Virus record (IMG/VR): IMGVR_UViG_2740892258_000010
Length of the DNA stretch: 21,071 nucleotides
Strand: one strand, 5' to 3'
Source of the DNA: a virus
Lineage: Duplodnaviria; Heunggongvirae; Uroviricota; Caudoviricetes
Part shown: piece by piece, positions 1-21,071 of the stretch
How positions within the stretch are numbered: position 1 is the first letter of the stretch
Layout of the letters: each line of letters opens with the position of its first letter
Made by a program: the position numbers and the translations under genes
Notes under the pieces: model-generated
The model's database searches: none
Seen by the model: the letters and a program-made list of their open reading frames with translations, nothing else
Told to the model about the DNA's origin: nothing

Positions 1-1143
1 CTATGCTGTTTTGATATCTACGATAATCCAGTCTTTACCACGATCATCATTGTATCGGTCGGTCATTTTTCTGGATTTATGGCCTAACAACTTTTGCGTA
101 TCCAGACCCTGTTCCCGATATAACCGTTCTGACAGAGATCGCTGCTCATGAAATGTGGGCGCAGTTCCTTGCTCCCATTTTATGCCACATTTTTCCCGGG
201 CCTTTTTAAAAGCCGTTGTCAGAGTATTCGCAGAAACCTGGTCTCCTCTGTTTGCTTGAGAGGTAGTGTGACGGTAATGGACCAGATATTTACTAACAAC
301 AGCATCCCTGCACTGAGATATAACTTCACGAAGGGTAATATTCAGAGCATCGCATTTCAGGTTAAGCGGAATAGCAAGTTTTGAACCGGTTTTTTCCTGA
401 GTAATGTGCAACATGTCGTCCCATATATCAGAGAATTTCAAATTGCAGATATCGCCTAAACGTTGTCCAGTAACAAGAGCAAGTAGCATGCCGCATTTTA
501 AATAGGGCTGCCGTCTGCTTACGCTGTCAAATATTGCCTGCCATTCGGGCAGTGACAATCTTTGGCGGTTTACTCGATTTCGCGGTTGTTTTGTTGCCTG
601 CGCTGGGTTAAATCCTGGCGGAACATGTCCTGCGTGTTGTGCTTCTTTGAAGACGTCGATCAACACCATTCTCACGACTTGCGCCATCCTGTTATGACCT
701 TCAGCCTTTACAGCATCAATTATTTCGGCAATATCAAGTGCGGTAATATCCTTGAGGTGTTGCATTCCACAATGCTCACGGAAAAGACGAATGGGTTTGC
801 CTTTTTGCCGATAGGAGTTGGGTCTTAGTTCATTATGTTGCAGCCTGTCCTCTTGGATAGAAATATATTTATCAAGCCATTCTGTCACCGTAATGTCTGA
901 GCGCCTGCCTTTCATTCTTTCCAGACGCTCATTGACGCTTAATATTTGTCTGGTACGTTGTTCAGCAATAATGGTATTTGCTTCAGTAGCAACTTGTTTT
1001 GCTTCATTCTCATCAGTTCCTAAGCTATGAAAACGACCGGATAGTGGATGTTTGTATTGCCAATATACCTTTCCGGTTCGCTTATCTAATTTGCAATATA
1101 AATTGGGTATAGAGATTTTGTGAGATCGGGGTCTAGCAGCCAT
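1..1143 (-). CDS. int: Phage integrase (tyrosine recombinase), lambda-Int-like architecture
   Basis: 380-aa ORF with C-terminal catalytic-region motifs (HEQRSLSERLY...LLGHKSRKMTDRY). Sequence is not lambda Int itself. Stop codon is at window positions 1-3, so the att site is outside the window. Confidence 0.9.
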   Translation of the reverse strand: MAARPRSHKISIPNLYCKLDKRTGKVYWQYKHPLSGRFHSLGTDENEAKQVATEANTIIAEQRTRQILSVNERLERMKGRRSDITVTEWLDKYISIQEDRLQHNELRPNSYRQKGKPIRLFREHCGMQHLKDITALDIAEIIDAVKAEGHNRMAQVVRMVLIDVFKEAQHAGHVPPGFNPAQATKQPRNRVNRQRLSLPEWQAIFDSVSRRQPYLKCGMLLALVTGQRLGDICNLKFSDIWDDMLHITQEKTGSKLAIPLNLKCDALNITLREVISQCRDAVVSKYLVHYRHTTSQANRGDQVSANTLTTAFKKAREKCGIKWEQGTAPTFHEQRSLSERLYREQGLDTQKLLGHKSRKMTDRYNDDRGKDWIIVDIKTA

Positions 1144-1369
1144 CAGCGATTATCCTTTGGAGTTTTGGGTTTGCGTTTATTGGGAGTTGCGGTTCTGCAA
1201 GCGTTCCTACAAAACGGGAATTTCGGTCAATCATCCAGTAGCGACCAACTTTTATAGCGGGTGGGGCCATCATTTTCCCTTGCGCGTATTTTTTCAGAAC
1301 TCGCTCACTTGGTGCTAAGTCCCCAAATTCTTCTTTAGCCCAGTCCTGTAAAGTGATTAGTCGAGACAT
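1133..1369 (-). CDS. xis: Excisionase (Xis-like)
   Basis: 78-aa ORF immediately upstream of int and overlapping its start by 11 nt. N-terminus (MSRLITLQDW) resembles the lambda Xis N-terminus (LTLQEW). Confidence 0.75.
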   Translation of the reverse strand: MSRLITLQDWAKEEFGDLAPSERVLKKYAQGKMMAPPAIKVGRYWMIDRNSRFVGTLAEPQLPINANPKLQRIIADGC

Positions 1370-1508
1370 TTGTCCTCCTCTTAGCTGCTGAGGGAGTTTG
1401 TGACCGATATATCTGACATGATATTAAGCTCATGGCAGGTACATCTCTTGACTGGTCATAGAGATAAATTTAATGCTGAGAAATGCAGTATTGAATTTAT
1501 CAATTTTT

Positions 1509-1748
1509 CTATTTCCTGCGCATGTCACGTAACTTCTTAATGTGTTCTGCCGTTTCGATCTCTTCTGCTATCCGATCTGCATCAGCTTTATTCACAGGTT
1601 CAAAGTCATGATTAAAGCGGAACATGCTGGCGATACATGTTCTGCCTTTTCGGATGTAGTGAACTTTGTTGTGGGTAGAACGCAGGATTTTGCAGGGAGT
1701 GCCGTGGTGGTCGACGTACCAGGTGTTAGGGTCAATCACTCTGAACAT
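1509..1748 (-). CDS. Hypothetical small early protein
   Basis: 79-aa ORF in the leftward early operon between xis and the lambda-type small ORFs. No motif recognised. Confidence 0.45.
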   Translation of the reverse strand: MFRVIDPNTWYVDHHGTPCKILRSTHNKVHYIRKGRTCIASMFRFNHDFEPVNKADADRIAEEIETAEHIKKLRDMRRK

Positions 1749-2061
1749 TCTTGACCTTGTGTTGTGCGGATTGATATTCAGTGCTGATATTCACCTTTAT
1801 AGCGAACACCTTTACCGGTTTATCGCCAAAGTGCGGATGTGTGATTGTCTTCACTTCATATCCGTCATACGGAACATCAATTCTGCGACTGGAATCGTCG
1901 CGCTTCGGATATCCCTTTGTGATAATCAGGCGGTCATATTCCCGGAACATAATTCGCTTATTCCAGTAGTCATTACACAAGCGATACTCTTCCGTTTTCT
2001 CTCCGCGAATCATGGCATCGAAGTATTCACTTTTAACAGCAAGTTGCAGGTTAGCCATCAC
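1732..2061 (-). CDS. Hypothetical protein, possible ASCH/PUA-like fold
   Basis: 109-aa ORF. N-terminal segment (LQLAVKSEYFDAMIRGEKTEEYRL) resembles the first strand/helix signature of ASCH-domain proteins. Assigned from memory of the family pattern only. Confidence 0.45.
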   Translation of the reverse strand: MMANLQLAVKSEYFDAMIRGEKTEEYRLCNDYWNKRIMFREYDRLIITKGYPKRDDSSRRIDVPYDGYEVKTITHPHFGDKPVKVFAIKVNISTEYQSAQHKVKNVQSD

Positions 2062-2279
2062 TTAATCCCCCTTTGTTTGCGGATAAGCTCCAGATCTTGC
2101 TGGCAACTGGCGCAAGTCCGACAACCCTGAACGGCCAGGCGTCTTCGTTCATCTATCGGATCGCCACACTCACAACAATGAGTGGCAGATACAGCCAGGT
2201 AGTTCAGGCGGCGCATTTTTATTGCTGTGTTGCGCTGTAATTCTTCTATTTCTGATGCTGAATCAATGATGTCTGCCAT
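2058..2279 (-). CDS. TraR/DksA-family C4 zinc-finger protein
   Basis: 73-aa ORF with a CxxC...17 aa...CxxC arrangement (CCECGDPIDERRRLAVQGCRTCASC), typical of phage/plasmid TraR-like proteins. Overlaps the upstream gene by 4 nt. Confidence 0.7.
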   Translation of the reverse strand: MADIIDSASEIEELQRNTAIKMRRLNYLAVSATHCCECGDPIDERRRLAVQGCRTCASCQQDLELIRKQRGIK

Positions 2280-2285
2280 CTTTCA

Positions 2286-2381
2286 TTAATCCCTGAACTG
2301 TTGGTTAATACGCTTGAGGGTGAATGCGAACAATAAAAAAGGAGCCTGTAGCTCCCTGATAATTTTGCTTTTCATGTTCAT
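2286..2381 (-). CDS. Possible 31-aa small protein (MNMKSKIIRELQAPFLLFAFTLKRINQQFRD)
   Basis: Below the 60-aa cutoff of the ORF track. ATG preceded by AAGGAA at good spacing; stop lies 7 nt upstream of the TraR-like start. Contains a GGAGC..GCTCC hairpin, so it could be structural RNA rather than coding. Confidence 0.25.
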   Translation of the reverse strand: MNMKSKIIRELQAPFLLFAFTLKRINQQFRD

Positions 2382-2472
2382 CGTTCCTTAAAGACGCCGT
2401 TTAACATGCCGATTGCCAGGCTTAAATGAGTCGGTGTGAATCCCTTCAGCGTTACCGTTTCGCGGTGCTTCT

Positions 2473-2655
2473 TCAGTACGCTACGGCAAATGTCATTGAC
2501 GTTTTTGGAAACTGCTGTCTGACTTTTTTGATTTCAGAATTAGCCTGACGGGCAATGCTGCGAAGGGCGTTTTCTTGCTGAGGTGTCACTGAACAAGCCC
2601 CATGTCGGCAAGCATAAGCACACAGAATATGAAGCCCGCTGCCAGAAAAATGCAT
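2473..2655 (-). CDS. Lambda-type small early protein (orf61 equivalent)
   Basis: 60-aa ORF at the position and orientation of the lambda orf61/orf63/orf60a cluster upstream of exo. Identity by recollection and synteny. Confidence 0.5.
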   Translation of the reverse strand: MHFSGSGLHILCAYACRHGACSVTPQQENALRSIARQANSEIKKVRQQFPKTSMTFAVAY

Positions 2656-2665
2656 TCAGTGGTTG

Positions 2666-2857
2666 TCATACCTGGTCTCTCTCATCTGCTTCTGCTTTCG
2701 CCACCATCATTTCCAGCTTTTGTGAAAGGGATGTGGCTAACGTATGAAATTCTTCGTCTGTTTCTGCTGGTATTGGCACAAACCTGACTCCAATTTGAGC
2801 AAGGCTATGTGCCAAATCAATACTCGTTCTTAACTCAACAGGAGATGCTTTGTGCAT
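2666..2857 (-). CDS. Lambda-type small early protein (orf63 equivalent)
   Basis: 63-aa ORF ([26 protein letters not shown]...) in the lambda orf63 position. Overlaps the next ORF as in lambda. Confidence 0.55.
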   Translation of the reverse strand: MHKASPVELRTSIDLAHSLAQIGVRFVPIPAETDEEFHTLATSLSQKLEMMVAKAEADERDQV

Positions 2858-3012
2858 ACCGCCCCCCGTTTATTATTTATCTCCTCAGCCAGCCGCTGGG
2901 CTTTCAGCGGATTTCGGATAACAGAAAGACCGTGAAATACCCAGCCTCGCTTTGTAACGGAGTAGACGAAAGTGATCGCGCCTACCCGGATATTATCGTG
3001 AGGATGGGTCAT
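2830..3012 (-). CDS. Lambda-type small early protein (orf60a equivalent)
   Basis: ORF track gives 62 aa (2830..3018); the start at the second Met gives 60 aa ([11 protein letters not shown]...). Lies immediately upstream of exo. Confidence 0.55.
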
Positions 3013-3689
3013 CGCCATTGCTCTCCAAATACAAAACCAATTTCAGCCAGTGCTTCGTCCATTTTTTCGATGAACTCCGGCACCATCTCGTCAAAACTCG
3101 CCATGTACTTTTCATCCCGCTCAACCACGACATAATGCAGGCCTTCACGCTTCATTCGTGGGTCATAGTTGGCAAAGTACCAGGCATCTTTTCGTGTCAC
3201 CCACATGCTGTACTGCACCTGGGCCATGTAAGCCGACTTTATGGCCTCGAAACCACCGAGCCGGAACTTCATGAAATCCCGGGAGGTAAACGGGCATTTC
3301 AGCTCAAGGCCATTGCCGTCACTGCATAAACCATCGGGAGAGCAGGCGGTGCGCATACTTTCGTCGCGATAGATGATCGGGGATTCAGTAACATTCACGC
3401 CGGAAGTGAATTCAAACAGGGTTCTGGCGTCGTTCTCGTACTGTTTTCCCCACGCCAGCGCCTTAGCATTAACTTCCGGAGCCACACCGGTGCAAACCTC
3501 AGCCAGCAGGGTGTGGAAGTAGGACATTTTCATGTCAGGCCACTTCTTTCCTGAGCGGGGCTTTGCTATCACGTTGTGAACTTCTGAAGCGGTGATGACG
3601 CCGAGCCGTAATTTGTGCCATGCATCATCCCCCTGTTCGACAGCTCTCACGTCGATCCCGGTACGCTGCAGGATAATGTCCGGTGTCAT
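3009..3689 (-). CDS. exo: Lambda exonuclease (Red-alpha)
   Basis: 226-aa translation matches lambda Exo essentially end to end ([40 protein letters not shown]...GFVFGEQWR). 4-nt overlap with bet. Confidence 0.95.
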
Positions 3690-4471
3690 GCTGCCACCTT
3701 CTGCTCAGTGGCTTTCTGTTTCAGGAATCCAAGAGCTTTCACTGCTTCGGCCTGTGTCAGTTCTGACGATGCGCGAATGTCGCGGCGAAATATCTGGGAA
3801 CAGAGCGGCAATAAGTCGTCATCCCATGTTTTGTCCAGGGCAATCAGCAGAGTGTTAATCTCCTGCATGGTTTCATCGTTAACCGGAGTGATGTCGCGTT
3901 CCGGCTGACGTTCTGCAGTGTATGCGGTATTTTCGACAATGCGCTCGGCTTCATCCTTGTCATAGATACCAGCAAATCCGAAGGCCAGACGGGCACACTG
4001 AATCATGGCTTTATGCCGTAACATCCGTTTGGGATGCGACTGCCACGGCCCCGTGATTTCTCTGCCTTCGCGGGTTTTGAATGGTTCGCGGCGGCATTCA
4101 TCCATCCACTCGGTAACGCAGATCGGATGATTGCGGTCTTTGCGGTAAATCCGGCATGTACATGATTCATTGTCCTGCTCAAAGTCCATACCATCAAACT
4201 GCTGGTTTTCATTGATGATGCGGGACCAGCCATCAACGCCCACCACCGGAACAATGCCGTTCTGCTTATCAGGGAAGGCGTAAATTTCTTTCGTCCACGG
4301 ATTAAGGCCGTACTGGTTGGCGACGATCAACAATGCGATGAACTGCGCATCGCTGGCATCACCTTTAAATGCCGTCTGGCGAAGAGTGGTGATCAGTTCC
4401 TGTGGGTCGACAGAATCCATGCCGACACGTTCAGCCAGCTTCCCTGCCAGCGTTGCGAGTGCTGTACTCAT
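3686..4471 (-). CDS. bet: Recombination protein Bet (Red-beta)
   Basis: 261-aa translation matches lambda Bet ([66 protein letters not shown]...). Confidence 0.95.
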
Positions 4472-4476
4472 CCGTT

Positions 4477-4773
4477 TTATACCTCTGAATCAATATCAGC
4501 CTGATGGTGAGCAATGGTTTCAACTATGTACCGGATGTGTTCTGCCATGCGCTCCTGAAACTCAACATCGTCATCAAACGCACGGGTAATGGCTTTTTTG
4601 CTGGCCCCGTGGCGTTGTAAATGATCGATGCATAGCGATTCAAACAGGTGCTGGGGCAGGCCTTTTTCCATGTCGTCTGCCAGTTCTGCCTCTTTCTCTT
4701 CACGGGCGATCTGCTGGTAGTGACGCGCCCAGCTCTGAGCCTCAAGACGATCCTGAATGTAATAAGCGTTCAT
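4477..4773 (-). CDS. gam: Gam, RecBCD inhibitor (98-aa short form only)
   Basis: 98-aa ORF matches the lambda Gam core ([21 protein letters not shown]...DIDSEV). The upstream ATG that gives the 138-aa form in lambda ([10 protein letters not shown]...) is at 4892-4894 but is out of frame with the core here. Confidence 0.9.
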
Positions 4774-4848
4774 GGCTGAACTCCTGAAAATGGCTGTGAA
4801 AATATCGCCCGCGAAATGCCAGGCTGATTAGGAAAACAGGAAAGGGGG

Positions 4849-4992
4849 TTAGTGAATGCTTTTGCTTGATCTCAGTTTCAGTATTAATATCCATTTTTTA
4901 TAAGCGTCGACGGCCTCACGAAACATCTTTTCATCGCCAATAAAAGTGGCGATAGTGAATTTAGTCTGGATAGCCATAATTGTTTGATCCAT
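4849..4992 (-). CDS. kil: Kil (host-killing/FtsZ-inhibiting protein)
   Basis: Last 47 codons of the 89-aa ORF 4849..5118 read [47 protein letters not shown], which is lambda Kil with one substitution. Start taken at this Met. Confidence 0.85.
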
Positions 4993-5125
4993 TTTTTGGG
5001 ACTCCTGGCTGATTAAGTATGTCGATAAGGCGTTTCCATCCGTCACGTAATTTACGGGTGATTCGTTCAAGTAAAGATTCGGAAGGGCAGCCAGCAACAG
5101 GCCACCCTGCAATGGCATATTGCAT
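4961..5125 (-). CDS. cIII: CIII (FtsH inhibitor, stabiliser of CII)
   Basis: Not in the ORF track (54 aa). Manual translation gives [54 protein letters not shown], matching lambda CIII. 3' end overlaps the kil start as in lambda. Confidence 0.85.
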   Translation of the reverse strand: MQYAIAGWPVAGCPSESLLERITRKLRDGWKRLIDILNQPGVPKNGSNNYGYPD

Positions 5126-5197
5126 GGTGTGCTCCTTATTTATACATAACGAAAAACGCCTCGAGTGAAGCGTAATTGGTATGCGGTAACGCCGCGC

Positions 5198-5566
5198 TCA
5201 GGCGGCCTTGATAGTCATATCATCTGAATCAAATATTCCTGATGTATCGATATCGGTAATTCTTATTCCTTCACTACCATCCATTGGAGGCCATCCTTCC
5301 TGACCATTTCCATCATTCCAGTCGAACTCACACACAACACCATATGCATTTAAGTCGCTTGAAATTGCTATAAGCAGAGCATGTTGCGCCAGCATGATTA
5401 ATACAGCATTTAATACAGAGCCGTGTTTATTGAGTCGGTATTCAGAGTCTGACCAGAAATTATTAATCTGGTGAAGTTTTTCCTCTGTCATTACGTCATG
5501 GTCAATTTCAATTTCTATTGATGCTTTCCAGTCGTAATCAATGATGTATTTTTTGATGTTTGACAT
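5198..5566 (-). CDS. ea10: Ea10-like early protein
   Basis: 122-aa ORF between cIII and ral, the position of lambda ea10. Identity by synteny and recollection. Confidence 0.6.
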   Translation of the reverse strand: MSNIKKYIIDYDWKASIEIEIDHDVMTEEKLHQINNFWSDSEYRLNKHGSVLNAVLIMLAQHALLIAISSDLNAYGVVCEFDWNDGNGQEGWPPMDGSEGIRITDIDTSGIFDSDDMTIKAA

Positions 5567-5586
5567 CTATTCATATCCTCATAGAT

Positions 5587-5612
5587 AAAAAATCGCCCTC
5601 ACACTGGAGGGC
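5587..5612 (-). terminator. Intrinsic terminator between ral and ea10 (leftward transcript)
   Basis: On the minus strand: GCCCTC-cagtgt-GAGGGC stem-loop (plus coordinates 5595-5612) followed by a T6 run (plus-strand A-run 5587-5592). Confidence 0.6.
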
Positions 5613-5748
5613 AAAGAAGATTTCCAATAATCAGAACAAGTCGGCTCCTGTTTAGTTACGAGCGACATTGCTCCGTGTATTCACTCGTTGGAATGAATAC
5701 ACAGTGCAGTGTTTATTCTGTTATTTATGCCAAAAATAAAGGCCACTA

Positions 5749-5949
5749 TCAGGCAGCTTTGTTGTTCTGTTTACCAAGTTCTCTGGCAATCATTGCCGTC
5801 GTTCGTATTGCCCATTTATCGACATATTTCCCATCTTCCATTACAGGAAACATTTCTTCAGGCTTAACCATGCATTCCGATTGCAGCTTGCATCCATTGC
5901 ATCGTTTGAATTGTCCACACCATTGATTTGTATCAATAGTCGTAGTCAT
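5749..5949 (-). CDS. ral: Ral, restriction-alleviation protein
   Basis: 66-aa translation (MTTTIDTNQWCGQFKRCNGCKLQSECMVKPEEMFPVMEDGKYVDKWAIRTTAMIARELGKQNNKAA) matches lambda Ral. Confidence 0.9.
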   Translation of the reverse strand: MTTTIDTNQWCGQFKRCNGCKLQSECMVKPEEMFPVMEDGKYVDKWAIRTTAMIARELGKQNNKAA

Positions 5950-6019
5950 ACGGATAGTCCTGGTATTGTTCCATCACATCTTGAGGATGCTCTTCGAACT
6001 CTTCAAATTCTTCTTCCAT
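5933..6019 (-). CDS. Small acidic protein, lambda orf28 equivalent
   Basis: Not in the ORF track. Manual translation gives MEEEFEEFEEHPQDVMEQYQDYPYDYDY (28 aa). Overlaps the ral start by 17 nt. Confidence 0.55.
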   Translation of the reverse strand: MEEEFEEFEEHPQDVMEQYQDYPYDYDY

Positions 6020-6162
6020 ATATCACCTTAAATAGTGGATTGCGGTAGTAAAGATTGTGCCTGTCTTTTAACCACATCAGGCTCGGTGGTTCTCGTGTAC
6101 CCCTACAACGAGAAATCGGATAAACTCTATTCACCCCTACAGAGAGCAAAAGAGAAACGCCG

Positions 6163-6744
6163 ATGAACAACTCATGGTGGCAGGAACTAATGCATTTTTT
6201 CCTGCAAGGAATGACACTTAAACAGTTGATTCATATGCTAATCATCCTGATCATATTGATTATTGTTATGCCGGTAAGCGTAAAAGAATGGATAAACCTG
6301 CATAATCCAGAAATCCTTCCTCATTACTGGATGTATTACATCCTGTTGTTTTGCGTTAGCTATGTGCTTAACGGCGTTGTTAATTCCGCTTATCACGCTG
6401 TGACTGAAAGAATTGAGGTATTCGCTGCTCAGAAGCGCAAATCTAAAGAAGAAAAATATGTGCAAGATTTGTTTGATTCGTTAACTCTTGGAGAAAGAGC
6501 GTATTTGGCATTCGCTGTAGCCGCTAATAACCAGCTACAAACGGAAAAGGGCGCTCATGAATCAATTTCATTGCTCAAAAAAGGACTCCTCGTTCGAAGG
6601 CCTCCTGCTGTTGGATATCCTGATACCGACCGTTTCGTTATCCCTGAAAGCTATAGACATGAGTGCTACATTAGGTTTGCCGGGAAGGCAGACAGCCTTA
6701 TGGATGAACTTATCGCTCAGGATAAGCATGGCAAAAACAAGTAA
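6163..6744 (+). CDS. sieB: Superinfection exclusion protein B
   Basis: 193-aa ORF with a hydrophobic N-terminal region (MLIILIILIIVMPV..., YILLFCVSYVLNGVV...). Matches lambda SieB by recollection. Convergent with N. Confidence 0.85.
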   Translation: MNNSWWQELMHFFLQGMTLKQLIHMLIILIILIIVMPVSVKEWINLHNPEILPHYWMYYILLFCVSYVLNGVVNSAYHAVTERIEVFAAQKRKSKEEKYVQDLFDSLTLGERAYLAFAVAANNQLQTEKGAHESISLLKKGLLVRRPPAVGYPDTDRFVIPESYRHECYIRFAGKADSLMDELIAQDKHGKNK

Positions 6745-6760
6745 TTAGCAAATGAATTTA

Positions 6761-7033
6761 TCATCTCGCCGTCAGTTGTTTTGATTTCCGGTAGCCTGCC
6801 GCGTAAAGAGCTACGTTCGGAAGACAAGTTGAACCTTCATATTTTCTGGTCAACGTTGTCAGAGTTATCACTTCTGCTCTCATTGCTGGTTTGAGCTTGC
6901 ATTGCAAGACCACTCGTGAAGGGGTTGGCCTGTGTAGCTTGTCGGAGCTGATCGCCTCCTGACTTTGCAGATTTGCGCGACGAGCTCTACGGCGAGAAGC
7001 TGCGGTGCCTTTAAATTCTGTTTTTCTGGACAT
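6761..7033 (-). CDS. N: N-type transcription antiterminator (P22/21-like, not lambda N)
   Basis: Start placed at the internal Met (MSRKTEFKGTAASRRRARRA...), which has a GGAGG ribosome-binding site; the ORF track extends 24 codons further upstream. Arginine-rich motif near the N-terminus. C-terminus (NVALYAAGYRKSKQLTAR) resembles the P22 gene-24 antiterminator. Confidence 0.75.
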   Translation of the reverse strand: MSRKTEFKGTAASRRRARRANLQSQEAISSDKLHRPTPSRVVLQCKLKPAMRAEVITLTTLTRKYEGSTCLPNVALYAAGYRKSKQLTAR

Positions 7034-7131
7034 GGATTCCTCCCGAATAAACTTTGGCGATGCAATCTCGAAGCTCCTCCTGAGACGGTTGCTTCGGCAT
7101 TGCATCCCACAGCTTATGTGGTTGGGTGATC

Positions 7132-7177
7132 TGGCTTTTCAGCCACGTAGTCGAGAGTCGACGTTGTTTAAAGAGCC
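7132..7177 (-). promoter_or_regulatory. Putative nutL (boxA plus boxB hairpin)
   Basis: Minus strand reads GGCTCTTT (boxA-like) ... CTACG-TGGCT-GAAA-AGCCA (boxB-like stem-loop). It aligns almost base for base with the site downstream of cro at 9813-9858. Confidence 0.5.
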
Positions 7178-7222
7178 TGCCAGTCTGTTCCATTTGGCTT
7201 CCAGCGTCCTGCTGACGGTTAA

Positions 7223-7251
7223 ATAGTACGATATGTACTTTACAAGATCAA
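7223..7251 (-). promoter_or_regulatory. Putative pL with overlapping operator
   Basis: Minus strand: TTGATC, 17-nt spacer, TACTAT. The spacer contains AAAGTACATAT, the same 11-mer found in the spacer of the putative pR. Confidence 0.45.
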
Positions 7252-7440
7252 TACAATTTGTTGTAAGTTGGCGTGGTTTTTTATAACGCTTTGTATTTAA
7301 TAGTGTTGTTTTTTAGCGTGGATGTATTGCCTCGGCGATGTAAGGAGAGATCAGAATTGCGTGGTTTAGTGGGTTGCATCTATTTATTTTTCAATAAATA
7401 TAATTGGTTATGTGTTTTTAGGTGGGCGAACGTGAGGCAA

Positions 7441-7464
7441 AGAAAACCCGGCGCTGAGGCCGGG
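7441..7464 (-). terminator. Intrinsic terminator ending the cI operon
   Basis: Minus strand: CCCGGC-ctcagc-GCCGGG stem-loop followed by TTTTCT, beginning 5 nt after the stop of the 250-aa gene. Confidence 0.65.
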
Positions 7465-7469
7465 TTGTA

Positions 7470-8222
7470 TTATGCTGCAAGTCTCTTAACCCAAGTCTCT
7501 CTTTTGGAGAATGGTAGAACTTGGCTTGATTCATGGAAGAGTAAGGAGAGTTGTTGCATTTGATCACCAATTGCTTCGCTGTCTATAACAACAAATCTGT
7601 TGTTATACTCCTCACTTGAAGCTTTAAGATCAATTAGTTTCCCAAGCAATGAGTAAGCACTATTCCAGCTTCCTCCGTGTTTCACGCTTGATGTAAAAAC
7701 GTATTTAGGTATGTCGGTTTTTATTGTTACAGGGACGGTAATTTGATGTCCACTCAAGCCATATACGTTTTCACGAAGAGAAAGTGCGTCTCTAAGCTCT
7801 GTGTGATATAGATAATCAATAACCATACTTTCAAACTTTTCAGCTTGAACTGGCTGATACCAGTCTAACGACAAAGTTGATGCGAGTATACCAGCTCTAA
7901 TTATGTTCGATGTAATCGCACCGACATCCTTTTCTGTTGCCCAAGCAATGATTTCTCCTCGAGCATTGAGTTCTGCGCCTTCTTTAAGCAGTAATTGTCG
8001 TATCTCATCAAGTCGTTTTTTGGTAAGCGAGATCCCTCTTGCCTCCATATTCATTAAGGCATCGCATCTGTCACTAACTAAATACCTACCATTGACTTCA
8101 CGGATAAAGGCACCGACATGCTCTCCATCATCACAGTAAGTGAATGGACTGATAATTCTCAAGGTCTTGCCTATTGGATGGCATTCGAAACCTAGTTGTG
8201 AGATCACTGTTGAGCACATCAT
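7470..8222 (-). CDS. Unknown protein B of the cI-linked two-gene cassette (candidate exclusion/defence component)
   Basis: 250-aa ORF. No recognisable motif and no obvious transmembrane segment. Start ATG overlaps the stop of the upstream gene (ATGA). Visibly AT-rich compared with the flanking lambda genes. Confidence 0.7.
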   Translation of the reverse strand: MMCSTVISQLGFECHPIGKTLRIISPFTYCDDGEHVGAFIREVNGRYLVSDRCDALMNMEARGISLTKKRLDEIRQLLLKEGAELNARGEIIAWATEKDVGAITSNIIRAGILASTLSLDWYQPVQAEKFESMVIDYLYHTELRDALSLRENVYGLSGHQITVPVTIKTDIPKYVFTSSVKHGGSWNSAYSLLGKLIDLKASSEEYNNRFVVIDSEAIGDQMQQLSLLFHESSQVLPFSKRETWVKRLAA

Positions 8223-8776
8223 ATTCCAAACCCCATTTGCCCCGACTCATCTTCAAGCGGTAAAGGTATTCTCCCAGAGTAAGTTATGTTCAGATGTTTA
8301 CAGAAGTAATTCCAATACCCTACCAGGTCATCTGGGTTTATGTCATCTTCGATTGGAAACGCTATTCTATCACTATAGTATCCAGCTTCTTCATAGTATA
8401 CATGGTAGTGAGCACCGTAAATGATATCTTGGTACTTCGGATGATCGACCTTGTAACTATTCGTGTGTTTGTCAAAGTGATAGGTATCTACCGCGAAAAC
8501 CCTCTTGTTATGATAGAAAGCAATAATATTTATTTTAGGGTAAGAAATCGGGTCATCAGGTTCTGAATCCTGATCTGGTTTCCATTTCAGTTCAAACTTT
8601 AGCCCTTGTATAGGTATACAATCCTCATCCAAGGGGATGATATGGGCTTGTAGCCACATATCAGAGCGACTTGGTTTCTGTTTCCATTTAACGCCAGAAA
8701 AGTTAACTATTTTTTTACAATAAAGTACTTTATCAACTTCTACTTGGCTTGGCTGATAATCATCTATTTTTGCCAA
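8219..8776 (-). CDS. Unknown protein A of the cI-linked two-gene cassette (candidate exclusion/defence component)
   Basis: 185-aa ORF starting 39 nt after the cI stop with no intervening terminator. The annotated start is TTG; the first in-frame ATG is at codon 40, so the true start is uncertain. Tyr/His/Asp-rich; no motif recognised. Confidence 0.6.
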   Translation of the reverse strand: MAKIDDYQPSQVEVDKVLYCKKIVNFSGVKWKQKPSRSDMWLQAHIIPLDEDCIPIQGLKFELKWKPDQDSEPDDPISYPKINIIAFYHNKRVFAVDTYHFDKHTNSYKVDHPKYQDIIYGAHYHVYYEEAGYYSDRIAFPIEDDINPDDLVGYWNYFCKHLNITYSGRIPLPLEDESGQMGFGI

Positions 8777-8815
8777 TGTTTACCGCCCTGTAAATTGTAG
8801 ATAAAAGTGGTTTCA

Positions 8816-9475
8816 TCACCCAAACGTCTCTTCAGGCCATTGGCTGGCGATAACTTTCCCCACAACGGAACAACTCTCATTGCATGGGATCATTGGGTAT
8901 TGTGGGTTTAGTGGCTGTAGAAACACCTGACCGCTATCCCTGATCAGTTTCTTGAAGGTAAATTCATCACCACCAAGTCTGGCTATGCAGAAATCGCCGG
9001 GCTCAACAGCTTGCTCAGGGTCAACCAGAATTAACATCCCGTCAGGAAAGCTGGGTTTGGAACCTGTTGGTGCGGTCATTGAGTTACCTTCAACCTCAAG
9101 CCAGAATGCAGAGTCACTGGCTTTTTTGGTTGTGCTTACCAATCTCTCCGCATCGCCTTTGGTAAAGGTTCTGAGTTCTGGAGAGAACATCCCAGCCTGA
9201 ACATGAGAAAAAACAGGGTACTCATATTGTTTTTTAACTGGGGCCGATGAGTATTCGCCAACAGGTGAAAATGTCCCGTCGTGGTTGAATGATATGTTAT
9301 CAATACCAAGGTATTTAAACACCACACCAATATCACTAAGAGATGGATGACGAGATCCGCGCAACCAGTGTCCAATCCCACCCTGCGTCATACCTAGCTC
9401 TTCGGCTAACTTCTCTTGAGTTATGCCGAGCTCTTTCATTCTGGATCTAGCCAGTTCATACCATTTCATTTTCAT
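8816..9475 (-). CDS. cI: CI-type prophage repressor (HTH plus S24 LexA-like autocleavage domain)
   Basis: N-terminal HTH ([20 protein letters not shown]). C-terminal domain has a Gly-Asn-Ser-Met segment and a downstream FKKL lysine consistent with the Ser/Lys dyad. Divergent from cro. Start ambiguous among 9517, 9475 and 9469. Confidence 0.85.
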
Positions 9476-9530
9476 GTCCTTATTATTACGCTCTGTACTG
9501 GAACCATCCATGCACAATGTGTATTTTTAC

Positions 9531-9559
9531 TTGTATTCGCAAAGTACATATTGTATTTT
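9531..9559 (+). promoter_or_regulatory. Putative pR with overlapping operator
   Basis: TTGTAT, 17-nt spacer, TATTTT. The spacer contains AAAGTACATAT (9541-9551), identical to the pL spacer motif. TGTATT recurs three times across 9520-9557. Confidence 0.4.
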
Positions 9560-9586
9560 TTTATTCGTGTTTACTATGGAGGGCAT

Positions 9587-9802
9587 ATGAGCAACCTACG
9601 AAAATATCGAGAGTCACTGAATATCTCTCAAACAACACTTGCTAAGGCAGTTGGATGCACACAGGGAGCTATCGGACATTGGGAATCTGGTCGTCGCTTC
9701 CCAGACCTTAAAACATGCCGTGCTCTTGTTGCGTGCCTAAACAAGTTAGGCGCAAAAGTCAGTCTTGATGACGTGTTCCCGCCGGAACACAAAGCCGCTT
9801 AA
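9587..9802 (+). CDS. cro: Cro-type repressor (HTH)
   Basis: 71-aa protein (MSNLRKYRESLNISQTTLAKAVGCTQGAIGHWESGRRF...) with GGAGGG 4 nt upstream of the ATG. Divergent from cI. The ORF track extends it artificially to 9416. Confidence 0.8.
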   Translation: MSNLRKYRESLNISQTTLAKAVGCTQGAIGHWESGRRFPDLKTCRALVACLNKLGAKVSLDDVFPPEHKAA

Positions 9803-9812
9803 TAAGCGGATC

Positions 9813-9858
9813 CGCTCTTTGTAACAACGGACATTCGTCCTACGTCGCTGAAAAGCGA
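9813..9858 (+). promoter_or_regulatory. Putative nutR (boxA plus boxB hairpin)
   Basis: CGCTCTTT (boxA-like) ... CTACG-TCGCT-GAAA-AGCGA (boxB-like), just downstream of cro. Same spacing and loop as the nutL candidate. Confidence 0.5.
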
Positions 9859-9943
9859 GTTCCAAGATATCTGACCAACTAAGGCCATATGCGTTTCCAC
9901 GCATACCTTTCAACTAACTATTCACTATTGGAAATCTTAAGAA

Positions 9944-10240
9944 ATGGAAAGAACAAGTTACAGCAAACTATCACAGCGTGACGTTGATCGCGCAGAAACA
10001 GATTTACTTATCAATCTGTCAGCTATTACCCAGCGCGGTCTGGCAAAGATGATTGGCTGTCATGAATCGAAGATAAGCAGAACGGACTGGAGATTTATTG
10101 CTTCGGTCTTGTGTGCTTTCGGAATGGCATCAGACATCAGTCCGATTAGCAGGGCTTTTAAGTATGCGCTTGATGGACTCACCAATAAAAAACGCCCGGC
10201 GGCAACCGAGCGTTCTGAACAAATCCAGATGGAATTCTGA
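9944..10240 (+). CDS. cII: CII transcriptional activator (hybrid: non-lambda N-terminus, lambda C-terminus)
   Basis: 98-aa ORF. The last ~19 residues (LTNKKRPAATERSEQIQMEF) match lambda CII; the N-terminal two thirds do not. Confidence 0.85.
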   Translation: MERTSYSKLSQRDVDRAETDLLINLSAITQRGLAKMIGCHESKISRTDWRFIASVLCAFGMASDISPISRAFKYALDGLTNKKRPAATERSEQIQMEF

Positions 10241-10272
10241 GGTCATTACTGGATCAATCCACAGGAGTCATT

Positions 10273-11177
10273 ATGACAAATACAGCAAAAATACTCAACT
10301 TCTGCAGAGGTAACTTTGCCAAACAGGAGCGTAATGTGGCAGATCTCGATGATGGTTACGCCAGACTATCAAATATGCTGCTTGAGGCTTATTCAGGCGC
10401 AGATCTGACCAAGCGACAGTTTAAAGTGCTGCTTGCCATTCTGCGTAAAACCTATGGATGGAATAAACCAATGGACAGAATCACCGATTCTCAACTTAGC
10501 GAGATTACAAAGTTACCCGTCAAACGGTGCAATGAAGCCAAGTTAGAACTCGTCAGAATGAATATTATCAAGCAGCAAGGCGGCATGTTTGGACCAAATA
10601 AAAACATCTCAGAATGGTGTATCCCTCAAAACGAGGGAAAATCCCCTAAAACAATAAAAACATCTCAGAATGGTGTATCCCTCAAAACGAGGGAAAATCC
10701 CCTAAAACGAGGGATAAAACATCCCTCAAATTGGGGGATTGCTATCCCTCAAAACAGGGGGACACAAAAGACACTATTACAAAAGAAAAAAGAAAAGATT
10801 ATTCGTCAGAGAATTCTGGCGAATCCTCTGACCAGCCAGAAAACGACCTTTCTGTGGTGAAACCGGATGCTGCAATTCAGAGCGGCAGCAAGTGGGGGAC
10901 AGCAGAAGACCTGACCGCCGCAGAATGGATGTTTGACATGGTGAAGACCATCGCGCCATCAGCCAGAAAACCGAATTTTGCAGGGTGGGCTAACGATATC
11001 CGCCTGATGCGTGAACGTGACGGACGTAACCATCGCGACATGTGTGTACTGTTCCGCTGGGCATGCCAGGACAACTTCTGGTCCGGTAACGTGCTGAGCC
11101 CGGCCAAACTCCGCGACAAGTGGACCCAGCTCGAAATCAACCGTAACAAGCAACAGGCAGGCTTTAGCTTAATTTAA
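10273..11177 (+). pseudogene. O: Replication initiator O, frameshifted in the ori iterons and altered at the C-terminus
   Basis: N-terminal ORF (10273..10860) and C-terminal ORF (10731..11177) both match lambda O but are in different frames. The frame change coincides with a 56-bp tandem duplication. The C-terminus ends ...NRNKQQAGFSLI instead of continuing as in lambda. Confidence 0.85.
10597..10708. repeat. Perfect 56-bp tandem duplication within the ori iteron array
   Basis: 10597-10652 and 10653-10708 are identical by direct reading (aataaaaacatctcagaatggtgtatccctcaaaacgagggaaaatcccctaaaac). 56 is not a multiple of 3. Confidence 0.9.
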
Positions 11178-11350
11178 ACAAACTAAAAATAACATCGGAA
11201 ATTATTAACTGGTTATTTGTTGAAGTTTTCTTATGCATTTGTGGTGGTGTTTTGAACACTCGGTGGCATTCTCACAAATATCATTTAGTAGTTTACGTAC
11301 GTAAAAAATTGGTTATGCTGTTAAGAGTGGTTACTTCGTCACACAGCTTA

Positions 11351-11380
11351 AACCCGCCGTCGAGCGGGTTTTTCCATTTT
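11351..11380 (+). terminator. Intrinsic terminator, tR'-like, upstream of the lysis cassette
   Basis: ACCCGC-cgtcga-GCGGGT stem-loop followed by TTTTTCCATTTTTT. A promoter-like region lies about 40-60 nt upstream (TATGCT preceded by TTGG). Confidence 0.55.
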
Positions 11381-11511
11381 TTGAGTCTCGATATTAGCTG
11401 ATAACCCAATACCTGAGTTATTCACTGACTCCGAATCTGTTACGTTTCTGCCTTTATTGCGATACGTAGTATCCCCTTAATTTACACCCGCTTTGTCTGC
11501 GAGGTGGGGTT

Positions 11512-11727
11512 ATGAAATCCATGGATAAGTTAACAACGGGTGTCGCCTATGGTACCTCAGCAGGTAGTGCCGGGTACTGGTTTTTACAGTTGCTCGATAA
11601 AGTCACGCCCTCACAGTGGGCGGCAATAGGTGTGCTGGGTAGCCTGGTATTTGGCCTGCTGACGTACCTGACAAACCTTTATTTCAAGATTAAAGAAGAT
11701 AAGCGCAAGGCTGCGAGAGGTGAATAA
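11512..11727 (+). CDS. S: Class II holin (pinholin), phage-21 S-like
   Basis: 71-aa ORF with dual-start motif MKSMDK, two hydrophobic segments and a basic C-terminus. Close to phage 21 S by recollection. Confidence 0.85.
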
Positions 11728-12224
11728 TGCCTCCATCATTACGAAAAGCCGTTGCTGCTGCTATTGGTGGCGGAGCAATTGCTATAGCATCAGTGTTAAT
11801 CACTGGCCCAAGTGGTAACGATGGTCTGGAAGGTGTCAGCTACATACCATACAAAGATATTGTTGGTGTATGGACTGTATGTCACGGGCATACAGGAAAA
11901 GACATCATGCTCGGTAAAACGTATACCAAAGCAGAATGCAAAGCCCTCCTGAATAAAGACCTTGCCACGGTCGCCAGACAAATTAACCCGTACATCAAAG
12001 TCGATATACCGGAAACAATGCGCGGCGCTCTTTACTCATTCGTTTACAACGTGGGTGCTGGCAATTTCAGAACATCGACGCTTCTTCGCAAAATAAACCA
12101 GGGCGATATCAAAGGCGCATGTGATCAGCTACGTCGCTGGACATATGCTGGCGGTAAGCAATGGAAAGGTCTCATGACTCGTCGTGAGATTGAGCGTGAA
12201 ATCTGTTTGTGGGGTCAGCAATGA
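11727..12224 (+). CDS. R: SAR endolysin (lysozyme with N-terminal signal-anchor-release domain)
   Basis: 165-aa ORF with a Gly/Ala-rich weakly hydrophobic N-terminus ([20 protein letters not shown]) typical of SAR endolysins. Start overlaps the holin stop. Confidence 0.85.
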
Positions 12225-12439
12225 ACAGAGTAACCGCGATTATCTCCGCTCTGGTTATCTGCATCATCGTCTGCCTGTCATGGGCTGTTAATCATTACCG
12301 TGATAACGCCATTACCTACAAAGCCCAGCGCGACAAAAATGCCAGAGAACTGACGCTGGCGAACGCGGTAATTACTGACATACAGATGCGTCAGCGTGAT
12401 GTTGCTGCGCTCGATGCAAAATACACGAAGGAGTTAGCT
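12221..12439 (+). pseudogene. Rz: Rz (i-spanin) 5' fragment
   Basis: [49 protein letters not shown]...DAKYTKELA matches the lambda Rz N-terminal half; similarity stops at about 12439 although the ORF runs on to 12580. Confidence 0.7.
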
Positions 12440-13087
12440 TCATTCTCATTGTTGCTATATCAGCCATCACTGAAAGCCTCAACGCATAATCGGCTGCTTA
12501 GGATAGCCAACCTCAGGTGCTGCATTTGCATAGTGCAATCTCCCCTTACTTATCCGGAGGCAATTGCAATATCTCTGTGAACTTACACTGTGTATCATCA
12601 GGTTATTATGTGAGCTGGTAAATCAGATTTTGCATGGACTGAAATGATGCTGTTATTTAGGGACAAAGAACCGACTTTTTCTCTTGCCTCCTCGCCAGTA
12701 ATGATTAATGGGAATGCTTCCTCTGGGGAGGAGGACAGTAGAAAAAAGAACCCGCCAGCAAAAATATTGGGGATGAACAGCTTTCGCTACTCAGGTTGTT
12801 GGCGGGTAAATTTCCTCATGAAATAAGAATGCTACGCGCTCTTTTTAATGAAAATGATAATCACTGTCAACTAATTGCGCATATTTTCTTCATACATGAT
12901 TGATAAAGGTGATTCAGACTATCAGTGTTTTGCTGATGGCCTTTTTGTCTTTAGAAAACACCAGCCAGGCTGGTTGGTTCAGTTAAGCTTTCAGCTTCGA
13001 GAATTTTATGAAAGCTATTGATTTGTTAAAATAAATCACAGTCTGGTGACTGCAAAAGTTAAACGAGAAATCAAAAGGTGGCCCAAA

Positions 13088-13320
13088 TCTGAAAATGAAG
13101 CTCTGCGTGATGATGTTGCCGCTGGTCGTCGTCGGTTGCATATCAGATCAATCTGCCCATCCCCGCGTGAAGCCACCACCGCCTCGGGCGTGGATAATGC
13201 AGCCCCCCCGACTGGCAGACATCGCTGAACAGGATTATTTCCTCCCTCAGAGAGAGGCTTATCACTATGCAAAAACAACTGTAGGGAGCCCAGAAGTATA
13301 TTAATGAACAGTGCAGATGA
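13088..13320 (+). pseudogene. Rz 3' fragment with embedded Rz1 (o-spanin) remnant, both damaged
   Basis: Rz-frame homology resumes (ENEALRDDVAAGRRRLHI...) and an Rz1-like lipoprotein start is present (MKLCVMMLPLVVVGC). A frameshift relative to lambda lies in the C-run near 13200-13210, and an in-frame TAG precedes the Rz C-terminal codons. Confidence 0.6.
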
Positions 13321-13341
13321 GCTCCCCATATCGATGGGCAA

Positions 13342-13635
13342 CTATTGTGAGCAATATACCCGGGCTTCCAGCGGAGTATAGATGCCAAAAGTGATAAAAC
13401 CGAGCAATCCATTTACGAATGTTTGCTGAGTTTCTGTTTTAACAACATTTTCTGCACCGCCACAAATTTTGGCTGCATCAACAGTTTTCTCTTGTCCAAT
13501 TCCCGAAACGAAGAAATGATGAGTGATGGTTTCCTTTGGTGTTACTGCTGTCGGTTTGTTTCCAACAGTAAACGTCTGTTGAGCACATCCTGTAATAAGC
13601 ATTGCCAGAGCGGCAGAAAATAACATTTTTTTCAT
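13342..13635 (-). CDS. bor: Bor lipoprotein (serum-resistance, lysogenic conversion)
   Basis: 97-aa protein from the second Met (MKKMLFSAALAMLITGCAQQTFTV...ARVYCSQ) with a lipobox (LITGC). Matches lambda Bor. The ORF track starts 5 codons earlier. Confidence 0.9.
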   Translation of the reverse strand: MKKMLFSAALAMLITGCAQQTFTVGNKPTAVTPKETITHHFFVSGIGQEKTVDAAKICGGAENVVKTETQQTFVNGLLGFITFGIYTPLEARVYCSQ

Positions 13636-13810
13636 CTTATTATCCTGCATTGTTAAAAACGGCAGAATCCTATGTGATAATAATTAAACGATAGCTAAAT
13701 GAACGAAAATTAAAAGTATAAAAGTGGTTACTCAGACTTGGTTGATCCTACCCACGTAATATGGACACAGGCCTAAGCGAGGTTCTTGTTTTCAAATTGT
13801 TCCGGACTGA

Positions 13811-14635
13811 GGCCGCCACACCAACTGTGCCGCCGCCACCGATCCGAAACACGAATTTAATTACCAGCAGGCGGTTGAGCGCCTTCCTGGTGAAGATCCG
13901 GCTCAGCTGAACGACCCGGCCTACCGTCGTCTGCGTATCATTACCGATAACCTCAAACAGGAAGAGCACGCCATTGTCCAGGTGGAAGAAATGCAGGCGG
14001 TGAATGCCGTGCTGTATGGCAAATACACCATGGAAGGGGATCAGTTTGATACTGTCGAGGTGGATTTCGGGCGCTCTGAAGGAAATAACATTGAGCAGGC
14101 TGACGGTAAAAAATGGTCTGAGCAGGACCGTGATACGTTTGATCCGACGCATGATATTGACCTCTACTGCGATCAGGCCAGCGGCCTTGTGAATATCGCC
14201 ATTATGGACGGTACGGTCTGGCGTCTGCTGAATGGCTTTAAGCTGTTCCGCGAAAAACTGGATACCCGTCGCGGCTCAAATTCACAACTCGAAACGGCAG
14301 TGAAAGATCTGGGCGCAGTGGTGTCCTTCAAGGGGTATTACGGCGATCTGGCCATTGTGGTGGCGAAAACGTCTTATATAGCAGAAGACGGTATCGAAAA
14401 ACGTTATCTTCCAGATGGCATGCTGGTTCTGGGGAATACTGCTGCAGATGGGATCCGTTGTTACGGTGCCATTCAGGATGCTCAGGCGTTGTCCGAAGGT
14501 GTGGTGGCCTCTTCCCGTTATCCGAAACACTGGCTGACGGTAGGGGATCCCGCCCGTGAATTTACCATGACGCAGTCCGCGCCGCTGATGGTGTTGCCGG
14601 ACCCGGATGAGTTTGTGGTGGTACAGGTGAAATAA
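13811..14635 (+). pseudogene. E: Major capsid protein E, 3' fragment (5'-truncated)
   Basis: Open frame from the stop at 13808-13810 to 14635 matches the lambda E C-terminal region (...AYRRLRIITDN..VEEMQAVNAVLYGKYTM...LTVGDPAREFTMTQSAPLM...). There is no N-terminal region and no ATG; the first candidate start is a GTG at 13982. Confidence 0.8.
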
Positions 14636-14644
14636 TCCGTGAGC

Positions 14645-14672
14645 GGGGGCGAAATGCCCCCGTGTCTTTTTT
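14645..14672 (+). terminator. Intrinsic terminator downstream of E
   Basis: GGGGGC-gaaat-GCCCCC stem-loop followed by GTGTCTTTTTT. Confidence 0.6.
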
Positions 14673-14686
14673 CACAGGGGGCTGAT

Positions 14687-15061
14687 ATGGCAACGAAAGA
14701 GCAAAATCTGAAACGGCTTGATGAACTGGCCCTGATTCTGGGGCGTGAGCCGGATATATCCGGGAGTGCCGCAGAGATAGCGCAGCGGGTGGCAGAATGG
14801 GAAGAGGAAATGCAGTCATCCGGCGATGATGTACAGGTTATGAATATGGATATCCGGGAGCGGGAAACCGCGGCTCATGATGTTCGTGAGGAAACATCCG
14901 GCGCGTTAACGCGCATCAGAGTTCTGACCTGCCTCCATCTCTGTGGCGTTGATGGTGAAACGGGGGAATCCGTTGAGCTTGCGGATGTTGGTCGGGTGAT
15001 TCTGATTATGTCCTCAGATGCAAAAACACACGTTGATGGTGGAATGGCTGTTTATGCGTGA
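14687..15061 (+). CDS. FI-position head/DNA-packaging protein (non-lambda allele)
   Basis: 124-aa acidic protein (MATKEQNLKRLDELALILGRE...) between E and FII, with an AGGGGG ribosome-binding site. Assigned by synteny. Stop overlaps the FII start. Confidence 0.55.
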   Translation: MATKEQNLKRLDELALILGREPDISGSAAEIAQRVAEWEEEMQSSGDDVQVMNMDIRERETAAHDVREETSGALTRIRVLTCLHLCGVDGETGESVELADVGRVILIMSSDAKTHVDGGMAVYA

Positions 15062-15407
15062 TTTTCAGAATGCCTTTGATGCCGCCCTTGCCGGGGTGGA
15101 CAGTACGATTGTTGAAGTGATGGGCATCAGTGCGCAGTTCACCTCCGGTGCACAGCGTGGCGGCGAGGTTCATGGCGTTTTTGACGATCCGGAGTCGCTG
15201 GGTTTTGCCAGTAGTGGGATCCGTATTGAAGGAAGTAACCCGTCATTATTTGTGCTTACGGATACGGTTTGTGCTGTACGGCGTGGTGACACGCTGACCA
15301 TTAACGGCGAGATGTTCTGGGTGGACCGTGTTTCTCCGGATGACGGAGGGAGTTGTTATCTCTGGCTCAACCGGGGGCAACCACCTGCCGCCAGCCGTCG
15401 CCGCTGA
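15054..15407 (+). CDS. FII: Head-tail joining protein FII
   Basis: 117-aa protein from MRDFQNAFDAALAG... to ...WVDRVSPDDGGSCYLWLNRGQPPAASRRR, matching lambda FII. Confidence 0.85.
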   Translation: MRDFQNAFDAALAGVDSTIVEVMGISAQFTSGAQRGGEVHGVFDDPESLGFASSGIRIEGSNPSLFVLTDTVCAVRRGDTLTINGEMFWVDRVSPDDGGSCYLWLNRGQPPAASRRR

Positions 15408-15418
15408 AAGGGGGATGT

Positions 15419-15694
15419 ATGGCCATAAAAGGTCTTGAGCAGGCCGTTGAAAACCTCAGCCGTATCAGCAAAACGGCAGTGCCTGGTGCCGCCGCAATGG
15501 CCATTAACCGCGTTGCTTCATCCGCGATATCGCAGTCGGCGTCACTGGTTGCCCGTGAGACAAAGGTACGCCGGAAACTGGTAAAGGAAAGGGCCAGGCT
15601 GAAAAGGGCCCGTGGTGGCTGGTCTGCCGGGGGGCGATTCATAAGTTCCGCTGTGTGCCGCATCTCACCGGGCGGCGCTTTGAGCACGGGGTGA
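15419..15694 (+). pseudogene. Z: Tail protein Z, truncated after about 64 codons and fused out of frame to K
   Basis: MAIKGLEQAVENLSRISKTAVPGAAAMAINRVASSAISQSASLVARETKVRRKLVKERARLKRA matches the lambda Z N-terminus. After 15610 the frame reads through K-derived DNA out of frame to a stop. Confidence 0.75.
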
Positions 15695-16101
15695 CGGACT
15701 GTTACACGCTGTTCCGGGACGCTTACCATCTGGCGGGGATTGAGATGCCGGACTTTCATCGTGAGGATGACTGGTGGCGTAACGGCCAGAATCTCTATCT
15801 TGATAATCTGGAGGCCACAGGGCTGTATCAGGTGCCGTTGTCAGCGGCGCAGCCGGGCGATGTGCTGCTGTGCTGCTTTGGTTCATCGGTGCCGAATCAT
15901 GCCGCTATTTACTGTGGTGACGGCGAGCTGCTGCACCATATTCCTGAACAACTGAGTAAACGAGAGAGGTATACCGACAAAGAGAGGTATACCGACAAAT
16001 GGCAGCGACGCACACACTCCCTCTGGCGTCACCGGGCATGGCGCGCATCTGCCTTTACGGGGATTTACAACGATTTGGCCGCCGCATCGACCTTCGTGTG
16101 A
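15610..16101 (+). pseudogene. K: Tail assembly protein K, 3' half only (NlpC/P60-like region)
   Basis: Frame matches the lambda K C-terminal half (PWWLVCRG.IHKFRCVPHLTGRRFEHGVTDCYTLFRDAYHLAGIEMPDF...). No N-terminal half or start codon; first in-frame GTG is at 15655. Contains an extra in-frame 18-bp repeat. Confidence 0.7.
15963..15998. repeat. Perfect 18-bp tandem duplication (agagaggtataccgacaa x2)
   Basis: Direct reading. Adds ERYTDK in the K frame and duplicates the GAGAGG ribosome-binding site immediately upstream of the gene I start codon (15999). Confidence 0.85.
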
Positions 16102-16670
16102 AAACGGGGGCTGAAGCCATCCGCGCACTGGCCACACAGCTCCCGGTGTTTCGTCAGAAACTGAGCGACGGCTGGTATCAGGTACGGATTGCCGGGCGGG
16201 ACGTCAGCACGTCCGGGTTAACGGCGCAGTTACATGAGACTCTGCCTGATGGCGCTGTGATTCATATTGTTCCCAGAGTCGCCGGGGCCAAGTCAGGTGG
16301 CGTATTCCAGATTGTCCTGGGGGCTGCCGCCATTGCCGGATCATTCTTTACCGCCGGAGCCACCCTTGCAGCATGGGGGGCAGCCATTGGGGCCGGTGGT
16401 ATGACCGGCATCCTGTTTTCTCTCGGTGCCAGTATGGTGCTCGGTGGTGTGGCGCAGATGCTGGCACCGAAAGCCAGAACTCCCCGTACACAGACAACGG
16501 ATAACGGCAAACAGAACACCTATTTCTCCTCACTGGATAACATGGTTGCCCAGGGCAATGTTCTGCCGGTTCTGTACGGTGAAATGCGCGTGGGGTCACG
16601 CGTGGTTTCTCAGGAGATCAGCACGGCAGACGAAGGGGATGGTGGTCAGGTTGTGGTGATTGGTCGCTGA
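15999..16670 (+). CDS. I: Tail assembly protein I
   Basis: 223-aa ORF (MAATHTLPLASPGMARICLYGDLQRFGRRIDLRVKTGAEAIRA...) matching lambda I. Start lies inside the K 3' end. Confidence 0.9.
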   Translation: MAATHTLPLASPGMARICLYGDLQRFGRRIDLRVKTGAEAIRALATQLPVFRQKLSDGWYQVRIAGRDVSTSGLTAQLHETLPDGAVIHIVPRVAGAKSGGVFQIVLGAAAIAGSFFTAGATLAAWGAAIGAGGMTGILFSLGASMVLGGVAQMLAPKARTPRTQTTDNGKQNTYFSSLDNMVAQGNVLPVLYGEMRVGSRVVSQEISTADEGDGGQVVVIGR

Positions 16671-16678
16671 TGCAAAAT

Positions 16679-16790
16679 GTTTTATGTGAAACCGCCTCCG
16701 GGCGGTTTTATCGTTTATGGAGCATGACGAATGGGTTTTATGTGAAACCGCCTCCGGGCGGTTTTATCGTTTATGGAGCATGACGAATGG
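16679..16790. repeat. Perfect 56-bp tandem duplication spanning the I-J intergenic hairpin and the J start
   Basis: 16679-16734 and 16735-16790 are identical. Each copy carries the AAACCGCC-tccg-GGCGGTTTT hairpin and ATGGGT. The first ATG opens only a 4-codon ORF; the second is the J start. Confidence 0.9.
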
Positions 16791-18677
16791 GTAAAGGCAG
16801 CAGTAAGGGGCATACCCCGCGCGAAGCGAAGGACAACCTGAAATCCACGCAGCTGCTGAGTGTGATTGATGCCATCAGCGAAGGGCCGGTTGAAGGTCCG
16901 GTGGATGGATTAAAAAGCGTGCTGCTGAACAGTACGCCGGTGCTGGACAGTGAGGGGAATACTATAACCCGCAGACGCGGCAATACAGCGGTATCTGGGA
17001 CGGAACGTTTAAGCCAGCATACAGCAACAACATGGCCTGGTGTCTGTGGGATATGCTGACCCATCCGCGCTACGGCATGGGGAAACGTCTTGGTGCGGCT
17101 ATGTCATCGGCCAGAATTGCGACCAGTCGGTGCCGGATGGCTTTGGTGGCACGGAACCGCGTATCACCTGTAATGCCTGGCTGACCACGCAGCGCAAGGC
17201 GTGGGATGTGCTCAGTGATTTCTGCTCGGCGATGCGCTGTATGCCGGTATGGAACGGGCAGACGCTGGGGCGCACTTTGACGGCGACCAGAGCGGCACGG
17301 TGAATGGTGTCACGCCGCCAGCGGTGCAGCACCTGACTGCCGAAGTCACCGCAGACAGCGGGGAATATCAGGTGCTGGCGCGCTGGGACACGCCGAAGGT
17401 GGTGAAGGGGGTGAGCTTTATGCTTCGCCTGACCGTGGCAGCGGATGACGGCAGTGAGCGGCTGGTCAGCACGGCCCGGACGACGGAAACCACATACCGC
17501 TTCATGTACTGGATAGCCGCCAGTATCAATATCAAACCGGGCCATGATTATTATTTTTACATCCGCAGTGTGAACACCGTTGGCAAATCGGCATTTGTGG
17601 AGGCTGTTGGCCAGCCGAGTGATGATGCATCCGGCTATCTGAATTTTTTCAAAGGAGAGATAGGGAAAACCCATCTGGCTCAGGAGTTGTGGACGCAGAT
17701 TGATAACGGTCAGCTTGCGCCTGACCTGGCTGAAATCAGGACGTCCATTACGGGTGTCAGCAATGAAATCACGCAGACCGTCAATAAGAAACTGGAAGAC
17801 CAGAGTGCAGCGATCCAGCAGATACAGAAGGTTCAGGTTGATACAAATAATAACCTGAACAGCATGTGGGCTGAAGCTGCAGCAGATGCAGGACGGACGC
17901 CTTTATATCGCGGGTATTGGTGCCGGTGTTGAGAATACTCCTGACGGTATGCAGAGTCAGGTGCTGCTGGCGGCGGACAGGATTGCGATGATTAATCCTG
18001 CGAATGGCAACACAAAGCCGATGTTTGTTGGGCAGGGCGATCAGATATTCATGAACGAAGTGTTCCTGAAATATCTGACGGCTCCCACCATTACCAGCGG
18101 TGGCAATCCCCCAACGTTTTCACTGACACCTGATGGTCGACTTTCTGCGAAAAATGCGGATATCAGCGGTAACGTGAACGCGAACTCCGGGACGCTCAAC
18201 AACGTCACGATTAATCAGAACTGTCGGATTCTGGGAAAACTGTCAGCTAACCAGATTGAAGGTGATATTGTCAAAACGGTGGGAAAAGCCTTTCCGAGAA
18301 ATGGCAGTTATGCCAGCGGTACAATAACGGTCACTGTGTACGATGACCAGGCTTTTGACCGTCAGATAGTAGTCCCCCCCGTTCTGTTTCGTGGGGGTAA
18401 GCATGAAAACTTCAACAGCAACAACCAACAGTCATACTGGTATTCAACCTGTAAGCTGCAGGTACTGAAGAACGGACAGGAAATCTTTCAGCAACCCGCG
18501 ACGGATGTCAGCAGGGTATTTTCATCAGTCATTGATATGCCTGCCGGACACGGCCATGTCACCCTGACTTTCAATGTTTCTTCATATGGTGCTAATAACT
18601 GGACGCCAACGACCAGTATCAGCGACCTTCTTGTTGTTGTGATGAAGAAATCTACAGCCGGTATCAGTATCAGTTGA
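16787..18677 (+). pseudogene. J: Central tail fibre / host-specificity protein J, broken into four ORFs
   Basis: Successive ORFs 16787..17059, 17040..17303, 17249..17932 and 17886..18677 all carry lambda-J-like segments in different frames, with large internal segments missing relative to lambda J (1132 aa). The C-terminal about 260 aa differ from the lambda LamB-binding end. Confidence 0.8.
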
Positions 18678-18696
18678 ATTTTATAACCCAGATACG

Positions 18697-18722
18697 GGCG
18701 CCAGAAATGGCGCCTTTTTTAT
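18697..18722 (+). terminator. Intrinsic terminator between J and stf
   Basis: GGCGCC-agaaat-GGCGCC stem-loop followed by TTTTTTATTT. Confidence 0.6.
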
Positions 18723-18735
18723 TTGTGGAGTGAAT

Positions 18736-20796
18736 ATGGCAGTACAGATTTCAGGCGTGCTGAAAGACGGTGCAGGAAAACCGATACAGAACTGCACCAT
18801 TCAGCTCAAAGCAAAACGTAACAGCACCACGGTTGTGGTGAACACGGTGGCCTCAGAAAATCCGGATGAAGCCGGACGTTACAGCATGGATGTCGAGTAT
18901 GGCCAGTACAGCGTTATCCTGCTGGTTGAAGGTTTTCCGCCTTCACATGCCGGGGCCATCACCGTGTATGAGGATTCTAAGCCGGGGACATTGAATGATT
19001 TTCTGGGCGCTGCAACAGAAGATGATGTTCGTCCGGAGGCACTGTATCGTTTTGAAAAGATGGTGGAAGAGGTGGCACGCAACGCTGAAGCCGCCTCTCA
19101 GAGCGCAGCGGCAGCAAAGAAATCAGAAACAGCAGCGGCATCGTCCAGGAATGCGGCGAAAACATCAGAGACGAATGCAGGTAACAGCGCGAAAGCGGCA
19201 GCTTCTTCAAAAACAGCCGCACAAAACGCAGCAACAGCGGCAGAACGTTCAGAGACAAATGCCCGTGCGTCAGAAGAAGCCTCCGCAGACAGTGAAGAGG
19301 CTTCCCGCCGTAATGCAGAGTCAGCCGCTGAAAATGCCGGAGTCGCCACCACAAAAGCGCGGGAGGCCGCAGCAGACGCAACAAAGGCCGGGCAGAAAAA
19401 GGATGAGGCTCTGTCGGCAGCGACACGGGCTGAAAAGGCGGCAGACCGCGCAGAAGTCGCAGCGGAAGTGACTGCAGAGCCCTATGCGAATATAGTGCCG
19501 CCGCTGCCTGATGTGTGGATACCGTTTAACGATTCACTGGATATGATTGCGGGTTTTTCTCCGGGCTATAAAAAAATAGCTATTGGTGACGATGTGGTTC
19601 AGGTCGCCAGTGATAAACAGGTTAATTTCAGTCGCGCATCAACGGCAACATATATCAACAAATCTGGCGAACTGAAAACGGCGGAAATTAATGAGCCGCG
19701 ATTTGAGTGTGATGGCCTGCTTATTGAGGGACAAAGAACGAACTACATGCTCAATTCGGAAAGTCCAGCCAGCTGGGGGAAGTCATCAAACATGGATGTG
19801 CCCGAAACCGGGACAGATAGTTTTGGTTTTACTTATGGAAAGTTTGTCTGCAACGATTCTCTGGTTGGGCAAACTTCGGCTATTAATATGGCATCAATTG
19901 CTGCAACAAAGTCAGTTGATGTCTCAGGCGATAACAAGTACGTGACAACCTCATGCCGTTTTAAAACAGAACGACAGGTAAGGTTACGTATACGGTTTGA
20001 TAAGTATGATGGTAGTGCAACAACTTTTCTTGGCGATGCGTACATTGATACGCAAACGCTTGAAATTAATATGACAGGTGGGGCTGCCGGCAGAATTACG
20101 GCACGAGTCAGGAAGGATAAGACCACAGGCTGGATTTTTGCAGAGGCAACGATTCAGGCAATTGATGGTGAGTTAAAAATAGGCTCTCAGATACAGTATT
20201 CTCCTGAGCGGGGTGGGGCAACAGTATCTGGTGACTATATTTATCTTGCCACCCCACAAGTAGAGAATGGGCCGTGTGTATCATCATTTATTATTTCAGG
20301 AGGCAGCGCAACGACAAGAGCCAGTGATTTGGTTAGTATCCCCACCAGAAATAATCTTTATAAGTTACCATTTACTTTTTTACTTGAGATTCATAAAAAC
20401 TGGGATATTGCACCAAACGCCGCACCCCGCGTGTGGGATATAGCAGCAGCCAATACCGGGCAATCAGCAATTGCAGCAATCAACAGAGGTAGTGGTAAGT
20501 TATATATGAGTCTGTCAAACCCTTCAGGCTTGTATGTTAATAGCGCAGCGACAGATGTATTTGCAGAGAAAACCACATTTGGATGTATTGCAAAAGCTGA
20601 TGGTCACTTTCATGTGGTGACAAATGGTAAAGCGGTTAATGAAGTTTATTGTGAATATAATGGTGTGACCGCTGATAAAAATATCCGATTTGGAGGGCAG
20701 ACGAATACTGGAGAACGACATCTGTTTGGCCATATTCGCAATTTCCGCATATGGCATAAAGAATTAAATGACAGGCAATTAAAAGAGGTCGTATGA
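18736..20796 (+). CDS. stf: Side tail fibre protein: lambda-Stf-like N-terminus, Ala-rich shaft, distinct C-terminal putative receptor-binding domain
   Basis: Start at ATG 18736 with GGAG upstream; the ORF track starts at GTG 18730. The first ~120 aa match lambda Stf (MAVQISGVLKDGAGKPIQNCTIQLKAKRNSTTVVVNTV...). The C-terminal ~400 aa are AT-richer and end in a LamG/ConA-like-looking signature (FGHIRNFRIWHKELNDRQLKEV). Confidence 0.8.
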   Translation: MAVQISGVLKDGAGKPIQNCTIQLKAKRNSTTVVVNTVASENPDEAGRYSMDVEYGQYSVILLVEGFPPSHAGAITVYEDSKPGTLNDFLGAATEDDVRPEALYRFEKMVEEVARNAEAASQSAAAAKKSETAAASSRNAAKTSETNAGNSAKAAASSKTAAQNAATAAERSETNARASEEASADSEEASRRNAESAAENAGVATTKAREAAADATKAGQKKDEALSAATRAEKAADRAEVAAEVTAEPYANIVPPLPDVWIPFNDSLDMIAGFSPGYKKIAIGDDVVQVASDKQVNFSRASTATYINKSGELKTAEINEPRFECDGLLIEGQRTNYMLNSESPASWGKSSNMDVPETGTDSFGFTYGKFVCNDSLVGQTSAINMASIAATKSVDVSGDNKYVTTSCRFKTERQVRLRIRFDKYDGSATTFLGDAYIDTQTLEINMTGGAAGRITARVRKDKTTGWIFAEATIQAIDGELKIGSQIQYSPERGGATVSGDYIYLATPQVENGPCVSSFIISGGSATTRASDLVSIPTRNNLYKLPFTFLLEIHKNWDIAPNAAPRVWDIAAANTGQSAIAAINRGSGKLYMSLSNPSGLYVNSAATDVFAEKTTFGCIAKADGHFHVVTNGKAVNEVYCEYNGVTADKNIRFGGQTNTGERHLFGHIRNFRIWHKELNDRQLKEVV

Positions 20797-21071
20797 AAGA
20801 TTTAACTTTGAAGTTTCATGACAAACTGCAGTTTAAGGCCTTCCTGTCATCTCTTGACTGGGAGGAGGATGAAGACCTCCAGAATAAACTGTTAGTCGAT
20901 GAAATTGGTTTCACCTACACAGAAACAGGGGTAACAGAAGAGGGAGAACCTGTCTGTGTCCGGAATGACGGTTATTTTGTCAACATTCGCATTCTTGATG
21001 ACTTGTTTGATGTTTCTGTATTCTCTGATTATGTCGTGGAGCTGGAAACACCGCTTCGGGAATGGAGCTGA
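20793..21071 (+). CDS. Hypothetical acidic protein downstream of stf (possible fibre accessory/chaperone; not lambda Tfa)
   Basis: 92-aa ORF whose ATG overlaps the stf stop (ATGA). The stop codon is the last three bases of the window. No similarity to lambda Tfa recognised. Confidence 0.4.
   Translation: MKDLTLKFHDKLQFKAFLSSLDWEEDEDLQNKLLVDEIGFTYTETGVTEEGEPVCVRNDGYFVNIRILDDLFDVSVFSDYVVELETPLREWS

Follow-up and report, generated by a model that had tools for sequence, protein, structure and literature searches.

The window, a 21,071-nt stretch of viral DNA (IMG/VR record IMGVR_UViG_2740892258_000010), contains a lambdoid immunity region in which cI, encoding helix-turn-helix and S24 peptidase domains, and cro diverge from a 111-bp intergenic region with three palindromic sites. 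The cI repressor gene (8816–9475, minus strand; Pfam HTH_3 and Peptidase_S24) has an alternative upstream start at 9511, and cro (9587–9802, plus strand; Pfam HTH_3) is followed by cII (9944–10240, plus strand). The cII product gives a full-length profile match to the CII family PF05269 (Pfam Phage_CII, 7e-34 over 1–92) and matches the solved structure of lambda CII (PDB 1xwr/1zpq) at 9e-10. The antiterminator gene N (6761–7033, minus strand; Pfam N_peptide, 1.5e-32) is accompanied by boxA sequences and boxB hairpins with a 5-bp stem and a GAAA loop at 7132–7176 and 9813–9858. As read from the sequence, nutL (minus strand) combines boxB TGGCT-GAAA-AGCCA (7132–7145) with boxA GCTCTTTAAACAA (7164–7176), and nutR (plus strand) combines boxA CGCTCTTTGTAACAA (9813–9827) with boxB TCGCT-GAAA-AGCGA (9845–9858) at a position where nutR is also annotated in VT2-Sakai.

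Operators and promoters were assigned from sequence patterns and are predictions. Two OL operator-like sites, AGTACGATATGTACT (7225–7239) and AATACAATTTGTTGT (7250–7264), overlap pL, and three OR operator-like sites (9485–9499, 9511–9525, and 9543–9557) accompany pRM and pR. The pattern AGTACA-N3-TGTACT has 18 matches versus 6.5 expected; the closest of these (1–2 mismatches) are OL and OR, save one at 13582. The lambda operator consensus, TATCACCGC-GGTGATA, finds no match with three or fewer mismatches anywhere in 6700–10300.

Immunity type

The immunity determinants are of the VT2-Sakai (Sp5; AP000422) type. The window cI differs from VT2-Sakai cI at 1 of 220 residues, located in the C-terminal domain, N differs at 1 of 90 and Cro at none of 72, and all three OR sites are identical (15/15 each). 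VT2-Sakai and related Stx1/Stx2 phages share N, nutL/OL (93% nucleotide identity), cI, OR, Cro, nutR, and the cII body (94%) with the window. However, VT2-Sakai lacks sieB, has other genes in the rex slot, and carries an HK022-type cII tail followed by orf48, an HK022-type O, and a DnaB-type replication module, whereas the window has a lambda-type tail and O.

Other named types were rejected. The imm lambda assignment fails because the operator consensus is absent, the cI N-terminal domain has diverged, and Cro gives no alignment with lambda Cro; the window N matches lambda N weakly. For imm21, blastn between 6044 and 9911 returned a 75-nt boxA-L/pL patch (7150–7224, 88% identical to the phage 21 stretch from boxA-L to the start region of pL) and two weak cI matches; at the nucleotide level, N, cI, cro, and the operators of the window show no relationship to their imm21 counterparts. 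Matches to imm434 and P22 are weak, 26–100 nt long, and confined to the cI C-terminal domain, and homology to the HK022 immunity region begins only at 9916 (cII).

These comparisons agree with a preliminary description of the DNA in which N, the nut sites, the operators, and Cro were considered non-lambda. Its assignment of cI to a different immunity type is correct for the N-terminal DNA-binding domain (9227–9475), which is of the VT2-Sakai type and diverged from lambda, but not for the C-terminal domain (8815–9226), which is lambda-like (93.4% nucleotide identity, one amino acid difference). Thus, cI contains a second intragenic junction, which falls in the linker near lambda cI residue 101. 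Overall, imm lambda resembles the window in gene order and logic and is near-identical in the cI C-terminal domain, t_imm, oop/tO, the cII tail, and O; it differs in sieB, N, the nut sites, the operators, the cI DNA-binding domain, cro, and the cII body, and its rexAB genes are replaced in the window.

Block structure between the lambda-like arms

Blocks were delimited by comparison with lambda, phage 21, VT2-Sakai, HK022, HK97, P22, lambda imm434, 2G7b, 2B8, and Lambda_2E9. As the preliminary description had it, a non-lambda immunity region is flanked by lambda-like arms: in blastn against lambda, the left arm (2068–6142, minus strand; orf61 to exo-bet-gam-kil-cIII-ea10-ral) is 97.2% identical, and the right arm (10178–11162) 98% identical after a 56-bp duplication is set aside. 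Phage 21 is homologous from position 1 to 6043 at 97.6% identity, int and xis included, and over 9912–11162 at 91%, with the whole cII body homologous. The int and xis genes are unmatched by lambda and of the 21 type, and the lysis genes are likewise 21-type. Judged by these matches, the backbone is as much phage 21 as lambda.

The sieB gene (6163–6744, plus strand; Pfam SieB, 2.5e-22), previously listed as lambda-type, is a P22-type allele. Its product shares 18% amino acid identity with lambda SieB (E = 0.61), and the gene has no nucleotide match in lambda; it is 88% identical in nucleotide sequence to P22 sieB/esc and 94% identical to Lambda_2E9. Homology to lambda fades over 6127–6142, upstream of the sieB start codon, and sieB belongs neither to the lambda arm nor to the VT2-Sakai block. 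The left junction had been placed in the 16-bp gap between sieB and N. This position holds only against VT2-Sakai and 2B8, where homology starts at 6759–6761; against P22, Lambda_2E9, and HK97, homology continues through the gap and takes in the final 66 nt of N, as far as about 6826, a segment that the window N has in common with P22 gene 24, HK97 N, and Lambda_2E9. Alignment with lambda and the other immunity types located a breakpoint inside cII but did not uphold the sieB/N gap as a general left junction.

Two lambda-like patches lie inside the interval, one being the cI C-terminal domain. The other (7345–7466, minus strand; 90% identical to lambda 35708–35826) contains the t_imm terminator, whose stem was placed at 7466–7445 by a terminator scan. 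It forms the conserved left flank of the rex slot, and sequence similarity among lambda, VT2-Sakai, and the window breaks off at 7467.

The rexB/rexA position is occupied by a two-gene cassette (7470–8776, minus strand) of ORF250 (7470–8222) and ORF185 (8219–8776), identified as PADLOC PDC-M24B/A and Pfam DUF1828. ORF250 combines the DUF1828 domain with a restriction-endonuclease-like fold. Searches with 7470–8776 gave matches to DUF1828 and PDC-M24, none to Rex families, and no nucleotide similarity to lambda rexAB. A RexAB exclusion system was rejected, as the genes are not RexA- or RexB-like and only their position is alike. The cassette always lies after the repressor gene in Salmonella, Klebsiella, and Aeromonas prophages and is presumably co-transcribed with cI, as rexAB is; the slot holds other cargo in 2G7b, 2B8, VT2-Sakai, and lambda. 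We suggest, with somewhat less than even confidence, that the cassette may encode an uncharacterised system for exclusion or abortive infection that lysogens express and that passes from prophage to prophage when the conserved flanks, t_imm and the cI C-terminal domain, recombine. It is the most interesting by-product of this analysis and a reasonable candidate for phage-defence testing.

At least six boundaries with lambda result, and the lambda-like blocks between them are 97%, 90%, 93%, and 98% identical; these differences in divergence argue for several events of different ages. A single replacement of the immunity region in a lambda phage, with junctions in the sieB/N gap and in cII and a new cII specific to the window, would account for lambda-like DNA on both sides of a non-lambda core and for a cII junction exactly at the predicted place. 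It would not account for the P22-type sieB and the end of lambda homology at 6142, the 21-type int, xis, and lysis genes, or the two internal patches with their unequal divergence, and we regard it as very unlikely. A lambda backbone that received a single swap bounded by two junctions is not compatible with these data, and the patches, together with the rex-position cassette, contradict the view of the interval as one foreign block.

The cII junction and the oop segment

Codons 1–78 of cII (the body) are of the 21/HK022/VT2-Sakai type and codons 79/80–98 (the tail) of the lambda type. Compared with lambda, 98 of 234 positions (42%) agree over 9944–10177 and 62 of 63 (98%) over 10178–10240, whereas the body is 92–94% identical to phage 21, VT2-Sakai, and HK022. 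In a table of informative sites, the last lambda-discordant base of cII is 10177 and the first lambda-specific base 10183, which leaves the sequence CTCAC (10178–10182) as the crossover interval. The last 20 CII residues, LTNKKRPAATERSEQIQMEF, are those of lambda (the tail counting 19–20 residues). The preliminary claim of a junction within cII that leaves the last ~19 residues lambda is borne out by this jump from 42% to 98% within 5 nt.

Regulatory elements are present at both ends of the gene. A CII-binding TTGC-N6-TTGY repeat, TTGCTGTAACTTGT, lies in the pRE –35 region at the 5′ end of cII (9953–9966, minus strand; +10 to +23 of cII), where phage 21 also has an annotated site. The antisense RNA gene oop (10184–10298, minus strand), located by a promoter and terminator scan and 98% identical to lambda oop/tO, covers the 3′ end. 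Its parts are a promoter-like site (10298–10270), a transcript of about 10262–10184, and the tO stem (10216–10189), and its predicted fold has –28.4 kcal/mol (z = –3.1). The crossover falls 2–6 nt past the predicted 3′ end of oop, at terminator tO, and also at the start of the FtsH degradation tail of CII. Overlap with oop comprises 55 nt of cII, and the last 17 amino acids are dispensable for CII activity (PMC3349717); the C-terminal 16 amino acids form an FtsH degron, with CII1-87 complementing and CII1-77 failing (PMC5869508). Based on its origin, the hybrid CII should be normal in function because the helix-turn-helix, the tetramerisation core, and the target site come from one parent and the oop-pairing tail alone from the other.

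The lambda-like 3′ end could also reflect not recombination but a double constraint on CII tail and antisense OOP RNA, as this segment does serve two overlapping functions (PMC3349717; oop scan and fold) and varies less among lambdoid phages than the cII body does between lambda and 21-type phages. However, conservation alone predicts uniform similarity without a switch of nearest relative, and the tails fall into discrete haplotypes: over 10178–10240, identity of the window is highest with lambda (98%), lower with phage 21 (89%), and only 75% with VT2-Sakai and HK022. Moreover, single cro and cII-body types occur with either tail. Among 157 IMG/VR loci, a set that includes clonal relatives, the window cro type is found with the lambda-type tail in 39 loci (40 including the window) and with the HK022-type tail in 31, and thirteen cro types carry this CII body. 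We therefore consider an origin by constraint very improbable and favor a crossover. The lambda tail is joined to lambda-type O in 39 loci and to the orf48 type in 5, the HK022 tail in 14 and 52, respectively; this only partial linkage to the replication module suggests that the oop block is itself a small independent module.

Comparable junctions have been described. In the lambda imm21 hybrid and in phage 21, a 21-type cII body is likewise followed by oop and O of the lambda type, and the changeover lies within or beside the cII/oop overlap; the hybrid is viable, and its cII sequence is altered to the left of oop (PMC3349717). Within the tO loop, the phage 21 tail (…KKKRPVCKTERSEQIQMEF) is still unlike lambda, which puts its switch about 25 nt to the right of that in the window. 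In the lambda–P22 hybrid hy106, the crossover is in the oop promoter pO, and the oop block acts as a recombination linker between immunity and replication modules (PMC3349717); the hy106 crossover is thus on the pO side of oop and that of the window on the tO side. The cII junction is real but of a long-known kind, and its sole mildly novel point is how closely it maps to the 3′ end of oop, no more than a few bases away.

Distribution and origin of the mosaic

In INPHARED, 6000–11161 is identical to ev207 and PhiR63_2 and near-identical to ev017 and PhiR57_1, the 56-bp duplication in O aside; the four phages are collinear with the window and share the cargo cassette and this exact cII. Such collinearity, with a cII of identical composition, is what the preliminary description named as refuting its swap. 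The interval is thus no novel recombinant of the window, and the arrangement is an established, already known haplotype. At least 80% of 6143–10280 is found in 237 of 5,426 complete E. coli genomes, a count that includes clonal relatives, many of them ST95-like (UTI89, IHE3034, and NU14), and about 70 of the best 80 IMG/VR loci encode a CII with the same body and tail as the window. These occurrences add to the evidence against a replacement specific to the window, and the 90–98% spread of block identities argues against recent descent of all carriers from the window prophage.

The full-length relatives (ev207, ev017, PhiR63_2, PhiR57_1, and the prophage of UTI89/IHE3034/NU14) are 41–50 kb long, and the window copy differs from them by the duplication and several large deletions. 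O (10273–11177, plus strand; lambda/21 type) is inactivated by the 56-bp tandem duplication (10597–10708) and cut at 11161/11162, and the prophage copy is defective. The odd compactness of the window, 21 kb with many deletions relative to 41–48-kb relatives, might suggest an artefact, either a chimeric assembly or a lambda hybrid or vector made in the laboratory. This is hardly conceivable, since phages and complete genomes that were sequenced independently carry the same junctions to the base, the window contains no vector sequence, and prophage decay typically produces changes such as the deletions, an Rz insertion, and the duplication in O.

Very probably, the interval represents the early regulatory region of a naturally occurring temperate prophage of the lambda/21-like kind, present as a decayed copy, in which immunity determinants of the VT2-Sakai type sit in a phage 21/lambda backbone as a patchwork of modules. 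The VT2-Sakai-type part comprises N, nutL, OL, the cI DNA-binding domain, OR, cro, nutR, and the cII body with its pRE site. On the left, the modules are the P22-type sieB, the N-nutL-OL block, the conserved t_imm flank, and the exchangeable cargo slot at the rexAB position; on the right, the lambda-like cI C-terminal domain, the cI N-terminal/cro/cII-body block, the short oop/cII-tail block, and the lambda-type O replication module. Such modules assort independently in the lambdoid gene pool. Their boundaries lie at places that would leave a hybrid functional, namely gene ends, the flexible linker of cI, and the oop 3′ end, which is the start of the dispensable FtsH tail. From present-day sequences, we infer that the junctions arose by homologous or divergence-tolerant Red-type recombination in short conserved stretches, in several events that would long predate the window. 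Red-type recombinases are able to build mosaics from diverged homology (PMC3945230).

That modules exchange between close relatives is shown by 2G7b, which differs from the window in the cargo slot alone, and by 2B8, which differs in sieB and cargo alone. This is classic, already known modular mosaicism; that lambdoid module boundaries lie at gene ends, domain linkers, and short conserved stretches, such as oop, has been known since heteroduplex maps and modular theory. The region carries little weight as a discovery but is a clean worked example of these rules. It should be annotated as VT2-Sakai-type immunity and its sieB labeled P22-type. Given this immunity type, a common ExPEC prophage probably shares immunity with O157 Stx phages.

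Lambda-like blocks and a non-lambda core

Blastn comparison with lambda defined four blocks of lambda-like sequence within or next to the immunity region (~6750-10200): the left arm from orf61 to ral (2068-6142; 97% identity), the t_imm region (7345-7466; 90%), the cI C-terminal domain (8815-9226; 93.4%), and the cII tail together with oop and O (10178-11162; 98%, excluding a duplication). The segments between these blocks lack nucleotide similarity to lambda by blastn. N (6761-7033, minus strand) aligns weakly with lambda N (E = 8e-4), Cro does not align with lambda Cro, and a search for the lambda operator consensus found none, supporting the non-lambda immunity core proposed in a preliminary description of this DNA. 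The same description, however, envisaged a single foreign interval with two junctions and missed the t_imm patch, the lambda-like cI C-terminal domain, and the genes in the rexAB slot. The 122 bp that carry the t_imm terminator are common to lambda, HK97, the Stx2 phage VT2-Sakai (Sp5, AP000422), and the window. As for cI (8816-9475, minus strand), its DNA-binding domain is indeed foreign, but its C-terminal domain is that of lambda with one substitution; the protein is lambda-like from ~lambda residue 101 on, in the linker ahead of the RecA cleavage site. The cI start codon is ambiguous (9469-9511): the ATG annotated in PhiR63_2 is at 9511, overlapping the OR sites, and the VT2-Sakai annotation uses 9469. 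An alternative ATG at 9475 (MKMKWY…) would be consistent with pRM giving a leaderless transcript, as it does in lambda.

The left boundary also differs from that proposed. The sieB gene (6163-6744), thought to be lambda-type, encodes a member of the SieB family (Pfam, 2.5e-22) with 18% protein identity to lambda SieB; at the nucleotide level it is 88% identical to P22 sieB/esc and 94% to that of the wild phage Lambda_2E9, and lambda homology fades at 6127-6142, ~20-35 nt upstream of its start codon. A junction in the gap between sieB and N holds relative to VT2-Sakai and phage 2B8, which lack sieB and whose homology begins at 6759-6761, but not relative to P22, Lambda_2E9, and HK97, whose homology crosses the gap and ends at ~6826 within N. 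The 3'-terminal 66 nt of N (6761-6826) are common to P22 gene 24, HK97 N, and Lambda_2E9, and the remainder of N is not; thus, N holds an internal boundary. This boundary at ~6826 is the third to fall within a gene, and it leaves the C-terminus of N conserved across types.

VT2-Sakai is 93% identical to the window over 6761-7467 and 96.6% over 8818-10280. Its Cro is identical, its cI has one difference in 220 residues, located in the C-terminal domain, its N has one in 90, and its three OR operator-like sites are the same. The operator-like sites fit the palindrome AGTACA-N3-TGTACT, which has 18 matches in the window vs 6.5 expected; the best matches (1-2 mismatches) lie in OL (7225) and OR (9485 and 9543), with one elsewhere (13582). 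The imm21, imm434, P22, HK022, and lambda immunity types were excluded, nucleotide similarity being absent in N, OL, the cI N-terminal domain, OR, and cro. HK97, judged from the sizes of its cI and cro genes and its lambda-like cI C-terminal domain, is of the lambda immunity type. Sequence running from boxA-L up to the pL start (7150-7224) is 88% identical to phage 21; the flanking N, boxB, and operators are not 21-type.

The crossover inside cII and the oop block

The predicted junction inside cII (9944-10240) was borne out precisely. In a five-way alignment, identity to lambda is 42% over 9944-10177 vs 98% over 10178-10240; 10177 is the final lambda-discordant base and 10183 the earliest lambda-specific base, bracketing the crossover at 10178-10182. 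The cII body (codons 1-78) is 92-94% identical to the 21/HK022/VT2 group, whereas the tail is 75% identical to VT2/HK022 and ends in LTNKKRPAATERSEQIQMEF, the same as lambda CII. Tail types are discrete (lambda, 21, and HK022/VT2-Sakai). Because the nearest relative switches from body to tail, the sequence pattern fits an exchange rather than mere conservation, and we rejected conservation without recombination. An assembly chimera and a laboratory lambda-imm hybrid or vector were also considered and rejected. Three positions in the otherwise lambda-type oop block (10234, 10256, and 10260) carry the HK022/VT2-Sakai base and not that of lambda/phage 21, reflecting either a micro-mosaic or ancestral polymorphism.

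An Rfam scan of the whole window matched only the cIII thermoregulator and STnc490, with neither oop nor nut families found; oop was therefore called by promoter and terminator scans, folding, and identity to lambda. An oop promoter-like site (10298..10270, minus strand) precedes a strong terminator with a T-run (10216..10189, minus strand), and the 79-nt stretch between promoter and terminator folds at -28.4 kcal/mol (z = -3.1) and is 98% identical to lambda across its cII overlap (10178-10240). On these grounds, the minus-strand unit is identified as oop, together with terminator tO. In lambda, cII and oop overlap by 55 nt, stop codon included (PMC3349717), which would place the oop 3' end at ~10186 here and the crossover immediately past it.

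The C-terminal 16 residues of CII form the FtsH degradation signal, and CII1-87 complements but CII1-77 does not (PMC5869508); the final 17 residues are dispensable for activity and required for OOP control (PMC3349717). The crossover position coincides with the point at which the portion of CII required for activation ends. The block that includes the CII body also carries the CII-binding repeat of pRE (TTGCTGTAACTTGT, 9953-9966), whose offset matches that of the annotated CII-binding site of phage 21. Since the DNA-binding surface and its target are not split between parents, the hybrid CII likely works; in line with this view, four INPHARED phage genomes carry an identical cII gene. A TTGY-N6-TTGY scan of the window aimed at pI- and paQ-type promoters recovered no more than pRE and a single tail-fibre-region site, below the chance expectation; paQ is deleted from the window.

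Module combinations among relatives were counted in an IMG/VR sample of 160 loci that was not dereplicated, so that the counts are descriptive only; the query behind a first sample favoured lambda-type tails, so a second was drawn with VT2-Sakai CII. The window's cro type occurs with a lambda-type tail in 39 loci (40 including the window) and with an HK022-type tail in 31, and its cII body is common to thirteen cro types. Lambda tails accompany a lambda-type O in 39 loci vs an orf48-type in five, and HK022 tails in 14 vs 52. This association is strong but not absolute, softening the notion that the tail/oop block is strictly part of the replication module. With tail type associated with but not tied to that module, the oop block acts like a short linker flanked on each side by a crossover zone. 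Old laboratory hybrids are alike: lambda imm21 has its switch on the tO side, and lambda-P22 hy106 has its own in pO (PMC3349717). Homology-driven mosaics formed by divergence-tolerant Red-type recombinases have been shown experimentally for lambda (PMC3945230), and exo and bet are present in the window.

Two genes in the rex position

The space from t_imm to the cI stop codon is filled by two genes unrelated to rexAB, ORF185 (8219-8776) and ORF250 (7470-8222), both on the minus strand and overlapping by 4 nt. Their location between cI and t_imm suggests that they are presumably co-transcribed with cI in a lysogen, like rexAB. Phage 2G7b differs from the window only in this cargo; 2B8 carries a different cargo and no sieB. 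Such close relatives illustrate the mobility of modules other than the oop block. The cassette matches Pfam DUF1828 and, weakly to moderately, the PADLOC defence candidates PDC-M24A (4.8e-4) and PDC-M24B (4.7e-10). ORF250 comprises DUF1828 and a restriction-endonuclease-like fold; in its alignment, none of the acidic residues of the core strands is invariant, and nuclease activity is thus unproven. Conserved positions of ORF250 include H159, K173, and D198. ORF185 is beta-rich, with no informative structural neighbours. NCBIfam and PDB sequence searches with the cargo proteins found nothing, and our literature search found no mention of the PDC-M24/DUF1828 family in a defence or rex-slot role. 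Homologues of the cassette, 47-84% identical, are spread over Enterobacterales and are also present in Aeromonas. Nine loci were examined in Salmonella, Klebsiella, and Aeromonas, and in all nine the two genes follow the prophage repressor gene, regardless of repressor type or neighbouring modules. The cassette is plausibly an uncharacterised candidate defence system expressed in lysogens.

Known relatives and decay of the prophage

By the preliminary description's own standard, its proposal is refuted if the whole region, this cII included, is collinear with one known phage. Such collinearity exists: 6000-11161 is collinear with and, a 56-bp duplication aside, identical to the sequenced phages ev207 and PhiR63_2, and near-identical to ev017 and PhiR57_1. 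Among 5,426 complete E. coli genomes, 237 cover at least 80% of 6143-10280, and in many of them identity is ~100%. What remains of the proposed swap, with its left boundary and internal structure mis-described, is correct but ordinary lambdoid modular mosaicism that is already known.

Over its initial 11.1 kb the window runs collinear with Escherichia phage PhiR63_2, the duplication being the sole difference; beyond this point the window skips large portions of the PhiR63_2 genome. Full-length copies of the prophage (~41 kb) reside in UTI89, IHE3034, NU14, and ~170 other complete E. coli genomes. The window thus represents a common lambda/21-like prophage in a decayed state, a 21-kb remnant of an element that is intact at 41-48 kb in UTI89, IHE3034, and NU14. 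Phage 21 is 97.6% identical across 1-6043, including int and xis, for which lambda has no match; lambda is 97.2% identical across 2068-6142; and the holin and endolysin are 21-type. The left arm keeps the lambda cIII thermoregulator RNA element (5080-5138, minus strand; RF01804, 88.5 bits).

The 56-bp perfect tandem duplication (10597-10708), absent from PhiR63_2, lies within the ori iteron region of O and frameshifts the gene into two ORFs (10273-10860 and 10731-11177). Deletion junctions relative to PhiR63_2 map to 11161/11162, 13738/13844, 15610, 16962, and 17267, and P, ren, the nin region, Q, and most head and tail genes are missing. Rz is interrupted by an insertion of ~645 bp (12440-13084) that gave no match in the phage collection. 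Inside it, at 12956-13077, lies an Rfam match (90.8 bits) to STnc490, which we take to be an IS200-associated sRNA.

Follow-up and report, generated by a model that had tools for sequence, protein, structure and literature searches.

The two genes that follow the cI repressor gene in a lambda-like prophage of Escherichia coli, termed here A and B, are best explained as immunity-region cargo of lambdoid and other temperate phages that would be expressed in the lysogen and most likely protects it by superinfection exclusion or abortive infection, a reading in which confidence is slightly better than even. An exclusion cassette occupying the position that rexAB has in lambda, as put forward in the original prediction made from the DNA letters, is a reasonable idea. 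The organization of the operon, the strict pairing of A and B, the conservation of the slot that they occupy, the selection acting on both genes and the folds of their products are described below, together with the explanations that compete with a role in defence. The pair is already a published candidate in two computational resources.

Organization of the cI-A-B operon

In the window (the whole stretch of 21,071 nucleotides of viral DNA that was analysed) cI, A, B and a terminator follow each other in this order, all on the minus strand. The first gene of the maintenance operon (8816..9511, minus strand) codes for a repressor with HTH_3 (Pfam E 2e-10) and Peptidase_S24 (E 1.3e-28) domains and is called cI in PV340572. 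A spacer of 39 nt (8777..8815, minus strand) separates it from gene A (8219..8776, minus strand), whose 185-aa product is translated from a TTG start and begins with MAK, as does every homologue. Gene B (7470..8222, minus strand) codes for a protein of 250 aa composed of two domains, assigned to DUF1828 and DUF1829. Coordinates, lengths and the ATGA overlap of the two ORFs (8219-8222) are as originally predicted. The overlap suggests translational coupling, and it is proposed accordingly that A and B are made together.

The operon is closed by an intrinsic terminator (7436..7466, minus strand), equivalent to tM or tIMM and identified by its hairpin and by homology to tM of phage 933W. The hairpin (7466..7445) has an 8-bp stem with 6 GC pairs, a 6-nt loop and a TTTTCTTTG tail, and folds with -17.2 kcal/mol (z = -2.6). 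It starts 3 nt past the B stop codon; a terminator had been foreseen at this place, correctly so except for its distance, which was given as 5 nt. The terminator scan of the spacer between cI and A was empty, in agreement with the gap of 39 nt devoid of a terminator described earlier. The spacer has a single promoter-like match (9/12), of a kind that is not enriched over shuffles; since promoter-like matches in the region do not exceed the number expected from shuffles, no internal promoter is claimed. Judging from the sequence, the transcript of the repressor-maintenance promoter (PRM) would read past the cI stop codon through A and B and end at the tM-like terminator.

OR-like operators and the PRM region are assigned to 9513..9561 from repeat matches and from their position between the divergent cI and cro genes. 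OL-like operator repeats found just past the terminator (7221..7262) resemble the cI-cro intergenic sequence at 9541-9561, a likeness that is given low weight as evidence. Operator-like repeats on both sides would place the cassette between OL and OR, like lambda rexAB.

The GC content of genes A and B taken together is 39.6%, that of the window being 47.3% and those of cI and N 46.3% and 49.5%, respectively. A and B form the AT-richest stretch of the window, with a GC content that is equally low in only 0.5% of its 1307-bp windows. The AT-richness noted in the original prediction is thus borne out, and the horizontal acquisition that it was taken to suggest is consistent with the low GC and with the presence of a near-identical cassette beside another immunity region. 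Both genes evolve under strong purifying selection. Compared to their homologues dS is saturated and dN amounts to 0.09-0.47, with a dN/dS of 0.03-0.19 where computable; saturated synonymous sites combined with low dN identify both ORFs as real genes.

Distribution and conservation of the A-B pair

Region 7400-8850 is identical (100%) to the corresponding sequence of Escherichia phages ev017 and ev207 (NC_049948, NC_049949) and of phages PhiR57_1 and PhiR63_2 (PV340572, PV340574), and has 99.4% identity to an Stx1a phage. The PhiR phages are part of the ECOR temperate-phage collection of the Laub laboratory, their source reportedly being the work of Brenes and Laub in 2025. The cassette is found with at least 99% identity in 241 of 5426 complete E. 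coli genomes (4.4%), as a single chromosomal copy, and its proteins have the accessions WP_001062368.1 (A) and WP_000968518.1 (B). Carriers include the uropathogen CFT073, the probiotic strain Nissle 1917, NU14 and the type strain ATCC 11775.

A scripted survey collected 99 related loci, 80 of them from IMG/VR, in hosts that comprise E. coli, Salmonella, Klebsiella, Photorhabdus, Thorsellia and Aeromonas. Gene A is located immediately 5' of B on the same strand in all 99 loci, and the two genes meet in an ATGA junction in 78 of them and in another overlap in the other 21. A repressor gene immediately precedes A in nearly all loci, a small extra gene coding for a DUF3024 or a membrane protein being occasionally intercalated between the two. 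The genes preceding A belong to at least six HTH or HTH+S24 repressor families whose mutual identity is below 40%. A hairpin followed by a T tract is present 3' of B in 99 of 99 loci (54 distinct downstream sequences), within ~20 nt of the stop codon in nearly all of them, and its stems vary by compensatory changes. The repressor-linked arrangement first noticed in the window thus recurs in the other prophages surveyed. The repressor-A-B layout with a 4-nt overlap was also found in every genome of an unbiased look-up of the surroundings of B homologues, namely in Gifsy-like prophages of Salmonella, Aeromonas caviae, Rac-like prophages of Klebsiella, Thorsellia and Photorhabdus.

The Pseudomonas phage phPA-G carries a pair of ~30% identity downstream of a CI-like repressor gene, again with a 4-nt overlap, whose relationship is assessed by hhalign at 99.5% probability for B (E 5.5e-23) and 95.7% for A (E 1e-8). 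The A homologue of phPA-G is unannotated in GenBank. A diverges faster than B in all pairs compared.

The cassette is intact in the prophages of CFT073 and Nissle 1917 even though their cI is a pseudogene. Its retention in defective prophages with a broken repressor gene, together with the coupling of the two genes by a 4-nt overlap, would suit an addiction module resembling toxin-antitoxin systems, in which a toxic nuclease or hydrolase and its neutraliser stabilise the prophage or its immunity region; the DUF1829 protein DS-6B was likewise proposed to act in an antitoxin-like manner on a HipA-type kinase (PMC13092281). This explanation is nevertheless unlikely considering that no toxin or antitoxin family is matched in Pfam, NCBIfam or PADLOC, that no DNA-binding domain of the antitoxin kind is recognisable in either protein and that a site behind the repressor gene is typical of exclusion cargo. 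At the same time, since many toxin-antitoxin modules act in defence themselves, the addiction reading overlaps with the preferred one.

The cargo slot between cI and the terminator

Phage PhiR11_1 has 99% identity to the window at 6001-7466 and 8814-10300 and carries two unrelated genes in between; the alignment shows that cargo has been exchanged precisely from the cI stop codon to the terminator. The reciprocal situation is provided by two IMG/VR loci that match the window with ~95% identity over the cassette and on the N side and whose cI-cro segment (8843-9812) is that of another immunity type. The breakpoint of these loci lies in a conserved segment of 26 bp at the 3' end of cI (8818..8843), which has 96% identity in the heteroimmune phage 933W and forms the right-hand junction of the slot. 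The terminator forms its left-hand junction. Positions 7346-7464 of the window share 82% identity with the tM region of 933W, increasing to 98% over a core of 63 bp, and this sequence is annotated in 933W as 'tM; putative terminator for pM transcript'. Short conserved sequences thus delimit the slot on either side, the final 26 bp of cI on the right and the tM terminator on the left. The cI-A-B-terminator architecture in a rex-equivalent slot, as the original prediction had it, is upheld by the 99 loci, by the swap in PhiR11_1 and by the 933W terminator.

The order of genes in 933W is cI, L0084 (coding a DUF3024/PDC-S43 protein), L0083, stk and L0081, followed by the homologous terminator. The stk product matches the PD-T4-6/mad6 kinase HMMs (E down to 7e-50). 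With stk and PDC-S43 of 933W among its contents, the slot is, as far as sequence comparison tells, a cargo hotspot that holds defence genes. Its clean swapping of cargo between the end of cI and tM makes it easy to mine for further systems.

The same comparisons bear on the possibility that A and B play a role in the life cycle of the phage itself, either by tuning the maintenance or induction of lysogeny or by acting on the DNA of phage or host while in the lysogen. A role of this kind is exemplified by RexB of lambda, which modulates ClpXP substrates. The linkage of the pair to the repressor gene in many phage types, the DNA-enzyme-like fold of B and its strongly conserved DUF1828, which would suit a conserved partner of host or phage origin, are compatible with such a role. 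In sibling phages that agree in cI and in the flanks, unrelated cargo takes the place of the cassette, and of about 200 phage records with the shared terminator only 7 contain it, showing that it is dispensable for the genetic switch; its association with at least six unrelated repressor types argues in addition against a repressor-specific role. A function in the life cycle is thus considered quite unlikely.

Features of proteins A and B

Protein A is predicted to be a soluble, beta-rich protein (AlphaFold2 model with pLDDT 85.5 and pTM 0.84). When 1.84 billion cluster representatives were searched exhaustively with its profile, only 32 relatives were retrieved, all of them small single-domain proteins that feature no informative fusions. 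At 20-48% identity, residues K22, W31, R92, D97, H104, N106, H123, H125, F158, P173 and Q180 are invariant or nearly so among them, and they include the invariant cluster D97..H104xN106..H123xH125. The carboxyl terminal tail (..P..GQxxL) is conserved yet predicted to be disordered (pLDDT 43), and variability within the pair is highest in the amino terminal half of A. A has no relative in the PDB and no recognisable enzymatic fold; PDB sequence searches with both proteins and with both family profiles returned nothing meaningful. A reading of residues 118-137 as a beta-beta-alpha (His-Me finger) motif was considered. The protein scores 22 bits against DUF6978 (PF22398), below the gathering threshold of 29.6, and the matches to this family are weak also in its relatives, found in 17 of 22 close and 6 of 23 distant members with a best E of 2e-6. 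The relationship of A to DUF6978, as well as that to the defence candidate PDC-M24A (see the following section), appears to be real but weak, with E values of about 1e-4.

Protein B is composed of two domains (AlphaFold2 model with pLDDT 84.7). The amino terminal one is DUF1828 (PF08861; 33.5 bits compared to a threshold of 22), a domain matched in 28 of 28 homologues. It displays a fold like that of YbjN and type III secretion chaperones and is the best-conserved part of the protein, with an entropy of 0.3-0.8 bits. The carboxyl terminal DUF1829 domain has the alpha/beta fold of restriction endonucleases (PD-(D/E)xK). An hmmscan with PF08862 (DUF1829) found no match at E <= 1 in any of the 28 members of the B family. 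HHpred results published for the exact B protein give 99.5% for DUF1828 (residues 25-114) and 98.8% for DUF1829, of the PDDEXK clan CL0236 (residues 155-241) (DefensePredictor Table S5, PMC13092281). The statement of the original prediction that neither protein carries a nuclease signature consequently does not hold for B, whose carboxyl terminal domain has a PD-(D/E)xK fold.

Invariant residues of B comprise GxSGH159, K173, D198, R209 and D214, among which no canonical D..(D/E)xK triad is apparent. K173 is kept by all enterobacterial and Aeromonas members of the family and is lost in the Pseudomonas homologue. In view of the non-evident triad and of the K173 loss, the domain may only bind DNA, as proposed for DUF1829 in DS-6B/HipAD.

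No transmembrane segment is found in A or B, the maximal hydropathy over 19 residues being 0.45 and 1.19, respectively, and neither protein matches a family in NCBIfam. These properties bear on a third alternative, lysogenic conversion, according to which the pair would contribute to host fitness, stress tolerance or virulence independently of phages. Its occurrence in 241/5426 complete genomes of E. coli, among them those of gut and urinary strains (CFT073, NU14 and Nissle 1917), and the character of A-B as low-GC, moron-like cargo speak for this alternative. It is very unlikely, however, for two cytoplasmic proteins that have no secretion or membrane signal, whose domain content is of nuclease and sensor type and that were flagged as a pair by two independent resources for defence prediction.

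Evidence for a possible role in defence

The first of these resources is PADLOC, where PDC-M24 is the sole family matched by A or B, each protein aligning with the corresponding half of this two-protein candidate. B matches the PDC-M24B HMM with E 4.7e-10 over its full length (residues 2-249 on positions 4-254 of the 256 of the profile), and all 28 members of its family do so with a best E of 7.8e-12. The match of A to PDC-M24A is weak (E 4.8e-4), covers only residues 104-163 and is found at E < 0.01 in 8 of 22 members. A literature search found no paper that names or tests PDC-M24, nor did one on DUF1828, DUF1829 and DUF6978 find a functional study. A search for experimental papers on A-B, to whose scope the Brenes and Laub screen of 2025 did not belong, was negative as well.

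The second resource is DefensePredictor, in which both exact proteins are listed as 'Predicted novel defense gene' with log-odds of 4.90-5.42 for A and 5.64-6.26 for B (DeWeirdt, Mahoney and Laub, Science 2026, PMC13092281). A and B had been described as an unrecognised pair in the original prediction, a view that has to be abandoned since the cassette is a distant relative of PDC-M24 and both of its exact proteins were published in Tables S5 and S10 of that study. Neither accession appears among the 94 tested units of its Table S6, in which 12 of 27 units with log-odds of 4-8 were protective against a panel of 24 phages and more than half of the candidates in this range gave no protection (PMC13092281). 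The 12/27 ratio provides a rough prior of ~45% for candidates of this kind. DUF1829 was newly implicated in defence by the same work through DS-6B/HipAD (PMC13092281). Neither DUF1828 nor the fold of A was found in any validated defence system. The intact state of the cassette beside the broken cI of CFT073 and Nissle 1917 and the faster divergence of A are also counted in favour of a defence role. Taking all this evidence together, the chances that A-B has a defence function are about even.

Observations in Nissle 1917 are of interest in this context. Its resistance to lambda and Stx phages was partly ascribed to the prophage that carries the pair, the genes EcN_1291 and EcN_1292, located between sieB and cI, figuring there only as coding for hypothetical proteins (Bury et al. 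2018, PMC5987069). Nissle 1917 and CFT073 both carry A-B, and the genes behind the resistance to lambdoid and Stx phages ascribed to this prophage were not all named in that work (PMC5987069). If A-B is a defence system, it adds a mechanistically uncharacterised pair to prophage-borne immunity.

The preferred reading, in which A-B protects the lysogen, can be developed into a candidate mechanism. The coupled and soluble proteins A and B would probably form a complex, in which DUF1828 of B, a domain with the fold of the peptide-binding type III secretion chaperones and of YbjN, may be the docking site for the conserved but disordered tail of A (..P..GQxxL). A cue from the infecting phage would activate this complex, the fast-evolving amino terminal half of A being the best candidate for a determinant of specificity. 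Phage development would finally be stopped by an attack on nucleic acid, carried out by one or both of two conserved candidate centres, namely the D-HxN-HxH cluster in A and, in B, the PD-(D/E)xK-fold domain with the invariant GxSGH motif.

A more far-reaching version of this mechanism is rather unlikely. It supposes that A represents a new enzyme or sensor fold with a D-HxN-HxH metal centre and that, together with a partner combining a chaperone fold with a PD-(D/E)xK domain, it would constitute a new two-component anti-phage mechanism. The variable half of A would read the phage cue and its tail would switch B, the whole being specialised for the repressor operons of temperate phages across Gammaproteobacteria.

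Comparison with known systems

The slot of lambda that corresponds to the one occupied by A-B holds rexA-rexB behind cI, inside the OL-OR immunity region, and is closed by a terminator before PL. A-B resembles RexA-RexB in that two same-strand genes are placed behind cI, between putative OL and OR, are followed by a terminator and would be expressed in the lysogen together with the repressor. The resemblance does not extend to sequence, architecture or fold, and no Rex match was found in PADLOC, Pfam or PHROGs. RexB is a polytopic membrane protein, unlike A and B which have no hydrophobic segment.

The cargo of the 933W pM transcript occupies the same slot as A-B, from the cI stop codon to the homologous terminator. 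It differs by its content, the Stk kinase in 933W compared to a nuclease-fold protein and the fold of A in the window. Stk is said to exclude phage HK97, a finding attributed to Friedman et al. in 2011.

PDC-M24 is likewise composed of two genes, is connected to A-B by weak matches and is itself only a candidate system. Sequence relationships suggest that A-B is a divergent sister branch of it.

Two validated systems share features with A-B. DS-6/HipAD is a two-gene system of E. coli whose second protein has a DUF1829 domain, assigned by HHpred at 78% in DS-6B compared to 98.8% in B; its partner is a HipA-like kinase, unlike A, and the amino terminal domain of DS-6B is DUF3037 rather than DUF1828 (PMC13092281). 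DS-34 differs from the cI-A-B operon both by its repressor type and by having a single, membrane-associated effector, but is likewise a unit composed of a prophage CI repressor and of the gene directly behind it, which codes in that case for an AbiZ-like protein (PMC13092281).

Boundaries and regulatory context of the immunity region

The cargo site located between cI and the tM-like terminator, occupied in the window by the A-B genes, has a short conserved right-hand junction. The final 26 bp of cI (window 8818-8843) show 96% conservation in 933W, a heteroimmune phage, and coincide with the breakpoint at which other phages change to a different immunity region. This segment may be a short recombination linker delimiting the cargo slot. 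Operator-like sequences of the TACATATTGTA type flank the cI-A-B block on both sides (window 7221-7262 and 9513-9561). Their clustering is consistent with OL and OR, but only the positions of the sites are suggestive, since across the window as a whole such sequences are no more frequent than expected by chance.

Window 5080-5138 (minus strand) matches the lambda cIII thermoregulator RNA element of Rfam (RF01804) over its full length with 88.5 bits. Just past N, on the opposite strand, lies the superinfection-exclusion gene sieB (window 6163-6744, plus strand; Pfam SieB, E 2.5e-22; phrog_1301, E 3e-122), so that the left arm of the immunity region holds a predicted second exclusion function adjoining the candidate A-B cassette.

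Copies and distant homologues of the cassette

The A and B genes of the CFT073 and Nissle 1917 prophages are 100% identical to those of the window, despite the annotation of cI as a split pseudogene in both strains (L017 5347-6048 and L018 4347-5048, respectively). Bury et al. 2018 (PMC5987069) cloned EcN_1294, the "phage repressor pr" of Nissle 1917, as a protective gene. Their primers for EcN_1294 (window 9898-10181) map to the cII gene of this prophage (9944-10240) rather than to cI, so the protective gene that was cloned would seem to be the homologue of cII. In Pseudomonas phage VB_PaD_phPA-G, an unannotated ORF (L101 3486-4004; PP083311.1 ~14515-15033) is distantly homologous to A (hhalign 95.7%, E 1e-8) and shares a 4-nt overlap with an annotated B-like gene.

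Other occupants of the slot

The sibling phage PhiR11_1 (PV340547.1), whose slot flanks are 99% identical to those of the window, carries in the same slot a different two-gene cargo (L100 3565-4945) coding proteins of 283 aa and 163 aa. They have no match in Pfam or PADLOC and constitute another uncharacterised candidate. In 933W, the DUF3024 gene L0084 (L099 5299-5640; PADLOC candidate PDC-S43, E 4e-41) is positioned directly behind cI. In five IMG/VR loci (L053-L058) a member of the same family separates A from the repressor gene. DUF3024/PDC-S43 is a recurrent slot occupant.

Follow-up and report, generated by a model that had tools for sequence, protein, structure and literature searches.

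A deletion scar between O and the lysis genes of a cryptic lambdoid prophage of Escherichia coli, and the predicted control of S and R

Late control in the closest described systems

Among described systems, the DLP12 prophage of E. coli K-12 and phage PA-2 have the same S leader and the same types of holin and endolysin as the element analysed here. The gene order is quuD, nmpC, essD, rrrD and rzpD/rzoD in DLP12 and lc porin gene, S, R and Rz in PA-2, and the order Q, reverse-oriented porin gene, pR' and S is common to these phages and to the parent of our element. DLP12 keeps quuD, an IS5-disrupted porin gene and the full Rz/Rz1 pair but has lost its early region, whereas our window, a stretch of 21,071 nucleotides from IMG/VR record IMGVR_UViG_2740892258_000010, has kept the early region from int to a truncated O and has lost Q, the porin gene and Rz1. 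Stx phages with a Q933W-type Q (933W, Sakai Sp5 and Sp15, Ss-VASD) are arranged in the order Q, pR', StxS, tR' and stx. They share with the window and its parent the Q family, a pR' with a palindrome over its -35 element, the initially transcribed block, and a first hairpin with its T-run. In the Stx phages pR' comes directly after the stop codon of Q, and the StxS RNA is delimited by a second terminator at +258 (PMC7547250), whereas pR' lies 1.6 kb from Q in the parent of our element, and in the window there is no second terminator and S follows after 130 nt.

The late region of phage 21 runs Q21, pR', terminator, tRNAs, S21, R21 and Rz/Rz1. Its R is identical to that of the window and its S 86% identical, and O, cII and the early-arm DNA are 92% identical. 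The phage 21 record likewise annotates a terminator within ~50 nt of the pR' start, so the position of the hairpin described below is not odd. In the late DNA of the window, however, the match to phage 21 sets in no earlier than the start codon of S, and Q21, which has a binding element of its own, is a member of a different, unrelated family of Q proteins. Judged by this comparison, the window's prophage never had the promoter of phage 21 type, the tRNAs or Q21.

In lambda, N antitermination is processive through intrinsic and Rho-dependent terminators, and a low level of Q-independent late expression arises by read-through from pR. Deletions of the lambda nin region likewise remove terminators between pR and downstream genes, and it is by N-modified polymerase that the late genes are then expected to be reached. 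Phage with the classical nin5 deletion is viable and still has P and Q, whereas the deletion described here removed both and left a non-replicating, lysis-only remnant in which read-through is predicted.

The deletion junction and the broken O gene

Our sample was one short-read draft contig (CVOH01000061.1, 34.7 kb, of assembly GCA_001245225.1), which holds icd, the whole remnant and sit together; the expression state of the strain is predicted from sequence alone. In ST95-type E. coli, for example SF-468 and UTI89, a lambdoid prophage of 41.4 kb occupies the interval from icd to the sit operon. The 21-kb window matches it in eight collinear blocks, and the free phages PhiR63_2 and ev017 also align to the window (96% of the window covered, 99% identity). 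The window is therefore, by alignment, a heavily deleted derivative of an icd-integrated lambdoid prophage. Parental coordinates are given below on the SF-468 prophage (L001), and the gene content of the parent is that of its RefSeq annotation. The parent combines early genes of lambda type with a lysis cassette like that of phage 21 and a late control region of the DLP12/933W type. Head and tail genes have also been deleted, elsewhere in the window. Some of the apparent deletions in J fall in DNA that is only 90-94% identical, and these may be allelic differences rather than joins.

At the junction studied here (Table 1), the left arm, window 1-11161, corresponds to L001 2001-13105 with one mismatch in 11.1 kb and 56 extra bases, and the right arm, window 11162-12439, corresponds to L001 18397-19674 with one mismatch in 1.28 kb. 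The flanks are 99-100% identical to intact relatives (the SF-468/UTI89 prophage at icd, PhiR63_2 and ev017). The absent parental segment, L001 13106-18396, comprises 5,291 bp. It carried the last 21 codons of O, followed by P and ren, then a nin region of ninB, a methyltransferase gene, ninE, ninX, a DUF1364 remnant, rusA and ylcG, and finally quuD and, in reverse orientation, a porin gene of the ompC/nmpC/lc type together with the 239 bp that precede it on its upstream side. A first-pass annotation of this DNA, made from the sequence, had reported the whole block from P through ren and nin to Q as missing. The SF-468 alignment bears this out, and adds that the deletion also took the porin gene and its promoter region. 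That annotation had suggested mapping the breakpoint against lambda and phage 21; the right side, in the 350 bp kept before S, turned out to be late DNA of neither, but a leader of the DLP12/PA-2 type.

The two sides of the join share no microhomology. The join is present in none of 5,426 complete E. coli genomes, and the 35-mer across it was absent beyond the source contig in GTDB representatives, IMG/VR and JGI metagenomes; in an exact-protein index, two junction-specific ORFs occur on that single contig only. On this alignment evidence the interval marks where 5.3 kb were lost in a recent illegitimate deletion, an instance of ordinary prophage decay. The deletion is private to one draft genome, and it carries no sign of selection, because its flanks are essentially identical to the intact relative. 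In itself the finding is minor, another case of the deletional decay of a lambdoid prophage.

Table 1. Positions in the window of the features discussed in the text
Feature	Position	Strand	Basis
N antiterminator gene, 90 aa from ATG 7033, Arg-rich motif	6761-7033	-	PF25694, E=1e-32
nutR: boxA CGCTCTTTG (9813), boxB CGCTGAAAAGCG (9846-9857)	9813-9857	+	Inspection against lambda/21 nut architecture; between cro and cII
N-terminal O ORF, 195 aa, then out of frame	10273-10860	+	PF04492, E=1e-36 (O DNA-binding domain)
Perfect 56-bp tandem duplication in ori iterons	10597-10708	+	Exact repeat, period 56
C-terminal part of O in shifted frame, ending QQAG-FSLI	10731-11177	+	Translation; without last 21 parental residues
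Deletion junction	11161-11162		Parental L001 13105 joined to 18397; alignment to SF-468
Retained porin-S intergenic DNA upstream of pR'	11162-11291	+	No promoter-like site on either strand
pR' homologue	11292-11319	+	Homology to Ss-VASD 'putative late promoter PR'' and Sakai Sp5
Predicted start (~A11326) and initially transcribed region AGAGTGGTTACTTCGTCACACAGCTT	11326-11349	+	Invariant block in seven phages
Putative intrinsic terminator AAACCCGC-CGTCGA-GCGGGTTT + TTCCATTTTTT	11350-11381	+	Scan, fold, conservation; +25 to +56 of pR' transcript
130-nt leader with S ribosome-binding site	11382-11511	+	Scan
S, class II (pin)holin/antiholin, 71/68 aa, dual start	11512-11727	+	PF04971, E=2e-35
R, SAR endolysin, 165 aa	11727-12224	+	PF00959
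First 73 codons of Rz (i-spanin), fused to IS/plasmid-type DNA	12221-12439	+	Alignment, PF03245

The O gene is broken twice. It had been described as ending prematurely, and its frame does end at 11177, after QQAGFSLI, with the last 21 parental residues gone: the tail in the frame 10731-11177 translates to ...LEINRNKQQAGFSLI before the stop codon (also written ...NRNKQQAGFSLI), whereas the parental O, of 299 aa, continues ...QQAGVTACKPKLDLTNTDWIYGVDL to its stop, so that FSLI stands in the window in place of those residues. What the first-pass annotation overlooked is that O is also frameshifted by the 56-bp duplication (copies at 10597-10652 and 10653-10708), as translation and in-silico removal of the duplication both indicate, and it is because of this shift that the ORF started at the O ATG stops at 10860. 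The C-terminal product called by the gene caller, 106 aa, occurs on one contig only. The window thus holds neither an intact O ORF nor its P partner, and of the O/ori module only the N-terminal PF04492 domain is kept. From the sequence, O is doubly inactivated, by a frameshift and by the loss of 21 C-terminal codons, and P is gone. The element cannot replicate, because O is broken and P absent, nor can it build virions, because its head and tail genes are deleted.

The retained promoter, terminator and lysis genes

A promoter-like region had been noticed within about 130 bp of O, and this region does contain a homologue of a phage late promoter, recognised by homology and not by scanning. It begins 115 bp past the stop codon of the truncated O and consists of a -35 element (TTTACG, 11292-11297), a 16-nt spacer and a -10 element (TATGCT, 11314-11319, as against TATCAT in the Stx phages). 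A consensus scan of 10900-11800 called no sigma-70 site, and it missed the homologue because only 8 of the 12 consensus positions match, which is below the scan threshold. In ~280 Stx and related phages, the DNA that directly follows Q on its 3' side shows ~78% identity to window 11289-11373, and the matching stretch of Shigella phage Ss-VASD is annotated as 'putative late promoter PR''. The block from promoter to hairpin is 100% identical over ~120 bp in K-12 DLP12 and PA-2, and its flanks are ~90% identical. By homology, then, 11292-11319 would be the equivalent of the Stx-type pR', the late promoter of phages whose Q belongs to PF06530. The -35 element lies within a perfect palindrome, TTTACGTACGTAAA (11292-11305), which varies with the Q allele in an alignment of seven phages, and the initially transcribed block GTTAAGAGTGGTTAC is invariant in the alignments. 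We suggest the palindrome as a candidate Q-binding element. For the Q-binding element and the sigma-dependent promoter-proximal pause, this palindrome and the invariant +1 to +20 block are the only candidates.

In the StxS study the distance from the pR' start to the 3' end of tR' was mapped as 258 nt (PMC7547250). If transcription in Sakai Sp5 begins 7 nt past the -10 element, the U-tract of the second hairpin ends exactly 258 nt from that start; since this distance matches the mapped one, the predicted start in the window is placed near A11326. Two other positions for pR' were considered and dropped. The DNA directly after quuD (L001 16888-17076) holds only terminator-like hairpins and no good promoter, and the Stx homology puts the promoter 1.64 kb downstream. 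An ATGGCA-17-TATAAT site at L001 18367-18395, which would have made the hairpin a lambda-like tR' ~210 nt downstream, adjoins Q in no phage. The -10 element of this sigma-70-like site ends 1 nt before the right breakpoint; the site is conserved in K-12 and PA-2 and is deleted here.

For DLP12, an RpoE-dependent essD promoter has been described, with a regulatory region from -121 to +650 and a start taken from Rueggeberg et al. 2015 (PMC7918800). From the position of the forward primer, at L005 5754, the start would lie ~524 nt upstream of the essD ATG. This position adjoins the porin start codon, where a sigma-E-like GAACTA-16-TCACT motif is present, and it falls within the segment deleted here. 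This RpoE-type promoter and the pR' homologue appear to be different sites, and the assignment in the literature and the one by homology are not reconciled.

Downstream of the predicted start, at +25 to +46 of the pR' transcript, an 8-bp stem with five G-C pairs and a loop of 6 (11350-11371) is followed by TTCCATTTTT, the T-run reaching 11381. The U-tract is interrupted (TTTTTCCATTTTTT), and the hairpin folds with -12 kcal/mol (z = -3.0 against shuffles). A terminator scan gave this one site in 900 bp (10900-11800), where shuffled sequences would give 0.8, and the putative terminator is therefore credible because of its conservation across phages and not because of the scan: the hairpin is conserved in the seven phages, with a varying loop. 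An intrinsic terminator thus appears to stand between pR' and the first late gene. The homologous hairpin of the Sakai Stx phages lies at +25 to +51, and in these phages the transcript from pR' is reported to end at +258 (PMC7547250). Because the 258-nt StxS precursor extends beyond it, this homologue is evidently passed without Q, that is, read through in lysogens. The terminator had been called strong, at 11351-11380, by the first-pass annotation; the hairpin is confirmed, but with a Stx homologue that is read through its strength is not established. In the leader, 11382-11511, scanning found neither a second terminator nor a promoter-like site, and an Rfam search of 9500-12300 returned nothing credible, its weak Trp-leader match being the hairpin itself.

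The holin gene that was said to follow the terminator is a S21-type S. It begins MKSM, with the Met1/Met4 dual start of a class II holin, and R is identical to the SAR endolysin of phage 21 at 165 of 165 residues. Judged by their PF04971 and PF00959 matches and their likeness to phage 21, S and R are intact, as had been described. The cassette as a whole is incomplete, however. Homology of Rz to the parent stops at 12439, in codon 73, so that positions 1-46 of the 126 in the PF03245 profile are matched, and the Rz1 start, embedded at an offset of ~220 nt in DLP12, falls past the break. Rz is cut and the start of Rz1 is gone, and no complete Rz/Rz1 pair is left. The DNA past the break, 12438-13843, matches the iss region of ColV-type plasmids at 100% identity, and IS fragments flank it.

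Predicted control of S and R after the loss of Q

The Q of the parent is QuuD (PF06530), 83% identical to the Stx-phage Q, itself a member of PF06530. By sequence, the lost Q is of the QuuD/Q933W type and not of the lambda or phage 21 type. Its gene lies inside the deleted segment. In keeping with the earlier description, no Q-like ORF was found in 11150-11515, and the parent-mapping segments of the window contain no quuD.

The N/nut system, on the other hand, appears to be intact. The first-pass annotation had called the cassette orphaned, with S and R probably silent unless another antiterminator or read-through acts. The loss of Q is borne out but silence is not, because N, nutL and nutR are intact, pR has the same orientation as S and R, and the nin terminators are deleted; the other antiterminator is probably N, after induction. 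The N gene encodes an Arg-rich motif, and boxA and boxB are recognisable downstream of both pL and pR, at nutL (upstream of the N gene, ~7130-7180) and at nutR. The pR promoter lies 1.9 kb upstream of S. From cro to S, the terminator-like sites on the + strand are the hairpin and a weak candidate of 9 pairs in cII (10084-10109). Overall, the earlier interpretation is largely supported, with corrections on O, on Rz/Rz1, on the terminator, on the N route, on the type of DNA to the right of the join and on the loss of the porin gene.

By analogy with lambda, we suggest the following course of events. In the repressed lysogen pR' would fire constitutively, most of its RNAs would end at the hairpin as molecules of ~50 nt, and S and R would be off or very low owing to the loss of the cognate Q. 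After inactivation of CI, N would modify polymerase started at pR when it reaches nutR, 1.5 kb upstream. No nin-region terminators remain between nutR and S and R, and the modified polymerase would pass cII, the broken O, the scar and the hairpin and enter S and R. Such read-through is expected because N and its nut sites are intact, because the nin-region terminators are gone and because N is processive in lambda, and we therefore predict that transcription begun at pR and modified by N probably extends into S and R once the prophage is induced. The deletion would in effect have shifted the lysis genes from Q control to control by CI and N. To this explanation as a whole, which comprises the deletion scar, the retained pR', hairpin, S and R, the lost Q and the control of lysis by CI and N, we assign a probability of about 0.6.

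A bolder proposal builds on it, namely that a cryptic prophage has been rewired from Q to CI and N, and so to the SOS response, as a non-replicating, virion-less, lysis-only remnant that lyses its host soon after derepression. We consider this improbable. Were it true, and were the arrangement retained by selection for the release of cell contents or vesicles, the element would be a natural SOS-triggered autolysis switch. The point open to experiment is the fate of a lysis cassette that has a Q-dependent promoter and terminator but no Q, and that follows closely downstream of an intact pR/N/nutR unit.

The alternative that survives best, though we think it unlikely, is that without Q the genes S and R are silent in all conditions and await mutational decay. 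Q is gone, and so is every other candidate upstream promoter of the parent (the site at L001 18367-18395 and the inferred RpoE-type site); the terminator is kept, no promoter-like site lies between it and S, and the closest complete genome has a single quuD. Two points speak against permanent silence: N and its nut sites are intact and pR, upstream, reads toward S and R without another strong terminator on the way, and the homologous hairpin is read through in Stx lysogens. S and R carry no inactivating mutations, but this is uninformative, as the divergence from the parent is near zero.

A leaky terminator is somewhat less probable again. Here pR' would be constitutive and termination partial, with low, Q-independent expression of S and R even in the lysogen, much as the lysis module of DLP12 is reported to be expressed physiologically at a low level. 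Since in Sakai the hairpin's homologue must be passed without Q for the 258-nt StxS precursor to be made, some Q-independent transcription of S and R from pR' is possible, and 'off in the lysogen', as we have put it above, may be too strong. The interrupted U-tract (TTTTTCCATTTTTT) and the moderate stem energy (-12 kcal/mol) point the same way, as does DLP12, which has an identical promoter-hairpin block and whose cassette, according to published work, is expressed and influences the production of vesicles (PMC7918800). K-12 keeps quuD, however, so that expression in DLP12 is uninformative on independence from Q. Short terminated RNAs, moreover, would escape the StxS libraries, and unregulated expression of a pinholin and a SAR endolysin would be harmful.

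There is little chance that the retained pR' is served in trans, by a Q of QuuD/Q933W specificity that another prophage supplies upon its own induction. The window does keep the candidate Q-binding palindrome intact, and quuD-like genes are present in 3,436 of the 5,426 complete E. coli genomes, with up to five copies, but the median is one. In SF-468, the closest complete genome, and likewise in the other close relatives listed, the single quuD lies inside the same prophage, and for this reason a Q in trans is unlikely if the host resembles SF-468. It is just as doubtful that the joins were made by a short-read assembler, scaffolder or gap-closer and that the real prophage is intact: the single draft contig, a junction found nowhere else, several joins within 21 kb whose sequence hardly differs from that of an intact relative by point changes, and two joins that adjoin IS fragments would fit an artefact, but the join offers no shared k-mer or microhomology for a de Bruijn graph to collapse, a single contig of 34.7 kb spans icd, the 21-kb element in full and sit, and some of the J 'deletions' may be no more than alleles.

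Beyond this one element, homology to the mapped pR' of the Stx phages places the late promoter of the DLP12/PA-2-type phages, and the comparison shows that a reverse-oriented moron can lie between this promoter and its Q gene. The allele-specific palindromes over the -35 element are candidate Q-binding sites for the PF06530 family of Q proteins. Phage 82 was set aside as a model for this Q, Q82-like proteins being ~229 aa long and unrelated to QuuD. The 80 IMG/VR loci retrieved with QuuD were all relatives at 97-100% identity, and they had the same porin arrangement.

Q alleles and the pR' promoter

The -35 element of pR', the late promoter, is overlapped by a palindrome that differs with the Q allele (alignment A3, which covers the Stx-phage locus L009 and loci L091 and L093). 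With Q of the QuuD/Q933W type this palindrome reads TTTACG(TA/AT)CGTAAA, and that adjoining 1720a-02-type Q is GCGGTCCGC. The hairpin and the transcribed block downstream of it remain constant while the -35 palindrome varies with the Q allele. The allele-specific palindromes are candidate Q-binding elements of the PF06530 family.

The position of Q relative to pR' also differs between phage groups. The Q stop codon adjoins pR' in Stx phages, whereas in QuuD-type phages a reverse-oriented moron intervenes, as seen in the intact parental prophage (L001), in L092 and in 70+ IMG/VR loci (L011-L090). In most QuuD-type phages this moron is a 1.6-kb porin gene, and in PhiR55_1 it is a 148-aa ORF. The parent also carries a sigma-70-like ATGGCA-17-TATAAT site adjoining the right deletion breakpoint, with the perfect palindrome GCACTTATTTATAAGTGC in its spacer. 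The site is kept in K-12 DLP12 and PA-2 and is absent from the window.

Coordinates of features in the window and in comparison loci
Feature	Record	Position
int and xis, intact	window	1-1369
Terminator at cII end, minus strand	window	10189-10216
Perfect 56-bp tandem duplication	window	10597-10708
pR' -35 palindrome	window	11292-11305
pR' -35 palindrome	L009	704-717
Invariant block, +1 to +21 of pR' transcript	window	11326-11346
Putative CRP site	J02580	1067-1087
Hairpin and T7 run	L010 (Sakai Sp5)	770-796
Hairpin and T7 run	L009	761-783
Region with the moron between Q and pR'	L001	16887-18590
Region with the moron between Q and pR'	L092	305-900
Sigma-70-like site	L001	18367-18395
iss segment	window	12438-13843
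Left border of iss segment: IS 'integrase core' pseudogene fragment	window	
Right border of iss segment: ~100 bp of IS3 end, adjoining capsid gene E	window	
Remaining structural genes	window	13844-21071

The start of the late transcript

A putative CRP site annotated in the PA-2 GenBank record of 1986 (J02580) corresponds to the first 21 nucleotides of the pR' transcript. The GTGG...(T/C)CAC within this invariant stretch could bind a protein or fold as a small hairpin in the RNA. In Stx phages, a canonical-looking hairpin and T7 run lie at +25 to +51 of pR', but the StxS precursor, the pR' RNA of these phages, is reported to end at +258 (PMC7547250). Either this first terminator works poorly at such a short distance from the promoter or a very short RNA has been overlooked.

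Possible exchange, and decay

The 3' part of the parental Rz, together with Rz1, is replaced in the window by plasmid-type Rz'/Rz1'/iss alleles. The iss segment matches the iss region carried by ColV/ColBM-type virulence plasmids (e.g., pEC244_2) at 100% identity, suggesting either exchange between plasmid and prophage or an origin of the plasmid iss region in such a prophage.

Further structural genes have been lost relative to the parent, leaving only E'-FI-FII-Z', then K'-I-J, and then the tail-fibre genes; J has three internal gaps, within DNA of 90-94% identity. Virions cannot be made, because no terminase, portal or tail-tube gene is left in the window. The duplication, which lies in the ori iteron region of O, creates additional O-binding repeats and a frameshift in O, and it could have arisen through genuine slippage during replication, or the short reads could have been misassembled within the repeat. 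The strong terminator at the end of cII occupies the position of the oop RNA terminator in lambda.

Follow-up and report, generated by a model that had tools for sequence, protein, structure and literature searches.

The window, i.e. the whole stretch of 21,071 nucleotides analysed here (IMG/VR record IMGVR_UViG_2740892258_000010, Caudoviricetes), contains a lambdoid lysis region in which a holin and an endolysin gene are followed by Rz sequence in two separate parts and by iss (Table 1). Over 11162-12439 the window matches the intact icd prophage of UTI89 at every position (100% identity; UTI89 locus 17397-18674). The last UTI89-type Rz letters stand at 12439 (...AAGGAGTTAGCT), and Rz homology is back at about 13085 (UTI89 locus 18681) with AAATCTGAAAATGAAGCTCTGCGTG..., about 645 bp further on. 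The comparison with UTI89 thus confirms, for the sequence as given, the break in Rz homology noticed in a preliminary description of this DNA. Across the gap about 6 nt of Rz (GATGCG), which contain the start codon of Rz1, are missing, and the identity to UTI89 changes from 100% on the left of the segment to 90% on its right.

Table 1 Features of the lysis region and of the adjoining sequence (positions in the window; contigs A to C are the putative assembly pieces discussed in the text)
Feature	Position	Strand	Basis and remarks
Class II holin	11512-11727		window ORFs
Endolysin	11727-12224		window ORFs
Rz 5' half (N-terminal part of the i-spanin), UTI89 type; end of putative contig A	12221..12438	+	100% identical to UTI89 prophage rzpD; product matches PF03245
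Terminal fragment (150 bp) of a probable IS481-family element; first part of putative contig B	12439..12588	-	transposase start at about 12525, reading leftwards
Lambdoid late-region DNA, normally directly upstream of the class II holin gene (pre-holin DNA)	12589..12946	+	inverted repeat, decayed small ORF, terminator
IS200 left-end relic (about nt 1-143), fused to Rz	12947..13084	+	terminator hairpin, tnpA 5'UTR stem-loop, SD
Decayed Rz 3' part with embedded Rz1, plasmid type	13085..13341	+	Rz1-like ORF 13095-13304
iss (bor homologue, 97 aa), plasmid (ColV) allele	13342..13635	-	PF06291 Lambda_Bor; same sequence as iss WP_000738422.1 on plasmids
IS3 terminus (exactly 101 nt); end of putative contig B	13743..13843		iss/IS3 junction with complete IS3 in seven complete records, e.g. 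pEC244_2
Fragment of major capsid gene E, second lambdoid prophage; start of putative contig C	13844..13900	+	56 nt identity to UTI89-type E gene

The 3' part of Rz shares 90% identity with UTI89 and 100% with the plasmid pEC244_2. A match to PF03245 was found at 13046-13225, and the match of PF06085 (Rz1) to 13095-13301 was weak, with 22 bits under a cutoff of 27.9. The Rz1-like ORF slides into the Rz frame, and on the identical plasmid sequence RefSeq labels Rz as 'incomplete' and Rz1 as 'frameshifted; incomplete'. These labels and the drift in frame bear out the earlier statement that the 3' Rz/Rz1 remnant is decayed. The record contains no complete Rz ORF enclosing a complete ORF for the Rz1 lipoprotein, the halves being separated and the 3' half frameshifted.

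Two further features had been pointed out between the Rz halves. The ORF of 60 amino acids at 12644-12826 is present. Since no Pfam match was obtained for it and indels break it in the homologues, we regard it as no gene. The imperfect inverted repeat is real as well (12750-12761 and 12796-12807, 11/12 complementary, 92%). In the prophage of E. coli E10 and in copies on pathogenicity islands it is a perfect pair of 12-mers, and it is inherited with the phage DNA. With megablast no match of 12440-13087 was detected in 50,697 phage records; the kinship of the segment with phages was seen only via prophages in E. coli genomes, using the search setting for distant matches.

Regarding its composition, three unequal parts of the segment were recognized. 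The first is the end of an insertion element, which in plasmids extends for more than 1 kb further to the left (plasmid locus L001, 11065-12149, 96% identical to the chromosomal copy L003). The probable assignment to the IS481 family was taken from chromosomal copies, as the window itself holds just 150 bp: the product of L003 scored 211.7 bits with the NCBIfam IS481 model NF033577 (cutoff 224) and matched rve domains, and another copy (L016) is annotated as IS481 family transposase. The second part, the pre-holin DNA, is 84.7% identical to the E10 prophage (locus L008, 5001-5368), where the matching stretch stops some 30 nt short of the holin gene. The final 67 nt of the pre-holin DNA are 88% identical to the spacer between stxB and the holin gene of an Stx1d prophage, and it closes with a predicted intrinsic-terminator hairpin with T run at 12919-12946. 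An ORF of 63 amino acids annotated in the E10 prophage has lost its ATG in the window and is frameshifted there; a Pfam search with the E10 ORF found nothing.

Three unlike sequences adjoin the pre-holin DNA on the left within about 3 nt of one position (12589-12593 in the window, about 5001 in L005 and about 5001 in L008). On plasmids the neighbour is the IS481-like end, on pathogenicity islands it is an ISL3 fragment, and the E10 prophage has unrelated phage DNA there. The shared left edge could be a boundary of a phage module or a hot spot of insertion.

The third part is the left end of an IS200 element. It is about 75% identical to copies of IS200C, whose tnpA ATG aligns to about 13087 of the window on the same strand. 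On the feature map of IS200 a terminator hairpin is placed at nt 12-34, a 5'UTR stem-loop at nt 69-138 and the art200 start sites at nt 153/154 (PMC4513863). Both structures, nt 12-34 and nt 69-138, and the SD are retained in the relic. The IS200 homology stops at about nt 143-145, at the tnpA start codon, and is then followed by Rz sequence; it closes in CCCAA, and the Rz homology opens at A(A)ATCTGAAAATG. No tnpA (Y1 transposase) ORF was found among the ORFs of the window at the relic. The right end of IS200 is absent, as the window matches the left-end region of IS200C only, and the art200 start sites and promoter lie beyond the fusion point, where they are replaced by Rz sequence.

The preliminary description had proposed a decayed mobile-element fragment, a small RNA or foreign phage DNA as origin of the segment. 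Each of these guesses was right in part: fragments of two mobile elements (IS481-family end and IS200 left end) were found, together with foreign lambdoid DNA and, for the small RNA, with a match to an RNA family (STnc490).

This anatomy bears on the transposition of a small mobile element (IS, MITE or IS200-type) into Rz. The near-clean split of Rz with about 6 nt missing and the IS-derived sequence within the segment would suit such an event. The two IS pieces, however, come from different families, each is either internal or has a single end, and the DNA separating them is ordinary phage sequence; the IS200 relic is devoid of tnpA and of a right end. Terminal inverted repeats were not detected: when the 60 nt at the left end were aligned with the reverse-complemented 60 nt at the right end, the best local score was 8, compared with a shuffle mean of 7.4, and 206 of 500 shuffles scored at least as high. 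Likewise, no target duplication of 3-12 nt was found; instead, the mentioned 6 nt of Rz are missing. Furthermore, more than 600 plasmids, as well as pathogenicity islands, carry the block with no Rz 5' half, and the left junction of the block with Rz is restricted to one draft contig (see below). Transposition is refuted by the composite anatomy and by the absence of terminal repeats and of a target duplication, and we consider it hardly conceivable.

The origin of the segment could be assigned by comparison with plasmids. Positions 12438-13843, comprising the relics, 'Rz/Rz1, iss and 101 nt of IS3, are identical in 1,406 of 1,406 nt to plasmid pEC244_2 (NZ_CP019018.1). The plasmid of E. coli ATCC 11775 (NZ_CP033091.2) shows 99.9% identity, with a match running to 13742. 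The 648-nt segment is covered to at least 80% in 620 E. coli records, and among the matches listed every record with 100% identity is a plasmid of 90-175 kb. In every plasmid listed the match begins at position 12438 of the window. The order on the plasmids is iroB, IS481-like pseudogene, pre-holin DNA, IS200 left end, 'Rz, Rz1, iss and IS3. At least one chromosome in the collection carries the cassette as well (H73). By sequence identity, the segment represents the left arm of the known iss cassette carried by virulence plasmids of the ColV type; as DNA it is unremarkable and includes no novel element. Because the junction of iss with a complete IS3 was found in only seven complete records, the plasmid of the isolate is assigned to this iss/IS3 subtype. 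For plasmid and chromosomal alleles of iss a different function in serum resistance was reported (PMC4313913).

The match to a small RNA family deserves separate consideration. The covariance-model scan proposed in the preliminary description was run and yielded Rfam RF01405 (STnc490) on the plus strand at 12956-13077, with 90.8 bits against a gathering threshold of 56, an E value of 4.5e-17 and the stems kept. Two other Rfam matches at E<=1, snoZ223 and sR19, were far under gathering and taken as chance. The art200 RNA is antisense to the IS200 5'UTR (PMC4513863), and RF01405, as the model is constructed, recognizes the IS200 left end in the tnpA-sense orientation. Hence, matches to STnc490 mark IS200 left ends and not necessarily an art200 gene.

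A functional small RNA locus of the STnc490/art200 type or of the 5'UTR type, derived from IS200 and kept beside iss, would be compatible with the plasmid origin of the segment. Its favourable points are the score well over gathering with conserved stems and the known regulation by IS200 5'UTR fragments and art200 (PMC4513863, PMC5435999). In contrast, the art200 start sites and promoter were lost at the fusion with Rz, the Rfam match lies on the tnpA-sense strand and the relic is not conserved beyond its surroundings. Between plasmids and pathogenicity islands the relic is 84% identical, its flanks are 88% and 89% identical, and towards IS200C the relic reaches 75%. With these values a small RNA locus is very unlikely. 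The consensus calculated with RNAalifold from four left-end sequences was weak and partly misaligned (-13.5 kcal/mol) and was not used as evidence.

On the iss-sense (minus) strand two terminator-like hairpins are predicted in the relic, at 12960-12974 and 13036-13055, 290-380 nt downstream of the iss stop. It is speculative, but these hairpins could form the end of the iss transcript on ColV plasmids. The IS200 left end is carried 3' of iss in every ColV-type cassette and is present in the older copies on pathogenicity islands, too. A co-option of the relic, either with the bidirectional hairpin at 12958-12980 and the antisense hairpin at 13036-13055 ending or insulating the iss transcript or with the 5'UTR-like stem-loop yielding an Hfq-binding regulatory RNA of a virulence plasmid, is regarded as unlikely. 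Most likely, the 650 bp do nothing for lysis and are passenger relics beside iss.

The question remains how plasmid DNA came to lie within Rz in this record. The left junction was looked for in 5,426 complete genomes of E. coli as well as in 72,556 plasmids, and no record covering 12100-13400 was found. The chimeric junction product of 119 amino acids occurs on one contig only, CVOH01000061.1 of the draft assembly GCA_001245225.1, which is 100% identical to the window. A search with the junction peptide in 5.8 billion proteins resulted in just one weak partial match (P0001). In addition, two exact tandem duplications of 56 bp are present in the window, at 10597-10708 and at 16679-16790.

In de Bruijn assemblies neighbouring nodes share k-1 bases, and a unique contig extends into a repeat by k-1 nt. 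Both duplications are equally long, which is better explained by k-1 overlaps of contigs (k=57) that were left unmerged than by a biological process. At k=57, the last base distinguishing the copies of a repeat should lie exactly 56 nt from the end of a unique contig. This was examined at the ends of the supposed contigs, with sequences of other strains, and not the second copies of the isolate itself, as partners for the SNPs. At the right end of contig A, the UTI89-type Rz and the Rz of the E10 prophage (L008) differ last at 12382, and 12382+56 gives 12438. For the left end of contig B, the IS481-like sequence of the plasmid was compared with two chromosomal copies (L015, L016): they agree exactly over 12403-12494, the first difference is at 12495, and 12495-56 gives 12439. 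At the right end of contig B, IS3 variants (L013, L014) differ from the plasmid IS3 at 13787, and 13787+56 gives 13843, where IS3 stops. The left end of contig C shows exactly 56 nt identity to the UTI89-type E gene, with the first mismatch at 13900 (13900->13844). Another piece of the window ends 56 nt past its last mismatch, too (17210->17266). The rule held at each end for which a variant was known, these ends being a part of all junctions in the window. Its chance rate was 1 of 1,711 start positions for the E-gene end and 2 of 406 for the Rz end. Furthermore, the order of the pieces follows the start of their alignment on the UTI89 prophage, with A at 17397, the homologous part of B at 18681 and C at 27403. 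This suggests a reference-guided ordering with the gaps closed up, as far as the pipeline can be deduced from its product.

The alternative is a real event of homology-facilitated illegitimate recombination, by which the chromosomal icd prophage would have taken up a fragment of a ColV-type plasmid, from the IS481 end to the IS3 end. The 654-bp homology of 'Rz-iss would be the anchor, and the non-homologous left tail would be left behind as apparent insert in Rz. This was favoured for some time in view of the homology boundary and a seeming microhomology of 2-3 nt; it was dropped, as the right junction shows no microhomology and four ends obey the k-1 rule. The deposition of the record as a single contig, contiguous and with no Ns, speaks for it and counts against a join. 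The same direction is taken by the 2-nt overlap (CT) at the left junction, by the position of the insert at the boundary of homology between donor and recipient and by the presence of the cassette in at least one chromosome (H73). On the other hand, both non-homologous tails must have been retained, and four ends exactly 56 nt from SNPs between repeat copies would need chance. The confinement of the junction to one draft contig and the 56-bp duplications elsewhere in the same record are further points against it. In our opinion, a recombination of this kind is quite unlikely.

Thus, two statements are combined in the reading we prefer and consider highly probable: the DNA is the ColV iss cassette, as established by the plasmid matches, and the apparent split of Rz is an assembly join, which we infer with strong support from the contig ends. 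The window would then be a chain of de Bruijn contigs with k=57, joined without Ns and apparently ordered along a UTI89-like prophage. Contig A would be chromosomal and end inside Rz, where Rz turns identical to a second prophage copy. Contig B would be the unique part of the plasmid cassette, set after A as its 'Rz-iss part aligns there. Because contig A ends where Rz becomes a repeat, the real sequence past 12438 would be the ordinary continuation of Rz. Very probably Rz is uninterrupted in the real genome, and it would read ...GAGTTAGCT continuing with GATGCGAAAGC; the cassette is most likely located on a plasmid. The insert splitting Rz/Rz1, as it was originally described, could therefore not be upheld. 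With no terminal repeats, no target duplication, a left junction in one draft contig and ends lying k-1 = 56 nt from SNPs, it is strongly indicated to be a join in a draft assembly and not a feature of the real genome.

The 3' junction between the IS200 relic and 'Rz has to be distinguished from this join. A truncated 'Rz beside an IS200 relic is real, and it arose on plasmids and pathogenicity islands by deletion and not by insertion into Rz. Since copies on pathogenicity islands with 87% identity carry the junction without the Rz 5' half, it is old and independent of the window. The cassette is recognizable, from the order of its parts, as the wreck of a lambdoid lysis cassette. An IS200-like element had first landed directly behind the pre-holin terminator. 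Then all DNA between its tnpA start codon and a point immediately beyond the start of Rz1, within Rz, was deleted, and with it the body of IS200, both S and R, and the 5' half of Rz. What survives is the pre-holin DNA followed by the left end of IS200, 'Rz/Rz1 and iss, with an IS481-family element now bordering it on the left and IS3 on the right. The sequence beside the plasmid iss can be traced explicitly to pre-holin DNA, an IS200 left end and a deletion that entered Rz at the start of Rz1. The window as the ancestral arrangement from which the plasmids took iss was ruled out, as a longer portion of the IS481-like element is present in the plasmids than in the window.

Further irregularities are present in the rest of the window. 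Compared with the icd prophage of UTI89, apparent deletions were observed at 11161/11162, 15610, 16961/16962, 17266/17267 and 17504/17505. The apparent gaps amount to 5.3 kb in nin-Q-porin, 8 kb from terminase to capsid and 6.2 kb in the tail genes; J is interrupted by three small gaps, with islands of 228-307 nt remaining at 92-99% identity. The duplication at 10597-10708 frameshifts the O replication gene near the ori iterons. Among the apparent deletion sites the k-1 rule was checkable at the 17266 end only. The apparent deletions are probably joins of contigs that mix at least two prophages and not decay of a prophage. The same probably applies to the frameshifts, so that the O-gene duplication, the gaps at nin-Q, terminase-portal and tail and the J islands would be joins, too. 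An Rfam match to Lambda_thermo (cIII thermoregulator) on the minus strand at 5080-5138 (88.5 bits) is expected for a lambdoid cIII gene.

In general, these results call for caution with contigs of public whole-genome assemblies, as this one seems to be a string of short unitigs from at least three replicons or prophages. It would be wrong to see in the window a decayed prophage, a disrupted spanin gene or the plasmid iss allele in a chromosomal copy. The k-1 test is a cheap flag for assembly joins that works without reads.

Compared with known systems, the iss cassettes of virulence plasmids of the ColV/ColBM type, such as pEC244_2 and that of ATCC 11775, are closest to the one in the window, which shares the gene order, the intact iss and, over 12438-13843, 100% identity with pEC244_2. 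In ColV plasmids the IS481-like element continues toward iroB and IS3 is complete, whereas in the window only 150 nt of the former and 101 nt of the latter remain, each adjoining prophage sequence. From IS200 and STnc490 the relic has kept the hairpin, the stem-loop and the SD, but it lacks tnpA, the right end and the art200 promoter and start site. With regard to rzpD/rzoD of the UTI89 icd prophage, the 5' half in the window is 100% and the 3' part 90% identical; unlike in UTI89, the halves derive from different lineages and replicons and the 3' half is frameshifted.

The copies on pathogenicity islands beside the pap operon (MCJCHV-1, 2017C-4173W12) are alike in pre-holin DNA, IS200 left end and 'Rz junction at the mentioned 87% identity. 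In contrast to the cassette, they are flanked by an ISL3 fragment and an IS3-family element and contain no iss; of Rz, only some 90 nt are left, and its 5' half is absent from the vicinity. In these copies (L002 6513-6620; L005 5507-5620) the SD of IS200 (AAGGAGG) and a new ATG open an ORF of 35-37 amino acids in the Rz frame. This ORF is annotated as 'i-spanin Rz' and represents a fusion of the tnpA leader with the Rz tail. Finally, the window resembles de Bruijn assemblies with unmerged k-1 overlaps and repeat-bounded unitigs, both in its 56-bp duplications and in the 56-nt spacing of its ends from SNPs.

Follow-up and report, generated by a model that had tools for sequence, protein, structure and literature searches.

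The exact 56-bp tandem duplication at the junction between genes I and J is almost certainly an assembly artefact, produced when the k−1 (56-nt) overlap of two nodes of a k = 57 graph was left untrimmed. The duplication lies in a 21,071-nt stretch of viral DNA (hereafter the window; coordinates and features are given on its plus strand) that is identical to positions 10879–31949 of contig CVOH01000061.1 (34,743 bp) in the draft assembly GCA_001245225.1. A literature search on this accession returned nothing relevant. The broken open reading frames (ORFs) of the window occur in that one public record alone, and their presence in an NCBI contig led us to reject the idea that the window is synthetic or simulated.

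Tandem Repeats Finder and our own exact scan identify a period-56 array of 2.0 copies, 100% identical, at 16679–16792, confirming the first-pass annotation of an exact duplication of the spacer hairpin together with the ribosome-binding site and start codon of J. The first copy occupies 16679–16734 and the second 16735–16790, with the match running for 58 nt through a chance extension of 2 nt (‘GT’) to 16792. A chance origin for an exact 56-nt tandem repeat in 21 kb is ruled out (~21,000 × 4^-56). The shared 56-mer contains the spacer hairpin, the ribosome-binding site and ATGG. The hairpin (AAACCGCC-TCCG-GGCGGTTT) is found at 16689–16708 and again at 16745–16764, the GGAG that serves as the J ribosome-binding site at 16719 and 16775, and the ATGGGT at 16731 and 16787. 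The two copies meet at ...GACGAATGG|GTTTTATGTG..., also given as TTATGGAGCATGACGAATGG|GTTTTATGTGAAACCGCCTC. As had been noted, the first ATGGGT opens a four-codon dead-end ORF, MGFM* (ATG GGT TTT ATG TGA, 16731–16745), a pseudo mini-ORF that would be a product of the artefactual junction; the second ATG is the start of J and leads into a 90-aa stub (MGKGSSKGHT..., 16787–17059). The gene labels I and J are correct: the upstream ORF (15999–16670, stop codon at 16668–16670) encodes the tail assembly protein I (Lambda_tail_I), and the spacer aligns to phage lambda 15445–15504, between I and J. The Shine–Dalgarno region of J is polymorphic at 16728 and 16784, reading GAGGAATGG in lambda and in the SF-468 icd prophage, and GACGAATGG in a second prophage described below (phi2) and in the source contig.

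The two sides of the junction carry alleles of different prophages. The window matches a 41.4-kb lambdoid prophage beside icd in ST95-type E. coli (SF-468, UTI89, IHE3034 and N21; ~99% identity), but only as some ten collinear pieces that cover half of it. A search with the J pieces led to another lambdoid prophage of these ST95 genomes, at the argU site (~594 kb in IHE3034), which we name phi2. Assembly piece A, which comprises K′–I and the spacer and ends at 16734, is 99.7% identical to the SF-468 icd prophage and 91% identical to phi2. Assembly piece B (spacer and 5′ end of J, 16735–16962) is 100.000% identical to phi2 of IHE3034 (4499–4726 of our locus L019) and has 8 mismatches to the icd-prophage allele. 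Near the end of piece A the only differences from phi2 are at 16673 and 16678, and the following 56-mer is identical in both. The base at 16678 is T in piece A and C in phi2; it is the last difference between them and marks the branch point. Because 16678 = 16734 − 56, the duplicated 56-mer starts one base after this difference, and 16679–16734 is therefore the k−1 overlap past the last paralogue-specific base. The first copy is the last 56 nt (k−1) of piece A, and the second is the first 56 nt of piece B.

A de Bruijn graph node that belongs to only one repeat copy extends k−1 bases past the last copy-specific base, a node common to both copies is the exact invariant stretch between two variant sites, and neighbouring nodes overlap by k−1. 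We propose that short reads of the genome were assembled in a graph of this type with k = 57, and that the strain holds similar DNA in at least two lambdoid prophages (of the icd and phi2/argU types) and in a ColV plasmid with iss and sitABCD. Because the copies differ at many points, the graph would have been split into many short nodes. Adjacent nodes would share k−1 = 56 bases, and a later chaining or scaffolding step would have joined them end to end with the overlap untrimmed; the omission of other nodes in the same step would give rise to blunt ‘deletions’. At the I–J junction, an icd-prophage-specific node A would end 56 nt past the last phi2 difference (16678), and node B would start directly after that difference and continue into J with phi2-type sequence, so that when A and B are written out the shared 56-mer appears twice. 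This scheme presupposes the type of assembler, the chaining step and, across the overlap, identity between phi2 and the source strain’s icd prophage. We infer from assembled sequence, and not from raw reads, that the source strain carries the spacer in single copy. Paralogue variants have been found to sit at position k from the ends of de Bruijn contigs (PMC5368935). The effect described there is a variant-calling bias at position k, with no tandem duplications in submitted sequence, whereas in the source contig whole nodes appear to have been omitted in chaining with no N spacers, a step that we do not ascribe to a named program.

Part of the similar DNA in the strain comes from a plasmid. 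Window positions 12438–13843, which carry an IS remnant, Rz′, Rz1′, iss and the first ~100 nt of IS3, match ColV-type virulence plasmids (pN21a among them) at 100.0% identity along a single 1406-nt piece, and the contig is therefore a chimaera of chromosome and plasmid. The piece is bounded by IS elements and occupies the place of the prophage’s own Rz–iss region, to which it is ~90% similar. The same ColV plasmids carry a copy of sitABCD that is 97% identical to chromosomal sit. The strain must therefore have two copies of sit and of iss; a large part of the lambda-like late region is likewise present twice.

Two further exact 56-bp duplications lie in chromosomal sitD/sitC of the source contig, outside the prophage and the window (15201–15313 and 15379–15490 of our locus L002). 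The contig pieces were overlaid on an alignment of the sit genes of the SF-468 chromosome with those of plasmid pN21a. Between the two duplications lies a piece that equals chromosomal positions 1946–2123, which is exactly the invariant run between the consecutive variant sites 1945 and 2124, and the duplicated 56-mers (1946–2001 and 2068–2123) adjoin these two variants. All eight sit piece boundaries lie 56 positions from a variant relative to the ColV-plasmid copy (exactly in five cases, within alignment ambiguity in three): 1660 (1604 + 56), 1840 (1896 − 56), 2001 (1945 + 56), 2068 (2124 − 56), 2228 (2172 + 56, within alignment ambiguity), 3117 (3173 − 56, likewise within alignment ambiguity), 3618 (3562 + 56) and 3714 (3770 − 56). 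By chance, this ±56 relation holds at 0.4–0.6% of positions (18 of 3,200 in sit, counting either form, and ~0.4% in the phi2 comparison). Of the nine sit variant sites checked within allele-specific pieces, eight have the chromosomal allele; the contig shows a third base at site 1945 that is in neither reference.

The geometry at I–J is the same as that of the first sit duplication. With phi2 as the paralogue, the relation also holds where the lysis piece ends (reference 19673 = 19617 + 56), where the capsid piece ends (reference 30167 = 30111 + 56) and where J piece D begins (window 17267 = 17323 − 56). A k−1 extension into the adjoining repeat is found at 12 boundaries, and about six are not accounted for by the paralogues compared; the boundaries that do not fit phi2 are the end of B and start of C, the end of D and start of E, and the starts of the K–I and capsid pieces. 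ST95 genomes carry up to five J-bearing prophages, and other paralogues probably define these boundaries.

The first-pass annotation had treated the I–J duplication as independent of a second 56-bp duplication ~6 kb away, and had suggested that the equal lengths reflect either a shared mechanism or a systematic assembly artefact. The second duplication is present, at 10597–10708 (match run 56 nt) in the O gene and ori iterons, and with the pair in sit it brings the number of exact tandem duplications within 17 kb of CVOH01000061.1 to four, every one with period 56. Their independence does not hold up, as all four on the contig derive from the same k−1 overlap; of the two explanations offered, the artefact is supported base for base and the shared biological mechanism is not. 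Their match runs are 56, 58, 57 and 56 nt, and the matches beyond 56 nt (2, 1, 0 and 0 nt) amount to chance extension with no consistent microhomology. We also scanned comparable DNA totalling 1.38 Mb: 98 lambdoid loci from IMG/VR, the reference prophages of complete genomes, ten further prophages at the icd site and a ColV plasmid. No 56-bp exact duplication occurs there, and the only exact tandem repeats are of 25 bp and 27/36 bp.

These observations bear directly on whether the I–J repeat could be a genuine tandem duplication, formed by replication slippage or illegitimate recombination in a decaying defective prophage. Natural slippage duplications vary in length, usually show terminal microhomology and are passed on to relatives. 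The repeats described here resemble them in being head-to-tail without a spacer. In addition, the deposited contig is gap-free (no N), the 2 nt of terminal identity (‘GT’) at I–J could act as microhomology, and the prophage looks heavily degraded overall. However, four duplications share one length, two of them in unrelated chromosomal genes, and occur in one assembly only; the copies show zero divergence; and the microhomology, at 0–2 nt, is at chance level. Consistent microhomology, an event-specific length and inheritance by related genomes are not seen. The unit also starts one base past a paralogue variant and is flanked by alleles of different prophages, its junction is in no other genome searched, and the apparent degradation tracks k-mer node boundaries. 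We therefore consider a genuine duplication very unlikely. That all four duplications are real in the isolate is extremely improbable; were this so, it would imply a novel process that copies exactly 56 bp where co-resident paralogues cease to match, for example abortive template switching between paralogues (prophage and prophage, or plasmid and chromosome) with a fixed footprint.

An untrimmed k−1 overlap accounts for the same features directly. Such an artefact has a constant length and identical copies, abuts a paralogue difference, is flanked by different paralogue alleles and recurs wherever near-identical repeats exist, here among the prophages and between plasmid and chromosomal sit. 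The length is k−1 in four of the four contig duplications, the repeat abuts a paralogue variant at I–J and at both sit duplications, the joined pieces A and B carry icd and phi2 alleles respectively, and no independently assembled relative searched has the junction.

This absence was established by searching with 40-nt queries centred on the junction. A query of this size seeds a 28-nt word only where the true junction exists, and it replaced a 76-nt query whose halves both map onto a single copy. Among 5,426 complete E. coli genomes, none matches the I–J junction or a concatenation of all 12 window junctions. The exact I–J junction pattern, with two polymorphic bases allowed, is likewise absent from IMG/VR, the GTDB species representatives and the JGI metagenomes. 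As a positive control, the single-copy spacer joined to J was recovered from 98 IMG/VR contigs, and it occurs once each in lambda, the SF-468 icd prophage and IHE3034 phi2.

The genuine element is an ordinary single-copy lambda-type I–J spacer with no sign of a special function. The phage lambda spacer (NC_001416 15445–15504) is homologous to and collinear with the single-copy unit of the window: both have a 60-nt spacer, an 8-bp G+C-rich stem, GGAG and the ATGGGTAAAGG start of J, and the hairpin is conserved save for one loop base (TGCG in lambda, TCCG in the window). Across lambda, the SF-468 icd prophage, IHE3034 phi2 and the 98 IMG/VR contigs the spacer is single, and it is found twice only in this draft contig.

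The hairpin had been called terminator-like, and its two copies had been proposed to strengthen termination before J. An arrangement of this kind, a functional tandem terminator or attenuator evolved against read-through into J, could draw on the stability of the hairpin (−23.2 kcal/mol, z = −3.3) and on its conservation in lambda. However, a consensus scan for intrinsic (Rho-independent) terminators found 0 terminator-like sites in 16400–17000; such a terminator has a U-rich tract directly behind a G+C-rich stem, and the stem here is followed by UAUCGUUUAU. Late transcription in lambda is Q-antiterminated and reads through intrinsic terminators, which also argues against such a role, as does the fragmentation of the downstream J gene in the source contig. 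With two copies in no other phage searched and a duplication that we judge not to be real, a tandem terminator is vanishingly unlikely, and neither the terminator-like label nor the proposed effect on termination is upheld.

A different kind of artefact might instead have generated the repeat, through a mis-fill during gap closing or polishing or through the stripping of N runs from scaffolds by the submitter. CVOH01000061.1 contains no N despite its many joins, the blunt ‘deletion’ junctions overlap by 0–2 nt, and the plasmid piece reaches ~101 nt into IS3, a distance close to one read length that points to end extension from reads. By itself, however, this explanation predicts neither the constant 56 nor the exact ±56 relation to paralogue variants, and as a stand-alone account it is highly improbable. 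Gap filling or N stripping fits best as a possible further step upon the k = 57 node structure, rather than as an alternative to it. For the IS3 end, we had predicted an extension of 56 nt before the ~101 nt was observed, and read-based end extension may account for that length.

The window shows many apparent lesions relative to the reference prophage. Three exact duplications (two of 56 bp and one of 18 bp) are accompanied by blunt ‘deletions’, three large (5.3, 8.1 and 6.2 kb) and three short (568, 733 and 267 bp), whose junctions overlap by 0–2 nt, and by a 1.4-kb stretch that matches poorly. Blunt pseudo-deletions also occur in the chromosomal sit operon of the source contig. The large-scale map at first pointed to a naturally decayed prophage with real deletions; for the junctions that could be tested, we rejected this reading on the grounds of the k-mer node geometry and of the one piece that is plasmid DNA. 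The gaps of 5.3, 8.1 and 6.2 kb exceed the reach of ordinary paired-end scaffolding, and part of this loss could be real. None of the points left over (the IS3 end, the other boundaries, the paralogue behind the O duplication and the large gaps) bears on the I–J duplication, the geometry of which is completely accounted for.

The J gene is broken further downstream by piece joins at 16962|16963, 17267|17268 and 17504|17505. Deletions of 22 nt and 2 nt are also present, at 17099|17100 and 17873|17874, within J pieces that are otherwise perfect matches to phi2 and the icd prophage. Neither deletion occurs in any complete genome searched, and both probably represent additional assembly or consensus errors.

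Just one more exact tandem repeat with a period of 15–1000 is present in the window, an 18-bp duplication at 15963–15999 (AGAGAGGTATACCGACAA, twice), which is in frame in the K/C40-peptidase gene and is not of the k−1 type. Compared with the 5,426 complete genomes, it is unique to the source contig.

The I–J duplication has no biological significance, and its practical worth is as a warning. Throughout its 21 kb, the window strings together assembly-graph nodes from at least two prophages and a ColV plasmid into a chimeric chain, and its truncated O, extra ori iterons and fragmented J should not be read as evidence of prophage decay, regulation or domestication. The same caution applies at least to the short (0.3–0.7 kb) ‘deletions’ in J and sit. 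A recurrent exact tandem repeat of constant length on a draft contig is a simple and checkable error signature that also reveals k (here 57), and automated scans of draft genomes could filter for such repeats.

The O duplication at 10597–10708 is of the same class as that at I–J. An O sequence identical to that of the window is present in single copy in another genome (L006, GCA_964042695.1). The paralogue behind the duplication was not found among the ten other icd-site phages or phi2: the other O genes begin to match only ~50 nt further downstream, and phi2 is without a lambda-type O gene. As a result of the duplication, the window gains apparent iterons and O is frameshifted, to a length of 195 aa. 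In a further genome (L013, GCA_018174375.1), no O gene is called upstream of cII, and the alignment of O there with the window’s O falls into two blocks, L013 lacking ~49 nt of the iteron region; either natural variation in iteron number or a frameshift may lie behind this difference. Among the plasmids, the annotation of the ColV/ColBM plasmid pN21a shows a ~10.8-kb tandem repeat of cba-cbi-cma-cmi-IS1-iutA-iucD-iucC′ (10773–21353 versus 21543–32726 of our locus L018).
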